A stretch of DNA of 64,000 nt from an uncultured Candidatus Saccharibacteria bacterium (GTDB lineage: Bacteria > Patescibacteriota > Saccharimonadia > Saccharimonadales > Saccharimonadaceae). Position 1 is the first letter of the stretch. Each line of letters begins with the position of its first letter. The notes beneath the pieces were generated by a model, which saw only the letters and a list, made by a program, of their open reading frames with translations, ran no database searches and was not told where the DNA came from. The stretch covers positions 143,473 to 207,472 of the forward strand of contig CAZMZB010000001.1 of assembly GCA_964570845.1 (NCBI GenBank), read 5' to 3'. The position numbers were made by a program, and so were the translations under genes. Positions 1 to 64,000 of the stretch are shown piece after piece.

Positions 1-504
1 CAGGCCATAATATTCTTGCAAGATTTTTGTGATTGCATCGATATCTTTTGCGACTTTCGCACGCGCTTCTCTGGTGGCTGTCAATGTGTCATAGAACGTC
101 ACCGGTTGGTCTTGGCACTTAATTTTCAGTGTTTTTGAGAGAGAGTCCTCGTATTTTGCATAATCTTCCTTAAATGTATCTACGGCTCGTTCATACTTCT
201 TTGTTATTGCAGTAAAAGGTGACGCTTCATCAAGCCGATTAAAGGCCAATCTGCCATTAAATGGAGACATTAGTTTCGTTAGGATTACTTCGTATGTCTG
301 CCCCCTGTTAACACGTGTCGCTGCATCGCTGCGTTGAATCCGCTGCAAAGCTACTTGTGCAGAAAGGCAGTTCTGACGAATTGTTTCAATCTTAGCATCA
401 GTCAGTGGAACCGGTGCTGCCTGCAGCGAGGCAAGAGGTGCAAGGCTGATTACACCGAATACAAGACTCACAGCTGCTAATCGAAATGTAACTTTCTTCA
501 CCAC
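1..504 (-). CDS. Secreted hypothetical protein, N-terminal part (gene runs off the window start)
   Basis: Minus-strand frame is open from GTG at 504/501 down to base 1 (hand translated: VKKVTFRLAAVSLVFGVISLAPLASLQA/APVPLTDAKIETIRQN...). The N-terminus is a classic signal peptide. It is absent from the ORF track because no stop lies in the window. No family recognised; exact start uncertain. Confidence 0.6.
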   Translation of the reverse strand, partial: MVKKVTFRLAAVSLVFGVISLAPLASLQAAPVPLTDAKIETIRQNCLSAQVALQRIQRSDAATRVNRGQTYEVILTKLMSPFNGRLAFNRLDEASPFTAITKKYERAVDTFKEDYAKYEDSLSKTLKIKCQDQPVTFYDTLTATREARAKVAKDIDAITKILQEYYGL

Positions 505-578
505 CCTATTATGAGAACTTACCCTCTCTTATGTCAAACTATTCTTAACACAATAGCCCTGTGCTACAATAAACCAAA

Positions 579-1481
579 ATGCTAAAGAGAAAACAAAAAT
601 ATCTTTTTCCAATCTTAGCCCTCGTAGTTGCCGAAATTCTGTGGGGCATAAATACACCAGTCATCAAGTTAGGATTACAGACAGTTCCTCTGCCTATCTA
701 TCTTTCTGTCGGGCTCATGGGCGCTGCCTTGCTCATTTTGCCATTTGCCATAAAGAACTGGAAGCACCTCAGTCGCAAAGAATATGCCATCCTTATTATT
801 GGATCTATTATTAACATCACACTCGGCAATGTCGTGCTTCTCATGGGCCTTGAAATGATCCCAAGTGTCAACGCTTCTTTAATTGGGCTACTTAACCCCT
901 TATTGCTTTTTATTCTATCGGTACAGTTCCTCAAAGAGCATATGAGCTTAAAAACATTCCTAGGAATTATCATTGCCTTTTTGGGCGCGGCGATTATCAT
1001 TGGGCAACCTTGGTCAGAACAAGGTAATGTCATCGGCAATCTATTAATAGTACTCTCCGTGTTATGTAGCGTCGTCGGAACACTAATTTGCAAATCTGTT
1101 CTCAAAAAAGGAAGTTCTCATCAAGTGACATTCATTCATCTCTTCGTAGGAACTCTGCCGATTGTCATCTTTGCACTACAGTATATCCCCGAAGTTAGTA
1201 TGGATAGTATTGGCGCTACCGGCATCGTAGCCATTGCCTATAACATACCGGCAGTCGCTCTTGCGAATATTTTTTATATGTATGGGCTTAAACATAAGAA
1301 AGCTCAGGATGTGGGTATATTCAGCTATATTCACCCGGTGGTGACCGCCATAGCTGCATGGTTTATTCTTGCAGAAGTTCCTGGGCAGTCAATTCTCATT
1401 GGAGCACCATTGATATTCTTAGGCATCTATCTATCTGAGCTACGCCGCCCCAGACACACCACAGTTGTTTCTAAAAAATAA
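579..1481 (+). CDS. EamA/DMT-family permease
   Basis: 300 aa, about 10 hydrophobic helices arranged as two EamA-like halves; typical drug/metabolite transporter pattern. Confidence 0.85.
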   Translation: MLKRKQKYLFPILALVVAEILWGINTPVIKLGLQTVPLPIYLSVGLMGAALLILPFAIKNWKHLSRKEYAILIIGSIINITLGNVVLLMGLEMIPSVNASLIGLLNPLLLFILSVQFLKEHMSLKTFLGIIIAFLGAAIIIGQPWSEQGNVIGNLLIVLSVLCSVVGTLICKSVLKKGSSHQVTFIHLFVGTLPIVIFALQYIPEVSMDSIGATGIVAIAYNIPAVALANIFYMYGLKHKKAQDVGIFSYIHPVVTAIAAWFILAEVPGQSILIGAPLIFLGIYLSELRRPRHTTVVSKK

Positions 1482-1482
1482 A

Positions 1483-2271
1483 TTACTTTTCCTGAATTTG
1501 CCGCACTTGCTCAAATAGACAAATTGCTGCCGCAGCTGAAGCATTAAGTGATTCAACACCTTTTGTTTGCGGAATGGTTATCTCTGTAATATTTAGACTC
1601 AATAATTCGTCCGAGACACCACTGCCTTCATTGCCAATAATCCATGCTGCTGGTTTCGTTAAGTCAGTTTCATAAAGTATCGTCTTTGCAAAAAGTGTTG
1701 TTGCGAGAACCTGAATATTGGATTTTTGTATGAGCTGCCCCAAATCAACGTTCTCATATATATCCAAAGCGAACTGTGCACCCATGCCAGCACGCAAGAC
1801 TTTTGGTGACCATACTGAAGCTGTACCGCCAGAGCAATATATCTTTTTTATTCCCGCAGCAGCAGCCGTACGCAAAATAGTGCCGACATTTCCCGGATCT
1901 TGAACATTATCTAGAAGTAGCGCATTTTCTGCTAGTTGCTCTCTCTGGCTTTTTGCAGGAATATTTACTAACAACAAGAGATGAACACCATTTTCAACTA
2001 CGCTGATTTCTTTAAAATGGGCTTTACTGATGATAGTGCACTCCACATTCTTTTCTTGACACTCTTGAATAATTTCAGCTGCCTCAGCATCCTCCAAGGC
2101 ATCTTCTGAAAAGATACATTTCTCAGGGGTATTGCCTTGTTCTAAATAGCTTTTTGCCAAATGAATGCCTTCAAGCAGTGCCTGCCCTGTTTTATTCCGT
2201 TCTTTCTGGCTGGAAGAAAGCTTTTTTAGCTGCTTTATGAGCTGGTTTTTCGAAGAAATAATTCTTTCCAT
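1483..2271 (-). CDS. SpoU/TrmH-family RNA 2'-O-methyltransferase
   Basis: 262 aa; C-terminal SpoU motifs NVQDPGNVGTILRTA, IIGNEGSGVS and ESLNASAAAAICLFE after an N-terminal substrate-binding domain. Confidence 0.85.
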   Translation of the reverse strand: MERIISSKNQLIKQLKKLSSSQKERNKTGQALLEGIHLAKSYLEQGNTPEKCIFSEDALEDAEAAEIIQECQEKNVECTIISKAHFKEISVVENGVHLLLLVNIPAKSQREQLAENALLLDNVQDPGNVGTILRTAAAAGIKKIYCSGGTASVWSPKVLRAGMGAQFALDIYENVDLGQLIQKSNIQVLATTLFAKTILYETDLTKPAAWIIGNEGSGVSDELLSLNITEITIPQTKGVESLNASAAAAICLFEQVRQIQEK

Positions 2272-2288
2272 AGAACTTCAGTATAACA

Positions 2289-2313
2289 AAAAGCCTCCTC
2301 GAGAAGGCTTTTT
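2289..2313 (-). terminator. Intrinsic terminator downstream of tRNA-Glu
   Basis: AAAAGCCU...AGGCUUUU hairpin followed by a U-run on the minus strand, 14 nt after the tRNA 3' end. Confidence 0.55.
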
Positions 2314-2326
2314 ATCTTGAAAAACT

Positions 2327-2401
2327 TGGTGACCCCACGGAGAATCGAACTCCGGTTGCCAGGATGAAAACCTGGTGTCCTAACCACTAGACGATGGGGC
2401 C
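2327..2401 (-). tRNA. tRNA-Glu (anticodon UUC)
   Basis: 75 nt cloverleaf folded by hand: acceptor GGCCCCA/UGGGGUC, anticodon stem CCAGG/CCUGG with loop UUUUCAU, T arm CGGAG-UUCGAUU-CUCCG, encoded CCA. Confidence 0.95.
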
Positions 2402-2424
2402 ATAAAATTGATAGAACGATAAGT

Positions 2425-2452
2425 ATTGTAACAGATTAGAAACAGATTGTAA
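2425..2452 (-). promoter_or_regulatory. Sigma70-like promoter for tRNA-Glu
   Basis: Minus strand TTACAA - 16 nt - TACAAT, with the -10 element ending about 23 nt upstream of the mature tRNA 5' end. Confidence 0.4.
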
Positions 2453-3015
2453 AAAGAAAAATAGCCCGAGGGCTACCCCGCCCGCCTTCATGGCGAAACG
2501 GAGTAACCATCGGGAAAGTTTTGGTTAGACAGCCGCAGGGATCGGCCGTCGGGAAGGAGAGTTTACGTAGGTCTCCTTGCGGTGACCTCTCGTATTACTC
2601 TGCATGCTCCTTGTCGGTCGTCTCATCTCATTCCATTGCAAAATGAGACTCCTGCGGAACATCCACCTTCCGCTCCTCGACTTTTGGAGTTTTCTTGCCT
2701 CACACAACCCTTCCAGGGTAGCGAGGACTATCCTGCGCTGCTCGCGCTTCGATACCCCAGGCATGGGGTACATTTTTACGATCCTCCTAGCAAGAAAGTT
2801 GAGATCACGGCGCAAGTCGAAAACATCGACCCACCGACCGTCCCTCTTCGTTTTTTTAGCGCGATGGGCGGCATCCTGAAAGGCTGCGAACACACAGTCA
2901 TCAGGATTTACCAGAACAGTTGAATGCAACGTGCATCCTCTCATTGTAATGTTCAAGTAACCGATCAATCACTCAATCGGCTTTTCCGGTATCCAACCAG
3001 AAAACTTAGACTTGT
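2451..3015 (-). ncRNA. Candidate large (about 0.56 kb) structured noncoding RNA, class unassigned
   Basis: Bounded by a near-consensus promoter (3021-3049) and a strong intrinsic terminator (UAGCC-CUCG-GGCUA plus U-run, 2475-2451). About 54% GC by hand count versus lower flanks. Three mutually overlapping stop-free ORFs on both strands. Many stable local helices including a GCAA tetraloop hairpin. No SD for the 147-aa ORF. See finding. Confidence 0.5.
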
Positions 3016-3020
3016 CTATT

Positions 3021-3049
3021 GTTATACTCCTATAAAATTGAAAAGTCAA
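3021..3049 (-). promoter_or_regulatory. Sigma70-like promoter of the candidate ncRNA
   Basis: Minus strand TTGACT - 17 nt - TATAAC, immediately after the stop of the upstream glycosylase gene. Confidence 0.5.
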
Positions 3050-3072
3050 TAAAAATATGATGTAAAATTTCC

Positions 3073-3873
3073 CTACTCTACCAGAGAAATACGGTCTTTA
3101 CAGACAAAAATCATATTTTCTTTTTGCAGGCTTTTTAGTGCCGGCTTAAATCTATTGTCTGCTACGACCATCTGGCGCAGTTCATTTTCACTCAGACTGC
3201 CGTCGATTAAAGCCTTTAAAATCTTGCCTCTCATCTCACGAAGCGAACCTTTTAACGGCGTTTGTTTTTTATAATGTCTGCTCTGGGAAAGCCTGCCACC
3301 ATATTGTTTTTTTAAAAACGTGCCATAATCCATCAATGCATAGTACCATTCGCGTGGGTTTTCTTTATCCATCGTTGCTTCTATTAATTCACTCAACTTA
3401 CCATCGCTCACTGTTTCCGCGCTATCAGCAAAAAAGTGGTGAAAATACACCGTACGAATATTCGTTTCAATGAAAACAACCGGTTGATTAAAAGAATAGG
3501 CTAAAATTGCCCCGGCAGTATTTTTACCAACTCCCGGAAGTGTGATTAGCTCTTCGAGTACTTTTGGAACTTCACCATCAAAGTCTTTTTCAACTTTCTG
3601 CACAGCTCGTAACAAAAACTTGGCTCGGCGATTATAGCCTAGTCCATTCCACAATTTTAAGACATCAGACAGTTTTGCGCTTGCTAAAGATGACATATCA
3701 GGAAACTTCTGGATAAACGCTTCAAATTTTGGCTTCACTCTTTCAACTTGCGTTTGCTGCAACATGATTTCAGACACCAAAACATAATATGGTTCCGTAT
3801 TTTCCCGCCATGGCATATCGCGTTTATTGTGCTGATAATGCTGCCAAACTGTTTCCTGAAACTCTTTCACCAC
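3073..3873 (-). CDS. HhH-GPD DNA glycosylase, MutY/Nth-like, without Fe-S cluster cysteines
   Basis: 266 aa; MutY-like VSEIMLQQTQVERV, HhH motif LPGVGKNTAGAILAYSF. There is no C-x6-C-x2-C-x5-C cluster after the glycosylase core; a short extra C-terminal domain follows. Confidence 0.8.
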   Translation of the reverse strand: MVKEFQETVWQHYQHNKRDMPWRENTEPYYVLVSEIMLQQTQVERVKPKFEAFIQKFPDMSSLASAKLSDVLKLWNGLGYNRRAKFLLRAVQKVEKDFDGEVPKVLEELITLPGVGKNTAGAILAYSFNQPVVFIETNIRTVYFHHFFADSAETVSDGKLSELIEATMDKENPREWYYALMDYGTFLKKQYGGRLSQSRHYKKQTPLKGSLREMRGKILKALIDGSLSENELRQMVVADNRFKPALKSLQKENMIFVCKDRISLVE

Positions 3874-3964
3874 CTTATAACTATACCAGGTAAAACACCG
3901 TGGGGTGTTTTACTGTGGGTGAAGCGAGAGTATGTAGCTCATTTGCTCAACTCTAATAAAGCAA

Positions 3965-4900
3965 TTATTGGATTCTCACGGGAGTCGCTTTCATTGAAAT
4001 TGGCACTTGTTTTATTCGCCATACATCATCTGGGGTGTAAGAGCAAAGATAGTAGGTACCAGCTGCTACTACAGCATTATGCGCCTCGCCAAATAAAGTT
4101 CTTTGTATATACATATAGCTACTACCCGCAGGAATACCTGTTAAGCTATCGATTTGAAAATAGACTTGTTGAGTTCCAGAGCTATTACACATCGCCAATA
4201 CTTCAGTAGACTGACTGGCAGACCCGCTAAATCCACGCCTTACTTGCTCTATACGCACAATGCCGTTAAGAATATATTCTCCTGTTCTTGGAATAACCAT
4301 GCCAGTCGTGTGATTATGCATAATACTCGGCTCCATCACTCCACCACCAGTACCTGTTACCGCTAGCGGACTCCCACCCAAAAACTCCCATTTGTAGGCT
4401 GAGGGGGAAGAAGAGTTGTAGCGCAGGTGCCAGATAGTGCGATTGGCACTATTGGCAACATAATACACCTCCATCCCATCAGTAGGACTGGAGGGCAAGG
4501 CGGTAACCATTGAGGCGGTGGAGGCAAGTTCAACAATGACGGTTCCTTTAGCCACATATTGTTTACCATTAGCCAGAGTGACGGTGCCGGTTACTACAGC
4601 CGAGGGTGCCTGGGAACCGGAGCTACTGGGAGGAGCTACCGTGAAGGTGGAGCTGTAGGTATCGTTTTGTTCTACATACTCAGTACCGGAACTAATGCTG
4701 CCAGTACAGGTGGTTTTGGGTGTTAAGTTACTGGTCCAGTAGATAGTGCCGTTCTTTTTTAGGCAGGCGGTGGCATAGGCAATGCCTGCTTCAACGACCT
4801 GATCGGCAACCCGGTTGTAGGTTTGTCCCTGCAGCGACTGGAAGATAGAGGTACTTGCCACCAGTGTGGAGGTGCCTATGATCATGAGGATGGTGCCCAC
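3965..4900 (-). CDS. PilX-N-like pilus-associated surface protein (5' end interrupted at a G8 tract)
   Basis: The N-terminal hydrophobic helix plus STSIFQSLQGQTYNRVADQVVEAGIAYA resembles the PilX N-terminal domain. The rest is a Ser/Thr/Gly-rich beta-type domain. The track start is a GTG inside the helix. The frame is open upstream to 5050 without a start codon. ATGs at 5034 and 5013 lie in another frame (see finding). Confidence 0.6.
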   Translation of the reverse strand: MGTILMIIGTSTLVASTSIFQSLQGQTYNRVADQVVEAGIAYATACLKKNGTIYWTSNLTPKTTCTGSISSGTEYVEQNDTYSSTFTVAPPSSSGSQAPSAVVTGTVTLANGKQYVAKGTVIVELASTASMVTALPSSPTDGMEVYYVANSANRTIWHLRYNSSSPSAYKWEFLGGSPLAVTGTGGGVMEPSIMHNHTTGMVIPRTGEYILNGIVRIEQVRRGFSGSASQSTEVLAMCNSSGTQQVYFQIDSLTGIPAGSSYMYIQRTLFGEAHNAVVAAGTYYLCSYTPDDVWRIKQVPISMKATPVRIQ

Positions 4901-4962
4901 CAGGATGAGGGTGGGAAGGGCGAAGGCGGAAGAGGTGGGAGTTAGGCTTCTTTTAGTACGTA

Positions 4963-4970
4963 CCCCCCCC
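4963..4970. repeat. C8 (G8 on the coding strand) homopolymer tract
   Basis: Read directly: tacccccccc at 4961-4970, followed by gcgggtgggggg (G6 at 4977-4982). Confidence 0.95.
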
Positions 4971-5065
4971 GCGGGTGGGGGGTGTGAAGAGAGGAAAGCT
5001 GCTTGTGTTTCATAGTTGGGTTTATTATTAGCATGAGGAGGAGGTGGGAGTCAAGGGGTGGATGT

Positions 5066-6382
5066 TTACGGGGTTAAGCGATTGATATCACGCGGAAAGA
5101 GCGTGGCTTCTTTGACGTTTTTGAGACCAATGGTTTTTTCAACCAAGCGGTCGATGCCCATACCGCAACCACCATGTTGCGGAAGACCATATTTAAATGC
5201 CTGAAGATAATATTTATAGCCAGGATGGCTAACATCAAGCCCTGCCTCTTCCATTTGTGCAACGAGCTTTTCATAATGATGCTCGCGAAGCGGCACAGTG
5301 GCAATTTCGAGACCACGAAAGAGAAGGTCGCCCCACAGCACATGATTTTCATCGCTAGGATCAAGCTGATGATAAAACTTCTTGAGACTGGCTGGAAACT
5401 TCGTGGCATAAACCAAATCGCTGCCTAGTTGCTTTCGGGCGTATTCGCAAATCCAGCGCTCTTCATCAGGAATCAAATCCTCTTCCTGAGTCGTATCAGT
5501 TTTATTAGCCTTCGAATACATCTCATGAATTTCTGCCACTGTGAAAGTGGGTACTTCATCGGTTAGTTTTAATTCAGGAGCGTTCAAGCTTTTCAGATCA
5601 CTCTCGTGCTCATCATAAACACGCCGCAACACATCTTTTGTCATATTAGCCACCATATCAAGCACTTCTTGATGGCTCTGCACAAAGCCCATCTCGAGAT
5701 CAAGCATCATAATTTCGCTCATATGCCGTGTTGTGGCGCTTGGTTCTGCCCGAAAAGTTGAACCGATTTCAAACACTCGCTCATACACCCCCACTAACAT
5801 TTGCTTGTAAAGCTGTGGGCTTTGCGCCAAAGTTGCTTCTTTTTCAAAATATTCCAGCTTAAAAACTTCAGCTCCGCCTTCTGTTGCTTCGGCAAGGAGT
5901 TTTGGTGTTTGGATTTCAACAAACTCATTCTTGGTCAAAAACTCTCGCAGATAACGCAATATACTGGCACGAATTTTAAAGACTTTTTGCTCTTGAATAT
6001 TCCTTAGATTTAAGACACGATATTCAAACAATGTATCAAGGTGCTCTGGCTTATGCGAAATTGGCTTGTCAATCTCAATTGGCGGCTCGTCAAGCACCGG
6101 CACTTCAACCGTCAGTTTCACGTCGTGCAGCTCAGCACCGCCAGGCGCACGTTCGTCACTCATAACTTTTCCTTCGACCGTTAAAACCGTACCAATATGT
6201 AGTGCCCGCAGTTTCTCAACCTCAGTCTTATCTTCAACCAATGCCTGAACAATACCGCTTCGATCACGCACCACAATAAAGTTCAGTCCGCCAAGCAGAC
6301 GCTTTTTATGAAGCCAACCTTTAATAATAATCTTCTCTTCGGCTTTTTTTGCGATATCACGAACGAGCGTGCGTTCACTCAT
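5066..6382 (-). CDS. aspS: Aspartyl-tRNA synthetase, archaeal/eukaryal-type (class IIb)
   Basis: OB-fold start GWLHKKRLLGGLNFIVVRDRSGIVQ, motif 2 FRAEPSATTRH, motif 3 GGCGMGIDRLV. The track ORF extends to 6433. ATG at 6382 (MSERTL) follows AGGAG and gives only an 8-nt overlap with the upstream gene. Confidence 0.85.
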   Translation of the reverse strand: MSERTLVRDIAKKAEEKIIIKGWLHKKRLLGGLNFIVVRDRSGIVQALVEDKTEVEKLRALHIGTVLTVEGKVMSDERAPGGAELHDVKLTVEVPVLDEPPIEIDKPISHKPEHLDTLFEYRVLNLRNIQEQKVFKIRASILRYLREFLTKNEFVEIQTPKLLAEATEGGAEVFKLEYFEKEATLAQSPQLYKQMLVGVYERVFEIGSTFRAEPSATTRHMSEIMMLDLEMGFVQSHQEVLDMVANMTKDVLRRVYDEHESDLKSLNAPELKLTDEVPTFTVAEIHEMYSKANKTDTTQEEDLIPDEERWICEYARKQLGSDLVYATKFPASLKKFYHQLDPSDENHVLWGDLLFRGLEIATVPLREHHYEKLVAQMEEAGLDVSHPGYKYYLQAFKYGLPQHGGCGMGIDRLVEKTIGLKNVKEATLFPRDINRLTP

Positions 6383-7334
6383 GGTGCTCTTTTTCTCCTG
6401 ACTCATCTGATTTAGCTTTGACGGTGCGGCCAAGCAATATCTTTACGATATCTTGCATGCTCACAATCCCTACTGTCTCCTTATGTTCATTAACTACTAT
6501 AAACAGATGTGAACGGTGGTGCAAGAAATCTGCCAATACATCTTCAACTGGTTGCTGTTCACTAATTTTATGAATATGCGCGTTCATCACCGTCTTGACC
6601 ATGTGTGATTGCTTGTCCTTTAAGGAAACAATATCCTTAATATCAAGAATACCGACAATATTATCCGGACTGCCGTCAAACACCGGGAAATAGTTATGAC
6701 CAGTTCTATGCAGCTGGTCTAGTACAAGCGGTCCAAGCATTTCATTTTTACCGATGGAATTAATTTTCTCTTTTGAGGTCATAATATCCTTAGCGGTAAG
6801 TGAGGAGAAATGAGTAGTGGCTATCAAAGCTTCTTTTTCTTTTATATCTAAAAAGTGAGCGTGGCTAATAGCATGCTGCAACTCCTCTTTTGAGTGCAAA
6901 CTAGTAATGAATTCATGCTTTTTCGCGCCAAAGACTCGAAAAATCTTTGCATGTTTTTCAATGAATGTCAGGATAGTCGACTCATATTTCTCATATAGCC
7001 TCTGAGCCGGTTTGTGAATAAAGTTTGAAGAAGCAAGCAAGTCATACGTTAGTGCTACGAGGAGCGATATGATGATCCCAAAAAACCACCCCAAAGCTGT
7101 CATTGATAAAACCGTAATCAATACGAGCAGTGCTGATATTTTCACATTTTGCAGTGCCTCAAGCATATCAAGCAACTTTTCCCTGCGCAGTTTTTGAATT
7201 GCCTCGCCATTGCCGACTCCAGCTCGTCGTTTGAGTTCATAATGGCTGAGATGACTGCGAACAGGAAGAATCGCTGTCACAAACAACAGGGCAACAAAAA
7301 AGAGCACATCAACTGTTATTAAAAATATATTCAT
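6375..7334 (-). CDS. CBS-pair membrane protein (CNNM/CorC-like)
   Basis: 319 aa; N-terminal TM helices, then two CBS-like repeats (AKDIMTSKEKINSIG... and VEDVLADFLHHRSHLFIVVNEHKETVGIVSMQDIV). Confidence 0.75.
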   Translation of the reverse strand: MNIFLITVDVLFFVALLFVTAILPVRSHLSHYELKRRAGVGNGEAIQKLRREKLLDMLEALQNVKISALLVLITVLSMTALGWFFGIIISLLVALTYDLLASSNFIHKPAQRLYEKYESTILTFIEKHAKIFRVFGAKKHEFITSLHSKEELQHAISHAHFLDIKEKEALIATTHFSSLTAKDIMTSKEKINSIGKNEMLGPLVLDQLHRTGHNYFPVFDGSPDNIVGILDIKDIVSLKDKQSHMVKTVMNAHIHKISEQQPVEDVLADFLHHRSHLFIVVNEHKETVGIVSMQDIVKILLGRTVKAKSDESGEKEHHE

Positions 7335-7413
7335 AGCTTCTTTCTATTGTACCTGAAATAAGGGAATTTTGTGTTATGATATATCAAGTAAAGACATAAG
7401 GAGTTTATAGAGT

Positions 7414-8088
7414 ATGACACCACTACGTTGGGGAATTTTTGCAGCAATTTTCATCATTATTTTAGGCGCACTTATTCTCACAAAACAAGATAATAATGTT
7501 GATGTAAGCAATATTAATGAAAATAAAGCAGTAACCAAAAAATCTGAGTCTGAAATTGCTGATCATATTTTTGGTAATAAAGACAGTAAAGTAACATTAA
7601 TTGAATATGGTGACTTTCAATGTCCCGGCTGCGGTGGCTTACACCCTAATTTAAAGCCCGTTGTTGAAGCTAATAAAGAGAACATCACCTTTATTTTCCG
7701 AAATTTCCCGCTCAGCAGCATTCATCCAAACGCTTTGGCTGCTGCTTCAGCAGCAGAAGCGGCAGGTTTGCAAGATAAATATTGGGAAATGCATGATCTT
7801 CTCTTTGAAAACCAAAACGAATGGAGTGAAACAAAACTTGATGAACGAACTAAGGTATTTGAAGGTTACGCAGAAGGACTTGGGCTTGACATCAAAAAAT
7901 TCCGTGAAGACATTGAGAGCAAACAAGTATCTCAAAAAATTAAACGCGATCAAGCACTCGGCAAAAAAGCTGGCGCAGAATCAACCCCAACACTGATCCT
8001 CAATGGCAAGAAACTCACTCAGGACCAATTCTCAAGCAAAGCAGCACTTGAAAAAACAATTGTAAACGCAATCAAAGAAAATAACTAA
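7414..8088 (+). CDS. Membrane-anchored DsbA-family thiol:disulfide oxidoreductase
   Basis: 224 aa; N-terminal TM anchor and thioredoxin-fold active site FQCPGC. Confidence 0.85.
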   Translation: MTPLRWGIFAAIFIIILGALILTKQDNNVDVSNINENKAVTKKSESEIADHIFGNKDSKVTLIEYGDFQCPGCGGLHPNLKPVVEANKENITFIFRNFPLSSIHPNALAAASAAEAAGLQDKYWEMHDLLFENQNEWSETKLDERTKVFEGYAEGLGLDIKKFREDIESKQVSQKIKRDQALGKKAGAESTPTLILNGKKLTQDQFSSKAALEKTIVNAIKENN

Positions 8089-8104
8089 TAAAATAGCTCC
8101 AATT

Positions 8105-8142
8105 AAAAAGAGGCTCTCGCTACTCAGCTTAAGCCTCTTTTC
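8105..8142 (+). terminator. Intrinsic terminator after the DsbA-like gene
   Basis: AGAGGCU...AGCCUCU stem followed by UUUUC. Confidence 0.55.
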
Positions 8143-8144
8143 TC

Positions 8145-8237
8145 TTAGTGTGCAATATAAAGTTGCCACTCGGCAGGTATGATGTCTACCTCAACTCGTT
8201 TAGCGCGACTCGGCACTTTACGAATAGTAATTGACAT
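8145..8237 (-). CDS. Possible 30-aa small protein
   Basis: ATG preceded by GAGGAGTGACGA (strong SD at good spacing); MSITIRKVPSRAKRVEVDIIPAEWQLYIAH. Below the ORF-track size cutoff. No family recognised. Confidence 0.3.
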   Translation of the reverse strand: MSITIRKVPSRAKRVEVDIIPAEWQLYIAH

Positions 8238-8436
8238 TCGTCACTCCTCTATTTAATAGAAACAGTCTCGCAATCGACCTAATTCATTAGTTTTGGCGCG
8301 AGACACATCGACCATCTTAGCAACCCCAGCAAGCTATGTCAATGGGTTAAGTAGTTAACTTATATTCAGGCCCCTATATTCATTATTTACAGAATGTGCT
8401 TATGATTGTATTGATAAATAATATCTGCTATTAATA

Positions 8437-8823
8437 GTGATTATGGGAGAGATTGATACCAGAAAATTACAAAACCTGCAACGAAGCATTTCGATAGAAT
8501 ACTACCCAAGAGAAGTAGTGGACGAGGTATTAGCTGATATCGCACTTAGATTAAGTCCCCGACTTGATAGCACTGGTATGCAGCGTAGTAGTGTTAGTCA
8601 TGACAATGCACTTGATATCATAGAGGCAAGGTTACTGGATAGTAAAGAAGAGGATGCTGAAAGCTCTGGCGCTGTCACCCTTGAAACAGGAGATGTTACT
8701 ACTATAGGAAGTGCGTTGGATTTAATAAAAAAGATACCTGAAGTAGAGGGTTTGTGCAAAGACCTACAAGAATTACATAAAAAGCTAATCGAACAAATAG
8801 ACTCGGAAGAGTCTGTGGACTAA
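8437..8823 (+). CDS. Hypothetical acidic protein
   Basis: 128 aa ORF, acidic, helical-looking, no SD seen, no motif recognised. The start could be ATG at 8443. Confidence 0.5.
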   Translation: MIMGEIDTRKLQNLQRSISIEYYPREVVDEVLADIALRLSPRLDSTGMQRSSVSHDNALDIIEARLLDSKEEDAESSGAVTLETGDVTTIGSALDLIKKIPEVEGLCKDLQELHKKLIEQIDSEESVD

Positions 8824-8824
8824 A

Positions 8825-9751
8825 TTAAAAAATACGCTTTTTACCTATTAGATATATAAGAATAGTTAACGTAATAGTAAAGCCAACTATAAAGAAATAG
8901 CCTAGTGGATGGTGTTGAAACGGCAAGCTAACATTCATGCCATACATACCAAAGAAGACATTGGGTAGAGCGATCAAGACAGTTGCGGCTGTGAGGATTT
9001 TCATAGAACGGTTGAGGTTATTACTGGCAATCGTTGCGTAGGCTTCGCGAATGTTCACAATACTTTTGATATAGTTTTTACACGCTTCAATTGATTGTTC
9101 GTTACTGAGGAGCAAATCCTCAACAATATCATGATCCTGCTGATAAAGCGGAATATGCTTACCAATCATAAGCCGATTCAAGATTGCTGAGGTTGGCTGA
9201 AGTCCTGATAAGAATTCATTGAATTCATCTTCAATCGTCACGAAATCAACAAAATCTTTATTATTGACATCATGCGTCTTCAGCCGGGTACGAATTTCTT
9301 TAATACGACGACCGGTATTATTGATATAAACATCATATTGATCGATAATTTGATTGAGAATTTGAAGAAGCAGCTTTGTTCGCTGTGTCGTCGAGAATTC
9401 AAGCTTACCACTAGTAAATTGCTGCAATCGCGGTAAGCTGTGCAGTGACACAGTAATTAAAGATTTCGGCGTCATGACAAACAGTAGCGGTGCAGTTGTA
9501 AGTTCAAGCTCGTCGTTCACATAAGCATAACGTACAAAAATATAAATGGTGCTCCCATCATATTCAAGCCGAGGCATTTCATCAGCATCAAGCGCATCAC
9601 TCATGTGCCCCGCATCAAGTGAAAATTGCTCAACAAGCTGGTCAATTTCCTCTTTCGTTGGCTCTTCTACACACACCCAATCACCTGCCCGATGCTTATC
9701 AAGCTGAGCAAGTTCCTCAGTGTGAACATTTTTGTAATAATAAGAAATCAT
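8825..9751 (-). CDS. corA: CorA-family magnesium transporter
   Basis: 308 aa; two C-terminal TM helices with the signature FFGMYGMNV (YGMN) loop. Confidence 0.9.
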   Translation of the reverse strand: MISYYYKNVHTEELAQLDKHRAGDWVCVEEPTKEEIDQLVEQFSLDAGHMSDALDADEMPRLEYDGSTIYIFVRYAYVNDELELTTAPLLFVMTPKSLITVSLHSLPRLQQFTSGKLEFSTTQRTKLLLQILNQIIDQYDVYINNTGRRIKEIRTRLKTHDVNNKDFVDFVTIEDEFNEFLSGLQPTSAILNRLMIGKHIPLYQQDHDIVEDLLLSNEQSIEACKNYIKSIVNIREAYATIASNNLNRSMKILTAATVLIALPNVFFGMYGMNVSLPFQHHPLGYFFIVGFTITLTILIYLIGKKRIF

Positions 9752-9784
9752 TCATAAGCAGTATATCAGAGTGCTTATGCTTGG

Positions 9785-11089
9785 TTAAAGAGAGCGCTTC
9801 AATTTTTCAGCCGCTTTTCCTTCAGCAATAACATTTCCTTGCTTATCTTCAATAATAGTTTTTGATCCACCAACGCCAAGCTCTTCCCTAATGACATAGC
9901 TGTGTTTCTTGCGCCTATCATCACTTTTAAGATAATCCCAAATAGTCTTCCTAACTTCTGAAGCATTATCGAAAAGAAAGTCGGGAGCATTATGATCAAT
10001 AATTTCCCCATTTCGAAGTGCTTCTTTGTTGCACGACGGACACTTAATACCACCACTCGTAAGGATTGCATCAACCGTTGCACTACATAGCGGGCAAGTC
10101 ACACATTTCAATAAATTTCCTTGCATTTGCCCCTGTTTCTCAAGTTGAGCCGCAGTACTCAGAACAGGGCAGTCAGGTTCGTATTCTCGTCCTTCTTCAT
10201 GTGCTCTTTCGCCAGATTCGGCAAGTGACAGTACACTTCTGCCACGCAAACGATCATCTAGTGCAGCAACATAATTATGCCGCGCCTCCTCCAAAAGCTG
10301 CTGCCTCTCTTCGTCGGAAAGAGCAAGTGCCATGATATCTATCACAGCTTCCATATGTGCTGCTGTTATATCAGGGTGTTGATCGACGAATTCTAAAGAG
10401 TTTTTTTCTGAAGTAAAATGCCCGCCTGCATACCACTCTCCACCAAATTGTTCAGCCAGTGAGGCGTCATATGTTTCACGAATAATCGTTGGTAGTTTTC
10501 TTTTCGTTACTTCATCAGCAGATATAACATAGCGTTGAGCCAGTACCTCCTCAGAAGAAAGCCCGTCTGGCAAAACACCGCCAAATCTATTCACCACGGC
10601 CTGCAACGCTTGATAGTTTGACTGTTCAAGGGAAAGAGTAGTTGTTTTAACGCCACTTCGTGTTCGTTCATGAATTCTTATTTTTGCCAAACCACGCTCT
10701 CTGTTATAACCCTCAAGTTGTGTCACTCCTTGCTCCACGGCATCAGGAATAGTAGAGGTGACGATAAAAATATTTCCATCGAGCTCCCCTCTTGCAAGGC
10801 GTTCAGCAAAATATGCTTCCTCCAACTCAAGCTCACGCCTTTTCACTTCGAAATCAATATCTTGGCGAAAACGAGCCACTTCTCTTGCGGCCTCTAAACC
10901 TTGTTCACAAACATCGACTAGCCTATCCCCGAATTCCGAGTAAACATGTCCATGTTCATCGACATAATAATCAAATGAACTCTCCACAGGTAACATCAGC
11001 CGCTCGGACGCATCTGTTTTTTCATCAAGCTCTATGCTGGCATAATGTGCCTCGATAAATTGTGTTTTTTCTTTTGCTAGTGTTACCAC
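9785..11089 (-). CDS. Hypothetical protein with internal zinc ribbon
   Basis: 434 aa, GTG start 9 nt after GAGGGG. Four-Cys ribbon CVTCPLCSATVDAILTSGGIKCPSC near residue 330. No family recognised. Confidence 0.7.
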   Translation of the reverse strand: MVTLAKEKTQFIEAHYASIELDEKTDASERLMLPVESSFDYYVDEHGHVYSEFGDRLVDVCEQGLEAAREVARFRQDIDFEVKRRELELEEAYFAERLARGELDGNIFIVTSTIPDAVEQGVTQLEGYNRERGLAKIRIHERTRSGVKTTTLSLEQSNYQALQAVVNRFGGVLPDGLSSEEVLAQRYVISADEVTKRKLPTIIRETYDASLAEQFGGEWYAGGHFTSEKNSLEFVDQHPDITAAHMEAVIDIMALALSDEERQQLLEEARHNYVAALDDRLRGRSVLSLAESGERAHEEGREYEPDCPVLSTAAQLEKQGQMQGNLLKCVTCPLCSATVDAILTSGGIKCPSCNKEALRNGEIIDHNAPDFLFDNASEVRKTIWDYLKSDDRRKKHSYVIREELGVGGSKTIIEDKQGNVIAEGKAAEKLKRSL

Positions 11090-11331
11090 TAAAAAATCCC
11101 CTCATCTTTTCGCTCCAAAGACAAGAGGATTTATAATCTCCACCTTATATAAAACTTCCTGCTCGGGAACGTTACTTCTTAAAAACGTATCGGGCTTTCA
11201 CCGTTGCGGCACAGCTCACGAATTGCACGTGATTCCGCTTTTAAAAAGTTTTAATTGTTAATTTGTCTTCATTATACACGCTATGTTTGCTGCTGTGTGG
11301 TGTGTTATTAACACCATATATGGCACAGTAC

Positions 11332-13074
11332 TTAGTCCATCACCGGTGTTTCATCTTTTTTGCCAGATCGAAGTGGCTTTTCAGTCACAAAGAATGACAC
11401 AAGAAAACCAAGCAGCATGAGAGCCGTAGCACCATAAAAGATATTACGAAGACTGTCACTAAAGGCGTTCACCACCTTGTCATTAAAACTATCTTGTTTT
11501 TTATGAAAGTCTTGCTTGATTTGCTTACTTAGCTTCGCTTCAGCTTGTGTCTGCGCAGCGGACGGCAATTGCATAGCTGCAACCTGCTGCCTAACAATCT
11601 GCGGCATTGCTTTATCAACTTCGTGGTTAATCTTTTCTTTTTGCTCGGTAGTGTTTAAATTAAGTGCTGTATCCGCATCAATTTTTTGTAACATCTGTGA
11701 AGATTGGGGCTGCTTCGTGAGCTGTTCAATGTAAGGGATTTTTTCAATATTACCTAAACCTGTAGTAAGCCCGGCGGTTAAAATTCCTCCAAACACAGCA
11801 GTGCCGATGGTTGAACCAAGGTTTCTGAAAAGCTGCGAAGATGCCGTAACGGCGCCGAGTTCTTTTTGAGAAAACTCATTTTGCACGGCTAGATTCATGA
11901 TGGGCATCGCTACACCAAAGCCAACACCAACAAAGAACATCATGATCGCTTCGTGCCAATAAAGACTGTCTGGCGTCAAGAAACTGAGTGCAAAGGTAGC
12001 AATGGTTGAAACACCAAATCCACCGACAAGCAAGAACTTATATTTTCCAGTTTTTGAAACAACTTGACCGGTAAGAGTGCTGAAAAGTACTAAGCCCGCC
12101 ATCAGAGGAAGTAACATGAGACCGGACTCAGTTGGATCAGCCCCAAAGACTTGTTGGTTAAATTGCGTGAGATAAAGGATAGAACCAAGCATGGCAGCAC
12201 CAACTAGTCCGGCGATTGTCATCATCAATACAAAATTACGATTTTCAAAATGCTGCAACGCCATAATTGGTTCTTTCGCGCGTTTTTCTATCCAAATAAA
12301 TAGCCCTGTTAAGATTGCTGCTACAGAGAGCATGATAATCCTTAGTGTCAGAAGACTCATACCAGTCGCGTTTAAGAAATCAGCAAATACCTTGTCGGTG
12401 TTATCAGCTGCAAGCACAACGATTGAAAGCGCAAGGGAAAGAAGAACTGCACCTAAGTAATCAATACTTGGTTTCATCTTTTGTTTAATGCTTGGGCTAT
12501 ATACTGCAATGATGATGAATGAAATAATGCCAATTGGCACATTAATCCAAAATGTCCATCGCCAATCAGTGGTCAGTGAAAAGATTTGATGCCCTTCCGT
12601 TAAAAAACCACCAAGTAGCGGACCGATCACTGAAGCAATTCCGAATACTCCACCAAAAAGCCCCATCCAGCGACCGCGCTCGCGAGGAGCGAATAAGTCA
12701 CCAATAATGGAAAAGGCATTACTCATAATAATACCGCCACCAACACCTTGCAGCGCTCGAAAAGCAATAAGCTGTTCAATATTTTGAGCGCTACCGCTGA
12801 GAAATGAAGAAAGTACAAACAGCCCAACACCAATCAGCAGAATCGGTCTACGCCCAAAAATGTCTGAGAGTTTTCCGGCAATCGGAACAGTAATCGTTGA
12901 GGTTAAGAGGTAGGCCGTAACAACCCAGCTAAGACTACTGAAGCTGTTGAACTCTTCAACAATCTTTCCGAGTGCAGTAGCAATAATGGTTTGGTCAAGT
13001 GCAACTAGGAACAGTCCCGATAGGACCGCTAGCATGACAATGACTTTTTGACGAAGTGGAATATTATGGAGCAT
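11332..13074 (-). CDS. MFS efflux transporter, DHA2 (14-TM, EmrB/QacA-like) with hydrophilic insertion/tail
   Basis: 580 aa; N-terminus typical of DHA2 (LDQTIIATALGKIVEEF, GKLSDIFGRRP). About 14 TM helices, plus a roughly 100-aa hydrophilic segment before the last helix. Confidence 0.9.
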   Translation of the reverse strand: MLHNIPLRQKVIVMLAVLSGLFLVALDQTIIATALGKIVEEFNSFSSLSWVVTAYLLTSTITVPIAGKLSDIFGRRPILLIGVGLFVLSSFLSGSAQNIEQLIAFRALQGVGGGIIMSNAFSIIGDLFAPRERGRWMGLFGGVFGIASVIGPLLGGFLTEGHQIFSLTTDWRWTFWINVPIGIISFIIIAVYSPSIKQKMKPSIDYLGAVLLSLALSIVVLAADNTDKVFADFLNATGMSLLTLRIIMLSVAAILTGLFIWIEKRAKEPIMALQHFENRNFVLMMTIAGLVGAAMLGSILYLTQFNQQVFGADPTESGLMLLPLMAGLVLFSTLTGQVVSKTGKYKFLLVGGFGVSTIATFALSFLTPDSLYWHEAIMMFFVGVGFGVAMPIMNLAVQNEFSQKELGAVTASSQLFRNLGSTIGTAVFGGILTAGLTTGLGNIEKIPYIEQLTKQPQSSQMLQKIDADTALNLNTTEQKEKINHEVDKAMPQIVRQQVAAMQLPSAAQTQAEAKLSKQIKQDFHKKQDSFNDKVVNAFSDSLRNIFYGATALMLLGFLVSFFVTEKPLRSGKKDETPVMD

Positions 13075-13331
13075 TATTTCTCGCCCTCTTTTTCCGGGTG
13101 AGTACCAATTGCCGAGCGCAGTGAATCCAACTTCTTATCAAGGTGTTTAATGAGGTCCTGTAGGCTATCTTCGGTGCATACTCCTAAAACCGCTTTTTTG
13201 TGCGGATGACCAATAATCATTACTTTGTCGCCAGGCTGGATATTCAAAGCTTCCCGTGCTTCAGCTGGAATGACAATTTGTCCTTTTGTTCCCACTGTTG
13301 CCGTGCCATACAGTGTTACATTCCCCTTCAT
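13074..13331 (-). CDS. AbrB/MazE/SpoVT-family DNA-binding protein
   Basis: 85 aa; SpoVT-AbrB looped-hinge motif GTKGQIVIPAEAREALNIQPGDKV. Its stop overlaps the start of the MFS gene (same operon). Confidence 0.85.
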   Translation of the reverse strand: MKGNVTLYGTATVGTKGQIVIPAEAREALNIQPGDKVMIIGHPHKKAVLGVCTEDSLQDLIKHLDKKLDSLRSAIGTHPEKEGEK

Positions 13332-13422
13332 AATTTCTCCTTTTTATTAAAAATATTTTTGATCACTCTATATGTTATACAAATCATACTTGTATGTCAA
13401 CAGGTTTTGCTATAATGAAGGT

Positions 13423-13641
13423 ATGGCAAAAAAGAAAAAGAAGCGAAATAAAGCTTATTCCGGTGAAGATGCGGCGGCACCGATTGAACCTATTGTTCAT
13501 CGTTATAAAGCAGTTGATAGGGGAAAGCTTGGTCAATGGTGGTTTGAGAAGAAAAAAATTATTAAGATTTCAACTATTACCCTTCTGGTTATCGCTTTAA
13601 TTATTTGGATGATAGCTGAGCTAATCAGAATTATGAGCTGA
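13423..13641 (+). CDS. Small basic membrane protein
   Basis: MAKKKKKRNKAYSG... with one C-terminal TM helix. ATG at 13423 follows GAAGG. The upstream part of the track ORF looks non-coding. Confidence 0.5.
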   Translation: MAKKKKKRNKAYSGEDAAAPIEPIVHRYKAVDRGKLGQWWFEKKKIIKISTITLLVIALIIWMIAELIRIMS

Positions 13642-14460
13642 CTCTTCAGTCCTCATTCTTGCAGTTCGAATCACATTATCAAACAGTGCTGCGACCGTCA
13701 GCGGACCAACACCACCCTTTTGTGGCGTTACAATAAGATCTTGCCTCTCATAGACTGATTTCTCTAAATCACCTACTGTTTTGTTCTCTTCTGAAGCAAC
13801 ACCTGCATCAACCACCACCGTATCAGGACATAGCATATCACTGGTCACTACGCCAGGTGAGCCGGCTGCACTCACCACAATATCTGCATGCTGCAGCTCA
13901 TTTTTTATATCTTCTGTTTCGTTATTGAGCACCGTGACATCATAGCCAGAATTTTGCCACATCAAGGCAAGTGGCCGACCAACGAGCCTACCGTCACCCA
14001 CAATCACAATTCGTTTATTTTTGAGTTCAATATTATACCCTGCCATCAGCCAATTAATTGCCATTGGTGTTGCTGTGTCAAATATTGCCCGCCTACCAAG
14101 TGCATCGACATCTTTTTCAGGCTTTACTAAATTCAATAATTCTTCTGTTTGACTCTTGTCTTCAAGTGGCAATTGCACGATAATGCCATAGATATTTCTA
14201 TCATCATTTAATGTTTGAATAGTTCTCTTAGCTTGGCTTTGAGGAATTTTATAAAGCTCAACCTCAATTAAAATATCCTGCCCATAGACTCTTTTAAGAC
14301 GCACATACGTGTCAATCACCACATCATTTTTAGTTTGGATAATCGCCAGTTTAGGAAAAATGTTATGCGCCTGACGTAGCGCACGCACCTGCTTTGCTTG
14401 TCGTTCTTTAATAAAGTCAACTAATTCGCTGCCACTAAGGATTTTCATACCGACTAGCAT
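13621..14460 (-). CDS. folD: Bifunctional methylene-THF dehydrogenase/cyclohydrolase
   Basis: 279 aa; FolD pattern ILSGSELVDFIKERQAKQV, YVRLKRVYGQDILIE, VVGDGRLVGRPLALMW, TPQKGGVGPLTVAALFDN. The start may be the internal ATG at 14448. Confidence 0.9.
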   Translation of the reverse strand: MLVGMKILSGSELVDFIKERQAKQVRALRQAHNIFPKLAIIQTKNDVVIDTYVRLKRVYGQDILIEVELYKIPQSQAKRTIQTLNDDRNIYGIIVQLPLEDKSQTEELLNLVKPEKDVDALGRRAIFDTATPMAINWLMAGYNIELKNKRIVIVGDGRLVGRPLALMWQNSGYDVTVLNNETEDIKNELQHADIVVSAAGSPGVVTSDMLCPDTVVVDAGVASEENKTVGDLEKSVYERQDLIVTPQKGGVGPLTVAALFDNVIRTARMRTEESAHNSD

Positions 14461-14566
14461 AGCATATTTAGAGGTGTTACTCCTGTAAAAACAACCTACT
14501 GTTAAAATTGCAACGCATGTGCTAATAATAAGGTTAATAAAATATATCCAAGGGGAGGAAAAAGTT

Positions 14567-15064
14567 ATGAGTGTTTTATCAACACTAGCGCAAACAACAA
14601 CGTACTATACATCTACGAGTAGCTCATCAGATGCGGGAGCAGCTATTGTGGCTGTCATCGTAAGTTTATTCTTGATTATTATTCCGCTTGCAATCGGTCT
14701 ATATATCTTTGGAGCGATTGTTCTCAGTAAATTATTCAAGAAAGCTGGCATGAAAGAGACGTGGCCAGCATGGGTGCCAATTTACAACACCTGGAAGCTA
14801 CTTGAAATTTCAGGCTATCCAGGCTGGCTCGTATTAGTCCCGATCATCATAGGATTTATTCCTATAATTAACATACTGGGTGGTTTTGTAGGACTAGCTT
14901 TTACTATATTGCTAGCAATTGCCGTTGGTCGAGCATACGGTAAGCGAGATATCGGCTGGATTATCTTGCTCACAATACTACCGATTGTCGGGTATGCAGT
15001 GCTTGCCTTCGGCGATGCAAAATATACGAAGCCAACTGAAAAAGACCTTTTGTTTAAGATTTAG
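14567..15064 (+). CDS. DUF5684-like small integral membrane protein
   Basis: ATG after GGGGAGGAAAAAG. Motif KKAGMKETWPAWVPIYNTWKLLEISGYPGWLVL is typical of that family as I recall it. Confidence 0.65.
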   Translation: MSVLSTLAQTTTYYTSTSSSSDAGAAIVAVIVSLFLIIIPLAIGLYIFGAIVLSKLFKKAGMKETWPAWVPIYNTWKLLEISGYPGWLVLVPIIIGFIPIINILGGFVGLAFTILLAIAVGRAYGKRDIGWIILLTILPIVGYAVLAFGDAKYTKPTEKDLLFKI

Positions 15065-15109
15065 TAAAAAAATCTTTAAGAAAAATGGCACCGTTCCTGG
15101 TGCCATTTT

Positions 15110-15769
15110 TTATAACCCCGTAAACCAATCTCTCTTCAGGTTTTCCTCAGGAATATTTAACTTGATTATAAACTCTTCGCTCAGTTCATCCACCATCTTT
15201 GGCGGACCAGAAATATAAATCAGCTTCTTTTCTATATCTATTATTTTTTGCTTTATAAATTCTGTAGAGACTCTATTATCAACCTCATAATGTATGTTTA
15301 GATTATTTATTTTCTTTTCAAGCAAGTTAAGCTGCTTCTCAAATAGAAGCCTGTGCTTTTTAGTACTATAAAATAAATCAATACTTTCTGGTTGCCGTTC
15401 TTCATGATTCAATTGCTTTAATATAGAAAAATACGGCGTAATACCCATTCCACCAGCAATGAAAATTAACGGTGTATCTTCCCAAATAAAGTCACCCCCG
15501 CCAATTGCAAAAGCATCAATTTCATCACCAGACTTCAGCTTATATAGTGCTTGCTTAAAATCACTGTTGCTCACTTGTGTGGTTATTATAATATCTTTTT
15601 CATAGGGCGCAGACGAAATGGTAAAGTGTCGTTCTTCAGTCACATATTCAGTCTCAAGCTCCAGCCCAATTGTCTGCCCTGCTGTCCATTTTATTTCTTC
15701 AAGAGGAATAAAAGTAAAGGAGTAAATATCTCCAATCTCCTGCTCTTTCTCTTTAAAAATTAACTTCAT
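15110..15769 (-). CDS. FNR-like FAD/NAD(P)-binding oxidoreductase
   Basis: RHFTISSAP (RxYS-type FAD motif) and GGMGITP (NAD(P) motif). About 220 aa two-domain ferredoxin-reductase layout. Confidence 0.8.
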   Translation of the reverse strand: MKLIFKEKEQEIGDIYSFTFIPLEEIKWTAGQTIGLELETEYVTEERHFTISSAPYEKDIIITTQVSNSDFKQALYKLKSGDEIDAFAIGGGDFIWEDTPLIFIAGGMGITPYFSILKQLNHEERQPESIDLFYSTKKHRLLFEKQLNLLEKKINNLNIHYEVDNRVSTEFIKQKIIDIEKKLIYISGPPKMVDELSEEFIIKLNIPEENLKRDWFTGL

Positions 15770-15823
15770 AAACACCCCTATCATAACAAAAGAACCCCAT
15801 AAAGAGGTTCTAAGTTTCTAATA

Positions 15824-15900
15824 TGGAGGGCCAGGAGGGACTCGAACCCTCGACACCCTGCTTAAGAGGCAGGTGCTCTAACCAGCTGAGCTACTGGCCC
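15824..15900 (-). tRNA. tRNA-Lys (anticodon CUU)
   Basis: 77 nt; acceptor GGGCCAG/CUGGCCC, anticodon arm CCUGC-CUCUUAA-GCAGG, T arm GAGGG-UUCGAGU-CCCUC, encoded CCA. Confidence 0.95.
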
Positions 15901-15964
15901 GTATCACTGGTCATGATAACAGAACAGTCACCTCTGTGCAATGAAAACCAAAGTCTTTTTGAAC

Positions 15965-16411
15965 CTACTCTACCCTAATATTTCCAGTATGGGAGCTATT
16001 GAGATGGTCATGAAATCCCCAATCACCAACTTGCGTAAGTCTAATTGTCGTGCGCTCTCCCGGTTGTAGACGATTTGTGTTTAGTTCTGGCTGATCAGTG
16101 TGCGTTGGGTGTTCGTCAGAACTAAATTCCAGATCATTATCCGACTGATTAATGATCGCAACTGTACTGCCACTTGGTACAGTGACGCTCTTTGGATCAA
16201 ATCCATCATTTGTATATATAATAGTTGCAGCTATTTCTGCATTTTCAGTTTCAGCTTGATTAACACTACTTTCTTCTGCTGATTTATCAACTGAAGTATC
16301 AGACGCTGTGGACCTATTCCCACTATTCTTATTGTTAAACAAAACAAACCCTCCACCGGCTAATACAGCAACCGCTATGATGATAATAATGATTTTAATT
16401 GATTTACTCAT
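15965..16411 (-). CDS. Membrane-anchored cupredoxin-like protein
   Basis: 148 aa; N-terminal TM anchor, low-complexity linker, C-terminal roughly 85-aa cupredoxin-like domain (VTVPSGSTVAIINQSDNDLEFSSDEHPTH...GFHDHLNSSHTGNIRV). Confidence 0.7.
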   Translation of the reverse strand: MSKSIKIIIIIIAVAVLAGGGFVLFNNKNSGNRSTASDTSVDKSAEESSVNQAETENAEIAATIIYTNDGFDPKSVTVPSGSTVAIINQSDNDLEFSSDEHPTHTDQPELNTNRLQPGERTTIRLTQVGDWGFHDHLNSSHTGNIRVE

Positions 16412-16466
16412 AACCCCTCCATATAACTCTTTACTTATTATGACACGTCAAGCATTATCTTAATAT

Positions 16467-17099
16467 ATGCAGATGACGAAAAAGTACATCCTCTTCGGAA
16501 TCTTTGCCCTCAGTATAGTAGTTTCACTTCTTGCCGTACTAGTATGGCAAGAAAACAATAACTGGCAATTCTCTAATCTCTCGGCGTATAAGTTTTTTCC
16601 TCTTTTTGGGCTGCTCGCTTTTAGTCTTTTATGGTCACAATATGTCGCAATCGCTGCGATGCATTATTTTCAGTTGAAAGGTTCTGAGCTTAAGCTTTAT
16701 TTTCAGCTAACAGGATATGTGGTATTAATTGCTATCTTACTTCACCCCAGCTTACTCATTTGGCAGCTCTGGCAAGACGGTTTTGGCTTGCCCCCGCAAA
16801 GCTATCTTCAGCACTATATTGCCCCAGGTCTAGGATGGGCAACTGGGCTGGGAATGCTTGCTTTTCTGATTTTCTTAAGTTATGAACTGAGACGGTTTTT
16901 TGCAAAGAAGTCTTGGTGGAAATGGATTATTTATGCTGGAGATCTTGCCATGATAGCAATATTCATTCATAGCTTAGCCCTTGGTAGCCACCTACAGTCA
17001 GGTTGGTATAGAAATGTTTGGCTGTTTTATGGCATAACACTACTGGGATGTTTGTTTTATCTACGCTTATGGCCTGTTCTTCGTAAGCTCCACTTTTAG
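16467..17099 (+). CDS. Polytopic membrane protein (about 6 TM, several intramembrane His)
   Basis: 210 aa, hydrophobic throughout. His residues in or near helices (AAMHYF, LLHPSL, FIHSLALGSH). No confident family. Confidence 0.65.
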   Translation: MQMTKKYILFGIFALSIVVSLLAVLVWQENNNWQFSNLSAYKFFPLFGLLAFSLLWSQYVAIAAMHYFQLKGSELKLYFQLTGYVVLIAILLHPSLLIWQLWQDGFGLPPQSYLQHYIAPGLGWATGLGMLAFLIFLSYELRRFFAKKSWWKWIIYAGDLAMIAIFIHSLALGSHLQSGWYRNVWLFYGITLLGCLFYLRLWPVLRKLHF

Positions 17100-17167
17100 T
17101 CTATGTACACGGTAGTATGTATAACCTCTAATACAATGAGAGAATGCGGGTTCAAATAACGCTCAAA

Positions 17168-17244
17168 TGGTACACCCGGCAGGATTCGAACCTGCGACAC
17201 CTGGTTCCGAAGACCAGTGCTCTAATCCGCTGAGCTACGGGTGC
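17168..17244 (-). tRNA. tRNA-Arg (anticodon UCG)
   Basis: 77 nt; acceptor GCACCCG/CGGGUGU (G1-U72), anticodon arm CUGGU-CUUCGGA-ACCAG, T arm GCAGG-UUCGAAU-CCUGC, encoded CCA. Confidence 0.95.
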
Positions 17245-17344
17245 ATATATTTGACTCTGAAAACGCCCCTTAATTATATCAGATAACTTGCCTTGTTACA
17301 GGTTTAGCTATTATACTTATGTCTAAGTAAACAAAGGAATTTAT

Positions 17345-17869
17345 ATGCCACCAAATACAAACGATACACCAGATCAAACTCAACCGACTAACTCTACATC
17401 ATCAACGCCAAACACACCTGACCCCACTACACCCGTTGACGACACCGTACCGCCAACTGTCGTGCCTCAGCAAGAAACTACAAGCGAAGGCTCAACGACT
17501 CCAGAGCAAACGGATAGTCTACAGGCAACAATTGCATCTGATATCACATCGTCAGCAAATGATTCTTCATCAGATCTTGCTGGTCCTCCACCTGTTAGTG
17601 AAGCTGAAATTCCGGCCAATAACCGCCCGACACTTGATACAATAAGTGCCCCCTCACAAGATACAGTAGCAAACAGTCTTGAATCAGAGATAGACAAACT
17701 ACCAGAGACTGCACCAACAGAAAACTCAACACCAATAAATCCAACCCCTGATACAGCTCCTCAAGCGACTGAAGTAACGTCACCCCCTCCCCCAACGCTT
17801 GCTGAAAATAAAGATGACGTTAAGCCGGGGAAAAAAGGCTTTTTCTCCAAACTCTTTAAACATAAATAA
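17345..17869 (+). CDS. Pro/Thr/Ser-rich low-complexity protein with basic amphipathic C-terminus
   Basis: 174 aa, no signal peptide or TM. Ends KPGKKGFFSKLFKHK. Lies 15 nt upstream of murB on the same strand. Confidence 0.6.
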   Translation: MPPNTNDTPDQTQPTNSTSSTPNTPDPTTPVDDTVPPTVVPQQETTSEGSTTPEQTDSLQATIASDITSSANDSSSDLAGPPPVSEAEIPANNRPTLDTISAPSQDTVANSLESEIDKLPETAPTENSTPINPTPDTAPQATEVTSPPPPTLAENKDDVKPGKKGFFSKLFKHK

Positions 17870-17884
17870 CAAACTCGTAATTCA

Positions 17885-18889
17885 ATGAATATCAGACAAG
17901 ACGCCCCATTAAAGGAGCTAACTACCATACGTATTGGTGGTAAAGCAGACTTCCTCGTGTCTGTTGCTAATAAAGAAGACTTGGTGAAAGCTATCGCCGC
18001 CGTTAAACAAAAGAGTGTACCTTTTTTGATTATAGGTGGCGGAAGTAATCTCATCGTAAAAGATGAAGGGTTTCGTGGTGTTGTGATAAGAAATCGTATT
18101 TCTGGCATAGAAATTAACGACACTATTATTAAAGCTGGGGGCGGTGAAGAGTGGGATACAGTTGTAGCAAAGTCTGTTGAACTGGGATTAAGTGGGATCG
18201 AAGCACTCTCAGATATTCCTGGCACTACCGGAGCTGCTCCAGTACAAAACATTGGTGCCTACGGTCAAGAAATAGCTGATACACTTGTTGAGCTCGAGGC
18301 GTATGACACAAAAACTGAGCAATTCGTAACACTACAAAACGCTGAATGTGGTTTTTCTTACCGAAATAGTATTTTTAAATCAAGTGAGAAAGGAAGATAT
18401 ATTATCATCTCCATTACTCTCCAACTCACGAAAACCCCGATGCAACCACCCTTCTATGCCAGCCTTGAAAAATATCTTAGTGAAAATAACATCACGTTTT
18501 ACAGCCCGCAGGTTATCCGTGAAGCAGTGATTGCTGTTCGCTCAAATCGTTTGCCAAACCCCAAGCTTTACCCAAATGCTGGCTCGTTCTTTAAAAATCC
18601 TGTTATCGAAAAATGGGTACTTGATGAAATACAAAAAGAACATAGCGATATCCCTGTTTATGATATGGGAGAGAATACATATAAAGTGCCTGCGGGGTGG
18701 CTTATAGAGCAAGTTGGAATGAAAGATTACAGCGCACATAACCTGAGAACATACAAAAATAACTCTGTCGTGGTTGTTAATGAACATGATGCTACTTATG
18801 AAGACCTGAAGAATTTTCGTTCAGAGGTTGCTAGGACTGTGCGTGATGAGTTTCGTATTGAGTTGCAGCAAGAGCCTATTGAAGTCTAG
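17885..18889 (+). CDS. murB: UDP-N-acetylenolpyruvoylglucosamine reductase
   Basis: 334 aa; FAD-binding PCMH-type N-domain (TIRIGGKADFLV, LIIGGGSNLI) and MurB C-terminal domain (GSFFKNP, VPAGWLIEQ). Confidence 0.9.
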   Translation: MNIRQDAPLKELTTIRIGGKADFLVSVANKEDLVKAIAAVKQKSVPFLIIGGGSNLIVKDEGFRGVVIRNRISGIEINDTIIKAGGGEEWDTVVAKSVELGLSGIEALSDIPGTTGAAPVQNIGAYGQEIADTLVELEAYDTKTEQFVTLQNAECGFSYRNSIFKSSEKGRYIIISITLQLTKTPMQPPFYASLEKYLSENNITFYSPQVIREAVIAVRSNRLPNPKLYPNAGSFFKNPVIEKWVLDEIQKEHSDIPVYDMGENTYKVPAGWLIEQVGMKDYSAHNLRTYKNNSVVVVNEHDATYEDLKNFRSEVARTVRDEFRIELQQEPIEV

Positions 18890-18942
18890 CTTTACTTAAT
18901 AAACGTTGTATTTTTAGGTAAAAATGATTATGCTTTTTAGTA

Positions 18943-19437
18943 ATGATACTACGTAAATATTCTGGCTTTACTATTATAGAACTTGTCATCGTCATTACCA
19001 TCATGGCAATTTTAACCAGTGTGGTGGTCATAAGTTTAAGAACCAGCCAAGAAAATGCAAAAACTAAGGAGCGACAAGACGATGTTGATGCTATCGCACG
19101 AGCTTTTGAAACAACGTATCACGAAATAAACCCGGATGGAGAACAGCCGTCCTATCCTCAATTAAACAGTTACCCTTATATGGGTGCACTTACTATGATG
19201 GAATCAGGTTCTAAAAAGTCACCAACAGATAGCGCGTCAAATAGTCTAGTAAACGCTACTAACGCTAGTACATCCCCTCCTAGCCCTACTCCCTCAGCAA
19301 GCTATGATAAATATGTCTATCAACCACTAACTGCAACGGGGAGTTTATGTCAAGTTGGCTCTGGAGTATGTGTCAGGTTTAATTTATATTACTATAACGG
19401 TTCAACCTATAGCGTAAAAGAAAGCTTAAACCGATGA
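18943..19437 (+). CDS. Type IV pilin-like protein (minor pilin)
   Basis: Prepilin N-terminus MILRKYSG/FTIIELVIVITIMAILT (G-1, F+1, E+5). Confidence 0.85.
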   Translation: MILRKYSGFTIIELVIVITIMAILTSVVVISLRTSQENAKTKERQDDVDAIARAFETTYHEINPDGEQPSYPQLNSYPYMGALTMMESGSKKSPTDSASNSLVNATNASTSPPSPTPSASYDKYVYQPLTATGSLCQVGSGVCVRFNLYYYNGSTYSVKESLNR

Positions 19438-19958
19438 CAAAAAGATCAATATCACTCTCAGCTGGCTTTAGTGCCATCGAGCTACTCGTCACTCTCTTTG
19501 TCGCCTCTGCTCTTGTGCTTGCTTTTTACCAGCTCTTTGCAGTAATAGACGAGGGGAATGTTCATGCCAAATATACTGCTATCGCCAGCGATTTAGCGTC
19601 TTCCAACTTAAGTAAATATCCAAAGGCGAATAGTTCACCTGCCGGCTCTATCGGATCTGGTACAGATAATAATAACTGCTCCGGCAGCACTAGCCCATGC
19701 AGGGTAACTTGTGATGCTACCGGTACTTCTGGCAACAACGTAAATAACCTATCTATACGCCCCACAGCACCTGGTTCAAGGATATTCTATAGCTCCGGAG
19801 ATCAAGTCAATGGTCTACCCGGAACCGTAAACGAAGAGGTGCGTGCCTGGTGGCCAAAAGGATGCAGTGAAAAATTAATAAAGATAGAATCCACCGTTAA
19901 ATATGGCTCAAATCCGCAAAGAACAATAGCACAGGCAACGTATGTTGGGTATGAGTAA
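19434..19958 (+). CDS. Type IV pilin-like protein (minor pilin)
   Basis: N-terminus ...SLSAG/FSAIELLVTLFVASALV. The start overlaps the previous stop (ATGA). Confidence 0.8.
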   Translation: MTKRSISLSAGFSAIELLVTLFVASALVLAFYQLFAVIDEGNVHAKYTAIASDLASSNLSKYPKANSSPAGSIGSGTDNNNCSGSTSPCRVTCDATGTSGNNVNNLSIRPTAPGSRIFYSSGDQVNGLPGTVNEEVRAWWPKGCSEKLIKIESTVKYGSNPQRTIAQATYVGYE

Positions 19959-20991
19959 AAAAAGACGACACACTGGTTTTACGCTTGTTGAACTAATGGT
20001 AATCACTCCCATCGTTATGTTAGCGGTAATAGGAACGATGGCGTTACTCGTCAACCTGGTCGCTGAAAACGCCATTACGAATGCGGAAAACTCCATTTCT
20101 GCTGAAGCACAAAATGCACTGAGTGAAGTTCAAAACTCTTTATCAAGCGCAGAGATGTTTTTAGTAACTAACGGACTATCCGACAGTGGAAAATCGGGTA
20201 ACTATGGAAGCGCCAGTGATACCCCCAACTCAAGTCAACCCTTCAGAGGTATGCAAATTATTGGCAAAACATACGACCAAGTTGTAGAAACTAGCGGTAA
20301 AGTAGTACCGGCTTATAAAAACAGTCCTGCCGACTGTAGTACTGCTGCCAGAGTTTCAAATGGCGTACAAAACACTAATACTATCTACTTCGCCAAGCAA
20401 GTCGGCTCAACAGCAAGGGCAGAATTAAAAAGACGTGTGTTAACCACTGAGCCAAGAAATATTTGCGGTACAAGTATTTTCCTCAGAAGCTGTGAAGCTG
20501 GGTATAGTTCTCCGTGCGATAACGATGATACTCTAGCCAGGGATGTCGTAAGCTTTAATATCACCTATTACAACGCCAGCGGCACATCAATCTCTGGTGC
20601 AGCAGCAAACACTGCTGTTGCTGCTAAGGTTGAGTTAATGCTCAAAAAATCTGTAGGTGGAAAAGATATTAGTTACAAGGGGTCTGTCCGATTTAACCTT
20701 TTGAATACACTACCCCCCCCTAGTAGCCCCCCCTGCCCTGGTACCTTTACTGATCAGTCGATTACAGGCAGTACGTCTGGAGGTACAGTGTGGGGAACGG
20801 ATATCTACACAGATGATAGTAACCGTCCAATGGCAGCAGTTCATGCCGGAGTGATCTCCGCAGGACAAACAGCAACTGTTCGGGTGTGCAACTTACCAGG
20901 ACAAAGTAGTTATACGGGCTCTACAAGAAACGGAGTCACCACCAACAGCTATTCATCATGGGGGGGTAGTATCTCATTTACGTTGCCATAG
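19942..20991 (+). CDS. Minor pilin with C-terminal LCCL domain
   Basis: N-terminus KRRHTG/FTLVELMVITPIVML. The C-terminal 90 aa match the LCCL consensus (VWGTDIYTDDSNRPMAAVHAGVISAGQTATV...YTGSTRNGVTTNSYSSWGGSISF). A Pro-rich linker is encoded by C8 and C7 tracts. Confidence 0.85.
   Translation: MLGMSKKRRHTGFTLVELMVITPIVMLAVIGTMALLVNLVAENAITNAENSISAEAQNALSEVQNSLSSAEMFLVTNGLSDSGKSGNYGSASDTPNSSQPFRGMQIIGKTYDQVVETSGKVVPAYKNSPADCSTAARVSNGVQNTNTIYFAKQVGSTARAELKRRVLTTEPRNICGTSIFLRSCEAGYSSPCDNDDTLARDVVSFNITYYNASGTSISGAAANTAVAAKVELMLKKSVGGKDISYKGSVRFNLLNTLPPPSSPPCPGTFTDQSITGSTSGGTVWGTDIYTDDSNRPMAAVHAGVISAGQTATVRVCNLPGQSSYTGSTRNGVTTNSYSSWGGSISFTLP
20713..20733. repeat. C8 - TAGTAG - C7 homopolymer cassette inside the LCCL-pilin gene
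   Basis: Read directly: C8 at 20713-20720, tagtag at 20721-20726, C7 at 20727-20733. In frame it encodes PPPSSPP. Confidence 0.95.
20960..20966. repeat. G7 homopolymer tract near the 3' end of the LCCL-pilin gene
   Basis: Read directly (catgggggggtag); encodes WGG. Confidence 0.95.
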
Positions 20992-21078
20992 GAGGAGCTT
21001 ATAAAAAGCTTGCGCTTTTAAAAAAAGTGAGCTATGATTGCAACATACATCAATAATAAATAGGGGGCATACACTAAA

Positions 21079-21528
21079 ATGAGTCTCAAAAAATATCAAA
21101 ATACAAGTTTAAAGTCTGCGCGTGAACAGGGTTTCACCATCGTTGAGCTTTTGATCGTTGTTATTGTGATTGCGATTTTGGCAACATTGGTAATTAGTGC
21201 GTATACAGGAATACAAAATAAAGCAAAGGCAAATACAAATAGGTCCAACGCAAAAGCCCTAGCAACTGCGGTCCAAGCATATGCTACTGAAGAACCAAAT
21301 AACGGCACTTATCCTGCAACACTTACTGTTTTGGATAACGCGGCACGTGTAGTTCGGTTTACAGCTCCTGCTGACGCTCAGTCTGACGGTAACGCCGACT
21401 CGACTCATGGTATTGGATTCAAGAAATGTACTGGCAATGGGGTACAAGTTACCTGGTATGATACTGAAGCGGGTGTAGCAAAAATCCAGCAGGCTTTCGG
21501 AGCTCAAGCGGGTTGTACAGCACCATAA
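21079..21528 (+). CDS. pilA: Type IV major pilin
   Basis: 149 aa; long leader then G/FTIVELLIVVIVIAILATLVISAYTGIQNKAKA. Two C-terminal Cys. Strong terminator follows. The major-versus-minor call is an inference from size and the stand-alone transcription unit. Confidence 0.8.
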   Translation: MSLKKYQNTSLKSAREQGFTIVELLIVVIVIAILATLVISAYTGIQNKAKANTNRSNAKALATAVQAYATEEPNNGTYPATLTVLDNAARVVRFTAPADAQSDGNADSTHGIGFKKCTGNGVQVTWYDTEAGVAKIQQAFGAQAGCTAP

Positions 21529-21553
21529 TAAACTAAATAGTTTTCTATAAGTT

Positions 21554-21590
21554 AAAAAAGATACGTTTATATAAAAAGCGTATCTTTTTT
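21554..21590 (+). terminator. Intrinsic terminator after pilA
   Basis: AGAUACG - 13 nt loop - CGUAUCU followed by UUUUUU. Confidence 0.7.
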
Positions 21591-21626
21591 AACTACTCCA
21601 GTGATTCAATAGCTATATCACCTATG

Positions 21627-22886
21627 TTACAGCTGTCTCATAAACTGCTTTACTTCTTTGTGTAGCTTTTCAAGCTGTTTTCCATCTTTTCTGGCAATAA
21701 CCGCCCGCTTCATCCACTCAGCTACCTGCTTCATATCCTTTTCCTTCAGTCCCCTGGTGGTGATAGCCGGTGTACCCAAGCGAATGCCACTCGGGCGAAA
21801 TGGTGGCAAGGGATCATCCGGGATAGCGTTTTTATTGAGCGTTAAGCCAATCTTGTCCAGCGCTACTTCAGCTTCATTGCCATCAATCCCAAAACTTGAC
21901 TTCACATCAATTAAAATAAGATGATTATCTGTGCCGTTTGTAATTAACTTAAAACCTTGCTTTTTTAGCTCTTCTGCTAAAACTCTAGCGTTCTTCACTA
22001 CTTGCTCCGCATAGTCTCTAAACTCAGGTTGCAGCGCTTCATAAAAACACACAGCTTTTGCTGCCACAGCATGCATATGTGGACCACCTTGCACACCGGG
22101 AAATACAGTACGATCGATAATTGTTGGTAGATTTTCTATTGTCTTTTCTGGCTTCTTGAGTGGGTTACCGACGTTTCCTTTAGTTAAAATCATACCGCCG
22201 CGAGGACCACGAAGTGTTTTGTGCGTGGTGGTGGTAATAACATGAAAGCCATAATCAAATGGATTTTTCGCTACTCCACCTGCAATTAAGCCTGCAATAT
22301 GTGCCATATCAGCCATCAGCACTGCACTTACTTCCTTGCCAATTGCCGCAAATTTTTCGTAATCAAGCTCTCTAGGATATGCTGAAAACCCAGCCAGGAT
22401 AATTTTTGGTTTGTGTTTTAGGGCAAGCTCCCGTAGCTGTTCATAGTCAATTTCCCCTGTTTCAATGTCTTTCATTCCATAACGAATGAAGTTATATTGC
22501 CGAGCTAAGACTGTAATGGGATGCCCATGTGTCAGGTGACCACCATGACTTAAATCCATTGCGAGTACCGTATCGCCCGGCTCCAACCACGCGTGGTAGA
22601 CCGCTTCATTCGCTTGCGCTCCGGAGTGTGGCTGCACATTGGCGTGATTAGCTCTGAAGAGTTTTTTGGCACGATCAATCGCCAGTTGCTCAACTTGATC
22701 CGTATTTTGCTGCCCACCATAATAGCGCTTGCCGGGATAGCCTTCCGAATATTTATTCGTAAAGACGCTGCCAAGCGCCGTTAGTACATCGTCAGAAACA
22801 TAGTTTTCAGACGGAATAAGCTCTAGTCCTTCGGTTTGCCGCTTTTTCTCAGCAGTAATTAACTTTTCAATTGCTTTATCTTTCAC
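21627..22886 (-). CDS. glyA: Serine hydroxymethyltransferase
   Basis: 419 aa; SHMT signatures LIPSENY, GYPGKRYYGG, TTTTHKTLRGPRGG (PLP Lys). Confidence 0.95.
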   Translation of the reverse strand: MKDKAIEKLITAEKKRQTEGLELIPSENYVSDDVLTALGSVFTNKYSEGYPGKRYYGGQQNTDQVEQLAIDRAKKLFRANHANVQPHSGAQANEAVYHAWLEPGDTVLAMDLSHGGHLTHGHPITVLARQYNFIRYGMKDIETGEIDYEQLRELALKHKPKIILAGFSAYPRELDYEKFAAIGKEVSAVLMADMAHIAGLIAGGVAKNPFDYGFHVITTTTHKTLRGPRGGMILTKGNVGNPLKKPEKTIENLPTIIDRTVFPGVQGGPHMHAVAAKAVCFYEALQPEFRDYAEQVVKNARVLAEELKKQGFKLITNGTDNHLILIDVKSSFGIDGNEAEVALDKIGLTLNKNAIPDDPLPPFRPSGIRLGTPAITTRGLKEKDMKQVAEWMKRAVIARKDGKQLEKLHKEVKQFMRQL

Positions 22887-22966
22887 TAAAACCTCCGTTT
22901 CACTTTTTCTATTCTAACTCATAAAAACGATTGCGCATATATCGTATATGATATATGATTATTTTT

Positions 22967-24493
22967 ATGAACACGTATAAAGAACGAATAGGCGAGCTTA
23001 TTCAAGATACCCGCCTGCAACGCGGTATGACACAACAAGACCTCGCAGATGCGCTCGGAACAAGCCAGAGTGCCATTAATCGTATCGAGCGTGGCGGACA
23101 AAACGTGAGCCTAGAGATGCTTGCACGTATCGGTGATGTACTTTCAAGTGAAATCGTATCGCTCACACCAGCTGGTACTATCAATTTCCGAATAAATGGC
23201 GGTAAGAAACTTTCCGGCAGCATTGATGTTCGTACCAGCAAGAATGCAGCCGTTGCACTACTCTGCGGCGCACTTTTAAATCGTGGCACCACCACAATTA
23301 AACACATTGCAAAGATTGAAGAAGTAAATCGCATTATTGAAGTTTTACACAGTATCGGCGTAAAAACTCGTTGGTTGAATGATGGTAAAGACCTTGAGAT
23401 AAAACCACCAACCAAACTTAGACTTGAAAATATCGACAAAGAAGCTGCAAGGAAAACTCGTACGATTATTATGTTTCTTGGCCCCCTGCTTCATGTTGCA
23501 AAATCATTTAAATTGCCATATGCCGGAGGCTGTAATCTTGGTAAAAGAACTGTGGAACCACACATGGCAGGACTTAAATATTTTGGGCTTAATGTTGTGG
23601 CATCAGATAATGGTTTTTATGAAGCAAACGTTAAAAAAGTATGCCCCAAAAAGCCTCTTGTTCTCACCGAGCGCGGTGATACGGTGACAGAGAATCTCCT
23701 AATGGCGGCTGCCAGGTGTGAATCAACAACTATAATTCGTAATGCCAGCCCTAATTATATGGTGCAAGATATTTGCTTTTTTCTTCAAAAGGTTGGCGTT
23801 AAAGTTGAAGGAATCGGTACCACAACGCTAAAAGTCACTGGTGTAAAAGAGATTAATAAGGATGTTGAGATATATCCAAGTGAAGACCCCATTGAGGCGA
23901 TGAGTTTCATTGCCGCAGCAATCGTCACAAAGTCCGAGATTACTGTAAGGCGTGCACCAATTGAATTTTTAGAGGTTGAGCTACAATTCTTAGAAGATAT
24001 GGGCTTCACATATGAGCTTAGCTCAGAATATAAAGCTAAAAATAATCATACTCGTTTGGTTGATATTACTACTAAACAGTCGGATCTTGTTGCTCCTCAA
24101 GATAAAATTCACCCTGTTCCTTTTCCGGGGTTGAACATTGATAACCTGCCTTTTTTTGTGCCAATCGCCGCTATTGCCAAAGGCAGAACGCTCATTCATG
24201 ATTGGGTATATGAAAACCGGGCAATCTATTTTACAGAGTTAACAAAATTAGATGCCAATATTACACTGCTTGATCCGCACAGAGTATACGTTGAAGGACC
24301 AACCAAATGGCGTTCGGCGGAAGTAATTTGTCCACCGGCTCTCAGACCCGCTGTTGTCATCCTGCTTGGTATGCTTGCAGCACCCGGTACCTCAGTACTA
24401 CGCAACGTCTACTCCATTGCCCGCGGCTACGAAGACTTGGCAGTACGACTTAATACGCTTGGTGCTGATATCGAATCATTCAGAGAGATTTAA
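22967..24493 (+). CDS. murA: XRE-type HTH domain fused to UDP-N-acetylglucosamine 1-carboxyvinyltransferase
   Basis: The first roughly 70 aa form a Cro/C1 HTH (RLQRGMTQQDLADALGTSQSAINRIERG). A full-length MurA follows (ISGSIDVRTSKNAAVALL..., active-site loop YAGGCNLGKRTVEPH). The track ORF starts at 22955. Confidence 0.9.
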   Translation: MNTYKERIGELIQDTRLQRGMTQQDLADALGTSQSAINRIERGGQNVSLEMLARIGDVLSSEIVSLTPAGTINFRINGGKKLSGSIDVRTSKNAAVALLCGALLNRGTTTIKHIAKIEEVNRIIEVLHSIGVKTRWLNDGKDLEIKPPTKLRLENIDKEAARKTRTIIMFLGPLLHVAKSFKLPYAGGCNLGKRTVEPHMAGLKYFGLNVVASDNGFYEANVKKVCPKKPLVLTERGDTVTENLLMAAARCESTTIIRNASPNYMVQDICFFLQKVGVKVEGIGTTTLKVTGVKEINKDVEIYPSEDPIEAMSFIAAAIVTKSEITVRRAPIEFLEVELQFLEDMGFTYELSSEYKAKNNHTRLVDITTKQSDLVAPQDKIHPVPFPGLNIDNLPFFVPIAAIAKGRTLIHDWVYENRAIYFTELTKLDANITLLDPHRVYVEGPTKWRSAEVICPPALRPAVVILLGMLAAPGTSVLRNVYSIARGYEDLAVRLNTLGADIESFREI

Positions 24494-25047
24494 AACGCCG
24501 AGTCTTGAACCTCCAGCTTGCCATTTTCACGAGCAACAGTACCAATCGCCTCGGCTTTTACTGTCACCCCATTGGAAGCCTGTAAAATAAGAGCACTGCT
24601 ACTTGTCTTTCCACCACCAACGCGATATGCATAACGCGTACTGTTATAGTCTAAAAATATTTCGTCACCGGTTTGTAGTTTATCAAGATAATAAAAGGGG
24701 GAGCTTTCTCGTGTTTGTTCTGGCGTTAAGCCGAGTTGGAAGCTTTGTCCCTTAATAGTAATACTATTTTCTTCCGAAGGATTACCTTTTATCGTCAGAC
24801 TACTGACTGGTGACGACACATTAAGACGCGGGATATAGAGTTTATTGCCCTCTTCTCCTGGATCGCTTGACTGTAACGCGTGTGCCGTCTCATCAATCGG
24901 AACCAGCGGCCAACCATTTAAGGCTGGCGTAAGCGCAAGTAAACCACCATAACCGATAGCTAAAAGACCAAAAATACTGAAAAAAACAAGCTTACCCTTG
25001 TTCCCCTTTTTCTTGTCACTAATACCCTCTTGATAATGATATTTCAT
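24490..25047 (-). CDS. Membrane-anchored protein with sortase-like motifs but no Cys/His
   Basis: 185 aa, N-terminal TM. LYIPRLNVSSPV and FYYLDKLQTGDEIFLDYNSTRYAYRV resemble sortase beta-strands, but the protein contains no cysteine at all. Weak call. Confidence 0.5.
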   Translation of the reverse strand: MKYHYQEGISDKKKGNKGKLVFFSIFGLLAIGYGGLLALTPALNGWPLVPIDETAHALQSSDPGEEGNKLYIPRLNVSSPVSSLTIKGNPSEENSITIKGQSFQLGLTPEQTRESSPFYYLDKLQTGDEIFLDYNSTRYAYRVGGGKTSSSALILQASNGVTVKAEAIGTVARENGKLEVQDSAF

Positions 25048-25062
25048 ATTTTTTCTCTAATT

Positions 25063-25140
25063 TGGGGCGAATGATGGGAATTGAACCCACGACCTCCGGA
25101 ACCACAACCCGGCGCTCTAACCAACTGAGCTACATCCGCC
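25063..25140 (-). tRNA. tRNA-His (anticodon GUG) with encoded G-1
   Basis: 78 nt; extra 5' G opposite discriminator C, acceptor GCGGAUG/CAUUCGC, anticodon arm CCGGG-UUGUGGU-UCCGG, encoded CCA. Confidence 0.95.
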
Positions 25141-25192
25141 ATAGATTTCTCGCATTTACCTTGAGCTATTGTAGCAAAAAATAAGCAGTTGA

Positions 25193-25600
25193 TTAAGTAT
25201 CTTTTTCATCTTTTGCCATATATATTTTGCTGAATCTTTTCTTTTTGCGGTATACCGGCTTATATCGATACTGCTGAATCGTCGGAATAGTCCTTGGCTC
25301 AACCTTCGGGAGTGTCCGTGGAAAGCCATAAAGCAGCTGTCTCAGTAGCTGGGCCTTATGAAGTGCTTTTTGTCGTTTCTGTTCTTCAAGTAGTTGTCGC
25401 TTGGCATCCATATTATAAGCAACTTTTGAAATTTTATACGCACCGATAGCTTTTCGCTCTTTTTCGATTTTCTGTCGTTTTTTAAATGGAGATACCGCAG
25501 TTGAACCAATTCTTTTTTGCCGCTCTTTATCTGCAAACTCATGGCTATGGTATGGTTTTTTACCTTCTTTCACACCACTGACATAGTCAAAAATACTCAT
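25193..25600 (-). CDS. Highly basic hypothetical protein (paralog of the next gene)
   Basis: 135 aa, K/R/Q/E-rich. The segment SPFKKRQKIEKERKAIGAYKISKVAYN aligns with GSFKQRQAIEKSREKIRAYKESIVALN of the neighbour. Confidence 0.65.
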   Translation of the reverse strand: MSIFDYVSGVKEGKKPYHSHEFADKERQKRIGSTAVSPFKKRQKIEKERKAIGAYKISKVAYNMDAKRQLLEEQKRQKALHKAQLLRQLLYGFPRTLPKVEPRTIPTIQQYRYKPVYRKKKRFSKIYMAKDEKDT

Positions 25601-25603
25601 AGA

Positions 25604-25942
25604 TTACTTGAAGCGGTCAGCGTTAGTTGGTTTTATAAATCTATTCGGCGGTGAAGGAGTTGGTCTTTGCTTTGTTGATGACAGTGGGTGACGAGGGTAT
25701 GTTAATCCCTCTCTTTCACCAGGTAATATTTCTGTCAGGTTTTTTATCTCTTTTGCAAGCTTCATTTCTTCCGCAGCCGATTTGCGCCCTTCTTCATTAA
25801 GCGCTACTATCGACTCTTTATAGGCACGAATCTTTTCCCGGCTTTTTTCTATTGCTTGGCGCTGCTTAAAAGAGCCCCTGACAAGTTTCTCAGCTCGTCG
25901 ACCGTGTAGCCTTCTCTGATTTTGGTTTGAATCGCTGTTCAT
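25604..25942 (-). CDS. Highly basic hypothetical protein (paralog of the previous gene)
   Basis: 112 aa; shared core motif with 25193-25600 (16/27 identities by eye). 3-nt gap between the two genes. Confidence 0.65.
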   Translation of the reverse strand: MNSDSNQNQRRLHGRRAEKLVRGSFKQRQAIEKSREKIRAYKESIVALNEEGRKSAAEEMKLAKEIKNLTEILPGEREGLTYPRHPLSSTKQRPTPSPPNRFIKPTNADRFK

Positions 25943-25961
25943 GTACCCACTCTTTTATTTT

Positions 25962-26037
25962 TGGTACCCCGGGAGGGACTCGAACCCCCGACCTTGAGCT
26001 TAGAAGTCTCTTGCTCTTCCAGCTGAGCTACCGGGGC
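25962..26037 (-). tRNA. tRNA-Arg (anticodon UCU)
   Basis: 76 nt; acceptor GCCCCGG/CCGGGGU, loop CUUCUAA, T arm GGGGG-UUCGAGU-CCCUC, encoded CCA. The anticodon stem AGAGA/GCUCA has non-Watson-Crick pairs at both ends. Confidence 0.85.
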
Positions 26038-26089
26038 ATATATAAATTGCCGCTTTCCACTCGGTCCCTCCTATTATAAGGAGGAGATT

Positions 26090-26461
26090 CTATTTATACA
26101 ATTTACTTTTGACTCGACCAATAGTGCCGAGATGGGTGTAGCGAAAACCTTTAGGATATTTGAGACCATAGCCAAATGTTCTATCAACAAAAATATGGAA
26201 TAGCCACAATAGGGCAACAAACAAAAGTATATTTTCATTCGTAAATACATATATCACAAGTAAGGCTGCAGGAATAAAGAAACTATGTACAGTGTTATAG
26301 ATGATAGCACCGACCTTATTACTTATAAAATAGCCAATCATACTGATATCAAATAATAGAAATAACAAAACGAGCCAATACCACGCAAACCCAGCATAGA
26401 TATAGATGAGTGCTGTTAAAATCGCTGCTGCTAGATATTCAGATTTAATAAGTCGATTCAT
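26090..26461 (-). CDS. DUF4260-like small membrane protein
   Basis: Start moved to ATG at 26461 (MNRLIKSEY) because the track ORF N-terminus runs into tRNA-Gly. 4 TM helices. Confidence 0.65.
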   Translation of the reverse strand: MNRLIKSEYLAAAILTALIYIYAGFAWYWLVLLFLLFDISMIGYFISNKVGAIIYNTVHSFFIPAALLVIYVFTNENILLFVALLWLFHIFVDRTFGYGLKYPKGFRYTHLGTIGRVKSKLYK

Positions 26462-26473
26462 TGAAAAATATAA

Positions 26474-26548
26474 TGGTGCGGGCGGAGAGAATCGAACTCT
26501 CATCACTTGCTTGGAAGGCAGGTATATTAGCCATTATACGACGCCCGC
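26474..26548 (-). tRNA. tRNA-Gly (anticodon UCC)
   Basis: 75 nt; acceptor GCGGGCG/CGCCCGC, loop CUUCCAA, T arm GAGAG-UUCGAUU-CUCUC, encoded CCA. One C-A mismatch in the anticodon stem. Confidence 0.9.
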
Positions 26549-26563
26549 ATCTGTAAAAGTATA

Positions 26564-27112
26564 TCACGAGAGTGAGTCTATTCCGAGAAGTGTTGCCAAG
26601 AAACTACCCAAGCCGTAGGCAAGTACTGCGGCAATTCCTCCTAAAATCAGTGTTTCAACCGAAGCTTTGAGCGTGTTCGTTTTAGTTACCTTACCTTTTA
26701 AAACTCCTATAAAAAGAAATGTGAGGGCAGTCAGGCACGAGCTAGTCATAAATAGTCCATCTACTGAAAACTTCAGAGAAAAAACAGCATCAAGTATATA
26801 AACAATGAGAGGCACTGCACCCACGATCACAAACGCGATAAATGTTGCAAGCCCCGTCTTAATTGGCGTTCGTTCATGCTGGTGGTTTTTCCTGTCCTTT
26901 CTATCTAAATCTCTTTCAGATTTTGAAGATAAATAGGCACTTGCTCCCATCGAAAACCCGTCTGCAACCAAATTCGCCACTCCTAAAATAATCACGACCA
27001 TACTAGCCAATCTTGCTCCAGCTGCTCCCGCAACAACTGCAAATGTCGTTACAGAGCCGTCAATTGCCCCATAGACAAACTGAGCCAAATATTTCTCAAT
27101 CTTCCCCTTCAT
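26564..27112 (-). CDS. VIT1/CCC1-family iron/manganese transporter
   Basis: 182 aa; N-terminus FVYGAIDGSVTTFAVVAGAAGA and 5 TM layout typical of the VIT family (short form). Confidence 0.8.
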   Translation of the reverse strand: MKGKIEKYLAQFVYGAIDGSVTTFAVVAGAAGARLASMVVIILGVANLVADGFSMGASAYLSSKSERDLDRKDRKNHQHERTPIKTGLATFIAFVIVGAVPLIVYILDAVFSLKFSVDGLFMTSSCLTALTFLFIGVLKGKVTKTNTLKASVETLILGGIAAVLAYGLGSFLATLLGIDSLS

Positions 27113-29504
27113 TGTTTAAACTACTTTCTATATCTTCTTTAGTTATTGTAATTGTACTCCCTGGGGCAACAGATTCTCCCAACATTTTCTTTGCCACGAA
27201 GTTTTCAACCGTTCGCTGAACAACACGACGTAACGGACGAGCACCCAGGCGGGGATCATAGCCTTCGTCCACAAGGATATCTTTTGCTTCTTTATTGACT
27301 TCAACGCTTACTTTTTGCACTGCCAAGTTTTTATTTACTCCTACCAGGATAAGGTCGATTACCTGGTAAAGCTCATCTTTATTCAGCGGTCTAAATACTA
27401 CAATCTCATCAAAGCGGTTGAGAAACTCTGGCTTAAATTGCTGTGAATCAATCAGCCCATCAATAAATTCTTTTTCAAATTCTTCTAACTTTTTACCCTC
27501 ATGAATATATTTTCTGATCTTATCTGCGCCAGCGTTGCTCGTTGCAATGATAATTGCATCCCTGAAGCTCACTTCTTTATTATTTACATCACGCAGAATA
27601 CCTTCATCAAGAAGCTGGAGTAGTGTATTCAAAACATTATCATGCGCCTTCTCGATTTCGTCTAAAAGTACAACACTAAACGGCTGCTTCATGACCTGAG
27701 CGGTCAGACTGTTTGGATTATCAGCTCCATCTGCAATCAGCCGTTCAACATCGTCACCCTTCACGTATTCATTTAAATCAACTCGAACAAGTCTATCTTC
27801 GCCGCCAAAATAGACTTCACCTAATGCTTTTGACAGCTCTGTTTTACCAACTCCGGTTGGTCCTAAAAAGAGAAATGTACCGATCGGCCGGTTTTCATTC
27901 CTCACCCCAGCTCGCGCTCGCCGAAGCGCATCACTCACTACCTTCACTGCTCGTTTTTGGTTAATCATGCGCTCATGAATTTTATCCTCCATATTCAAGA
28001 GTTTTTCTTTCTCCTGCCCTTCGTCCGCCACACCAACCTTGACATTCATCGTTTGCTCAATTGCTTGCTGAACAGATTTAGCCGTCACTAGTCCGCTTTC
28101 AGAATAATTCGCAGATGACTCAAGCAACTTAAATGCCCTGCCTGGCATTGCTAATTCATGAACGTATCTCTCGCTCAAGCGATAGGCCTCTCTCAAAGCT
28201 TGATACGTGTACGTTACCTTATTCTGAAATTCCGTCATAATCAGCTGATTCTGCATGACCCTGAATGTATCTTCCTCTGAAGCCTCAGATACCATCAAAC
28301 GATTCAGCGCACTTACGAGTGATGGATTTCTCTGGGAAATTTCCAGCCAGCGCTGTTCATCCATTGTTAAAATCATTCTGAGTCCGCCGCCTTCAAGCAC
28401 TGGTAAAAGCAGGTTTGTTAAATTTACTGAGCCAACACCCTCTTCAAAAAAGAGCTGTGCATCATCAAGACAAACGATAATATTTTTTGCTCTATAGGCT
28501 TCGCCTAAAGTTCGATTCATCAACTGTTCAATCTCCCCCCTTCCCGGTGCCGCAGAAATTAGTGACGAGGCATCAAGCATAATCACCTGACGAAATTTCA
28601 ACGTACCAGACAAACGAGAAGAGGCATCAAGAAGCTTTTCAGCAAATCGTCGCACGAGCATTGTCTTACCAACACCCGCTGGTCCAACAAGTGTAATATT
28701 TTGTCTTCCACCGCTGCTAAATGTATTCACCATTTGGTCTAATACTTTATCCTGTGAAGCAATATCCGCATGAAAGAGTCCACTATGTGCGATGCGGTTA
28801 CTCTCATTTACTCCAAAATGTTTGAGAAGTGGAATCCAGCCAAATGAAAAATCTCGAGCAATACCACCTGTTCGTTTTGGTTTTTCTTGTGCGGCAATAA
28901 TGTCCTGAATTTGGTGATACCATTTTACCCCGTTAATAAGATCTTCTTCACTTATTTTGAGGGGAGCAAGCAATGTCGCAATGTCGGGGTTAGTTTTTGT
29001 AATTGCCACAATTAAAATCGGTGCGGATATTTTTTGAGCATCAACTTCTTCTTTAATTTGTAGAGCTAATTGCCATGCGTCACCTAGTGATTTATTCTCT
29101 TCTATTGCTGTCTGCAAAAACGATACTCCGACTCCAAAGCGTATCGCAAGAAATTGTCCGCCAGCTGACTGCATTGCTGCTTGCGCAGCACTAAGAAGGG
29201 TTGGCGAAGCTGGTAATCGTGCTAAAATTTCACCCTCAAGCAAGCTGTCAATACTGTTACCCGAAGACTTTGGCGCCAGGTTTTTTAGTTCACCACTCCA
29301 CCACTTAAAAAGTACGATAGGAAATGCTGCCAACGAGCCGACAAACCACCCTAGTGAAACTCCCATAAATAGCAGCGTAGTGCCGCCAGCGATAAATAGT
29401 AAAGCCACAATGAGTAGTATCGTTTGCAAAGGCTTTGTAAAGAGACGAGATAGACGTGCCTTGGCTGCTCGTGAGCTGGCATAGTTAAACACTACCGTAT
29501 CCAT
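27096..29504 (-). CDS. Membrane-anchored double-AAA+ Clp/Hsp100-like ATPase
   Basis: NBD1 Walker A GPAGVGKT. NBD2 FLFLGPTGVGKTELSKAL, Walker B VVLLDEIEKAH, sensor TSNAG. The N-terminal roughly 100 aa carry TM helices instead of a Clp_N domain. No long M-domain and no IGF/IGL loop seen. Start moved to ATG at 29504. Confidence 0.85.
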   Translation of the reverse strand: MDTVVFNYASSRAAKARLSRLFTKPLQTILLIVALLFIAGGTTLLFMGVSLGWFVGSLAAFPIVLFKWWSGELKNLAPKSSGNSIDSLLEGEILARLPASPTLLSAAQAAMQSAGGQFLAIRFGVGVSFLQTAIEENKSLGDAWQLALQIKEEVDAQKISAPILIVAITKTNPDIATLLAPLKISEEDLINGVKWYHQIQDIIAAQEKPKRTGGIARDFSFGWIPLLKHFGVNESNRIAHSGLFHADIASQDKVLDQMVNTFSSGGRQNITLVGPAGVGKTMLVRRFAEKLLDASSRLSGTLKFRQVIMLDASSLISAAPGRGEIEQLMNRTLGEAYRAKNIIVCLDDAQLFFEEGVGSVNLTNLLLPVLEGGGLRMILTMDEQRWLEISQRNPSLVSALNRLMVSEASEEDTFRVMQNQLIMTEFQNKVTYTYQALREAYRLSERYVHELAMPGRAFKLLESSANYSESGLVTAKSVQQAIEQTMNVKVGVADEGQEKEKLLNMEDKIHERMINQKRAVKVVSDALRRARAGVRNENRPIGTFLFLGPTGVGKTELSKALGEVYFGGEDRLVRVDLNEYVKGDDVERLIADGADNPNSLTAQVMKQPFSVVLLDEIEKAHDNVLNTLLQLLDEGILRDVNNKEVSFRDAIIIATSNAGADKIRKYIHEGKKLEEFEKEFIDGLIDSQQFKPEFLNRFDEIVVFRPLNKDELYQVIDLILVGVNKNLAVQKVSVEVNKEAKDILVDEGYDPRLGARPLRRVVQRTVENFVAKKMLGESVAPGSTITITKEDIESSLNNEGED

Positions 29505-29878
29505 GGCACCCACCCTGAAATTGCAAGAATTAGCCCAACAATCGGTAAAAATGGCACGATTGGCCAAATAAGCAGTGAGAGGATTCCATAAATACTTGTT
29601 GCGCATAACACTAAAATACCGGTTAGAATAATAATCATACGTACAGTAGCGCCAACAAAACGAGAAACCAGCTTATCGAGCCACGCTTGAAATTTTTGGC
29701 CAAGTGAGCCATCAACATGTGAGTTAGCTGATATTTGCCTAAATGGTGAAAAAAGTGTTTTTAATAAAAGGTCAATTGAGAAATAGTCCATCATGCTGGC
29801 TAATCGCTCACCAGAAAGACTGGCCTGTCTGCGCCACCCTGTACCATACCACCACGAAATAAGAGCTATTATAAGCAT
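29492..29878 (-). CDS. Small polytopic membrane protein, coupled to the Clp-like gene
   Basis: 128 aa, 3-4 TM helices. Its 3' end overlaps the Clp-like start by 13 nt. Confidence 0.6.
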   Translation of the reverse strand: MLIIALISWWYGTGWRRQASLSGERLASMMDYFSIDLLLKTLFSPFRQISANSHVDGSLGQKFQAWLDKLVSRFVGATVRMIIILTGILVLCATSIYGILSLLIWPIVPFLPIVGLILAISGWVPWIR

Positions 29879-29923
29879 AGGCTTATTGTATCATTTTTTC
29901 TTCTTTCATATGAGGTATAATAA

Positions 29924-31201
29924 TTGGTAATGTTTCCTGTTATCACTCTTGGAAAAAGTATCAAAAAAGCCATGCACCTTCGTGGTGGCGGTTCAACGCT
30001 GCCTGGGCTTGTGGTTGAGCGAATTGACCCTAAATTTCTAAAAAGGACTTTAAAGCAGCCGCCTCACGGCGTGGTGGTTATTTCTGGCACTAATGGCAAA
30101 ACGACGACGACAAAAATGGTAGTTGAACTTTTAGAATCTCAAGGGCTAAAAGTCTTTAGTAACCCGACTGGCAGTAATTTTACACGCGGCATTGTGAGTT
30201 CACTACTTGATTCTGTTAACGCAAAGGGCAAGCTAAGTGCAGATATTGCTGTCTTAGAACTTGATGAGGCACACGCAGTTCATTTCGTGAATGACGTGCA
30301 GCCAAAATATAGTCTGTTACTTAATGTCATGCGAGATCAGCTTGATAGATTTGGTGAAATCGATACCACGGCAAGTATGCTTGAAACAGTCGCTCAAAAA
30401 ACGACCGGTGCTGTTGTTTTAAACCGTGAAGACCCACGAGTTCGAGCCATCGCTACTTCACTAAAAAATCAATCCGTCAGTTATTTTGGCTTAAGCAAAG
30501 AGGCAAAAGCTCACTTTCCAAATGATGATGAGTTACATGCCAAGAAAAAAGTAGCTACTACAGCCAAAAAATCTGCAAACGACACTGTCTTAGGGTCTTT
30601 TAAAAATAGTTCAGCTGTTTTCAAGTTTAACGGTAAAGAAAAGAAAACTTCCTTAAAACTAGATGGGATTTATAACGTTTTTAACGCTGCTGCAGCTTTA
30701 GCGCTCGTCAAAGAAATTGCTGGAGAAAAGCTCAACGAGAAAGCTCTTTTTAATGCTCTAAAAAACGTCACGCCCGCTTTTGGTCGCGGTGAAGTGATTG
30801 AAGTTGAAGGCAAGCCGCTGGAGCTGGTTTTGGTAAAAAACCCAGCAGGTTTTCAGCTTAGCCTAAAGTCTTTTAATTCAACAGGATACACCACCATGAT
30901 CGCCATAAACGATAACTATGCTGATGGGCGAGACATGTCGTGGCTTTGGGACGTTGATTTTTCGAGTCTACAAAAAGAAGGGATCGCCAGTGTCAGTGGT
31001 GTGCGAGCATATGATATGGCTTTGCGGCTACAATATGACGATGTTCCGGTTGAAAATGTTTGCACAGATTTAAAGGCAGCCTTGAAGCAATTTAATGGCG
31101 AAAATAAAGACAAGCCAAAGCGAATTTTCTGCACTTATACTGCTATGCTCACTCTCAGAAAAGAGCTCGGTAAAACCTTAAACATGGAGTCTAAAAAGTG
31201 A
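29924..31201 (+). CDS. murT: Lipid II isoglutaminyl synthase, Mur-ligase subunit
   Basis: 425 aa; Mur ligase P-loop ISGTNGKTTTT and a C-terminal DUF1727-like part. Translationally coupled (overlap GTGA) to a GatD-like amidotransferase. Confidence 0.85.
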   Translation: MVMFPVITLGKSIKKAMHLRGGGSTLPGLVVERIDPKFLKRTLKQPPHGVVVISGTNGKTTTTKMVVELLESQGLKVFSNPTGSNFTRGIVSSLLDSVNAKGKLSADIAVLELDEAHAVHFVNDVQPKYSLLLNVMRDQLDRFGEIDTTASMLETVAQKTTGAVVLNREDPRVRAIATSLKNQSVSYFGLSKEAKAHFPNDDELHAKKKVATTAKKSANDTVLGSFKNSSAVFKFNGKEKKTSLKLDGIYNVFNAAAALALVKEIAGEKLNEKALFNALKNVTPAFGRGEVIEVEGKPLELVLVKNPAGFQLSLKSFNSTGYTTMIAINDNYADGRDMSWLWDVDFSSLQKEGIASVSGVRAYDMALRLQYDDVPVENVCTDLKAALKQFNGENKDKPKRIFCTYTAMLTLRKELGKTLNMESKK

Positions 31202-31920
31202 ATAAAAAAACATTAACCATTGTTCAACTTTATCCGCAGGAAATGAATATTTATGGCGACTGGGGAAATGCCTTAACGCTAAAAAAGCGGCTTGAGTGGC
31301 AAGGTTATGCTGTGAACATTCTTCACCATGAACCAGGCAAGACCTTCCCTAAAAATGCGGATATTATTATTGGTGGTGGCGGACAAGACTCTGGGCAAAC
31401 CAAAGTACAGAAAGACCTTCTGAAAATTGGCTCTCAGCTTCACAAACTTGCAGATGACGGCACGCCAATGCTCATGATTTGTGGACTCTATCAGCTATTC
31501 GGGCGCTATTTCAAAACCAGCGACAACAAAGTAATCGAAGGTATTGGTTTATTTAAAGCCGAGACAATTGCGAGTGAAAAACGCATGATTGGTAATATCA
31601 ATCTTGAAACAGAGTTTGGGCAAGTTATTGGCTATGAAAATCACTCCGGCAAAACCTATCTTGATAAAGGTCAGAAGCCTTTTGGCACCGTCACGAAAGG
31701 TGATGGCAATAATGGTGAAGATGAAACTGAAGGCGCACGCTATAAAAACGTGATTGGCAGCTATCTTCACGGTTCTCTACTACCAAAAAATCCAAGCTTG
31801 GCAGACTTCTTAATTGAACAGGCAGCTATTAAAAAGTTTGGAGAATATACCGTTCAAAAACATATTGACGACTCATTTGCGAACCAAGCAAGAGTAATCT
31901 CAGCCAAGCGACCAAGATAA
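31198..31920 (+). CDS. gatD: Lipid II isoglutaminyl synthase, glutaminase subunit
   Basis: 240 aa CobB/CobQ-like GATase: IIIGGGGQD, nucleophile context MICGLYQLFG, HGSLLPKNP. Confidence 0.85.
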   Translation: MNKKTLTIVQLYPQEMNIYGDWGNALTLKKRLEWQGYAVNILHHEPGKTFPKNADIIIGGGGQDSGQTKVQKDLLKIGSQLHKLADDGTPMLMICGLYQLFGRYFKTSDNKVIEGIGLFKAETIASEKRMIGNINLETEFGQVIGYENHSGKTYLDKGQKPFGTVTKGDGNNGEDETEGARYKNVIGSYLHGSLLPKNPSLADFLIEQAAIKKFGEYTVQKHIDDSFANQARVISAKRPR

Positions 31921-31967
31921 AAGACCCTCGAGAATTGGGAGTCTTTTATCTATTGTCTGTTCTATAT

Positions 31968-32537
31968 CTAATATGTTGATTTTGTTTTGCTGCTGACTTT
32001 ATCTTGAGAGAATGTTACTGTAATCGCACCCTTATCGATGATGACGTTTCCGTAAGTACAAAGTTCACTTTTTCCTAGACCATCTATTTCGCTTTCAGTA
32101 CAACTCTCAGACTCTTTACCAGTCGCCTCTTCAACTTGTGCCTTGGTCATACCATTCTCAATTTTCGCATAAGCAGCTTCCATATCCCACTCCTCTTCCT
32201 CAGTTGTTGCATTTTCTTCTGGGGCGACGGATTCGGAGGTAGATGACTTATTATTACTACCGCTAGTTGTATCATCTAATGCATCACTAAATAACTTCTG
32301 TGAAGCTAGAACCAAAACAATAGTTAAAACAGCTAGAATAACTGCCGCAATTGCTTTGCCTTTGCCTGATTTTCTACCATTTTTAGTCTGTACAATTCCA
32401 ATTATGCCAAAAACTAAGCCCAGCAAAGCTAAGATGAAAGCAATGTTATTTATAATTGGAATGATCGATAAACAAATTCCAATAATACCTAGTGCCATTC
32501 CAGCTGTTGCTAGACCTGACTTTTCTTTTTGAGCCAT
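31968..32537 (-). CDS. DUF4190-type membrane protein with small C-terminal globular domain
   Basis: 189 aa; N-terminal GLATAGMALGIIGICLSIIP... helices, acidic linker, C-terminal AAYAKIENGMTKAQVEEATG... (SmpA/DUF3862-like). Confidence 0.65.
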   Translation of the reverse strand: MAQKEKSGLATAGMALGIIGICLSIIPIINNIAFILALLGLVFGIIGIVQTKNGRKSGKGKAIAAVILAVLTIVLVLASQKLFSDALDDTTSGSNNKSSTSESVAPEENATTEEEEWDMEAAYAKIENGMTKAQVEEATGKESESCTESEIDGLGKSELCTYGNVIIDKGAITVTFSQDKVSSKTKSTY

Positions 32538-32598
32538 TTTCTTCTCCTTAAACCTTAATTACTTAAAATAAAATATATATCACTAAAACCTTAAATAA

Positions 32599-32616
32599 CA
32601 CTGACAAATGTCAGTG
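32599..32616. promoter_or_regulatory. Perfect 18-bp palindrome (candidate operator)
   Basis: CACTGACA-AA-TGTCAGTG read directly, 35 nt upstream of the XRE regulator ATG and in the divergent promoter region. Confidence 0.5.
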
Positions 32617-32650
32617 GTTGCTGATTAATGTAAGCAATAGCCTAAAGGTA

Positions 32651-32866
32651 ATGACAGATGATATTTATAAGATAATTGGCGAGCGCATTAGAAAGCTACG
32701 AAAAGCACACGGCCTAAGTCAAGAAAAGCTCGCCGAACGAGCCGGAATCGATAGGAGTCATATGGGTTTTATTGAACAAGGTCGCCGCCAACCAACCCTT
32801 TCAACTCTTCACAAACTCACAAAAACTTTGGATATCTCTTTAGAAGAATTATTTCGCGGTTTGTAG
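32651..32866 (+). CDS. XRE-family HTH transcriptional regulator
   Basis: 71 aa; ERIRKLRKAHGLSQEKLAERAGIDRSHMGFIEQGRRQPTLSTLHKL. ATG at 32651 preferred over the TTG at 32618. Confidence 0.85.
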   Translation: MTDDIYKIIGERIRKLRKAHGLSQEKLAERAGIDRSHMGFIEQGRRQPTLSTLHKLTKTLDISLEELFRGL

Positions 32867-33313
32867 TTCTTTGAGAGCCTCAACCACTTTATCGCCATGC
32901 CCCGTTGGTGTTACACGCCCAAAAACTTTCACAACTTGCCCATCTGGATTTATGATAAATGTTTTCCTCAAGATTCCCTCTTTACCAAACATCTTTTTAC
33001 CCCATGCACCGTAAGCTTCAATGACCGTTCGGTCTGGGTCGCTGAGAAGTGTGAAATTGAGCGAGTGTTTTTCTTTAAATTTTTCGTGTGAATTTGGCTC
33101 ATCCATAGAAATTCCAACAATTTCTGCGCCAAGCTTAGCTAGATCGTCTCGTGCATCTCGCAAGCTACACGCTTCGACAGTGCAACCTGGTGTATCGTCT
33201 TTGGGGTAAAAATAGAGCACAAGCCACTTCCCCCCATAGTCTTTCAAAGAGTGTCGCTTGCTATCGGAGCTCACGAGTGAAAAATCCGGCGCAAAATAGG
33301 GTGATTTTTTCAT
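32849..33313 (-). CDS. bcp: Peroxiredoxin, Bcp type
   Basis: 154 aa; FYPKDDTPGCTVEAC active-site motif. Confidence 0.9.
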   Translation of the reverse strand: MKKSPYFAPDFSLVSSDSKRHSLKDYGGKWLVLYFYPKDDTPGCTVEACSLRDARDDLAKLGAEIVGISMDEPNSHEKFKEKHSLNFTLLSDPDRTVIEAYGAWGKKMFGKEGILRKTFIINPDGQVVKVFGRVTPTGHGDKVVEALKELQTAK

Positions 33314-33397
33314 ATCTCTATTATAGCAACTTCTTGCTTTTTTATCTTTGGTTCATCTATACTGAGAACAAATTATAAGCACAAGGACTAATTCAAT

Positions 33398-34084
33398 ATG
33401 CCTCCAGAGTATCCGACAGAGACTCACGAAAAAAAGAGTAAAAAGAAACTCATTTTAGTTCTTGCTCTTTTTACTTTTTTAATTGCAGGGACAACAACAT
33501 TTGGGCTGCTCTATTACAAAACAAAGATGAGTAGTGATGAAGAACTTGCCAAGAAGCAAAAAACAATTAAAGAGCTTGAGTTGCGAAATACAAATTATCT
33601 CAAGCAAATTGACGAGCTAAAGAAGATAGACGCTGACGAAGCTGAGCAAGTCACAGAAGATGCCTCTTTTAGGGAAATCCCAGAACTAGGTGTGCAATAT
33701 GCTCTAAATGAGAGTACAAGCAGCTTAACTTACGTATACCGCGGGAATGACACTGTTGGTTTCTCAAACATAAAGATAGCTGACGCTGATGATCCGGCAA
33801 ATCCTCTTTGTTTTTCCGGACTAGGTTCAATATCAAAGCTAGCGCCATCTGATAGATACGGTGCTTCAGAAGAGACCGCTGAAACAGCTGCTCAGCGTAT
33901 GCTCGGAAATGCAGAAACTAAGAATAACGTTAAAAAAATAGGTGATAATTACTTCTTTTATTCTCCTGGGAATCAACCTTGTTATAATGCATCACAAAAT
34001 AAAGCTGCGTTAGAGCCTCTCATCACACTGGAATCTCGAGCAATTGTGACTCAGGCACTACAGTCATTCCAAATTTCCGAATAG
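33398..34084 (+). CDS. Membrane-anchored hypothetical protein with coiled coil
   Basis: 228 aa; N-terminal TM, coiled-coil stretch (KKQKTIKELELRNTNYLKQIDELKK), globular C-terminus. No family recognised. Confidence 0.65.
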   Translation: MPPEYPTETHEKKSKKKLILVLALFTFLIAGTTTFGLLYYKTKMSSDEELAKKQKTIKELELRNTNYLKQIDELKKIDADEAEQVTEDASFREIPELGVQYALNESTSSLTYVYRGNDTVGFSNIKIADADDPANPLCFSGLGSISKLAPSDRYGASEETAETAAQRMLGNAETKNNVKKIGDNYFFYSPGNQPCYNASQNKAALEPLITLESRAIVTQALQSFQISE

Positions 34085-34128
34085 AATATAAATTAAAAAA
34101 TAACCCTCAGTGAAGAAGGTATTTTGAA

Positions 34129-34204
34129 TGGTCGGGGTGACTGGATTCGAACCAGCGACCTCACGGTCCCAAACCGTGCGCGCTACCAACTGCGCCACAC
34201 CCCG
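34129..34204 (-). tRNA. tRNA-Pro (anticodon UGG)
   Basis: 76 nt; acceptor CGGGGUG/CACCCCG, anticodon arm CACGG-UUUGGGA-CCGUG, T arm GCUGG-UUCGAAU-CCAGU, encoded CCA. Confidence 0.95.
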
Positions 34205-34253
34205 ATAGGTGTAACCTGGTTATTATACCAGAAGTTACACTGTTAACGTACCA

Positions 34254-35765
34254 TTATTTCGCAAATTCTGTAGCACGGGTCTCGCGAATAACATTCACCT
34301 TGATCGTGCCTGGATATTGCATAGTGCTTTCAATCTTATTGGCAATATCTCGAGCGAGCTTAATGGCTGAGAGATCATCGATGCTTTGCGGCTTTACGAT
34401 AACGCGCACTTCACGCCCTGCGCTGATTGCATAGGCTTTATCAATGCCATCAAAACTCGTGGCAACATTCTCAAGATCTTTCATACGTTCAATGAAGTTT
34501 TCTGCACTAATATTTCGCGCACCTGGCCGAGCAGCCGACATTGCATCAACAATACGAACAACCAATGCTTCCGGAGTTGTTGCCTCAATATCATCATGGT
34601 GCGCTTCAATCGCATGAGCAATTTCTTCATTCATGCCATATTTGCGCGCCAGTTCAGCGGCAATATGATGATGTTTTCCTTCCATACGATGTGTTACTGC
34701 TTTACCTGAATCATGCAATAGTGCTGCTGTTTTCACTGTTCGCACATCAGCACCAATTTCTTCTGCAATTAAGCCAGCAAGATGTGTCATTTCGGTGCTA
34801 TGTTTTAATACGTTTTGACCATAGCTTGTACGAAATTTCAGTTCGCCAACAAGACGGAGCATTTCTTTTGGAATACCGACAACACCGACTTCGCGTGCCG
34901 CGTCTTCACCCGCACGATCAATCTCTTTATCGATTTGTTTTTGTGCTTTGGCGACAACTTCCTCAATTCGCGCTGGGTGAATTCTCCCATCTTTCATAAG
35001 TATCTCGAGTGTTAAACGAGCTACCTGGCGACGTACTGGATCGAAGCTTGAAAGCACCACCATGCCAGGAGTATCATCTACCATCACATCAACGCCAGTT
35101 GCTCGTTGAATAGCCTGGATATTACGACCTTCTTTTCCAATGATGCGGCCTTTCATCTCATCATCAGGAAGTTTCAGGGCAGTAACCGTTCGCTCTGCCG
35201 TTACTTCAGAACTCATACGCTCCATTGCACTAAGAAGTATCGTCTGGGCCTTCTCTTCTGCATCTGCCTGTGTATCTGACTGAAGCTTACTCACAAGCCC
35301 AAGTAGGTCCTGTTTCATATCGCGCTCAGTCATCTTCATAAGTTTGTCGGCAGCATCTTTCTTGGAAAGCTTGGCAACTTTTTCAAGTTTTTCTTGCTGC
35401 TTGGTGCGAATTTCTTTAATTTCAGTTTTTAGGGCTTCAACTTCATCTTCACGTTTTCTGAGTCTTTCACCCCGTTTATCCAGTTCATCGAGTTTTTTGT
35501 CTAAATTATTTTCTCGCTCGGCAATTCTTTCTTCAACCTTTTTAATTTCTTTGCGACGAGTTTGCTCATCTTTTTTAGCTTCTTCAACGATTTTAAGCGA
35601 CTCGTCTTTAGCGTCAAGAACAATTTTGCTTGCTTTATCAGTCGCCTCTTTCAAAGCCTTTTCTGCCTCTTTTGCTTCGCCCGCGTGTTTACGCTGCGAT
35701 ATGACTGTCGCACCCCCAACGCCAAGTACCGCACCAACCAGCGCGGCAATAATTCCTTCTATCAT
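34254..35765 (-). CDS. rny: Ribonuclease Y
   Basis: 503 aa; N-terminal TM, long K/E coiled coil, KH domain (GRIIGKEGRNI), HD domain (LLHDSGK). Confidence 0.95.
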   Translation of the reverse strand: MIEGIIAALVGAVLGVGGATVISQRKHAGEAKEAEKALKEATDKASKIVLDAKDESLKIVEEAKKDEQTRRKEIKKVEERIAERENNLDKKLDELDKRGERLRKREDEVEALKTEIKEIRTKQQEKLEKVAKLSKKDAADKLMKMTERDMKQDLLGLVSKLQSDTQADAEEKAQTILLSAMERMSSEVTAERTVTALKLPDDEMKGRIIGKEGRNIQAIQRATGVDVMVDDTPGMVVLSSFDPVRRQVARLTLEILMKDGRIHPARIEEVVAKAQKQIDKEIDRAGEDAAREVGVVGIPKEMLRLVGELKFRTSYGQNVLKHSTEMTHLAGLIAEEIGADVRTVKTAALLHDSGKAVTHRMEGKHHHIAAELARKYGMNEEIAHAIEAHHDDIEATTPEALVVRIVDAMSAARPGARNISAENFIERMKDLENVATSFDGIDKAYAISAGREVRVIVKPQSIDDLSAIKLARDIANKIESTMQYPGTIKVNVIRETRATEFAK

Positions 35766-35953
35766 ACGATTAATCCTTTCTACTTCGTGCGGATTTTTTG
35801 GAGCTTTCGGTAATACTTTTCCTAAAAATCAGAATTGAGGCGACAGGTCTATGTAGGATGAATAATTACACCTCGGTTTGCCCACTAATCAGCACATTGT
35901 TGTATTACATTGCCTCATTTCTATTGTAGCGCTTCGTTCAGTTTTTTAGCAAA

Positions 35954-36346
35954 CTATTTTTTGGGTTTTGTAATATGAGGCTGACTACCATAGTCTGGTA
36001 AAACAATTTTATTATTTTTGCCGCTTTTGATCTTTACTAAACCATTCTGAATCCAATCCTCACCTTTTACACCAATAACAGGAATGTCTTGCGCATACGC
36101 AATTGTATTTGCAACTGTGATACCAATTCGCAAGCCCGTGAAACTGCCCGGGCCTTGAAATACTACGATGCCCTCAAGACTGTCCCACTCTTTCTGATTG
36201 CTTATGAGAAAATCCTCTATCGCTCCGGGTATCTGTATGGCTAATTGCCTGCCAGCTTCCCAAGCCTTTTCTCCAAGTTTTTTATCACCATCATAAAGAC
36301 TTAATTCGCAAAAATAAGTATCGGTTTTGATAGTTAAGATTGTCAT
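35954..36346 (-). CDS. tsaB: tRNA t6A37 biosynthesis protein TsaB (short form)
   Basis: 130 aa; GPGSFTGLRIGITVAN motif. Overlaps the stop of tsaE. Confidence 0.8.
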   Translation of the reverse strand: MTILTIKTDTYFCELSLYDGDKKLGEKAWEAGRQLAIQIPGAIEDFLISNQKEWDSLEGIVVFQGPGSFTGLRIGITVANTIAYAQDIPVIGVKGEDWIQNGLVKIKSGKNNKIVLPDYGSQPHITKPKK

Positions 36347-36765
36347 TATTTTTCTACTCTCACCTTTCGATTAGTATCGCTCGTTACCTTGATGGAAATT
36401 AATACATGGTTTTCAGGTAAAATATCCTGTACACTTCTTGCCCACTCAAGAATAGTAATCTTTTGCTTATCGTTAACAGACTCAGCAAGTTCATGTTGCA
36501 TAATACCTGCATCATGCAGTCGATAAAAATCATAGTGATATATTTCCAGATTATCCTCTGTTCTATAAACTCTGTTAATAGTAAAGCTGGGGCTTTGCAC
36601 CTCATCAATACTTTTTAGACCCTTCACTATTCCCTTTACAAGTGTCGTTTTTCCTGCGCCAACATCACCAATAAGTTCCAGGCATTCACCACCCTTAAGA
36701 CTCTTGGCAATTTCTTCCCCAAATACCTGCATCTCGGTTTCAGATTTTATAATCTTCTCTATCAC
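36346..36765 (-). CDS. tsaE: tRNA t6A37 biosynthesis ATPase TsaE
   Basis: 139 aa; P-loop GDVGAGKTTLVKG and HYDFYRL motif. Confidence 0.85.
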   Translation of the reverse strand: MIEKIIKSETEMQVFGEEIAKSLKGGECLELIGDVGAGKTTLVKGIVKGLKSIDEVQSPSFTINRVYRTEDNLEIYHYDFYRLHDAGIMQHELAESVNDKQKITILEWARSVQDILPENHVLISIKVTSDTNRKVRVEK

Positions 36766-36869
36766 TGCATAACAGTATATCGTGTTCTGAATTATTAGAG
36801 TAAAATAAGTCTATAAGAAAACATTAGCGCTAACAGCCGAAATTGCTTATAGTATATAGAAGTGGGCAT

Positions 36870-38654
36870 ATGAGAATATCCGATGCAACAATTGAAGATT
36901 TATTGAAAAAAAGCGGCAACCTCGCCGATGATCAGTTAGAGATTCTTAAAGAAGAGCAGCGTACCACCCGTCGTCCCTTGCAGGATTTAGTAATCCGCCA
37001 TGAGTTAATGAGTGAGAAAGAACTCACCAAGCTTTATGCGCAATATGCCGGATTTACCTATGTCGAGCTTAGTCCAGACAACATCCCAAGTAATATTTTA
37101 GAGTTAATACCTGAACGGATCGCTCGTCAATATAATGCCGTCGTTTTTAAAAAAGAAGGCAACGAACTTTCTCTGGCGATGGAAGATCCTGATGATGTTC
37201 AAGCGGTTGATTTTATCCAAAAACAACTTGGTCAAAGTGCAAAGATTTATATTGCCACAAAAGAAAATATCTTACGGGCGCTTGATAATTATAGGAGTGA
37301 CTCGAGTAAAGAATTAAATAAAGTTATCGATGTCGAAAAAGACGAAAATGCTGAAAATGCTCAACAAGTTTCTGAGTCCGATATTGCCGAAGATTCACCA
37401 ATTGCACAGACAGTTAATCTATTGCTTGAATATGCTGTTCGCGCCCATGCGTCCGATGTTCATATTGAACCCCGCGAAGAGTACATTCAGGTACGTTATC
37501 GTATTGATGGCGTTTTACAAGAAGCCAATCGTTTGCCAAAAAACGTACTTGCGGCACTAATTAGCCGTATTAAAATTCTTGCTAATCTCAAGATTGACGA
37601 GCGACGTGCACCACAAGATGGCCGATTTAAAATCAATATCGCCGGACACACCTATGCGCTTCGTGTATCCACTCTACCGGTCGCTGACGGTGAAAAAGTA
37701 GTAATGCGTATCTTGGACGAAGGCGATAAAGCATTGACTCTGCAAGAACTTGGCTATTGGGGACGAACACTCAGGGCAACACAAGAAGTGATTACGGAGC
37801 CTCATGGCATGATTCTTATTACTGGTCCGACCGGTTCTGGTAAATCAACCAGTTTGTTTAGCTTGCTTACTATTCTCAATAACCCTACCGTTAACATCTC
37901 AACCGTTGAAGATCCGGTGGAATATAAAATTCCTGGCGTGAACCAAACACAAGTTAACCCCAAAGCTGGGATGACTTTTGCAACAGGGCTTCGGGCACTT
38001 TTGCGTCAAGACCCAAACATTATAATGGTTGGTGAGGTTCGTGACGTTGAGACTGCAGACCTTAGTGTGCAAGCTGCTCTCACCGGTCACCTTGTCTTCT
38101 CTACTCTACATACCAATAATGCTGCCACGAGCTTGCCACGTCTTCTTGATATGGGTATTGAGCCGTTTTTGATTGCAAGTACTGTTCGTGCCATTATAGG
38201 ACAGCGGCTCGTTCGCCGGCTTTGTACAAAGTGTCGAGTTTCTTTTTCTCCTTCAACCGAAGAGTTACAAAAGATAGCTGATTCATTTGAGCTCAAAGAC
38301 GCAAAGATATTCACTCATATTCATGGGCTTGAAGCCGCTGCTTTGAACGAAGGAGTCGGGAGCGATGTCAATGAGCTTGGCTCAACTGAAACAACTTTCA
38401 AAACCCTATGGCGTGCTAGTGAAAAAGGATGCGATGCGTGCCGAAACACCGGATATAAAGGTCGAGTTGGTATCTATGAAATCCTACCGAATTCAGTTGC
38501 TATTCAACAACTTATTGTTGGCAATGCAACTAGTAATGCTATTCAGGAACAAGCTATTAAAGAAGGTATGGATACGATGCAGCTTGATGGTTTAGTGAAA
38601 GCACTACGTGGACAAACCAGTATTGAAGAGATACTAAGAGTAACGCGAGAATAA
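36870..38654 (+). CDS. pilB: Type IV pilus assembly ATPase (GspE/PilB family)
   Basis: N-terminal T2SSE_N-like domain, Walker A GPTGSGKST, Asp box, Walker B IIMVGEVRD, His box, tetra-Cys motif (CTKC...CDAC). Start at ATG 36870. Confidence 0.9.
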   Translation: MRISDATIEDLLKKSGNLADDQLEILKEEQRTTRRPLQDLVIRHELMSEKELTKLYAQYAGFTYVELSPDNIPSNILELIPERIARQYNAVVFKKEGNELSLAMEDPDDVQAVDFIQKQLGQSAKIYIATKENILRALDNYRSDSSKELNKVIDVEKDENAENAQQVSESDIAEDSPIAQTVNLLLEYAVRAHASDVHIEPREEYIQVRYRIDGVLQEANRLPKNVLAALISRIKILANLKIDERRAPQDGRFKINIAGHTYALRVSTLPVADGEKVVMRILDEGDKALTLQELGYWGRTLRATQEVITEPHGMILITGPTGSGKSTSLFSLLTILNNPTVNISTVEDPVEYKIPGVNQTQVNPKAGMTFATGLRALLRQDPNIIMVGEVRDVETADLSVQAALTGHLVFSTLHTNNAATSLPRLLDMGIEPFLIASTVRAIIGQRLVRRLCTKCRVSFSPSTEELQKIADSFELKDAKIFTHIHGLEAAALNEGVGSDVNELGSTETTFKTLWRASEKGCDACRNTGYKGRVGIYEILPNSVAIQQLIVGNATSNAIQEQAIKEGMDTMQLDGLVKALRGQTSIEEILRVTRE

Positions 38655-38658
38655 AAAT

Positions 38659-39891
38659 ATGGCACAATTTACATATCAAGCAACAAATAAAAAGGGTGGT
38701 ACCGTTTCTGGTACTGTAGAAGCAGCCAACAGAAGTGCTGCTATCGCTGCATTAACTCATGAAAATTTAAAACCAATTAGCGTGAAAGAAAAGCGCGAGA
38801 ATAACGATAGTTTCTCAGGTTTGTCCAGTAGATTCTTTAAAAATAAAATTAAACCTGATGTGCTCGTTATTTTCACGAGACAGTTGAGTACGATGGTGGG
38901 TGCCGGAGTACCCTTACTAAGAGCACTTAACGCTTTACAGCAACATGCTGAAAACCCTCTCCTTAAATCAACTCTTGAACAGGTTGCAACAGATGTACAG
39001 GGTGGTGCGTCTCTTGCAGACGCATTAGAAAAACATCCAGTCGTTTTTAGTGATGTCTATGTTAACATGGTCCGCGCAGGTGAAGCAGCTGGTATTTTGG
39101 AAGACGTATTGAAACGTCTCGCCATGCAGCAAGAGAAAAGTGCTACTATTCGGAAAAAAGTAAAGGGCGCAATGATTTATCCAATGGTCCTTCTCAGCGT
39201 TACCACTATTGCTTTCTTCGGACTCATGATCTTCGTCATTCCTAATATTGGTAAGATTATCAAAGATATTGGTGGCGAAGATGCCGAGTTACCCGCTCTC
39301 ACACAAATAATGCTTGGTATTAGTGACTTCACTGTAAGCTATTGGTATATTTTAATAGCACTTGGTTTTGGTATTTTCTTTGCTGTTAGTCGATATCTCA
39401 GAACCCCAAGCGGCAAGCGAAATTTTCATAGACTTATCCTCAAAATCCCTATCGTGAGAGGGCTGGTCAAAAAAGTTGCCGTCGCTCGTTTTGCTCGAAC
39501 TTTTTCTTCTTTAATGGGAGCTGGGGTGACTGTACTTGCCGCTCTGAAAGTTACCGGCAAGGCAATCGGTAATACTGTCTATATGGAGTTTCTCGATAAT
39601 GCAGCCGAGGAGGTAAAGAATGGTAAGCAACTCTCCGAGGTTATCGCTAAAAGTGACCTTTTCCCAGATATTGTTGGGCAGATGTTAGCTGTAGGTGAAG
39701 AAACTGGTAAAACGGATACTGTACTCGTTAAAGTGGCGGACTTTTATGAAGAAGAGGTTGATGTTGCGGTAAACAGTTTGAGCTCTATCATTGAACCGTT
39801 GATGATTATTGTGCTTGGAGCAATGGTTGGTTTAGTCGCTGCAAGTGTCATGGGTCCGATTACCAGTATTTCTCAGAATATTCAGCAATAA
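38659..39891 (+). CDS. pilC: Type IV pilus platform protein (GspF/PilC family)
   Basis: 410 aa with two T2SSF repeats and 3 TM helices. Confidence 0.9.
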   Translation: MAQFTYQATNKKGGTVSGTVEAANRSAAIAALTHENLKPISVKEKRENNDSFSGLSSRFFKNKIKPDVLVIFTRQLSTMVGAGVPLLRALNALQQHAENPLLKSTLEQVATDVQGGASLADALEKHPVVFSDVYVNMVRAGEAAGILEDVLKRLAMQQEKSATIRKKVKGAMIYPMVLLSVTTIAFFGLMIFVIPNIGKIIKDIGGEDAELPALTQIMLGISDFTVSYWYILIALGFGIFFAVSRYLRTPSGKRNFHRLILKIPIVRGLVKKVAVARFARTFSSLMGAGVTVLAALKVTGKAIGNTVYMEFLDNAAEEVKNGKQLSEVIAKSDLFPDIVGQMLAVGEETGKTDTVLVKVADFYEEEVDVAVNSLSSIIEPLMIIVLGAMVGLVAASVMGPITSISQNIQQ

Positions 39892-39966
39892 CCAAACAGA
39901 GAAAAAATAGTTCAATCACTATTCCTCTTATGCTATACTGGCAATAATAATGAACAGTGGGCAACT

Positions 39967-41019
39967 ATGAGCAAATTATTTTACAGAGATAAACCAATTA
40001 TCGGTTTGGATGTTAGCCAAACCGGATTGAAAGCTATGGCTATTAGCGACAAGAAACCATTGGTCATAGGGTATGGATCAGTCGACCTTGACCCGGTTAA
40101 AATGCAAAAAAGCCTTGACGGCAAAGATGATTATCTAAGCAAAAATATAAAGTCACTTTTTACCAAAAAGATCATCGGTAAAATGCCGAGCAATAATGTA
40201 GTCCTGAGCGTACCGACAGCTCGAACGTATGCTCGAACCTTTACACTACCATTAGAAGCAGAAGGTAATCTCCAAGAGGCAATAGACCTTGAAGCTGAAC
40301 AATACATTCCCGTTCCTTTAAATCAGCTTTATACCGACCATCAAGTTATCGAATATAATAAAGACGATCTGGTCGTACTCATGTGTGCCGTCCCAAAAAC
40401 AATTGTTGACGCATGTGTTGATGCGGCAAAAAAAGCAGAACTTGAAGTGGTAATGGTGGAACCTGGAGTTAACGCTGTAGCACGTCTATTAACCCTCACT
40501 GAAGATGGACATCTCCCTACTGTTATCGTTGATATCGGCCCTACTACAACTGACATTGCTATCTTAGACGGATCTATTAGAGTAACCGGAAGTATCGTTA
40601 TAGGAGGCAATACGTTCACGCTTGATATAGCTAAAAAAATGCATGTTCCATTAGAAAATGCTCATCAATTAAAGGTTCTGCACGGTCTTAGCGCAGGGCC
40701 ACGCCAAGCAAAGATTAGTGCTGCGCTTGAGCCAAATCTAAAAAGAATTATTGCCGAAACAAAAAAGGTTATTCGATACTATAATGAACGCCTCGGCGCT
40801 ACACGTAAACTTGAGCAAGTGCTTGTTGTGGGCGGTGGCTCAGGTATTCCTGGACTTGGAGATTATTTTACTAACGCACTTATTATGCCTGCAAGACTTG
40901 CGAGTCCATGGCAAGTACTTGATTTTGGAAAACTCACTCAGCCATCGAAACAATTTAAACCACGATATATAACTGCTGGCGGACTTGCCTCGGTGAAACC
41001 AAAGGATATCTGGTCATGA
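39967..41019 (+). CDS. pilM: Type IV pilus assembly protein PilM (actin-like)
   Basis: 350 aa; N-terminal IGLDVSQTGLKAM and the actin-fold phosphate motifs (VDIGPTTTDI, VVGGGSGIPGL). Confidence 0.85.
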   Translation: MSKLFYRDKPIIGLDVSQTGLKAMAISDKKPLVIGYGSVDLDPVKMQKSLDGKDDYLSKNIKSLFTKKIIGKMPSNNVVLSVPTARTYARTFTLPLEAEGNLQEAIDLEAEQYIPVPLNQLYTDHQVIEYNKDDLVVLMCAVPKTIVDACVDAAKKAELEVVMVEPGVNAVARLLTLTEDGHLPTVIVDIGPTTTDIAILDGSIRVTGSIVIGGNTFTLDIAKKMHVPLENAHQLKVLHGLSAGPRQAKISAALEPNLKRIIAETKKVIRYYNERLGATRKLEQVLVVGGGSGIPGLGDYFTNALIMPARLASPWQVLDFGKLTQPSKQFKPRYITAGGLASVKPKDIWS

Positions 41020-41597
41020 TTAACCTATTAAGCCCCGAGGATAAAAAACAATTACGCGCTGCTAGAGTAAATGCTCTGTTAATTCGTTATTACTTTTTAA
41101 TTATAATAGCGATCGTTGGTTCGGGTTTAATCCTGGGTGGTGGTTTCTATATTGCTGATCAAAACGCAGAATCTGCACGTATCGATCTCATAAGGGCAGA
41201 AGATGATACGAAAGATTACATCAAAGTAAAGCAGCAATCAGAAGAGTTTGCAAATAATTTAAAAGTAGCAAAGCAGATACTGGCAACGGAAGTAGTTTAT
41301 AGTAAAATGATTACAGATATTGCTAATACTATTCCGTCAGGTACTATTCTGGCAAGTCTTTCGCTAACTCCGGAAACAATAAGTAAAAAAATGGAACTCT
41401 CTTTTCAAACAAAAAATTACGATCAGGGCATTCAGCTAAAGACAACCTTAGAAAATTCAGATTTATTTAGCGATGTCAGTATAACTAATATTACCAACAA
41501 AGGAGAAGAAGGCAGTGGCGCATATCCAACTGATGTAAATATTAGCGCTACCTTCCATCCAAGGAATATCCTTGCTGGTAGCCAAGGGGGCAGATGA
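41016..41597 (+). CDS. pilN: PilN-like bitopic pilus alignment protein
   Basis: 193 aa; INLLSPEDKKQLR start typical of PilN, single TM. Overlaps the pilM stop. Confidence 0.65.
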   Translation: MINLLSPEDKKQLRAARVNALLIRYYFLIIIAIVGSGLILGGGFYIADQNAESARIDLIRAEDDTKDYIKVKQQSEEFANNLKVAKQILATEVVYSKMITDIANTIPSGTILASLSLTPETISKKMELSFQTKNYDQGIQLKTTLENSDLFSDVSITNITNKGEEGSGAYPTDVNISATFHPRNILAGSQGGR

Positions 41598-42253
41598 TGA
41601 AAAAAGGAAGCTTAAACGCTGTTATTCTAGAGAGGTTACTCATCATTGGTATCATACCTCTCATTGGTGTTTCCATTTTTGTGATCCATTCCCTCTTTGG
41701 AGTTTTGGAGCAAAAGTCAAAAGAAGCCAGTCATGCAAATATAGACTCAGAAGTAGGTGCTGAAAATATTAATGATCTCAAGAAGCTTGAGGAAAAACTA
41801 GCCCAAAATCAAGATGTGGCCAGGCGTGCAGCCGCTATTGTAGCTGATAGCAAGCAATATCGTTATCAGGATCAGATTGTTAACGATATTAACACGTACG
41901 CTGCTGCAGCAGGTGTTACAATTTTAGGTTTTGATTTTAACGAAAATAGCGAGGGTACAAATACTGAGGGCAATGCGACGTCAACTGAAGGTACATCCTC
42001 TACCGGTAACTCGACAGCCACTCAACAAGCACCACCAAGTAATACATCGGCTACGGCAGCACCAGGCTTAAAGACAGTTAACGCTTCAATTCAACTTGAT
42101 AGCCCCATTCCCCTCACTGACTTCCTTATATTTTTAAAATATATTGAGCAAAATGTTACAAAAATGCAGATTACAGGTGTTACATTAACTCCTGCGGAAG
42201 ATCCGAATCTTATTTCGAATCCCACCATCAACATAACAGTGTATACGAGGTAA
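41594..42253 (+). CDS. pilO: PilO-like bitopic pilus alignment protein
   Basis: 219 aa, single TM then coiled coil and a low-complexity T/S-rich insert. The call rests on position after pilN plus topology; sequence evidence is weak. Confidence 0.5.
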   Translation: MMKKGSLNAVILERLLIIGIIPLIGVSIFVIHSLFGVLEQKSKEASHANIDSEVGAENINDLKKLEEKLAQNQDVARRAAAIVADSKQYRYQDQIVNDINTYAAAAGVTILGFDFNENSEGTNTEGNATSTEGTSSTGNSTATQQAPPSNTSATAAPGLKTVNASIQLDSPIPLTDFLIFLKYIEQNVTKMQITGVTLTPAEDPNLISNPTINITVYTR

Positions 42254-42258
42254 TAAAA

Positions 42259-42564
42259 ATGAAGAAAATTAACATAGCAGCAATCAAGCGAAAAACACTT
42301 TCTATCTTTAAGCCGATTATTTCACACCATGCAATTATTTTTATCATACTGTCATTACTCTTTCTTATGTACATCGTCTACACTACACAGAGAATTCTTA
42401 CCAACACTGAAGATACTGCATACAAGAGTAGAGCTGAGCAAAAAGGTACTACAACGACATTCGATGAAGAAACTATCAAAAAGGTTGAGCAACTACAGTA
42501 TCGCAGAGATGCCTTGAAGCCAGAACTTCCTACTAATGGTCGTATTAATCCTTTTGCCGAGTAG
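42259..42564 (+). CDS. Small bitopic membrane protein in the pilus operon
   Basis: 101 aa, one TM helix, 5 nt after the pilO-like gene. Confidence 0.55.
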   Translation: MKKINIAAIKRKTLSIFKPIISHHAIIFIILSLLFLMYIVYTTQRILTNTEDTAYKSRAEQKGTTTTFDEETIKKVEQLQYRRDALKPELPTNGRINPFAE

Positions 42565-42592
42565 AATATAAGATAACTGTTATAATACTATT

Positions 42593-43180
42593 ATGTTAAT
42601 GCTTTCTCAGCGCTTAATAAATAAGCCCGTCATGAGCTTACAGACTGGTGCTGAAATTGCCCACACTAAAAAAGCGATTATTGACCCTCGCAACTTACAG
42701 GTTGTTGGCTATTTTGTTGTAAGTAAAATTAAAAATGATCCGTCTTTAATTCTTAAAATTACTGATATTAGAGAGGTTAGCAATGTTGGCTTCATTATCG
42801 ATTCCATTGACGAAATCTTACCCGAAGCTGATTTACTGCGTATTCAAGAAATAACCCAACTGCAATTCGATCTCATTGATCTATCAGTCGTTGATGAGAA
42901 TAAGCATAAACTAGGTAAAGTTATCGATTACGGTATCGATCCGCTTACTTTCATGATCCATCAACTTCATATCAAGCAACCGCTGCTTAAAAGCTTACAA
43001 GTTGCTGAACTACTCATCAATCGTACTCAAATCATTGAAATTAATGACAATGAGATTATTGTAAGAGAAGCAAGTGCCCGAGATGTTGAAAAATATCAGG
43101 CTCCTGCCACACCAAACGCGGACTTCATTAATCCTTTTAGAAAACCACAAGCTGAAAGTAAACAGGCTACTCCTCAGTAA
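42593..43180 (+). CDS. Tandem PRC-barrel-like protein, last gene of the pilus operon
   Basis: 195 aa; two repeats resembling PRC barrels (VMSLQTGAEIAHTKKAIIDPRNLQVVGYFV and LSVVDENKHKLGKVIDYGIDPLTFMIHQLHI). Confidence 0.55.
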   Translation: MLMLSQRLINKPVMSLQTGAEIAHTKKAIIDPRNLQVVGYFVVSKIKNDPSLILKITDIREVSNVGFIIDSIDEILPEADLLRIQEITQLQFDLIDLSVVDENKHKLGKVIDYGIDPLTFMIHQLHIKQPLLKSLQVAELLINRTQIIEINDNEIIVREASARDVEKYQAPATPNADFINPFRKPQAESKQATPQ

Positions 43181-43799
43181 GTGCTTGCTTGATGTCATCA
43201 TACAAAAAGCCTTGTCTTGCTAAATAGGCGATGAGCTTTTGTTCATCATTGTAACGATTTTTCTTTTTCTCAATAACTTTTCTTAGTTCTCCATAATCAC
43301 TGCGCCCTGTCACTTCAAGATACTTTTCAATAATAGACTGCTCAATGCCTTTAGACCTGAGCTCACTAATGAGTTTTCTTTTACTCACCCCTTTTGTAAG
43401 CCTACGGTTTTCAATCCAAAAGCTCACAAATTTTTCATCATTAATATATCCTTTTTCCTGCAGTCTCTCAAAAATTCGTTTTGTAATTTCAGGTGAAACT
43501 CCCTCTTTTTTCTTGCCGTCTTTTCTTCTTGTATTGCGTGTTTTTTTAAAAAGATACTCTTTCACTTCTTTTTCACTATGCGGGCGAGACAAGCAATACT
43601 CAAGCGTTCTTGTATAAAGCCTGCCAAACTGGCTCTCCTGCTCCAACCCAATCAGCTCTTCTTCGGAATATTCTTTACCTAGCTTAAGCCCAAGCTCGCC
43701 AACCTGAAAAATATCTAATGAAAATCGATACTTCCCGTCAACGTCAATATTCACTCTATTCTTATTTTTTTGTTGAACAGTAATTGCAGTGATTTTCAT
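43167..43799 (-). CDS. recX: RecA regulator RecX
   Basis: 210 aa of three-helix repeats, located downstream of recA. Confidence 0.85.
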   Translation of the reverse strand: MKITAITVQQKNKNRVNIDVDGKYRFSLDIFQVGELGLKLGKEYSEEELIGLEQESQFGRLYTRTLEYCLSRPHSEKEVKEYLFKKTRNTRRKDGKKKEGVSPEITKRIFERLQEKGYINDEKFVSFWIENRRLTKGVSKRKLISELRSKGIEQSIIEKYLEVTGRSDYGELRKVIEKKKNRYNDEQKLIAYLARQGFLYDDIKQALTEE

Positions 43800-43966
43800 T
43801 GGGAATACTTTTCAACGGCACGCTTGTATGTATGAGGAGGGTTAGCGCGGTTTAGCGCCTCAGACTCTTTCTTCCAAGCATATAAATCAATAAGCTTGAT
43901 GTGCTTCATAGACATAGCCATCGCAATATCACCCCAAGAGTCTTTGAGTGTAATTTGCTTTGTCAT
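43796..43966 (-). CDS. Possible 56-aa protein between recA and recX
   Basis: Hand-found ORF MTKQITLKDSWGDIAMAMSMKHIKLIDLYAWKKESEALNRANPPHTYKRAVEKYSQ. Its ATG lies 4 nt after the recA stop and its TGA overlaps the recX ATG (ATGA). Below the track size cutoff. Confidence 0.45.
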   Translation of the reverse strand: MTKQITLKDSWGDIAMAMSMKHIKLIDLYAWKKESEALNRANPPHTYKRAVEKYSQ

Positions 43967-43970
43967 AAGT

Positions 43971-44996
43971 TTAACTTTCTTGTTCGGCTACTTTCGCTCG
44001 AATTTTTTTATCAACTTCTGCTAAGACTTTTGGATTTTCTTTGAAATATGCTTTTGTTTTGTCGCGGCCTTGACCGATTGTTTCGCCGTTATATTTATAG
44101 AATGCTCCAGACTTATCAATAATTCCATATTTCTCAGCTAGATCAATGGTATCACCAGTTTTTGAAATTCCCTCGTTATACATAATATCAAATTCAGCAA
44201 TTCTAAATGGTGGTGCAATTTTATTCTTCACTACCTTCACTTTTGTTCTGTTACCCTTTACTTCTTCACCAACTTTAATTTGTCCAATGCGACGAATATC
44301 AAGACGAACTGAAGAATAAAATTTGAGCGCATTTCCCCCAGCAGTCGTCTCAGGATTACCAAACATCACACCAATCTTCATGCGAATTTGGTTAATGAAA
44401 ATCACTGTTGCTTTTGATTTATTAATAATTCCTGTCAATTTTCGAAGCGCCTGACTCATAAGTCGTGCCTGTAAGCCAACATGCGTATCACCCATTTCGC
44501 CTTCAATTTCTGCTTGCGGAACAAGTGCCGCAACAGAGTCGATTACCACAAGGTCAACCGCATTTGAACGAACAAGTGTTTCTGCAATTTCAAGCGCCTG
44601 CTCGCCATTATCTGGTTGACTCACCAATAGGTTATCAGTGTCTACACCAAGCTTCTTTGCATATGCCGGGTCAAGCGCGTGTTCCGCGTCAATAAATGCC
44701 GCTGTACCGCCTTGCTTTTGCACTTCAGCAATTGCATGCAAAGTCAGTGTCGTTTTTCCTGAGCTCTCAGGACCATAGACTTCAATCACACGTCCTTTTG
44801 GATAGCCCCCACCAAGTGCAATGTCTAATCCCAATGTCCCAGACGGAATGAGCTCAACATCGGCTTTGTGATTTTCACCAAGCTTCATAATTGAACCATC
44901 TCCAAATTGCTTAGTAATTTGATCGACTGCTAGCCCGAGTGCTTTTAATTTTCCATCGTCTGTTTTTGCAGCTGTAGCTTTCTTCTTTTCTGCCAT
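43971..44996 (-). CDS. recA: Recombinase RecA
   Basis: 341 aa; [13 protein letters not shown] Walker [12 protein letters not shown]1/L2 loop region. Unmistakable RecA. Confidence 0.97.
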
Positions 44997-45059
44997 TTCT
45001 ACCCTCTCCTAAATCATTTAATCCTAACTATATTATACGTGATTTGTTACAATACTTAC

Positions 45060-45455
45060 ATGCTAAGAACTCGTGGATTTACAGTTATCGAACTTATCGT
45101 ACTCATTATCTTACTATTTGCTATTGGGTTGGTCGTATTTATTCAAGTGCAAGATATTCGTGCATCTGAACGTGACAATCAACGAAAGTCTGATATTAAC
45201 GCCATCTACTATGGGCTTGAAGAAGTTTTTTATGAAAAAAACAATTATTACCCAGAAAGAATTAGCGCGAAAGTATTACCTTACGTAAGCCCTGAATCTT
45301 TCAAAGACCCGAATGGCTATGAAATTAATAATCGAAAATCTGATTATCGCTATAATCCAAGTGGTTGTGTTGGAGGAAAGTGCGAAGGCTACTCGCTACG
45401 TTCAGTGCTACAAAAAGAAGCGGATTTTGTTAAAACTGAAAAATCTAATCCTTAG
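45060..45455 (+). CDS. Type IV pilin-like protein (orphan)
   Basis: MLRTRG/FTVIELIVLIILLFAIGLVVF prepilin N-terminus. Two Cys near the C-terminus. Divergent from recA. Confidence 0.8.
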   Translation: MLRTRGFTVIELIVLIILLFAIGLVVFIQVQDIRASERDNQRKSDINAIYYGLEEVFYEKNNYYPERISAKVLPYVSPESFKDPNGYEINNRKSDYRYNPSGCVGGKCEGYSLRSVLQKEADFVKTEKSNP

Positions 45456-46182
45456 TGAATGACCTGCCACCTTTAAATGCTTCGACTGCATTATTGAGTG
45501 TTGCAATTTCTCTCTTTGGATCTGCGACAAAGGAAAATTGATACGTTGTTTCATCTCCTTCTGTTGAAAGGCGAATAGAACCATAGCCGAAGAGATGTGC
45601 CAAGATACCATCTTGACGAAAACTAGCATCCTCAACATCAGCTAAGCTGACAGTTTGCTCGTGTTTAGAGAGTGGAGTGAATTGCAATTCTTGGATAACA
45701 CTTTCGTTTGTGAGAAAAAACTTATTATTTCTATATACCCACACCGCAACATAGGCAACAAGAGTGCAAAGCACAACAAAGACAGTCGCAAATAATAATG
45801 TCTCTCCGTAACTTGGCATCCTTACTGCTTCAGAAAGAGCAGAATAGTTAAGCAATCCAAAGAAAGTAATGATGATAAGCAGGGCTGCACCTACAATAGG
45901 TAGTATCATACCTATTGGATGTCTTCTCACAGCACTGACAACATATTCCCCTTCACTCAAATTTAATTGCGGGTATTTCCTTACAGACTCTTCGTGTTTT
46001 TTCTTTAGCTCGGGACTTATTTCAGGCTTTTGCGGCTCAACTGAACGCTCAATATGAACGACTTGTGGTGCCTTTTCTTGTTGCGGTAGAGTCTGGGGAG
46101 GATGAGCATAAAGAGGATTACCATTGGCGTCATAAGCAACTGGCTGATTATAATCTTGCTGCTTTGTTTCCTTGTTGCTCAT
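45445..46182 (-). CDS. Membrane protein with bacterial PH (YdbS/YdbT-like) domain
   Basis: Pro/Gln-rich N-terminus, two TM helices flanked by the EGEYVVSAVRRHPIG motif. Start moved to ATG 46182 to clear the ruvB stop. Confidence 0.65.
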   Translation of the reverse strand: MSNKETKQQDYNQPVAYDANGNPLYAHPPQTLPQQEKAPQVVHIERSVEPQKPEISPELKKKHEESVRKYPQLNLSEGEYVVSAVRRHPIGMILPIVGAALLIIITFFGLLNYSALSEAVRMPSYGETLLFATVFVVLCTLVAYVAVWVYRNNKFFLTNESVIQELQFTPLSKHEQTVSLADVEDASFRQDGILAHLFGYGSIRLSTEGDETTYQFSFVADPKREIATLNNAVEAFKGGRSFTKD

Positions 46183-46189
46183 ATTTTTA

Positions 46190-47230
46190 TTATAGCAAGC
46201 TCTGCTGGTCAGTATCTTTTTTCCTTGGTGGATTTTTGCCAATGTGTTTATAAGCTTTTGGCGTTACTTTTCTTCCACGTGGCGTTCGCTCCAAGAAGCC
46301 AATCTGCAAAAGATATGGCTCAAAAAAATCTTCGATAGTGGAGCGTTCATCGCCAGTGATTGCTGCAAGCGTTTCAACTCCAACTGGTCCGCCAGTATGA
46401 TTTTCTATGATTGTCTTGATCAATCGCCTATCAGCTGGGTCAAGACCTGCTGTATCAATCTCAAGCAGATCCAATGCGCCATGAGCAATACTCGTATCAA
46501 TGATGCCATCACCGTTGATATCTGCATAATCTCTTACTCTTTTTAACAAACGGTTGGCAATTCGTGGTGTTAAACGAGCTCTATTTGCAATTGTACTTGC
46601 TGCTTCTTCGTGCACTTTCACATTTAAGATATCGGCTGAACGATGAATAATTTGTTTTATTTCGTCCTCATTATAGAATTCAAGCCGATGCATAATGCCA
46701 AATCGATCACGTAGTGGTGCCGCCAATGCACCGGTTCGTGTGGTAGCACCAATAATAGTAAATTGCGGAAGATCAAGTCGAAGACTTTTTGCACTCGGAC
46801 CCTTACCCAAAATAATATCAAGCTTGAAATCTTCCATTGCGGAATAAAGCACTTCTTCAACGCTTCGACTTAAGCGATGGATTTCATCAATGAACAAGAT
46901 ATCACCATCTTGCAAATTAGTAAGAAGACTCGCAAGATCAGCTGCACGTCCAACGGCAGGTCCGCTGGTTACTCTAATTTGCGCACCCATCTCATTAGCA
47001 ATTACAGTTGCCATAGTAGTTTTTCCAAGTCCTGGTGGACCATAGAGTAATACATGGTCAACTGGTTCACCACGTTTTTTCGCAGCATCAATTGCTAGTT
47101 TTAAATTCTTCTTTAATCGCTCCTGACCAATATAGTTCTTAAAGTCTTTCGGGCGCAGCGTATTCTCAAACTGCTCTTCAGCCTGATCATCGTCATTTTT
47201 ACTAGTATCGATAATTCGCTCAATTGCCAT
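46190..47230 (-). CDS. ruvB: Holliday junction helicase RuvB
   Basis: 346 aa; [12 protein letters not shown] Walker [11 protein letters not shown] Walker B, sensor and winged-helix C-terminus. Confidence 0.95.
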
Positions 47231-47232
47231 TT

Positions 47233-47811
47233 CTATTTACCTTTTTTCAGTGCCTTTTTAATTCGTTCTTCAGTGCTGATTTTCTTATCAATCGAACTTA
47301 GAGCATCGTGTGCATCCAATTCTGTATAGCCCAATGAAACGAGTGCCTGCAGAGCTTCGTCATCTGGGTCAACTCCTGCACGATGAACTAGATTTTCTGC
47401 TGCGTCACCAACAGTTGCACCGACTTTATCGCGCAGCTCAACTATAACCTGTTCAGCTGCTCGCTTACCAATTCCTTTTGCAAGCTGCAGATACTTTACA
47501 TCACCATTCGCGATTGCATTTCGTACTGCCTCATTTGTACCAATATCCAAAATTGCTATAGCTGCCTTTGGTCCTACATTTTTTACGCTCAACAACTGTT
47601 CAAAAAGCTGCTTTGAAGTAATATGCAAAAAACCATACAAATCGTGAGTATCTTCTTTGATATGCTCATAAATATATAACTTTGTTTCTTTGTTGGTTGA
47701 AATAACCTCCAAGTCAGAAAGTGGAACCGTTACGCCATACCCAACTCCAGCACATTCAATAACAATACTGTTTATCTTTTCAGTAACTTTACCCCGTAGC
47801 GTTGCAATCAT
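47233..47811 (-). CDS. ruvA: Holliday junction DNA-binding protein RuvA
   Basis: MIATLRGKV... OB domain and two HhH motifs ([27 protein letters not shown]). The track ORF N-terminal extension is discarded. Confidence 0.9.
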
Positions 47812-47872
47812 AGTAATATTATCGCACAATGAAGTGATTTTCGTCGAATGTATCAGTGATATACTTGTATTC

Positions 47873-48157
47873 ATGGAAATATTTGGGGTCATTGCTGGAA
47901 TTCTTGTTGTCTTTGCTTATGCGCCTCAAGCGATTAAAACTATTCGAACGCGCCAAACTCGCGACCTCTCGCTTTCAACATACCTTATGATTGTTGTAGC
48001 CTCTGCTTGCTGGGTTATGTATGGTGTCTATAAACACAGCATTGCACTTTGGCTTGCAAATAGTGTCGTTGGGATTCTTGCGCTAATAATCGTTATTATC
48101 AGATTCAAGAATGACTGGTCAATAGATGTAAAGCCTCATCGTAATCTGAAGCGATAA
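47873..48157 (+). CDS. PQ-loop / SemiSWEET-like 3-TM protein
   Basis: 94 aa from MEIFGVIAGILVVFAYAPQAIKTIRTRQTRDLS (PQ motif). The upstream 61 codons of the track ORF are antisense to ruvA. The 3' end overlaps the convergent HAD gene by 53 nt. Confidence 0.65.
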   Translation: MEIFGVIAGILVVFAYAPQAIKTIRTRQTRDLSLSTYLMIVVASACWVMYGVYKHSIALWLANSVVGILALIIVIIRFKNDWSIDVKPHRNLKR

Positions 48158-48773
48158 AAGTAGGGTTCGCTTCAGCAAGCTCACTGGGCGAATGTGAAGT
48201 TGCAATTGCTAACACAAAACACCCAGCTTCTAGAGCTGATTTGATGCCGCTCTTTGAATCCTCTATGACAATTGATTGTTCAGGTGCAGCTTTTGCTAAC
48301 TCTAAAACTTTTAAATAAGGCTCGGGGTGAGGTTTGCCGTTATCTATATCATCGCCAGTGATCACGTTATCAAATAAATCTCTTATCCCAAATGACTCAA
48401 TGATAAATTTTTGTACCCGTTGATTACTAGAAGTAACAAGATTCATTGTCTTATGTTGTTGCCTCGCCCAGCTTATAAAATTAAGTACGCCCTCAATTGG
48501 CGTCAGTTTCTCTTTGGCAATCTCTAGGAATATATCTGTCTTTTGAGAAATCAGTTTATCCGTAGAATGAATACCCGGATTGCCATATTCAGCGATTAAA
48601 TGACCGAATATATCTTCTGCCGTTCTTCCTTTAAATCCATCCCACTTACTCCTATTAATGGCAAATTTATTTTTCAAGCAAGTCTGTATTTCCGCCTCAA
48701 CATGAAACGGTTCAGTATCTGCAATCACGCCATCCATATCAAAATGAATGTGTTTCAGCTTACGTTTTATCAT
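48105..48773 (-). CDS. HAD-superfamily hydrolase (beta-phosphoglucomutase-like)
   Basis: 222 aa; motif I FDMDGVIADTE, motif II LVTSS, motif IV EDSKSG. Confidence 0.85.
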   Translation of the reverse strand: MIKRKLKHIHFDMDGVIADTEPFHVEAEIQTCLKNKFAINRSKWDGFKGRTAEDIFGHLIAEYGNPGIHSTDKLISQKTDIFLEIAKEKLTPIEGVLNFISWARQQHKTMNLVTSSNQRVQKFIIESFGIRDLFDNVITGDDIDNGKPHPEPYLKVLELAKAAPEQSIVIEDSKSGIKSALEAGCFVLAIATSHSPSELAEANPTFIASDYDEALHLLTSHS

Positions 48774-48780
48774 AAAAGTA

Positions 48781-49257
48781 TTATCTCATAGCTTGACTAT
48801 GCATAATAGCTACTGCCAGTGCATCTGCACAGTCGTCTGGTTTTGGAACTTCTTTTAGCCCCAATGAGATTTTCACCATCTCTTGTATTTGCTGTTTCGT
48901 CGCTCGACCATAGCCAGTTAAAGATTGTTTAATTTGCAGCGGTGTATATTCAGTAATTTTTAAATCTGCTTGTTTGCCTGCCAGCATTGCCACACCACGT
49001 GCATGCGCCACGCTCATTGCGGTTGTGACATTTTGTGCAAAAAACAGTTTTTCAATTGCCATCTCTTGCGGTTTAGTTTCTTTAATAATTTCTTCCAGTG
49101 ACTCATAAATTTCTTGCAAAGAATCTTCAAGTGGCTGCTTAGGCTTTGTGCGAATTACCCCGGCATCAACCAATTTTGTCTTGCCATGTACAACATCAAT
49201 CACCCCAAATCCTACAATACCTGTTCCTGGGTCAATGCCAATAATTCTCATATTCAA
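48781..49257 (-). CDS. ruvC: Holliday junction resolvase RuvC
   Basis: 158 aa; MRIIGIDPGTGIVGFGVI and a C-terminal DCADALAVAI acidic residue context. Confidence 0.9.
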   Translation of the reverse strand: MNMRIIGIDPGTGIVGFGVIDVVHGKTKLVDAGVIRTKPKQPLEDSLQEIYESLEEIIKETKPQEMAIEKLFFAQNVTTAMSVAHARGVAMLAGKQADLKITEYTPLQIKQSLTGYGRATKQQIQEMVKISLGLKEVPKPDDCADALAVAIMHSQAMR

Positions 49258-49258
49258 T

Positions 49259-49972
49259 TTACTCTTTTATATCAAAATTACTGTGTACGTTCACAACATC
49301 ATCAAGGTCATCAACTGCGTTCATCACCTTCATGATTTTTTGTGCAACCGTAGAATCAGTGATCTCAACTGTATTATTCGGCACATACGCAAGTTCAGCC
49401 TCTTTCACCTTTAAGCCAGCTTCTTCAATTGCCTTCTTCACTTTTGCTAATTCTTTTTGGTCCGTATAGACAATGGTCTCGCCTTCTTCTTCGACAGCAT
49501 CTTCCGCACCTGAATCAAGTATCGTAAGCAACGCGTCCTCGCCCGTCTCAGCAACACGAATTACGCCTTTTCGTGTAAACTGAAATGCCACGCTACCTTG
49601 CTCTGCCATTGTGCCACCATTTTTCGTGAGTGCTGTACGTACTTCCGGAAAGGTACGATTGCGGTTATCTGTCGCACACTCAATAATCAGACCGATACCA
49701 CCTGGACCATATGCTTCATATGTCACTTCTTCAACCGCAGCAGCATTCTTATCTTTTACCCTATCAATTGAACGTTGAATATTGGCATTGGGCATATTTG
49801 CAGCTTTTGCTCGCTCAATCACTATAGCAAGTGCTGGGTTCATATCAGGATCAGTGCCAGAACGTGCTGCAATCGCAATTTGATTACCTATTTTTGTAAA
49901 CAATGCGCCCCGCTTCGCGTCATTCGCACCTTTTTGTCTTTTAATTGTCGCCCACTTTGAGTGCCCAGCCAT
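49259..49972 (-). CDS. yebC: YebC/PmpR-family transcriptional regulator
   Basis: 237 aa; MAGHSKWATIKRQKG N-terminus diagnostic of the family. Confidence 0.9.
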   Translation of the reverse strand: MAGHSKWATIKRQKGANDAKRGALFTKIGNQIAIAARSGTDPDMNPALAIVIERAKAANMPNANIQRSIDRVKDKNAAAVEEVTYEAYGPGGIGLIIECATDNRNRTFPEVRTALTKNGGTMAEQGSVAFQFTRKGVIRVAETGEDALLTILDSGAEDAVEEEGETIVYTDQKELAKVKKAIEEAGLKVKEAELAYVPNNTVEITDSTVAQKIMKVMNAVDDLDDVVNVHSNFDIKE

Positions 49973-50034
49973 ACAGTCAGCCCCTTTTTTATACTTAGTT
50001 TTAGTTACCCTTCATTATAACAATTAATATTCTC

Positions 50035-51204
50035 TTAAGCATGTACGACAACACCCCTTCCGCGCTTCCCTTGATACTTTCCATCCTCATGTACAGCATC
50101 GTATCTATGCCCCCAAAAAGTCGGATCAAACGGTGTATACAGCTCATGTCCACCCTTGATAATGCCGTCACTGTGTATACCTGAGCGATGCCGATTAATA
50201 TCCCGACCAACGATAGGCGACTGACGACCAACCTCAAGACCTGCATAGTTCATTACTTTATTTGCTACTTCAACAGAAAGGCCAGGGTTAAATTCCCAAT
50301 ATATTGGCACCTCCATATCCGGACTGAATTTAAATAAGCCTGCCACCACTGGAAATACGTCAGCATTGCCAGCACGCTCACCAAGCCCGCAAATGGTTGT
50401 CTCACATTGTATGCGAATCGTTTTATTATGCCGACGTGCATATTCCGCTGCAGCATAAATCAGCATATTCGTATTAGCAACTGCCTGATTAAGATCGTTG
50501 TGATTATGGGCTGAAATAGTCGCTTCTGGATTTATCTGTGTAACCCAATTAATAACTCTGCTGTAGAATTGAAACATCCACTGCGGATCACGCTGCCCTA
50601 CAGTATCTGGCACATTTACTACATCTGCACCTTCTGCTAGTGCTTCTTTTATCACCAGTTCTAAATAATCTGTATTTGTAGTAGATGCCGCTTCTGCAGA
50701 AAATTCAACGGTTGCAGTTTGATGATCGGCGGATAATTTCTTAGCAAATCGTACCGCTTCTTTACCCATAGTCAAAATATTTTCAGGGGTTTTATCAGGA
50801 AATCGCCAACGCATATGCTCAGAATCCGTTGGAATAAATGTATGAATACGCGGCCTCCTTGCTTTATGTACGGCATCCCAAGTAATTTCAATGTCTTCTA
50901 ACGCAGCTCGTGCAAGTCCGGCAACTACAGGGCTGCGTTTTATATTTTCTACAATTCTTCCATTACGCCATTCAGTAACTTCATATTCAATTTGACCGAC
51001 TGTCCCAGCAACATCCCGCACCTCCTCTGCATCACTCAGGGTAGCTGGAAAGCCTGCCTCAATTACCCCAATTCCAAGTCGCGCAATATGGTGGGCAATC
51101 TCAGCTTTTTTGCCATCTGAAAATTGATTGCTCTCTGGTAATGATTGTGCACCATCTCTTTCAGTTGTATCAAAAACAGTTACTTCAACCAACGGTTCAC
51201 TCAT
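50035..51204 (-). CDS. DRE-TIM (HMGL-like) 2-isopropylmalate/homocitrate/citramalate synthase-family enzyme, catalytic domain only
   Basis: FDTTERDGAQS and SAHNHNDLNQAVANT (HxH metal motif). About 390 aa, so no LeuA-type C-terminal regulatory domain. ATG at 51204 follows GAGGAG. Confidence 0.85.
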   Translation of the reverse strand: MSEPLVEVTVFDTTERDGAQSLPESNQFSDGKKAEIAHHIARLGIGVIEAGFPATLSDAEEVRDVAGTVGQIEYEVTEWRNGRIVENIKRSPVVAGLARAALEDIEITWDAVHKARRPRIHTFIPTDSEHMRWRFPDKTPENILTMGKEAVRFAKKLSADHQTATVEFSAEAASTTNTDYLELVIKEALAEGADVVNVPDTVGQRDPQWMFQFYSRVINWVTQINPEATISAHNHNDLNQAVANTNMLIYAAAEYARRHNKTIRIQCETTICGLGERAGNADVFPVVAGLFKFSPDMEVPIYWEFNPGLSVEVANKVMNYAGLEVGRQSPIVGRDINRHRSGIHSDGIIKGGHELYTPFDPTFWGHRYDAVHEDGKYQGKRGRGVVVHA

Positions 51205-51224
51205 ATATATTCTCCTCAAAAATT

Positions 51225-51345
51225 ACATATTAAAATCAGGCTTCGTTGAAGCCTGATTTAATTCGATCCTGGCTGTGCGGAAAACGCGTTTAGCGCTCAG
51301 GCTCCAACCATGTGAAGCACAGCCGAGAAAGGCTGAGGAGAAGTC
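51225..51345 (-). promoter_or_regulatory. 5' leader with terminator/antiterminator architecture (unclassified attenuator or riboswitch candidate)
   Basis: Terminator AAAUCAGGCUUC-AACG-GAAGCCUGAUUU plus U-rich tail ends about 25 nt before the ATG. Upstream GGAGCCUGA can pair with the terminator 5' arm. An 8-bp helix GGCUGUGC/GCACAGCC and a competing CAGCC/GGCUG helix are also present. Confidence 0.5.
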
Positions 51346-51426
51346 CTAAACTATGTTTCCGATCTAATATCATATATGTCTCATTATAGCTTATAGTAAC
51401 TATTCCACAATATTATAGTGAAATAA

Positions 51427-51939
51427 TTACCAAGGACGATATTCTGTTTCTGTGCCAGTTATGATTTCTTGGCTACCGTAGGTAAAAGCATGTCTATTCC
51501 AAAAGGACACACTGTCGCTAGTAGCATTAGTCGATTGCGGGAATGGCTCATCATTCTCTTCATCAAAAACTCCGATCCACGCACTCGATAAAAGGTAGTC
51601 ATTATTTGTCTGGCGAACTAGATGCATTGCCACAGTAGAGCAAGCATCCCCTTTGCGGTTCTTCGCAAAAGGTACAAGACCATCATCTTCCCTATTTTTC
51701 CTAACTCCGTACACTAATCTGTCATTTTCATTCGTTTCAACAACATCACAGACACCAATTGTGCGACCCATATCCACATGAGTTTTTATCTCGTCACCTT
51801 CTAAACTCATTCGAGAAATGGCTTCTATGAGAAGCCTCTTTAATTGAGGAGTGTCATCGATATGAGTAGCAGCATGCGAATCCACGGGGTCATAGACGAC
51901 TCGTATTTCATTCTTGGATTTTGCAAGTAGCTCATTCAT
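51427..51939 (-). CDS. Hypothetical protein
   Basis: 170 aa soluble ORF, no motif I can name. Lies between the leader above and the accessory island. Confidence 0.6.
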   Translation of the reverse strand: MNELLAKSKNEIRVVYDPVDSHAATHIDDTPQLKRLLIEAISRMSLEGDEIKTHVDMGRTIGVCDVVETNENDRLVYGVRKNREDDGLVPFAKNRKGDACSTVAMHLVRQTNNDYLLSSAWIGVFDEENDEPFPQSTNATSDSVSFWNRHAFTYGSQEIITGTETEYRPW

Positions 51940-51950
51940 TATTTAATGAT

Positions 51951-51982
51951 AACAAAAAGAGCCGTTGTCTGCTCTTTTTGTT
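51951..51982. terminator. Bidirectional hairpin (A/T-flanked 12-bp stem)
   Basis: AACAAAAAGAGC - 8 nt - GCTCTTTTTGTT read directly. Confidence 0.55.
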
Positions 51983-52177
51983 ATACTTGCAAAAATTGCG
52001 ATTGTGGAGGTCCAGCAAGGAAAGAGTTTATATATTTTTATTGAGGAACTGATGAGGCTGAGAGAGCTACTGGATACTCAATATCAACAGCACAGATTGG
52101 AGAAACACTAGAAGGATAGTTTACTCCCTGTAGTATTTATAGTGCCTAGGAGGCTTATTCTAGAAACTAGCCATTAG

Positions 52178-52408
52178 CTATGTTGGGTCCTCTTTTGAAA
52201 GCTGCATGATTGAATCGATATTCTCTTTTATGATTTCATCAAAACCTAGCTTTGGATTCGCATAACTATATCTATCTATTATATTTATAGTTGTGTCGCT
52301 AGGCTTAACTCCATAATTTTTAAGTGCTTCACGTATTTCTTTTCGACGCTCAAATCTAACGCCTGCTTTCTTCTGGTGCTCTTCACGCCCCTCGTCCTTC
52401 TTGTTCAC
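52178..52408 (-). CDS. Small hypothetical protein downstream of the methyltransferase
   Basis: 76 aa, GTG start, no clear SD, charged N-terminus. No family recognised. Confidence 0.4.
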   Translation of the reverse strand: MNKKDEGREEHQKKAGVRFERRKEIREALKNYGVKPSDTTINIIDRYSYANPKLGFDEIIKENIDSIMQLSKEDPT

Positions 52409-52435
52409 ATCACTTATCGCTTAACTAGGTTAGAT

Positions 52436-53428
52436 TTATCCGAGTTCAAGTGTAGCATTCATACCTATAGGTTTAAATTCAACTACCCTATCTAATGGGG
52501 CAGGGTCCAAAGCTGGGTTTAAATACGACGATAACTGTAGTGCGACTGATCGAATTGCAGGCACTGCGACAGCATTACCAAACTGCTTATACGCTTGGTT
52601 ATCGCTGACTACAATCTTGAATGATTCTGGGAATCCCTGCAGGCGTGCTGCTTCTCGCGGAGTAAGTTTTCGAGGATTTTTACCTTTCTGCTCAATTAAG
52701 ATTTCCGAACCATCCTTATAGTAGCGGGCAGACATTGTACTAGTGTAGGGTGAATCTGCATTAAAGAGTGAGTACCCAAAACCATTCCCCTTAGCTTTAT
52801 GTTGCTCTTTTCTTCGTTGAGCTCCAGCCCAAAGTCGATCAGATATCGTATATTTATCATCGACGTTATCCTCGAGGATATCACCGACTTTAACTGGACT
52901 CATCGGAGGGTCTGCGAAGTCAAAGTCAATATCATCTCGTAATGCCACTATAAAAATCCTCTGTCTATTTTGAGGTACCCCAAAATCTTTAGCGTTATGA
53001 ACTTTATAGTGCACTGTATAACCTAGCTCTTCTCTTAAAACATTCAGTATAGTTTTAAAAGTATTACCTTTATCATGACCGACTAAGCCTTTGACATTTT
53101 CAAGAAACAAAACTTTAGGCCTATGTATTTCTGCTATTTTGGCAATATTAAAAAAGAGGTTTCCTCGCTCGTCTTCAAATCCCTTCTTTAGCCCAGCATG
53201 TGAAAATGGCTGGCATGGAAATCCTGCAAGTAATACATCAAAACTAGGGATGTTCTCGGGTTCAATCTTCGTAATATCACCGTGAGGCATTTCTCCAAAA
53301 TTTTCTGCATACGTTTGTTTAGCAAACTTATCCCATTCTGACGTAAAGACACATTTTCCGCCAATCTCTTCAAACGGAATTCTAATTCCCCCGATACCTG
53401 CAAATAAGTCTATGAACTTAAATGACAT
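52436..53428 (-). CDS. DNA (cytosine-5)-methyltransferase
   Basis: Motif I DLFAGIGG, IV GFPCQPFS, VI ENVKGL, VIII QNRQRIFIV, X GNAVAVP. ATG at 53428 follows GGAGGGGAG. Confidence 0.9.
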   Translation of the reverse strand: MSFKFIDLFAGIGGIRIPFEEIGGKCVFTSEWDKFAKQTYAENFGEMPHGDITKIEPENIPSFDVLLAGFPCQPFSHAGLKKGFEDERGNLFFNIAKIAEIHRPKVLFLENVKGLVGHDKGNTFKTILNVLREELGYTVHYKVHNAKDFGVPQNRQRIFIVALRDDIDFDFADPPMSPVKVGDILEDNVDDKYTISDRLWAGAQRRKEQHKAKGNGFGYSLFNADSPYTSTMSARYYKDGSEILIEQKGKNPRKLTPREAARLQGFPESFKIVVSDNQAYKQFGNAVAVPAIRSVALQLSSYLNPALDPAPLDRVVEFKPIGMNATLELG

Positions 53429-53509
53429 ACTCCCCTCCATTTTCGTTTTTATTAATCATAACCATTATAACACTATTGCCCCGGGGGTAAATAATATTAT
53501 CTAGTATAC

Positions 53510-54298
53510 TTAGTAATATCTTGCTGTAACCAGATTATCCCAGAAAGAATTATTCGCTCTCCATTGTGAATAATTTCTCCCATTCGTTTGATACATGCCA
53601 GAGTCAAAGAAGACATCTCCAGCTCGTACTGATTCAATCCATTTATCAAACGTTATTGGATCACCAAAGGCAATCGATCTATAAATGCCACCTGCATCCT
53701 TCTCGCACTTGAACCAACCCTTATCATTAAACTTTGACTCTACTCTTTTTTTCAAGGTTTTTGCATCCCATCGCGCTAGTGTCAATCCTTCTTCCTGCAA
53801 TTCCGAAGGTACAATTCGAGGCTTATTAGGTCTCTTATCTTTAGAGTATGAGTAGAGGGCTTCAATATTATTATCTTCGTCCACTATAAGCTTTTGACCA
53901 AACTGATTCCATTTTCCAATCTGCGGAACTGGTTCACCAGACCATGAAAACCTTCCGTTCTTCTTTGCATTTGGCTTACCGAATACCTGCATAAACTCAT
54001 CGCGCGTAATAGAGTAGTTATTGTCTTTAAAAATGTAGTAGTTAGCTGACCAATCCCCAAATGTAGTCTTCGATGTAGTTCCATTCTTCATTTCATATCC
54101 AAAAATATCAGGTGCATTACTCGCATTAGGAGAAACGCCCATTGCAGCCTCTAACCAATGGCCATCTTTTCCAGAATGCTTTACATTTGCTAACGCACTA
54201 TCAGCCTTCTTCCCCAAAACCTTATCCCTAAAAAGTTCAACGATAGCCCTTCTATCTTCAGGTATTGCTACAATGGGCTGCGTATTATTGTCATCCAT
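53510..54298 (-). CDS. Type II restriction endonuclease, MutH/MvaI/BcnI-like PD-(D/E)XK
   Basis: HSGKDGHWLEAAMGV...APDIFGYEMK matches the MutH/Sau3AI/MvaI-BcnI style D...ExK core. Adjacent to and co-oriented with the C5 methyltransferase. Specificity not inferable. Confidence 0.65.
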   Translation of the reverse strand: MDDNNTQPIVAIPEDRRAIVELFRDKVLGKKADSALANVKHSGKDGHWLEAAMGVSPNASNAPDIFGYEMKNGTTSKTTFGDWSANYYIFKDNNYSITRDEFMQVFGKPNAKKNGRFSWSGEPVPQIGKWNQFGQKLIVDEDNNIEALYSYSKDKRPNKPRIVPSELQEEGLTLARWDAKTLKKRVESKFNDKGWFKCEKDAGGIYRSIAFGDPITFDKWIESVRAGDVFFDSGMYQTNGRNYSQWRANNSFWDNLVTARYY

Positions 54299-54530
54299 AT
54301 ATGTGAATATTATTTCATAATCACAGTAAGTTTGGAAGTACAAACAACCAATAGATGCTCCTTTATCATCAGCTAATCCTTGGCTAAATAAAAAAGCTTA
54401 AATCTCCGCTACACAAAACCTTGATAAACTGGAGTGTAATATATTTTTACTTATGATTGTTATAGAATTATAGATAGCAGAGATGGAGTGGGCCAGTTTT
54501 GTTTACAATAATTAAGAGATAGGCTACTAA

Positions 54531-56411
54531 ATGAAAATCGTTGGCGCAATAATTGAAAACTTTAGAAGTATAGAGAGTCTTACAATAGACTTAACTCCAG
54601 AGGGCGATTGTAGCGCCAGAGTTTTAACCGGAATTAATGAGTCTGGCAAAAGTAATATACTTAAAGCCCTTGCTCTTCTATCTAGCGAGAATAAACTCAC
54701 CTATTCTAAAGATGTAAACAAAAAAGCAAAGAGTGAAAAAAAAGACATAGAAGTCAGATATGAGCTTGACTCAAGTGCGGCATCCATCCTACTAGACCAT
54801 CTTGAATCAAAAGGAGTTGCTAAAGAGATAATCGATAACATCGATATCAACTATATTGAACGAGTTGTTTCATTTGACTCTTCGTCAGCACGCAATGACT
54901 ATTTTCTCATATACCTAGAAGATGCCCCTGACCTACCTGATTATTCACACTCTGAAACTAAGGGGTTCATTAAGACTGATGATACTTCATCGGAAGAGTC
55001 GGAGCCTAGTGCTTTAACTCCAGCAACACCTCAACTTGAAAAAGATAAAGCTCTTGAGGAAAAGAAGGATTGGGAAGAGGTTTTAGAAGATGTGTATGCC
55101 CACGATGCTTTAGAGGCGAGTATACCAAGAGTTATATTTTGGTCATACAAAGATAAGTATCTTATTAATAAGGAGATTAATCTAACAAATTTTTCAGCTA
55201 ATCCTGCAACCGTATCTAAGCCACTTCATAATGTATTCAATCTCGCAAAATACACTGACGCTCAAATACCAGCAGTAATTAATGATGCACTTGAGGATGG
55301 CTCCCAAATGGGAGAGCTTGCAGATAAATTAGAGACAACCGTAACAGAATATCTCGAGGATGTCTGGCCAGAGCATCGAGTTAGCATCAAGGTGCTCACT
55401 GCAAACCCTACAATATCGTTTCATGTGGTAGAAAAAGATGTTCCTGCTGGAGGTAGGTATGAGGTAGCTGAACGAAGTGACGGATTTAAGCATTTCTTTG
55501 CAATCTTACTTAACTTAGCTGCAGAGAATTCTACCTCTCAGCTAAAAGACTGTTTAGTGCTCCTTGACGAGCCTGAAGTGCATTTACACCCATCAGGCGC
55601 TAAGTACTTGCGAGATCAGCTTCTAAAGATAGCTGGGCTTAACACTCTCGTTTATAGTACCCATTCTATATTCATGATTGACAGATCTTGTCTCGATAGA
55701 CACTATAAGGTGCATAAAGAAGATGAGACCACCCAAATACTTAAGATTGATAGCTCAAACCCATTCAAAGAAGAGTTAGTATACGAGGCACTTGGTACGA
55801 GTGTTCTAGACCTTATAAGCGAACATAACGTTCTTTTTGAAGGGTTAACAGATAAAAAGCTGTTTGAAGCATTTACTCATAAGTATCGTTCTGAAATTAA
55901 ACCCCTTGATATCACGACAATGAGCGTTGATGGCGAGACTCACTTTGATAAGTATTGTAAGTTTTTTAACAAAAAGAATATTAAAGGCTATATTATAGCT
56001 GACTCTGACAAGGACGGCGTAAGTGCACAAAAGAGAATATTAGCTAATAATTCACCTGAGTATAACGAGCGAAATACTTTTACCATAAATGATATTTTTA
56101 ACACCAAAAAGAAATCATGCCTCGAAGACTTAATTCCAAGCGCTGTTCTTGAAGCATGCATAAATGATTATTCTGGCATTACTATCGTACTTGAGGAATC
56201 AAAAACTTTTGCAGAACAAATTGCCGAATACAATAGTAAGAATGCTAAAAAAATTGATATTAATGGGCTGAAGATGTTTATCTGCGATTTTGTGTGTGAT
56301 GATATCTCTAAACGCACAATGACTAAAGAAAAAACTAAGCAAAAATACCCAGAATATCATGAGTTCTTAGTAAATCTTCATCAGAAGCTTAAAACTGCAA
56401 ACACAGCTTAG
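54531..56411 (+). CDS. OLD-family ATP-dependent nuclease (ABC-type ATPase + TOPRIM)
   Basis: N-terminal IENFRSIESL...GINESGKSNILKAL, Walker B LLDEPEVHLHP, C-terminal TOPRIM (VLFEGLTDKKL ... IIADSDKDG). No helicase partner adjacent. Confidence 0.85.
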   Translation: MKIVGAIIENFRSIESLTIDLTPEGDCSARVLTGINESGKSNILKALALLSSENKLTYSKDVNKKAKSEKKDIEVRYELDSSAASILLDHLESKGVAKEIIDNIDINYIERVVSFDSSSARNDYFLIYLEDAPDLPDYSHSETKGFIKTDDTSSEESEPSALTPATPQLEKDKALEEKKDWEEVLEDVYAHDALEASIPRVIFWSYKDKYLINKEINLTNFSANPATVSKPLHNVFNLAKYTDAQIPAVINDALEDGSQMGELADKLETTVTEYLEDVWPEHRVSIKVLTANPTISFHVVEKDVPAGGRYEVAERSDGFKHFFAILLNLAAENSTSQLKDCLVLLDEPEVHLHPSGAKYLRDQLLKIAGLNTLVYSTHSIFMIDRSCLDRHYKVHKEDETTQILKIDSSNPFKEELVYEALGTSVLDLISEHNVLFEGLTDKKLFEAFTHKYRSEIKPLDITTMSVDGETHFDKYCKFFNKKNIKGYIIADSDKDGVSAQKRILANNSPEYNERNTFTINDIFNTKKKSCLEDLIPSAVLEACINDYSGITIVLEESKTFAEQIAEYNSKNAKKIDINGLKMFICDFVCDDISKRTMTKEKTKQKYPEYHEFLVNLHQKLKTANTA

Positions 56412-56593
56412 CAGGGGTCTGCTCGTTTTTCCATTTCTTGCTTAATATAATACTCAGCAATACCATGAAGCAGCATCACCACTTCCGCCACTCGTTCGTC
56501 TGTCAGTTCATCAGATATCTCTTTACCAAGTAGCTTACGGGCTTCTTTGACGGATATTATTGGTTTTGTGGTAGTTCTATCTATTTTGGTCAT
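56408..56593 (-). CDS. Small helical hypothetical protein (last gene of 3-gene operon)
   Basis: 61 aa. ISVKEARKLLGKE resembles the first helix of excisionase/MerR-type HTHs (weak). The start overlaps the previous gene by 17 nt. Confidence 0.45.
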   Translation of the reverse strand: MTKIDRTTTKPIISVKEARKLLGKEISDELTDERVAEVVMLLHGIAEYYIKQEMEKRADPC

Positions 56594-56801
56594 TGCGAAT
56601 ATTCGAATTCATAAAACCACGCTTTGCCATAGCTTCATCGAAGCGTTTATCCATATAGAGAAGATCTGGCCATATACCTAGTGTGAAGTAGTTAAAGGTG
56701 ATTAATCTTCCAAAGGATACTTTCTCTCCAAGATAAAAGCGGTTAATTGGCAAGAACCAGCTGCATACAGTGAGTATTTTGTAAGTATTACGATCTTTCA
56801 T
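56577..56801 (-). CDS. Small membrane protein with TM2-like RFYLG motif
   Basis: 74 aa; CSWFLPINRFYLGEKVSFGRLITFNYFTLGIWPDLLYM. Confidence 0.5.
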   Translation of the reverse strand: MKDRNTYKILTVCSWFLPINRFYLGEKVSFGRLITFNYFTLGIWPDLLYMDKRFDEAMAKRGFMNSNIRNDQNR

Positions 56802-56803
56802 GG

Positions 56804-57292
56804 TTATTTCTGCTCCTCTACAGTGATTACATAGTCTCTAACTGATGATGAGTTGATAAATAGGTAGTAATTGCCTGCTGGCTTTTGCATAATCTTCTCG
56901 TCGCTCTGAGTACCGATTGTCGTGATGTCTTGAACGGCAATGTTCTGCTCTCCCTGAGCATTGCGGGTTGTTGTCCAGCCTTCTGGCAATAGGTAAATAA
57001 AAGCTGTTCCGCTATCTGAAACTGTGTTTACTGTGTATTTCACACGGATGTTACCGCCGCTGAGCGCAAAGACTTCTCCGCTTTTTTCTTTGTTATCTCC
57101 AGTGAGTTCGGATACCTTCACCCACTTTTTAGGTTCTGCTACTTCTTTAGCTTTCTCTTCTCCACTATTTGCTGTTTCTTCGGTTGGTGTTTCAGAACCT
57201 ATGACATTGCCGATGAATGCTAGTGCTAAAACGATAATGACCCATATCCACCACTTCTTGTACCATGCTTTTTTACTATTGTGTTTATCCAT
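56804..57292 (-). CDS. Bitopic membrane protein with extracytoplasmic beta-rich domain
   Basis: ATG at 57292 follows GGAGGG. KKAWYKKWWIWVIIVLALAFIGNVIG anchor, then a roughly 110-aa domain (VFALSGGNIRVKYTVNTVSDSGTAFIYLLPEGW...YYLFINSS). Confidence 0.65.
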   Translation of the reverse strand: MDKHNSKKAWYKKWWIWVIIVLALAFIGNVIGSETPTEETANSGEEKAKEVAEPKKWVKVSELTGDNKEKSGEVFALSGGNIRVKYTVNTVSDSGTAFIYLLPEGWTTTRNAQGEQNIAVQDITTIGTQSDEKIMQKPAGNYYLFINSSSVRDYVITVEEQK

Positions 57293-57370
57293 TTTGGAGC
57301 CCTCCTTAGACTCGTTTGATTTATTTATACGGGTCTCCAAAATTAAAAGAGGACGGCCCGCAATCAGGTC

Positions 57371-57476
57371 GTCTAAACCAGTACTAAGCTTGCGCTAAAT
57401 ACTTTATTGATGCGTGCCGCCCATTTCTAAGCACAAGCAACGCACAAAGATCTGTGCACTTAATACTGGTTTAGAC
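57371..57476. repeat. 18-bp inverted repeat arms separated by 70 bp
   Basis: GTCTAAACCAGTACTAAG (57371-57388) versus CTTAATACTGGTTTAGAC (57459-57476): 17/18 complementary, read directly. Confidence 0.85.
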
Positions 57477-57504
57477 ATTATTAATTATAGCGCAAAGTTC
57501 AAAA

Positions 57505-57526
57505 ACAGTGAGATAACAGTGAGATA
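57505..57526. repeat. Perfect tandem 11-bp direct repeat (ACAGTGAGATA x2)
   Basis: Read directly. Lies 15 nt upstream of a TATAAT (57541-57546) that sits 6 nt before the wHTH gene ATG. Confidence 0.9.
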
Positions 57527-57552
57527 GTACAATTATTAGATATAATCTACCT

Positions 57553-58236
57553 ATGACATCTAGATACCAAAGAAAACAGGAATTGCTTAACCTTAGAGCC
57601 CAGAAAATGCGTGACGATGCGAATATTGAAGATAGATTAAATTTTCAACGCCCGACTGACTCTACTCTGTACAAATTTCTAGATACTTTTCTTGAAAACT
57701 ATAGCTGGCGTGAAGATATTTTTAGCGATAGTATAAATTTGTCAGTTTTTGAAAGTAACGATACAAGCGATTCCTATAAAATTACCGAGGAAAGTCAGAA
57801 TCTCTACGATACACTACGCTGGCTTAGTAGCAATAAGTACCTTTTCCTTGCTAATAACCATGACGGAACAGTGACCTTAAATAATGTTAACGATGAAGAG
57901 CTCTATGAGCTAATGGCTGGGCTAAAGCCCCACATCAGTCCCGCCATTGTCATATATAATCCAACCACTAAAGAAGTCTGGTTTAATGGTCGAAAACACA
58001 AGCTACAACGAGGAAAGAATTTAAAAATATTTCACCTGTTAGCTACAAATCAAAACGAACGATTATCGAAAGAGGCGGTTTGGCGATCAATAGGCTTTCG
58101 TAAAACGAAAAAACGAGATACATCAGACTTTAGCAAACTAGTTGCTAATGTCCGCACCTCTGTGGATGCAAGTTTAGAAGAGATTCAACTTGCTGAAACA
58201 TTGACACTTCACGCTGATGTAAAAATTATAGATTAG
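57553..58236 (+). CDS. Protein with C-terminal OmpR/PhoB-type winged-helix DNA-binding domain
   Basis: 227 aa. The C-terminal part VWFNGRKHKLQRGKNLKIFHLLATNQNERLSKEAVWRSIG resembles trans_reg_C. No receiver domain. The N-terminal 130 aa are unassigned. Confidence 0.65.
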   Translation: MTSRYQRKQELLNLRAQKMRDDANIEDRLNFQRPTDSTLYKFLDTFLENYSWREDIFSDSINLSVFESNDTSDSYKITEESQNLYDTLRWLSSNKYLFLANNHDGTVTLNNVNDEELYELMAGLKPHISPAIVIYNPTTKEVWFNGRKHKLQRGKNLKIFHLLATNQNERLSKEAVWRSIGFRKTKKRDTSDFSKLVANVRTSVDASLEEIQLAETLTLHADVKIID

Positions 58237-58345
58237 ACATCTTCCAATTAAAACGAATTTTAGTATTTTATATTAATTTTTACCCCTGTTATGAACGTAT
58301 AATCTAGGTTCGATAGCTTCCAAAAAAACTTCTAAAATAAGAAGT

Positions 58346-58501
58346 ATGTTCGCGAAAGAAGAGCAAGAAAAAATAATAAATAGTGAGTATGAAAGGGCTT
58401 TCACTGAGCTTGCTAGTTTTCTTTTTGAGCAATACCGAGAACAAAAAGAAGTTCAAGAAGCAATGAATGATATAGAGCAGGACGAGTCTTGTCAAAGTTA
58501 A
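58346..58501 (+). CDS. Possible 51-aa acidic protein upstream of the recombinase
   Basis: Hand-found ORF MFAKEEQEKIINSEYERAFTELASFLFEQYREQKEVQEAMNDIEQDESCQS. The palindrome ACTTCT-AAAATA-AGAAGT abuts the ATG. Below the track cutoff. Confidence 0.3.
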   Translation: MFAKEEQEKIINSEYERAFTELASFLFEQYREQKEVQEAMNDIEQDESCQS

Positions 58502-58548
58502 TATATTATTTCATAGAATATATAATAATTAATAGGAAGGAATAACTT

Positions 58549-60234
58549 ATGAATAAAAAAGTAAAAGCAATCGCCCTTTGTCGGGTGTCAACAATGAAGC
58601 AAAAGGAAGACGGTAATCTTACCCCACAAAAAAAGAACGTAGAGATGGCCGCAGACGTACTAGATGCAGATCTTGTAAAGATTTGGGAGCTGGTAGTCTC
58701 CAGCCGTAAAGGCAAAAATATGAACCGCAAAGACCTGCGAGAAATGCATGATTACTGCAAGCGTTACAGGCCAGTTAAATATCTCATTGTTGATGAGGTA
58801 GACCGCTTCATGCGCTCTATTGATGAATATTTTTGGTGGAAGATGGAATTCAAACTCATAGGCGTTAGGCTCGTACATGCAACTCGACCCGACATTAACC
58901 CTGATGATGACAGAGCTGTATTTGACGAGTTGATTGATGTTTACCGAGCAGAACAAAGCAATAATGAACGTATCAAGAAAACACCTGAAAAGCAAAAGGC
59001 TCGACTTTACGCAGGCTACTATCCGAGCAACCCTCATACTGGTTATAAAAAATCGGAAATACCCGGCTTACACATTCCAGATGAACCAAATTGGTCGGCA
59101 ATGCGTACTTCATTCAGGGCAATGGCTGCTGGCGAATATAGCGTTGAAGAAGGACTCAGGCAGGCAACAGGCAGAGGCTTAAGGACAAAAAATTATGGTC
59201 CAAAAGCTATAGGCGGCAAAGAGATAGATATGTATCGTTGGAAAGAGCTGATGATAGACCCATATTATTGCGGCATCATGAAGTTCGCTGATTGGGATTT
59301 AGGCGAACAGCCTATCAAGGGAATTCATAAGCCAATGATTACCGTAGAAGAACATAAGATTCTTGTACACCTAGTAAAAAATAAGGGTAAACGGTTTACG
59401 GTTAAGAGAAATAACCCAGACTATCCATTTGCCAACCAAGCCGAATGCGCTAGATGCACCCTATCAGAATATAAGCACCCTCGGTTAACGGGTGCAACAC
59501 AGAATAATGGCGCTGCAAAGGGCTATAAACAATATAAACGATATAGATGCAGGGCCTGTAATCTAGAAGTAAGACAAGAAGTCTTCCACCAAGAAATAAG
59601 CGAGGAGCTATCACAGCTCCTCCTTTCATATGAACAGAAAGATAAGCTAAGACAACATGCTCGTAAGATATGGTCGCTACATGAGAAAACTCGTATAGAG
59701 CAAGCTCACATAGAATCTAATAAGTTGGCTATTTTAAAAGAACGCAAGAAAAAAATACTAGATTCATTGATCGAGGCTGAAGATGACCTTGTGAAAGACT
59801 TAAAGGAGAGGCTGGGAGAGTTGCGCAACGATATTGCAGAGGCTGAGAAAAATACTGCTGAAGCGCAAGACTTTGAGAAAGACTTTCATGAGTTCATCGA
59901 CTTTGTATTTGATTTTATGGATAACTTACAGAGTAAATGGTGGAAATTAGATAAGCAGACGATGGGAATATATAAACAAATGCTATTTCCTGCTGGAATT
60001 CAGCTATTACCAAATAAAAAAGTTTATATACCCAAAATTAGCCCTATTTACCTCTATAAAAACAAAAAACAGCCCCCAAAAAAGGCTGATTCTTCTAGAC
60101 TGGAGGGGCCACTGGGACTCGAACCCAGGACACCCTGCTTAAAAGGCAGGTGCTCTAACCAGCTGAGCTATGGCCCCGTAAAGCGTTACTTCGCTCAAAA
60201 AACAGTAACATTTTTACCACACCTCTGTCAATGA
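58549..60234 (+). CDS. Large serine recombinase (integrase); last roughly 55 codons are read-through across tRNA-Lys
   Basis: Catalytic N-domain AIALCRVSTMKQ and LIVDEVDRFMRS, a recombinase domain, a zinc ribbon (CARC...CRAC) and a long coiled coil. The first in-frame stop is at 60232-60234, beyond the tRNA gene. Confidence 0.9.
   Translation: MNKKVKAIALCRVSTMKQKEDGNLTPQKKNVEMAADVLDADLVKIWELVVSSRKGKNMNRKDLREMHDYCKRYRPVKYLIVDEVDRFMRSIDEYFWWKMEFKLIGVRLVHATRPDINPDDDRAVFDELIDVYRAEQSNNERIKKTPEKQKARLYAGYYPSNPHTGYKKSEIPGLHIPDEPNWSAMRTSFRAMAAGEYSVEEGLRQATGRGLRTKNYGPKAIGGKEIDMYRWKELMIDPYYCGIMKFADWDLGEQPIKGIHKPMITVEEHKILVHLVKNKGKRFTVKRNNPDYPFANQAECARCTLSEYKHPRLTGATQNNGAAKGYKQYKRYRCRACNLEVRQEVFHQEISEELSQLLLSYEQKDKLRQHARKIWSLHEKTRIEQAHIESNKLAILKERKKKILDSLIEAEDDLVKDLKERLGELRNDIAEAEKNTAEAQDFEKDFHEFIDFVFDFMDNLQSKWWKLDKQTMGIYKQMLFPAGIQLLPNKKVYIPKISPIYLYKNKKQPPKKADSSRLEGPLGLEPRTPCLKGRCSNQLSYGPVKRYFAQKTVTFLPHLCQ
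60070..60088 (-). terminator. Intrinsic terminator of tRNA-Lys(UUU), embedded in the recombinase ORF
   Basis: Minus strand CAGCC-UUUUUUGGG-GGCUG followed by UUUUUUG, 12 nt after the tRNA CCA end. Confidence 0.6.
60101..60177 (-). tRNA. tRNA-Lys (anticodon UUU)
   Basis: 77 nt; acceptor GGGGCCA/UGGCCCC, anticodon arm CCUGC-CUUUUAA-GCAGG, T arm CUGGG-UUCGAGU-CCCAG, encoded CCA. Confidence 0.95.
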
Positions 60235-60716
60235 CTTGCTTTTCGTCCACGTTTTTTGTGTGGAGTCTGCGTCATTAAAATATCAACAACTGCGATAATC
60301 AGACAAGTAACAATGATGACTTGTTGAATTTCTGTAAAAGCTTCATAAATTGGCAAGCTGACTTCATCAAATTGCATAAAACCGCCTAAGATACTTAGTA
60401 AAAACGTTGAAGCAAGTAAAGCAAAGAGGAGTGAGCCAACAATTCGAGGGAGTTTTGTACTGTAGGTCGGCCCGCTGAATAATAGAAGGATTGCAGGTGC
60501 AACAACAAGCGCTGCCTGTACGATTACCAGTAGCGGTGGTGCCATAGAATCAATGCCCTGTCCTTGGATGAGCGGGGTTAACTTTTCAGCCCAACTCTGA
60601 CTAATAATGACACCGGCCGCGAGCGCTAAACCTAAAACACCAAATCGACGGCGCATAAAAAAGCTTAAAATGAATAGCAGGCCAAAAATGATTACAAAAA
60701 AAAGAATAGCATTCAT
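60228..60716 (-). CDS. Polytopic membrane protein
   Basis: 162 aa, 5 hydrophobic helices, basic C-terminus. No family recognised. Confidence 0.65.
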   Translation of the reverse strand: MNAILFFVIIFGLLFILSFFMRRRFGVLGLALAAGVIISQSWAEKLTPLIQGQGIDSMAPPLLVIVQAALVVAPAILLLFSGPTYSTKLPRIVGSLLFALLASTFLLSILGGFMQFDEVSLPIYEAFTEIQQVIIVTCLIIAVVDILMTQTPHKKRGRKASH

Positions 60717-60721
60717 ATAAT

Positions 60722-61198
60722 CTACCTTATAGCCTCTAGGGCATTGATATCAAAATTTGCCAACGTGCCGATAGTGATTTTATTTCGAGTGGTATAGTAA
60801 GCCGGAACTTCTAAAACATAGCGAGCTGGCTTCTTAGATGTAAATAACTTTGGAAAACTCTCTGGTGACGCATTTTTTACGATATGCACTACTTCTTTGT
60901 CTTTATCCAACCAAATAATATCAATATTAATCTTCATATCTTTCATCCAGATACTGTGAGTGTCATCATTATCATAAATAAACAACATACCTTCACCATC
61001 TTCAAGTTTTTCAACTCCACTCAAACCCTTGTCGCGTTGGATATCAGTTTTTGAAACTTTTGCTGAAATTACTTTATCACCTAAAATAATACGCGTGGTA
61101 CTTTGAAACCAAGATGTAAAAATCATTGCGGCCGCCACCGCTAGAATAAGTAGTCCTATGGTAACAACGATATATGTAGACCTGTTGCGATGATTCAT
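60722..61198 (-). CDS. DUF192 (COG1430) family protein with N-terminal anchor
   Basis: 158 aa; GLSGVEKLEDGEGMLFIY...IWMKDMKINIDIIWLD pattern typical of DUF192. Confidence 0.75.
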   Translation of the reverse strand: MNHRNRSTYIVVTIGLLILAVAAAMIFTSWFQSTTRIILGDKVISAKVSKTDIQRDKGLSGVEKLEDGEGMLFIYDNDDTHSIWMKDMKINIDIIWLDKDKEVVHIVKNASPESFPKLFTSKKPARYVLEVPAYYTTRNKITIGTLANFDINALEAIR

Positions 61199-61227
61199 AG
61201 CACTACTATAGTACTATTTCTTGGAAT

Positions 61228-62127
61228 TTAACTAAAGAAGCTGCGTTTTTTATTGTTCTTTTTAAATTCTTCAAGTAATTCTTTCTGTTTCTTTGTCAGC
61301 TTTGTTGGCGTCTCAACAATTATCTGTACGATATGCGGTCCACGACGATTACTTCTTAATTTTGGCGCACCATGCCCAGAAAGTTTAAAATCTGTTCCGC
61401 TCTGCGTTCCGGCCGGAACCTTCATCTTTATCTTTCCGTCAATTGTTTCAACATCAATTTCTGTACCAAGTGCCGCGTCAATCATAGTAATCGTCTCTTC
61501 GCTTAAAATAAGTTCACCTTCTCGAGTAAATTTTTTGTGTGGCTGTACGCGAATACGAATATAGAGGTCACCATTGACGCCGCCAGAAAGCGCTTCACCA
61601 CGGCCACTTAAACGCATGGTCGCACCATCGTCAATACCAGCTGGAATCTTTACCTTGATATCTTCTTTTTTATTATTAATATTAAGCTGCAGGGTCTGTT
61701 CTGTTCCAAAGACGGCTTGTTTAAAATCTATAGTAATCGCCGTTTCAACATCACGGCCACGCCGAGAGCCACGATTAAATCCACCGGCGCCAGTGAAAAA
61801 GCTATTAAATAAATCACCTAAATCTGCGCCACCAAAATCAAAGTGAACATTCTGTCCGCCAAAGCTTTCAAATCCCTCAAATGGATTTCCACCAGCTGGG
61901 CCACCGTTACCGCCAATTCCCGCGTGACCAAATTGGTCATAACGTTGTCGCTTACCCGGATCTTTAAGAACTTCATATGCCTCGTTTGCTTCTTTAAACT
62001 TTGCTTCATCACCACCATCTTTATCAGGATGATATTTCACGGCAAGCTTTCGAAATGCCTTCTTAATTTCGTCAGCAGAGGCGTCTTTTTTTACTCCTAA
62101 AATTTCATAGTAATCACGTTTTGACAT
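61228..62127 (-). CDS. dnaJ: J-domain co-chaperone (DnaJ/CbpA type, no zinc-finger domain)
   Basis: J domain DYYEILGV...KYHPDK, G/F-rich linker, two C-terminal beta domains. No CxxCxGxG repeats anywhere. Confidence 0.85.
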
Positions 62128-62146
62128 CTTTATTTATAATATAAAA

Positions 62147-62173
62147 CTAGCACTCAAAAGTCTAGAGTGCTAG
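62147..62173 (-). terminator. Intrinsic terminator between the glsB-like gene and dnaJ
   Basis: CTAGCACTC - 9 nt - GAGTGCTAG, followed by UUUUAU on the minus strand. Confidence 0.5.
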
Positions 62174-62192
62174 TTGATAAAAATATTTTTTG

Positions 62193-62447
62193 TTATTTCT
62201 TACCGCGAATCGCGTTATAAATCCAAAGCACAATCACTGCACCCAAGAATGCGACAAGCAGACTGTAGAGATTGAAGCCATTGATATCTTCACCACCGAT
62301 AAGATTCATAACAAATCCACCGACAAGACCACCAATAACACCGACAATTATGTTGCCCAGTAGTCCTTGATCTTCATCACGTTTCATTACTAGTGACGCC
62401 AGCCAACCAGCAATACCCCCTAGTACAATCCAACCAATAATACCCAT
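62193..62447 (-). CDS. GlsB/YeaQ/YmgE-family small membrane stress protein
   Basis: MGIIGWIVLGGIAGWLAS... ATG at 62447 follows AAGGAGG. The track N-terminal extension is discarded. Confidence 0.8.
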   Translation of the reverse strand: MGIIGWIVLGGIAGWLASLVMKRDEDQGLLGNIIVGVIGGLVGGFVMNLIGGEDINGFNLYSLLVAFLGAVIVLWIYNAIRGKK

Positions 62448-62538
62448 AAGTTTATCCTCCTTATGCTTATTTGTAGTAGTTTTATTATAACAAAAATAGC
62501 AGGTCAAAGAACCTGCTATTTTGAGGGTCGAATTTTAT

Positions 62539-64000
62539 CTATTTCTTCTCTTCATCGACAACTTCACCTTCTACTGGTTCGTCGTCTTTTTTGCCGTCAT
62601 CTTCACTTGGCTTTTCTTCCGCTGCTGCTTGGTAAAGCTTTGCACCAATTGGCATGATTTTATCATTTAGCTCTTTGGTTGCAGCTTCAAGTGCTTCTTT
62701 ATCTGCCTTTTCATCATCTTTGACTTTCTTGGCAGCCTCAGCAGCTTCTTCAATTATCTTTTTATCATCGTCAGAAATTTTATCTTTATGCTCGGTTGGC
62801 ATTTTTTCTGCTTGATAAATTGCATTCTCAAGAAGGTTGCGAGCTTCAATTGCTTCACGCTTCTTCTTGTCCTCATCAGCATGCGCCTCAGCTTCCTTTT
62901 GCGCCTTTTCAATATCATCTTTTGAAAGATTGCCGCTGTCAGAGATCGTAATACTCTGTTCTTTGCCAGTTCCCTTATCTTTTGCCGTTACGTTCAAAAT
63001 TCCATTGGCATCAATATTAAAGGTAACTTCAATTTGCGGTACACCACGTGGTGCAGGCGCAATACCATCAAGCACAAAGCGACCAAGCGATTTATTGTCA
63101 GCCGCCATTTCACGCTCGCCTTGCAATACGTGAATTTCGACCTGTGGCTGATTATCTGCAGCAGTTGAAAAGACTTCACTTTTTGAAGTTGGTACAGTTG
63201 TGTTTCGCTCGATGAGCTTTGTTGTGACACTTCCCATCGTTTCAATACCAAGTGAAAGTGGAGTAACATCAAGAAGAAGAACGTCTTTCACATCACCTTG
63301 CAAAACACCGCCCTGAATTGCCGCTCCAATTGCCACAACTTCATCTGGGTTTACACCCTGTAATGGGTCTTTGCCAAAAATCTTCTTCACTTTTTCAACC
63401 ACAGCTGGCATTCGAGTCATACCACCAACAAGCACAATTTCGTTGATATCGCTTGCTTTAAGTCCTGCATCTTTAAGAGCTTTTTCACACGGAGCAGCTG
63501 TCTTATCAATAAGACTAGAGACAAGTTCTTCAAGCTTCGCACGAGTCAGTTTATATTCAAAGTGCTTTGGACCTTCGGCGTCAGCCGTTAAGAATGGAAG
63601 GTTTACTTCCGTTTCGGTTGTGGTTGAAAGTTCTTTCTTTGCTTTTTCAGCCTCGTCCTTGAGACGCTGCATCGCTGCATTATCTTTCTTCAGGTCAATG
63701 CCATGTTCTTTTTTAAATTCATCCAAGAAATGGTTCACAATAGTATTATCAAAATCTTCACCACCAAGGTGAGTATCGCCATTCGTTGATTTTACCTCAA
63801 ACACACCATCGCCAAGCTCTAGAATAGAAACGTCAAACGTACCACCACCAAGGTCGAAAACAGCAATTTTTTCTTCCTTGTTCTTTTCGAGTCCATACGC
63901 AAGTGCGGCTGCAGTTGGCTCGTTAATAATTCGCTTCACTTCAAGCCCTGCAATCTTGCCCGCATCTTTCGTTGCCTGACGTTGTGAGTCGTCAAAATAA
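62539..64000 (-). CDS. dnaK: Chaperone DnaK (Hsp70), C-terminal roughly 487 codons; the 5' end lies beyond the window
   Basis: [36 protein letters not shown] motifs. The frame stays open to base 64000. Confidence 0.95.

Follow-up and report, generated by a model that had tools for sequence, protein, structure and literature searches.

The block studied here is very probably an integrative element of 8,096 bp in a Saccharibacterium (TM7), which encodes its own large serine recombinase (LSR), has its attP site within the recombinase gene as a proposed state switch, and carries defence genes as cargo. It lies in a window of 64,000 nucleotides, the whole stretch of DNA that was analysed. A first-pass annotation of this window had placed a mobile, horizontally acquired defence island at positions 51940-60234, flanked by housekeeping genes. 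The flanks were borne out, the left one comprising ruvB/ruvA/ruvC/yebC and the right one DUF192, dnaJ and dnaK. The block is real and discrete, and comparison with an empty-site contig corrects its extent to 52005/52011 to 60100/60106. That the island is mobile and horizontally acquired is supported by the empty site, the PADLOC calls, the deviating composition, the intact recombinase and the absence from relatives.

An empty site beside tRNA-Lys(UUU), which had been suggested as a check, exists on two metagenomic contigs from the same study (L004 from SRR16797979 and L005 from SRR16797978), both of which lack the island. They match the left flank of the window with 100.000% identity and 0 mismatches over 10,584 and 9,850 bp, respectively, and in both the tRNA-Lys gene is joined straight to window position 52004 and below, with an overlap of 6 nt (CCTCCA). 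The occupied allele is identical in the contigs L002, L003 and L170. The locus is thus polymorphic for presence and absence, with a precise empty site in L004 and L005 and the island present in the window, L002 and L003. [quoted passage not shown] The end of L004 comprises 58 nt of this gene, in which the empty and the occupied allele do not differ; in the part compared, the insertion left the tRNA sequence unchanged and the target was regenerated. A hairpin followed by a T-run, carried by the island and located 12 nt past the 3' end of tRNA-Lys, is predicted to serve as its new terminator. The tRNA gene is also the break point of all assemblies.

The composition of the island points to a foreign origin. 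Its GC content is 38.45% compared to 41.35% in the rest of the window (z = -3.1), and its tetranucleotide distance is also deviant (z = +5.8). On both measures it is the most extreme when set against 88 background windows of the same size, none of which is as low in GC or deviates as much in tetranucleotides. Furthermore, none of the island genes was found at the tRNA-Lys locus among 80 related Saccharibacteria genomes. No replication, transfer or packaging genes were recognised in the island using Pfam and PHROGs. Natural competence is known in Saccharibacteria, and uptake by competence or hitch-hiking with phages would be candidate ways of transfer between cells, the route not being visibly encoded.

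Table 1. Window positions of the island features and of the target tRNA gene.
Feature	Position	Strand	Evidence
attL core TGGAGG	52005..52010	.	Reverse complement of tRNA 3' end CCTCCA; empty-site overlap
Orphan LSR gene 3' end, 33 codons plus stop (VQQGKSLYIFIEELMRLRELLDTQYQQHRLEKH, then stop)	52010..52111	+	Tail-profile match, E 1e-19
76-aa orphan ORF downstream of methyltransferase	52178..52408	-	Gene call also on contigs L002, L003
C5 cytosine DNA methyltransferase	52436..53440	-	PF00145, E 5e-106; PADLOC MTase_II, E 1e-128
LlaMI-family (MvaI/BcnI-related) type II restriction endonuclease	53510..54343	-	PF09562, E 2e-64; PADLOC REase_II, E 1e-79
Stand-alone OLD-family nuclease, ABC ATPase + Toprim	54531..56411	+	AAA_15, AAA_21, OLD-like_TOPRIM (PF20469, E 1e-10)
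61-aa ORF, last in minus-strand operon	56408..56593	-	Start overlaps end of 74-aa ORF
74-aa protein, second gene of cassette	56577..56801	-	Weak TM2-domain match, E 0.037; RFYLG motif
178-aa membrane-anchored protein (162 aa from second Met)	56804..57340	-	phrog_4980 'superinfection exclusion', E 9e-7
18-nt inverted repeat, 94% complementary, 70 nt apart	57371..57476	.	Repeat search and sequence reading
227-aa DNA-binding protein, C-terminal winged helix	57553..58236	+	AlphaFold2, pLDDT 80; Foldseek
51-aa acidic protein directly upstream of LSR	58346..58501	+	tblastn
Large serine recombinase (LSR), 561 aa integrated form	58549..60234	+	Resolvase domain PF00239, E 1.6e-11
Hairpin + T-run, island-borne	60070..60088	-	Terminator scan: CAGCCTTTTTTGGGGGCTG then TTTTTTG
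attR core TGGAGG	60101..60106	.	Last 6 nt of tRNA-Lys including encoded CCA
tRNA-Lys(UUU), anticodon ttt, integration target	60101..60177	-	ARAGORN; Rfam, 72.9 bits

From its sequence and the model of a homologue, the LSR is an intact large serine integrase. The catalytic residues R12, S14, D85, R86 and R89 are invariant among 33 and among 63 homologues, the motifs RVST and DRFMRS occur at residues 12 and 85, showing no degeneration of the catalytic site, and four Cys residues are invariant. Searching PDB with the single LSR sequence gave no match, and a profile search gave only a match of 2e-4 to the catalytic domain of TP901-1. An AlphaFold2 model of the homologue P0025 (64% identical; pLDDT 84.8) contains the catalytic domain, the C-terminal recombinase and zinc-ribbon domains and an embedded coiled coil, i.e. 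the full integrase domain set. With Foldseek this model aligned over 490-550 columns to the full-length integrase complexes 9dxd, 9dxh, 9iu2 and 9rah (E 1e-13 to 1e-9). The earlier description of a serine recombinase abutting tRNA-Lys(UUU) was right about the enzyme, but the ORF does not merely abut the tRNA gene; it reads through it in antisense. Residues 1-519 are encoded by the island, whereas residues from about 520 to 561 are encoded by the host, being the tRNA-Lys antisense and the host flank.

The attP site falls within the 3'-terminal part of the LSR gene, the ORF of which crosses the junction between island and tRNA, and the last 33 codons are therefore exchanged for a peptide derived from the tRNA antisense strand at integration. 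The original codons are left stranded 8 kb away, at attL in the far end of the island, where the orphan tail aligns with the tails of uninterrupted relatives. As many as 28 integrated islands have such an orphan tail at their far end, or 26 after setting aside two duplicate contigs. Pooled pN/pS of the tail is 0.39 in the tail frame compared to 0.80 and 1.23 for the two alternative frames and, judging from these ratios, the tail codons are under purifying selection. In the island described here RLR replaces the otherwise invariant RWR and the stop is located seven codons earlier than in the relatives, which could mean that decay of this copy has begun. Model confidence is low for the tail helix (pLDDT 41-61), and any role assigned to it would be conjecture.

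The att sites have only the 6-nt core in common, and no long direct repeats. The reconstructed attP contains a perfect CTGGA/TCCAG inverted repeat about GG, within a longer imperfect symmetry. We propose the GG at 52009-52010 as the crossover dinucleotide. From this symmetry, the LSR would recombine attP (...CTAGAC TGGA GG TCCA GCAAGG...) with the end of the tRNA gene, cutting at the central GG, which would correspond to the two final base pairs in the acceptor stem. Discriminator base, CCA and a fresh terminator would then be provided by the element, and the tRNA would remain intact. Upon excision the orphan tail would be rejoined to the LSR gene, and the predicted attP junction of the excised circle reads ...TTCTAGACTGGAGGTCCAGCAAGG... 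A circle junction of the 8,096-bp island itself was not seen, and the attP-form sequences come from relatives only. The LSR protein would consequently depend on the integration state, as would the exposure of its mRNA to antisense tRNA transcription. This switch of tails probably damps or redirects the activity of the recombinase once integrated.

The same arrangement is found in relatives of the recombinase, 31-76% identical. In 53 of the 63 related loci where the 3' end is on the contig, the LSR ORF ends in or beside an antisense tRNA gene, for either Lys, Val, Arg, Glu or Gly. The design of the core is retained while its sequence differs, exemplified by TGGA-GG-TCCA for Lys, TGGT-AC-ACCA for Arg and TGGT-GG-ACGA for Val, and the combination of core and orphan tail recurs in about 20 related islands. 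Approximately 11 homologues are uninterrupted, in the attP form, and have a conserved tail helix with RWR; one of these is located on a circular contig. The cargo of the relatives is mixed and not purely defensive.

The island itself carries a methyltransferase and an endonuclease, annotated initially as a C5-methyltransferase and a MutH/MvaI-like enzyme. The matches to PF00145 and PF09562 agree with this and identify the endonuclease as a member of the LlaMI family, with MvaI_BcnI as the second match (9e-12). The methyltransferase has the motifs FxGxG, PCQ, ENV, QxRxR and GN, and the endonuclease a PD...ExK motif (PDIFGYEMK) from residue 78. The adjacent genes, of cognate type and with catalytic motifs present, thus constitute a type II restriction-modification (R-M) pair. 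Its recognition target is putatively CCNGG, as read only from the LlaMI family name and Pfam description. CCNGG sites occur three times in the island compared to 10.2 expected (P = 0.008), and the host flank shows no avoidance.

The neighbouring gene encodes the stand-alone OLD-family nuclease that had been recognised from the start, with intact motifs: Walker A (GINESGKS) at 34, DEPE at 346, the Toprim motif EGLTD at 437 and DSD at 491. PADLOC, recommended as a further check, calls both the type II R-M pair and Old in the island, 'Old' being the best model for the nuclease (E 9e-29). No UvrD/RecB-type helicase or AriB-type gene is located beside it, its neighbours being the endonuclease gene and the 61-aa ORF. 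With ATPase and Toprim motifs and no associated helicase, it belongs to class 1 (stand-alone) of the OLD nucleases. Gabija was considered, as GajA models match at E 6e-25, but the island has no helicase (GajB). PARIS was rejected as well: the AriA models match the ATPase part only, the Toprim domain is OLD-like (PF20469), and DUF4435 gave no match. The protein resembles phage P2 Old and other class 1 OLD proteins in being a single ABC ATPase-Toprim polypeptide with the key motifs and no partner helicase, and differs in that the similarity is at the profile level only and that it is encoded beside an R-M pair. A copy 63% identical is found in the related island L108, beside a different R-M pair.

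A cluster of three small genes on the minus strand had been described as encoding membrane proteins, which fits two of them. The 178-aa protein has a hydrophobic N-terminal stretch, as read from its sequence, and its homologues are named 'uncharacterized membrane protein' by one source; both this and the 74-aa protein look membrane-bound. Homologues of the former are found in the islands L091, L101, L103 and L105 and beside recombinases in L173 and L174, and its 160-aa homologues are always followed by a 74-aa gene. Judged by these gene neighbourhoods, the pair is a conserved two-gene cassette and a recurrent passenger of related islands. The 61-aa ORF, however, matched no family, no hydrophobic segment can be seen in it, and it is not retained alongside the cassette in L173 and L174. 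The 76-aa ORF has no Pfam match and only marginal scores with PADLOC (E 0.0095) and PHROGs (E 0.071), with no matched stretch. These two ORFs remain orphans.

The 18-nt inverted repeat, a possible operator, is located between the membrane operon and the gene of the 227-aa protein, within their divergent promoter region. The 227-aa protein had been noted as a wHTH protein, in agreement with the modelled fold: its C-terminal 100 residues adopt the OmpR/PhoB/ToxR winged-helix fold, and Foldseek retrieved the DNA-binding domains of ToxR, PhoP, PhoB and OmpR with TM scores of 0.6-0.7 normalised to the target. It has no Pfam match and only 26 relatives among 1.8 billion representatives, and homologues occupy the same position in the islands L087 and L103. 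We infer that it is likely the regulator of the element. With tblastn, homologues of the 51-aa protein, which has no family match above threshold, were located immediately upstream of the recombinase gene at the majority of 25 related loci. This protein is a candidate recombination directionality factor, the likeliest role, or a regulator. The suggestion that the unassigned genes are candidates for anti-phage functions is therefore only partly supported. The 227-aa and 51-aa proteins belong to a conserved recombinase module, and a role as regulator or directionality factor is more likely for them than one in defence, whereas the 178-aa and 74-aa proteins are weakly superinfection-exclusion-like. 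Going by family membership, the R-M pair, the OLD nuclease and the membrane cassette would protect both host and element against phage and other incoming DNA.

The block could also be viewed as an integrative plasmid, for which a small replicating circle is the normal form, integration at the tRNA gene the alternative one, and the winged-helix protein the replication initiator. The related element L172 assembles as a closed circle of 7,976 bp (its ends overlap by 30 nt, equal to k-1), about 8% of the homologues listed are in the attP form, and selection on the tail codons implies that time is regularly spent as a circle. A circular contig can, however, also be obtained from transient excision or tandem copies. 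Furthermore, neither the island nor L172 has a recognisable Rep, primase, helicase or partition gene, and the winged helix belongs to the OmpR/ToxR class of transcription factors. On balance we find a plasmid unlikely.

Still more doubtful is a phage origin, be it as a prophage in decay or as a satellite whose packaging and transfer depend on a helper phage. Matches of the recombinase to the phage integrase phrog_95 (E 7e-29) and of the 178-aa protein to superinfection-exclusion families would fit such an origin, but Pfam and PHROGs revealed no capsid, terminase, portal, tail, lysis or replication gene, and the related islands that could be delimited are 3.5-8.4 kb in size, all with non-viral cargo. 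In IMG/VR, relatives are found on only 2 of 2.9 million viral contigs, both of them distant (31% identity). Finally, the block might be ancestral chromosomal DNA, with the 'empty' contigs resulting from an unrelated deletion or an assembly artefact, given that all assemblies break inside the tRNA gene, where the assembly graphs are tangled. [quoted passage not shown] Moreover, the core-plus-orphan-tail design is shared with other islands, and the block is both absent from the 80 related genomes and deviant in composition from the rest of the window. An integrative element moved by its own LSR remains the preferred reading.

The island itself is an ordinary kind of element, and the arrangement of its recombinase is apparently an undescribed variant. 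By published description it resembles the tycheposons of Prochlorococcus, which are likewise small site-specific elements at tRNA genes in a streamlined genome, with variable adaptive or defensive cargo. Of the tycheposons, 910 of 937 have tyrosine recombinases and a minority LSRs, and many carry replication genes (bioRxiv 10.1101/2020.12.28.424599). As far as that description goes, the family studied here differs in being LSR-only and in having no recognisable replication module. Dehalococcoides has genomic islands that are reportedly moved by a serine recombinase and inserted at a 3' end; both target and host differ from those of the tRNA-Lys element. These islands are specific for ssrA (PMC3146451), and in the portions of the literature available we found no report of an attP within their recombinase gene.

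An attP in a gene of the element's own, with the C-terminus of the protein changed by integration, is a feature shared with mycobacteriophage BPs and its relatives. There the split gene is said to be the repressor and the recombinase a tyrosine integrase, whereas here the split gene encodes the serine recombinase itself, with a functional consequence that is only proposed. The immunity of these phages depends on integration, as the attP inside a phage gene alters the C-terminus and activity of the protein, as reported (PMC4557955). The exchange in the present element is confined to about the last 33 codons and leaves the catalytic body intact, unlike that in SSV1-type integrases. The latter are tyrosine recombinases of archaeal viruses that have attP in the integrase gene; when these integrate into a tRNA gene, int is split and a large part of it is separated.

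The closest likeness in the enzyme itself is to the large serine integrases (Bxb1, phiC31, TP901-1, SPbeta SprA and SCCmec CcrAB). Shared features are the catalytic serine, recombinase and zinc-ribbon domains with a coiled coil, short att sites with imperfect dyad symmetry about a central dinucleotide, and a small neighbouring gene that is a candidate for the directionality factor. The sequence is very remote from theirs, and the element here targets a tRNA gene at its CCA end. In the classical systems attP is located outside the int gene, whereas here it lies within the recombinase ORF, the C-terminus of which follows the integration state.

The island is a real, cleanly delimited and recently mobile element with exact attachment sites. 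Its boundaries were set by an empty-site contig and not by repeats. An exact look-up of the 170-aa protein encoded just left of the island retrieved four contigs from one sample series: two of these (L002 and L003) carry the block exactly as in the window, and the other two (L004 from SRR16797979 and L005 from SRR16797978) go from the 170-aa gene directly into the 3' end of tRNA-Lys. The empty site expected of a mobile element is therefore at hand. In BLASTN, L004 matches the window at 52010-41427 and at 60158-60101, each with 100.000% identity and with an overlap of 6 nt, and L005 shows the same pattern across 9,850 bp. Roughly 10 kb of flank with zero mismatches indicates that the island was gained or lost within a clonal population.

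On the forward strand the left junction reads GCGATTG/TGGAGG/TCCAGC and the right one TCTAGAC/TGGAGG/GGCCAC, and the junction of the empty chromosomal site (attB) is ...GCGATTGTGGAGGGGCCACTGG... Read on the opposite strand, the core TGGAGG is CCTCCA, the terminal six bases of tRNA-Lys including the encoded CCA, and the two 6-nt junctions give an element of 8,096 bp. A search for long direct repeats at the island ends returned chance-level matches only, as expected of a serine recombinase. Contigs L001-L005 all end inside tRNA-Lys (window 60138-60158), 38-58 nt away from the junction and not at it. These breaks probably arise from tRNA k-mers common to other organisms in the samples, and are therefore no evidence of mobility.

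Features of the island and its flanks (window positions)
Feature	Position	Strand	Evidence or content
Left flank, housekeeping			ruvB, ruvA, HAD hydrolase, ruvC, yebC, HMGL-like synthase
Left core	52005-52010		TGGAGG
Orphan tail of the recombinase gene	52010-52111
C5 DNA methyltransferase	52436-53440	-	PF00145, E 5e-106
CCCGGG	53480-53485		two overlapping CCNGG sites
LlaMI-family restriction endonuclease	53510-54343	-	PF09562, E 2e-64; MvaI_BcnI 9e-12
OLD-family nuclease	54531-56411	+	AAA_15/AAA_21 and OLD-like TOPRIM; best PADLOC model 'Old', E 9e-29
18-nt inverted repeat	57371-57388 and 57459-57476		94% complementary, 70 nt apart
51-aa acidic ORF	58346-58501
Serine recombinase	58549-60234	+
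Terminator	60070-60088		hairpin and T-run
Right core	60101-60106		TGGAGG
tRNA-Lys(ttt)	60101-60177	-
Right flank, housekeeping			162-aa membrane protein, DUF192, dnaJ, dnaK

The genes listed in the first-pass annotation were all recovered by ORF listing, tRNA search and profile searches, and inspection of the sequences found the catalytic motifs of the methyltransferase, restriction enzyme, OLD nuclease and recombinase intact. Single-sequence PDB searches with the latter three gave no match. The Rfam scan recognised the tRNA alone, apart from a sub-threshold 'Plastid-ycf2 5UTR' match on its antisense strand (60103-60177, plus strand; 35 bits where the gathering score is 65.7) that looks spurious.

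A foreign origin of the island is supported by its composition and by its absence from related genomes. Its GC content is 38.45%, against 41.35% in the rest of the window (z = -3.1), and its tetranucleotide distance has a z of +5.8, both values being the most extreme among 88 equal-size windows. A DnaJ scan of species-representative genomes assigns the window to Saccharibacteria (TM7), the nearest relative having 90% identity in DnaJ. The backbone of DUF192, membrane protein, tRNA-Lys(UUU), 1.5-4.7 kb and yebC is kept in many of 80 related genomes, and none of the 80 has island genes at this locus. With the empty site, these observations confirm the defence island at a tRNA gene described in the first-pass annotation and support its reading as mobile and horizontally acquired, and it is scarcely conceivable that the block is ancestral DNA removed from the empty-site contigs by an unrelated deletion. 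Apparent recombinase "remnants" (tblastn hits to residues 481-545), seen next to tRNA-Lys in many genomes of Nanosynbacter, vanished once the tRNA-encoded part of the query was left out, and are an artefact of tRNA and A-rich sequence.

The island is thus very probably an integrative element mobilised by its large serine recombinase, targeting the CCA end of tRNA-Lys(UUU) and carrying a restriction-modification system, an OLD nuclease and a membrane-protein cassette, cargo that would confer defence phenotypes. One relative of the element, L172 (a Logan contig from ERR12387302, 1-8006), is a closed 7,976-bp circle with a 30-nt end overlap equal to k-1; its recombinase is uninterrupted and preceded by ORFs of 212 and 44 aa, and its cargo consists of DUF6996/DUF6997/DUF7226 and DUF7380 proteins. 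Classification as an integrative plasmid seems rather unlikely, and would be compatible with mobilisation by the recombinase. The 178-aa protein of the island has a weak match to phage superinfection-exclusion families (E 9e-7); descent from a prophage or a phage satellite is nevertheless improbable.

Joining the island ends rebuilds the circle-form site (attP) as ...GCTGATTCTTCTAGAC-TGGA-GG-TCCA-GCAAGGAAAGAG..., with the predicted junction sequence ...GATTCTTCTAGACTGGAGGTCCAGCAAGGAAAG... A central GG in this site is flanked by the perfect inverted repeat CTGGA/TCCAG, and the outer arms show weaker symmetry (TTC....CTGGA on both). Such a dyad around a central dinucleotide is the usual design of serine-integrase sites. 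Relatives at other tRNA genes have the same design, TGGT-AC-ACCA at tRNA-Arg and TGGT-GG-ACGA at tRNA-Val, and because this agrees across the Lys, Arg and Val targets we infer that crossover occurs at core positions 5-6, corresponding to tRNA nucleotides 71-72. Upon integration the island would then re-supply the discriminator base and CCA of the tRNA. The island also brings a terminator. The tRNA half of attB is nearly universal, the 3' end CCCTCCA being shared by 54 out of 56 tRNA-Lys(UUU) genes from Saccharibacteria.

The attP lies inside the recombinase gene, which is split by integration. In the integrated form the ORF passes residue 519 into the tRNA antisense strand (…RLE/GPLGLEPRTPCLKGRCSNQLSYGPV…) for a total of 561 aa, whereas the reconstructed circle form would read …RLE/VQQGKSLYIFIEELMRLRELLDTQYQQHRLEKH, with a total of 552 aa. 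The attP-form sequences observed all come from relatives of the element. A protein search found 478 relatives, and in nearly all of the 120 listed (38-76% identity) the C-terminus is a tRNA-antisense peptide. Scanning metagenomes with the recombinase gave 80 loci, with identities of 32-72%. Of the 63 that retain the 3' end on their contig, 53 have an ORF that terminates within or beside a tRNA gene read in antisense. The targets are Lys(UUU), Lys(CUU), Val(GAC), Arg(GCG/UCG) and Glu, with Gly(GCC) as a further one from the two IMG/VR loci. An uninterrupted gene was seen in about 11 homologues, which share a native tail with the consensus LHPLxxExxRWRxII; in one of them, L086, the tail runs on into a C5 methyltransferase gene.

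A tail-profile search located the orphan tail, the coding fragment left behind by integration (the last 33 codons of the gene in the window), in 28 integrated islands (26 without two duplicate contigs), always at the far end and on the same strand. It directly follows a second copy of the terminal six bases of the tRNA in about 20 of these, and its positions delimit the related islands to 3.5-8.4 kb. Across eight Lys(UUU)-type elements the pooled pN/pS of the tail codons is 0.39 in the recombinase frame, against 0.80 and 1.23 in the other two. Selection thus acts on the tail as a protein segment, though it is now detached from the gene in seven of the eight elements. The tail in the window reads RLR instead of the RWR found in all eight relatives compared, and its stop comes 7 codons earlier, which could reflect early decay of an element no longer needing excision, or natural variation.

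The full set of large-serine-integrase domains is seen in an AlphaFold2 model of an uninterrupted homologue (pLDDT 84.8), which in the PDB is best matched by complexes of integrases with DNA, Bxb1 and phiC31 among them. Every feature examined here agrees with membership of the large serine integrases. The tail itself was modelled as a low-confidence helix beyond a disordered linker with no reliable docking, so that the model carries no mechanistic evidence on its role. The exchange of the tail may have a regulatory meaning. We tentatively speculate that the family has evolved an attP inside its own ORF, with the N73-CCA end of the tRNA as half-site, and that swapping the RWR helix for the antisense peptide sets integration versus excision, or stability, instead of or together with a separate directionality factor. 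The same speculation, doubtful as it is, has the family possibly spread widely in Saccharibacteria and related bacteria. If true, the tail would be a self-encoded memory of the integration state. The best candidate for a directionality factor or regulator is the 51-aa acidic protein, homologues of which are encoded immediately before the recombinase at most of 25 related loci.

Together with the 51-aa protein, the 227-aa protein belongs to the core module of the element. Only 26 relatives of it were counted in 1.8 billion representative proteins, and in the two closest islands they sit at the equivalent place. Its C-terminal 100 residues are predicted to fold as an OmpR/PhoB/ToxR winged helix, and it is a putative regulator of the element. 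Relatives were also sought among the 200-260-aa ORFs upstream of the recombinase in distant islands, and the link failed beyond loci L087, L103 and L101. The 18-nt inverted repeat, a possible operator, lies between the divergent membrane operon and the winged-helix gene, upstream of the latter. The 178-aa protein is probably 162 aa, starting from the second Met. A 74-aa gene with weak TM2 similarity is always found 3' of the 178-aa-type gene, and the two genes occur together in four more islands and next to recombinases in two additional genomes. Profile and database searches found no relatives of known function for the 76-aa and 61-aa ORFs.

CCNGG occurs three times in the island, against 10.2 ± 3.2 expected (P = 0.008), whereas elsewhere in the window the motif is not avoided (99 observed, 96.8 expected). 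Two of the three sites lie, overlapping as CCCGGG, within the 69 nt that separate the restriction gene from the methyltransferase gene, a position that suggests methylation-sensitive control of the methyltransferase promoter.

Related islands carry an MmeI/Eco57I-type restriction-modification enzyme, KAP NTPases, pairs of a Ser/Thr kinase and a TPR protein, M78 peptidase and DUF4411 genes, an AAA_14 ATPase, an ABC transporter and an adenylosuccinate-lyase-HAD fusion. Furthermore, in island L108 (1-8362) a 63%-identical OLD gene adjoins a restriction-modification pair unlike the one in the window, a C5 methyltransferase and a HindVP enzyme. This mixed cargo indicates that the recombinase family shuttles cargo in general, with defence genes prominent but accompanied by others, and of this family the island in the window is a defence-loaded member. 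Additional recombinase genes were seen in two relatives: a second serine recombinase of 302 aa just upstream of the large one in L108, and a 146-aa resolvase-domain ORF adjoining that of L087.

The stretch from tRNA-Lys(UUU) to yebC differs between species (window 50035-51939; L006:12020-15121; L087:5396-6856) and may be an older hotspot. In the window it encodes the HMGL-like synthase, which aligns only with the first ~310 (N-terminal) of the ~515 positions in the LeuA profile, and the 170-aa protein (phrog_23674, E 5e-10). Here the closest relative (L006) has ORFs of 473 and 484 aa, and L087 a ComEC-type competence protein. A second low-GC stretch (0.37-0.40) lies left of the ruv genes at 36000-46000, with recA/recX and several small ORFs without Pfam matches.

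The mobile elements and defence of ultra-small, host-dependent bacteria (CPR/Patescibacteria) are poorly charted, and the island reveals a family of 3.5-8.4 kb shuttles moving restriction-modification, OLD, KAP NTPase, kinase and even metabolic genes between such genomes. An integrase C-terminus exchanged by its own reaction is a candidate for coupling recombinase properties to integration state, and bears on the long-standing question of directionality control in serine integrases. The recombinase, an attP of ~50 bp and the widespread tRNA-Lys(UUU) target may also serve as an integration tool for Saccharibacteria, whose genetics now depends on natural transformation and homologous recombination (PMC10633639).

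A literature search found no report of serine-recombinase islands in Saccharibacteria or Patescibacteria, or of an attP inside a serine integrase gene, which is absence of evidence only as journal coverage was incomplete. A defence island at a tRNA gene is a familiar kind of element; the tRNA CCA-end target, the attP within the ORF and the conserved detached tail appear to be new, and make the recombinase family worth following up. SSV1-type integrases are an analogue for the split-gene arrangement. Tycheposons are likewise tRNA-targeted cargo elements in a streamlined genome, but mostly use tyrosine recombinases, unlike the island, which has a large serine recombinase only. The integration-dependent immunity of mycobacteriophage BPs is an analogue for the split-gene idea (PMC4557955), and the Dehalococcoides islands at the tmRNA gene (PMC3146451) are a close analogue of the island at the level of the whole system.

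Follow-up and report, generated by a model that had tools for sequence, protein, structure and literature searches.

A probable exchange of the integrase tail on insertion of a serine-integrase island at a tRNA-Lys gene of Saccharibacteria

An integrative island of an uncultured Candidatus Saccharibacteria bacterium has, with high probability, been inserted at the end of a tRNA-Lys gene by its own serine integrase, and carries its attP inside the integrase gene, int, such that insertion of the segment 52005-60106 swaps the C-terminal tail of the integrase (Int). All coordinates refer to the window, by which we mean the whole stretch of 64,000 nucleotides that was analysed (GenBank assembly GCA_964570845.1, contig CAZMZB010000001.1, positions 143,473 to 207,472). 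The placement of attP inside int follows from three observations, namely that a tail exon found at the left end of the island joins int in frame across the core, that this exon is conserved, and that joined forms of the gene exist. According to this model an 8.1-kb defence island would have entered the last 6 bp of tRNA-Lys(UUU). In its circular form codons 1-518 of int would come from the right end of the element, codon 519 would lie in the core and a further 33 codons would be supplied by the left end, resulting in an ORF of 552 residues. Integration would then part the tail exon from int by 8.1 kb and replace the 33 element-encoded residues with 42 host-encoded ones, giving a protein of 561 residues. 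Only residues 520-552 are displaced in this process, and all recognisable catalytic and DNA-binding domains stay in the attL-form ORF.

The ORF at 58549-60234 on the forward strand, which represents the integrated (attL) form of the gene, encodes a large serine integrase of 561 aa with the C-terminal end ...KNKKQPPKKADSSRLEGPLGLEPRTPCLKGRCSNQLSYGPVKRYFAQKTVTFLPHLCQ and a stop codon at 60232-60234. Comparison with Pfam detected the Resolvase domain (PF00239, E 1.6e-11) in residues 7-137, and some homologues additionally match PF07508 and PF13408. In an alignment with 35 homologues (A1), Ser14 of the CRVS motif is nearly invariant, while a DRFMRS block and the four cysteines Cys300, Cys303, Cys334 and Cys337 are invariant. 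As a search of PDB sequences gave the catalytic domain of TP901-1 integrase as its sole match, recovery of the full architecture needed a fold search. The AF2 model of a relative in which the gene is joined (P0030) is that of a full large serine integrase, with long helices between beta strands in the region 342-480 and a disordered linker (506-524) that leads into a helix (526-558). Foldseek aligned this model to chains of the SPbeta, Bxb1 and phiC31 integrases over 490-540 columns (E 6e-14 to 4e-10). The enzyme thus displays both the N-terminal resolvase-type catalytic domain with a nucleophilic serine and the C-terminal recombinase domain and zinc ribbon with an embedded coiled coil that define large serine integrases, and all of these are situated in the element-encoded body of codons 1-518 (58549-60102, forward strand).

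The island measures about 8.1 kb, with the attR and attL cores as its limits (52005-60106), its left end being marked by a conserved left-end motif that starts at 52005, and its right end by the tRNA CCA end and by homology to an empty site, both from 60101. The two junctions share no identity other than TGGAGG, which is found at 60101-60106 (attL core) and again at the conserved left-end junction, 52005-52010 (attR core). On the tRNA strand the attL copy comprises the CCA, the discriminator and the last two bases of the acceptor stem, and the crossover is placed inside it. As this sole block of junction identity falls at codons 518-520 of int, the suggestion of the first-pass annotation that the crossover lies inside the int ORF is upheld. 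When the ends are joined, the 6-bp block becomes part of a dyad around GG, C-TGGA-GG-TCCA-G, which is weaker in those relatives that have TCGA, TCTA or TGCA in place of TCCA, and the exact crossover dinucleotide within TGGAGG is suggested by this dyad symmetry only. The joint of the excised circle would read ...CTAGAC-TGGAGG-TCCAGC..., and the joined ends (60106 to 52011) would read ...CTAGACTGGAGGTCCAGC....

An empty counterpart of the site is available in a genome of the same genus (G001), in which tRNA-Lys has its own, different terminator and is not accompanied by int. Homology between the window and this genome begins exactly at 60101, which bears out the earlier proposal that host DNA encodes the int tail beyond the core. 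G001 and the window have yebC in common as well as everything to the right of the tRNA, with two unrelated genes between yebC and the tRNA in G001; this synteny confirms only the right boundary of the island. All 18 tRNA-Lys(UUU) sites of relatives that we judged by eye, from their left flanks, to be empty begin with TGGAGG, and none has the int-tail sequence of the element alongside. No direct tRNA repeat of at least 14 nt that could represent an att core is present in 30000-64000, nor did short-word BLAST recover a long tRNA repeat across the 20 kb upstream. Two other assignments were rejected. A candidate att pair at 52151-52167 and 60083-60100 lies about 40 nt past the stop of the tail exon and has no counterpart at the related junctions examined, the conserved junction being at 52005. 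Similarly, tRNA-Lys(CUU) at 15824 was dismissed as the far end of a 44-kb element, as the 50 nt there that resemble the int tail form a local footprint beside the start of a host gene, with no remnant of int beyond it.

Within these boundaries Pfam identifies a C5 cytosine methyltransferase (52436-53440, reverse strand), a LlaMI/MvaI-type restriction endonuclease (53510-54343, reverse strand) and an OLD-family AAA+TOPRIM nuclease (54531-56411, forward strand). They are followed by a 178-aa membrane protein with a weak match to superinfection-exclusion PHROGs (56804-57340, reverse strand) and a 227-aa protein without assigned function (57553-58236, forward strand). These cargo genes are not the same among related elements. 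Directly upstream of int lies an ORF of 51 aa (58346-58501, forward strand), whose position is kept in 14 related elements as judged by tblastn; it matched no Pfam or PHROG family, and we consider it a candidate accessory or directionality factor.

The displaced tail exon (52007-52111, forward strand) consists of 34 codons, EVQQGKSLYIFIEELMRLRELLDTQYQQHRLEKH, followed by TAG, and is in frame with int once the ends of the element are joined. Read across the core into the left end, the int frame acquires a 33-residue tail, EVQQGKSLYIFIEELMRLRELL...KH*, and translation of the junction in silico ends in ...ADSSRLEVQQGKSLYIFIEELMRLRELLDTQYQQHRLEKH*. The left ends of 12 related tRNA-Lys elements contain the same tail, which is open in frame in 11 of them. 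The codon phase is kept as well in 25 more distant loci at tRNA-Gly, Arg, Glu, Val, Ala or Lys(CUU): there the tail ORF contains a copy of the first 6 nt of the tRNA 3' end whose reading phase matches that in int. Across 80 loci an HMM of the tail matches the int strand upstream of int in most cases, with one weak match on the opposite strand. Four loci have a frameshifted or out-of-phase tail. Differences between tails are distributed 787/670/1243 over the three codon positions, their synonymous fraction is 0.28 as against 0.10 and 0.12 in the shifted frames, and one invariant arginine is written with six different codons. What is conserved is an amphipathic helix of the form L-Y-x3-E-E-L-x-R-W-R-x-L-L, preceded by a flexible linker in the relative's model, while the C-terminal ends vary (…EKH, …LYSL, …NNLL, …KTRS) and none is ssrA-like. 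This pattern of substitution suggests that the tail is under purifying selection as a protein. The expectation that excision would supply a new tail from the other end of the element agrees with the left-end piece, which is in frame, spans about 34 codons, is conserved as protein and is found in joined genes in public data.

The tail of the attL form is of a different nature. It is host-encoded (60106-60234, forward strand; codons 520-561 and the stop) and runs antisense to tRNA-Lys and its 5' flank. Homologues at tRNA-Lys share a tail of the form ...EGPxGLEPxTPCLKGRCSNQLSYGP and become divergent once past the tRNA, and Int clades at other tRNAs have other attL-form tails. A C-terminal tail shared by homologues in unrelated contexts had been named as a sign that the tail is genuine element sequence; such sharing is confined to elements at the same tRNA, and the homologues have a common host-derived tail solely because all of them sit there.

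Contiguous int and tail sequences were found in nine relatives. One of these (P0074) is on an 8006-bp contig whose ends overlap by 30 nt and which has no tRNA, and hence represents a circular element of about 8 kb. Another locus starts with the 3' end of int fused to the left end of the element, and about 10 of the best 150 representative clusters align through the tail. The genome from which the window is taken contains a second element at tRNA-Arg(GCG), with its tail exon 7.8 kb away and in phase, and other clades likewise use tRNA-Arg, Gly, Glu, Val and Ala. The design is general to a family of serine integrases in Patescibacteria, which occurs in about 12% of the genomes sampled from this class, whose members are ultra-small bacteria, and which has at least six tRNA species as targets, in each case at the very 3' end. 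Public data contain joined (attP), empty (attB) and occupied sites, which implies mobility of the family.

The window's own copy may be decaying while integrated. Its tail has a leucine where 17 of the 18 other tails have tryptophan (RLR as against RWR) and stops about 8 codons before the tails of its closest relatives. Further, the 50-nt footprint beside tRNA-Lys(CUU) is that of a lost sister element, indicating that such elements decay in place in this genome. Both the loss of an otherwise invariant tryptophan with the early end of the tail and the sister footprint favor the possibility that the architecture is real for the family but that the window contains a fixed fossil without a functional full-length Int, the isoform switch being unused in this genome. 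However, the 518-codon body is intact, with no frameshift and 77% identity to the nearest relative, both cores are intact and the conserved 51-aa ORF is present. We accordingly regard a fossil copy as possible but rather unlikely.

The first-pass annotation had also described int as reading, without a stop before tRNA-Lys, antisense through a terminator hairpin and the entire tRNA, and the ORF list, ARAGORN and Rfam all agree with this. The tRNA-Lys(UUU) that serves as integration target is intact (60101-60177, reverse strand; anticodon ttt in ARAGORN; Rfam RF00005, 72.9 bits). Its terminator, which folding places at 60055-60088 on the reverse strand (a hairpin at 60070-60088 and a U-run), is supplied by the element and lies inside int codons ~503-514. 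The hairpin pairs CAGCC (60070-74) with GGCTG (60084-88), is followed by the U-run on the tRNA strand, and appears in the MFE and centroid folds alike, while the folding energy of the whole 71-nt terminator segment is indistinguishable from that of shuffled sequences (z -0.43). Relatives display a much stronger hairpin, AGCCCCCGAAGGGGCT, at the equivalent position, and this position is kept in the left attP arm of all related elements. Another hairpin to the left of attR (51951-51982) is probably the displaced original host terminator of tRNA-Lys, and most relatives have a comparable hairpin on the host side of attR. The tRNA-Lys would thus be unaltered by integration but gain a new, island-encoded terminator within the linker codons of int. 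As a consequence, one stretch would act at once as int coding sequence, left attP arm and antisense of the tRNA terminator. An antisense overlap between int mRNA and the tRNA would likewise be implied by this anatomy.

Over the last 75 nt and the core, no stop interrupts the int frame in 58 of 59 loci, as against 15 and 5 loci for the other two frames. In none of the 59 loci does int stop before the tRNA; 28 have their stop within the tRNA and 31 past it, and the attL-form stops are scattered from +6 to +1286 nt. The open int frame across the tRNA is hence more than chance. This excess over the control frames is one of several observations that weigh against the read-through being a neutral by-product, with the 3' end of int lacking a stop only because it is taken up by the terminator and attP arm, the functional Int ending at about residue 505-518, and the left-end piece being a separate small gene or a DNA signal. 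Such an explanation would be consistent with the integrase domains being complete by about residue 505, with the disorder of the next 20 residues in the model, with an internal ATG after GAGGA in several tails (the window's included), and with attL-form tails that, given their scattered stops, are plainly unselected. But this ATG is not conserved, half of the elements having ATA/Ile instead, and the residues from the core to the internal ATG are themselves conserved as protein. Moreover, the tail is in phase with int across clades with different tRNAs and cores, and gene callers give one continuous int ORF wherever the ends of the element are joined. We therefore consider a neutral origin improbable.

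A crossover further inside the tRNA, at the T-loop or anticodon loop as tyrosine-integrase islands have it, is highly improbable. The island would then bring its own 3' half of the tRNA as a replacement, and a larger part of the int tail would be element DNA. Direct repeats of 17-28 nt do extend from the CCA end into the T-arm in some distant relatives, but the window and 11 close relatives repeat nothing of the tRNA beyond TGGAGG at the left end, the observed attP forms part from the tRNA right after TGGAGG, and the distant loci keep an in-phase core by the tail exon, separate from these longer repeats, which lie 100-800 nt upstream of this core. One locus has three copies of the repeat at a spacing of 182 nt.

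With attP placed inside int, the tail would be translated from the excised or tandem form only, and as selection nevertheless seems to maintain it, the tail must be of use to Int in that form. Its simplest role would be in attP x attB integration or the control thereof, while excision would be left to the tail-less Int of the prophage, perhaps together with the product of the conserved 51-aa ORF. At present the direction of recombination by serine integrases is put down to coiled-coil interactions together with a separate directionality factor. As a tentative proposal, which we regard as more doubtful than probable, the tail swap might act as a putative sensor of state with a part in choosing the direction of recombination, with the RWR helix, present in the circle only, licensing or biasing attP x attB, and integration leaving behind a tail-less Int competent for excision. 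The tethered RWR helix might in that case act on the nearby coiled-coil motif, and excision might be performed by the tail-less Int alone or with the 51-aa protein. Were this so, directionality control would in part be written into the topology of int itself, in a whole clade of serine integrases that is spread across Patescibacteria and specialised on tRNA 3' ends. Whatever its role, a conserved C-terminal helix confined to the excised state offers a directly testable new handle on serine integrase directionality.

Our literature search found no paper on this serine integrase family, and a serine integrase gene spanning attP is described in none of the papers searched, absence from which is no proof; an int gene that spans attP thus appears to have been published so far for tyrosine integrases only. 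In practical terms, the CCA end of a tRNA is a small target that is conserved universally, and the integrases that recognise it bring their own natural attP/attB pairs, from organisms with few genetic tools. For genome annotation, gene callers give such ORFs spurious tRNA-antisense tails and miss the true C-terminus.

Among known systems, Mx8 also has a tRNA locus as its integration target. Its attP lies within the 3' part of int, and integration generates a recombinant gene with a new 3' end (IntP/IntX), in which the enzyme is kept and its activity is reportedly changed (PMC6070905); the Mx8 integrase is likewise cited as extending across attP (PMC4383910). The chemistry differs, Mx8 Int being a tyrosine recombinase and the Saccharibacteria enzyme a large serine integrase, whose identity block is 6 bp long. 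Further, the displaced piece is here a short conserved helix, and the design is common to a whole family at several tRNA species. In the SSV-type "suicidal" integrases of archaeal viruses and plasmids the att site is inside the int ORF, and upon integration the gene ends up divided over both ends of the element (PMC8371274, PMC7253208); these enzymes are tyrosine recombinases, stated to be exclusive to archaea (PMC8371274). The first-pass annotation had proposed such an int-splitting logic for the present element. The topological part of the comparison holds, in that attP is within the int ORF and integration changes the product, but its remainder does not: whereas the SSV split reportedly yields a possibly inactive enzyme, here the catalytic and DNA-binding domains remain in one piece, only 33 residues are exchanged, and the provirus is not left without a complete set of essential enzyme parts. 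Mx8 IntP/IntX is hence the closer precedent, and as the tyrosine recombinase chemistry of both systems is absent, the likeness is one of topology and the enzyme is a member of neither family. In the integration-dependent immunity of mycobacteriophages (BPs, Brujita; M. abscessus prophages) attP lies inside the repressor gene, the integrase is of the tyrosine type and the swapped piece is an ssrA-like degradation tag at the C-terminus, lost on integration; here, on the other hand, attP crosses int and the tails have ends unlike ssrA tags, which sets the element outside that class. Like Islander/TIGER islands, the present one is located at a tRNA 3' end, keeps the tRNA gene intact and carries accessory cargo. 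The Islander class, however, is defined with tyrosine integrases, and its far end is recognised by a displaced piece of the tRNA, tens of bases long (PMC4383910), whereas we find a serine integrase and a repeat of 6 bp only, such that the element falls outside the Islander definition despite its tRNA target. A serine-integrase family at tRNA 3' ends also touches the view by which tRNA genes are taken as targets of tyrosine integrases only (PMC4383910). In its domain architecture and its fold the enzyme resembles the phiC31, Bxb1, A118/LI, SPbeta and TP901-1 integrases, and the 6-bp identity block and the dyad around GG would be consistent with the short att sites of such enzymes, in which attP and attB have minimal identity and exchange takes place at a central dinucleotide; the targets of known large serine integrases are usually protein-coding or intergenic, whereas here the target is the 3' end of a tRNA gene.

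The int ORF in its integrated form (58549-60234, + strand, 561 aa) overlaps the tRNA-Lys(UUU) gene, which ARAGORN and Rfam both place at 60101-60177 on the - strand, and hence reads the entire tRNA in antisense before stopping at 60232-60234. The first-pass annotation had described just such an int without a stop inside the element, and both the C-terminal sequence and the stop position that it quoted were recovered in the ORF listing. Between KVYIPKISPIY, the last recognizable integrase motif of int, and the tRNA lies a hairpin, CAGCC (60070-74)/GGCTG (60084-88), followed by a U-run on the tRNA strand; this hairpin (60070-60088) is present in both the MFE and centroid folds, and the energy of the whole 71-nt segment is not different from that of shuffled sequences. 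Opposite the tRNA (60103-60177, + strand) there is also a sub-threshold Rfam match to the plastid ycf2 5'UTR family (35 bits vs a gathering score of 65.7), which is almost certainly a mirror image of the tRNA and no feature.

Pfam recognized the N-terminal resolvase domain alone in int. An AlphaFold2 model of a homologous integrase, P0030 (29 sequences, mean pLDDT 82.5), confidently predicts the integrase body and matches the SPbeta, Bxb1 and phiC31 integrase chains over 490-540 columns (E 6e-14 to 4e-10), which, at the level of the predicted fold, identifies the enzyme as a bona fide large serine integrase. The homologue alignment displays four invariant zinc-ribbon cysteines and an embedded coiled coil. 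Residues 506-524 of P0030 are disordered in the model, and the same stretch encodes the terminator and the left arm of attP; residues 526-558 form a single helix (pLDDT 65-84).

More than 100 int homologues, at 38-77% identity, were recovered. Nearly all carry the antisense-tRNA peptide ...EGPxGLEPxTPCLKGRCSNQLSYGP, beyond which the sequences diverge at random lengths; one subgroup translates this tRNA in a different frame and has its stop in the D-arm (...GGPxGTRTxDTLLKRQVL). The homologue adjoins an antisense tRNA in 58 of 80 loci, the tRNA being Lys, Glu, Val, Arg, Gly or Ala by clade. Of 59 loci, including the window's, 58 keep the int frame open through its final 75 nt plus the core, vs 15 and 5 for the other two frames, and the stop lies inside the tRNA in 28, beyond it in 31 and before it in none, indicating that the missing int stop is selected rather than accidental. 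By record title, nearly all of the 80 loci belong to Candidatus Saccharibacteria or Saccharimonadales, with a few from other Patescibacteria; across the class, 35 of the 301 sampled genomes and 34 of the 160 genera carry homologues (E 1e-20 or better), a patchy spread that fits a mobile element.

No long tRNA repeat was found within the window; in relatives, the repeats detected upstream always start exactly at the CCA end. Alignment of junctions revealed a conserved left-end motif, in the window TGGAGG followed by TCCAGCAAGGAAAGAGTTTATATATTTTTATTGAGGAACTGATG..., starting at 52005, to the left of which lies a hairpin (51951-51982) resembling the displaced terminator of the host. This motif also lies at the left end of 12 related tRNA-Lys elements, in all of which TGGAGG is everything that the right (attL) and left (attR) junctions have in common (60101-60106 and 52005-52010 in the window), and all 18 tRNA-Lys(UUU) sites inspected in relatives begin with TGGAGG and continue into unrelated host terminators. 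Joining the ends of the window's element gives C-TGGA-GG-TCCA-G, a dyad around GG. Together these alignments place the crossover inside six base pairs, corresponding on the tRNA strand to the CCA, the discriminator and two bases of the acceptor stem; the symmetry suggests GG as its center. The 8.1-kb island occupies the last 6 bp of an intact tRNA-Lys gene and provides it with a new terminator from inside its own int coding sequence.

Carried over the joined core, the int frame continues as ...ADSSRLEVQQGKSLYIFIEELMRLRELLDTQYQQHRLEKH to give a 552-aa protein, the last 33 residues of which are encoded at the left end of the island (52010-52108, stop 52109-52111; in-silico junction translation). 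We term this segment the tail exon; int is continuous only when the island ends are joined. Further proposals of the first-pass annotation are supported here: the crossover falls within the int ORF at its 3' end, in the TGGAGG core; the tail is host-encoded in the integrated state and would be replaced on excision by a conserved, in-frame one from the other end; and the two states encode different isoforms, of 561 aa at attL and 552 aa when joined, as ORFs read from sequence. Relatives have the same tail in the same frame (e.g. ...EVDQGTNLYTLVDELIRWRELLDNRFKQHQLNNRRxKELYSL), with core to stop open and the stop at a conserved position in 11 of 13 elements. Pairwise differences among tails number 787, 670 and 1243 at codon positions 1, 2 and 3, the synonymous fraction is 0.28 in frame vs 0.10 and 0.12 in the shifted frames, and one invariant arginine uses six different codons, a pattern that we read as a protein-coding signature. 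Most of the 80 loci gave a match to a tail profile upstream of int, in the orientation of int, and one weak hit fell on the opposite strand; 25 distant loci at other tRNAs repeat the first 6 nt of the tRNA 3' end within the tail ORF, where the codon phase of these bases is that seen in int. The window's own tail has RLR where 17 of 18 other tails have RWR, and ends about 8 codons earlier than its closest relatives, changes consistent with relaxed selection, the exon being silent in the integrated state, or with a copy nearing fixation.

Several other features surround the junctions. A conserved DNA box (...TATATTCCCTGTAG / ...ATTCCTAGTA; window 52109-52135, and left ends of L029-L037, L053 and L110) overlaps the tail-exon stop codon, and its conservation exceeds coding need. 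An in-frame ATG within the tail exon, preceded by GAGGAA, could yield a 19-aa peptide, MRLRELLDTQYQQHRLEKH, when integrated (52052-52111); it is probably not a conserved feature, because about half of the relatives have ATA. The word AGTTTATATA occurs at 60021-60030, about 80 nt 5' of the core in int (codons KVYIP), and at 52025-52034, about 20 nt past the core in the tail exon (SLYIF or KVYTQ), as well as in relatives, with AGTTTACACA in other clades; it is either a putative repeated binding site flanking attP or an echo in the tail of the last zinc-ribbon strand. Upstream of and at attR of a distant family member (L051) lie three copies of the tRNA-Arg 3' end, spaced exactly 182 nt apart (6875, 7057, 7239), the first two being identical 28-nt stretches with the same sequence after each, and L045, L050, L070, L087 and L101 have single 17-22-nt fragments 100-800 nt upstream of the in-phase core; such copies may have been left by earlier insertions or may belong to the element. 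In L035 a decayed tRNA-Lys 3' fragment (1939-1976, TGGAGGGCCGGGAGGGACT), positioned 38 nt leftward of the true attR core, suggests that this site has been used repeatedly. Elsewhere in the window, 50 nt (15774-15823) adjoining tRNA-Lys(CUU) (15824-15900) resemble the int linker/terminator (60050-60100); with the tRNA they are 79% identical to the int stretch and its tRNA, and end in ...TTCTAATA followed by TGGAGGG. A host gene starts directly after this stretch and no int remnant was found by it; it looks like a footprint left by a sister element since lost, with the int-tail terminator of that element now serving tRNA-Lys(CUU).

The joined form also exists as sequenced DNA. Nine database proteins (P0030, P0036, P0068, P0070, P0074, P0094, P0103, P0110, P0118) have body and tail in a single ORF, and the two are likewise contiguous in locus L110. 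The P0074 contig (8006 bp, 30-nt terminal overlap, no tRNA gene) can be read as a circular element, and contig L044 starts with 82 nt of the int 3' end joined via TGGAGG to the element's left end. A search of 1.84 billion representatives gave 87 clusters matching at E 1e-30 or better, and about 10 of the top 150 representative clusters align through the tail. The same genome has a second family element outside the window (C1:312444-320300), whose int (C1:312524-314041, - strand, 40% identical) adjoins tRNA-Arg(GCG) and whose tail exon (...WYTTDSKVYTQLKQEGRRWREILEPMYREYKLQIRGRD), 7.8 kb away, is in phase across the core TGGTACACC.

The source genome comprises 774 kb in 69 contigs. To the left of int are a 51-aa ORF, a 227-aa protein of unassigned function, a 178-aa membrane protein weakly matching superinfection-exclusion PHROGs, an OLD-family AAA+TOPRIM nuclease, an LlaMI/MvaI-type restriction endonuclease and a C5 methyltransferase; farther left are the host genes for an HMGL-like enzyme, yebC and ruvC. 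The 51-aa ORF is a candidate accessory factor; it lies directly upstream of int and is conserved across 14 related elements. A free circular 8-kb relative (L109) has different cargo, namely proteins with DUF6996/DUF6997/DUF7226 and with DUF7380, and shares the core module, made up of a ~212-aa protein, a small ORF and int. A same-genus genome (G001) lacks an integrase at tRNA-Lys(UUU), which there has a terminator of its own; BLASTN homology with the window begins precisely at 60101, the CCA end, and the next shared gene leftward is yebC. The yebC-to-tRNA-Lys interval differs wholly in gene content, with the HMGL-like enzyme and a 170-aa protein matching a phage PHROG of unknown function in the window (49973-52004) vs a 484-aa membrane protein and a 473-aa protein in G001 (C8:2180-5279), marking the downstream side of this tRNA, even aside from the island, as a turnover hotspot.

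The tail would be made only from a circular or tandem form, yet appears to be under purifying selection; its role would therefore belong to that state, the simplest being in integration or the control of integration. Tails of the attL form are likely to be unselected junk of any length, so that any chromosomal Int activity would have to tolerate, or exploit, the loss of the tail. Mx8 and SSV have been named as integrases extending across attP (PMC4383910). In Mx8, attP lies within the int coding sequence, and integration replaces the 3' end, yielding a recombinant gene whose activity is altered (PMC6070905); SSV-type integrases are split on integration and have been described as exclusive to archaea (PMC8371274). 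In integration-dependent immunity, which involves tyrosine integrases, attP lies within a repressor gene (PMC8092301, PMC6109161), whereas in the window's element it lies within int. Our literature search found no description of this integrase family, or of such a design among serine integrases. The Mx8 and SSV-type enzymes are all tyrosine recombinases, whereas the window's Int is a large serine integrase, topologically like Mx8 IntP, that targets tRNA 3' ends.
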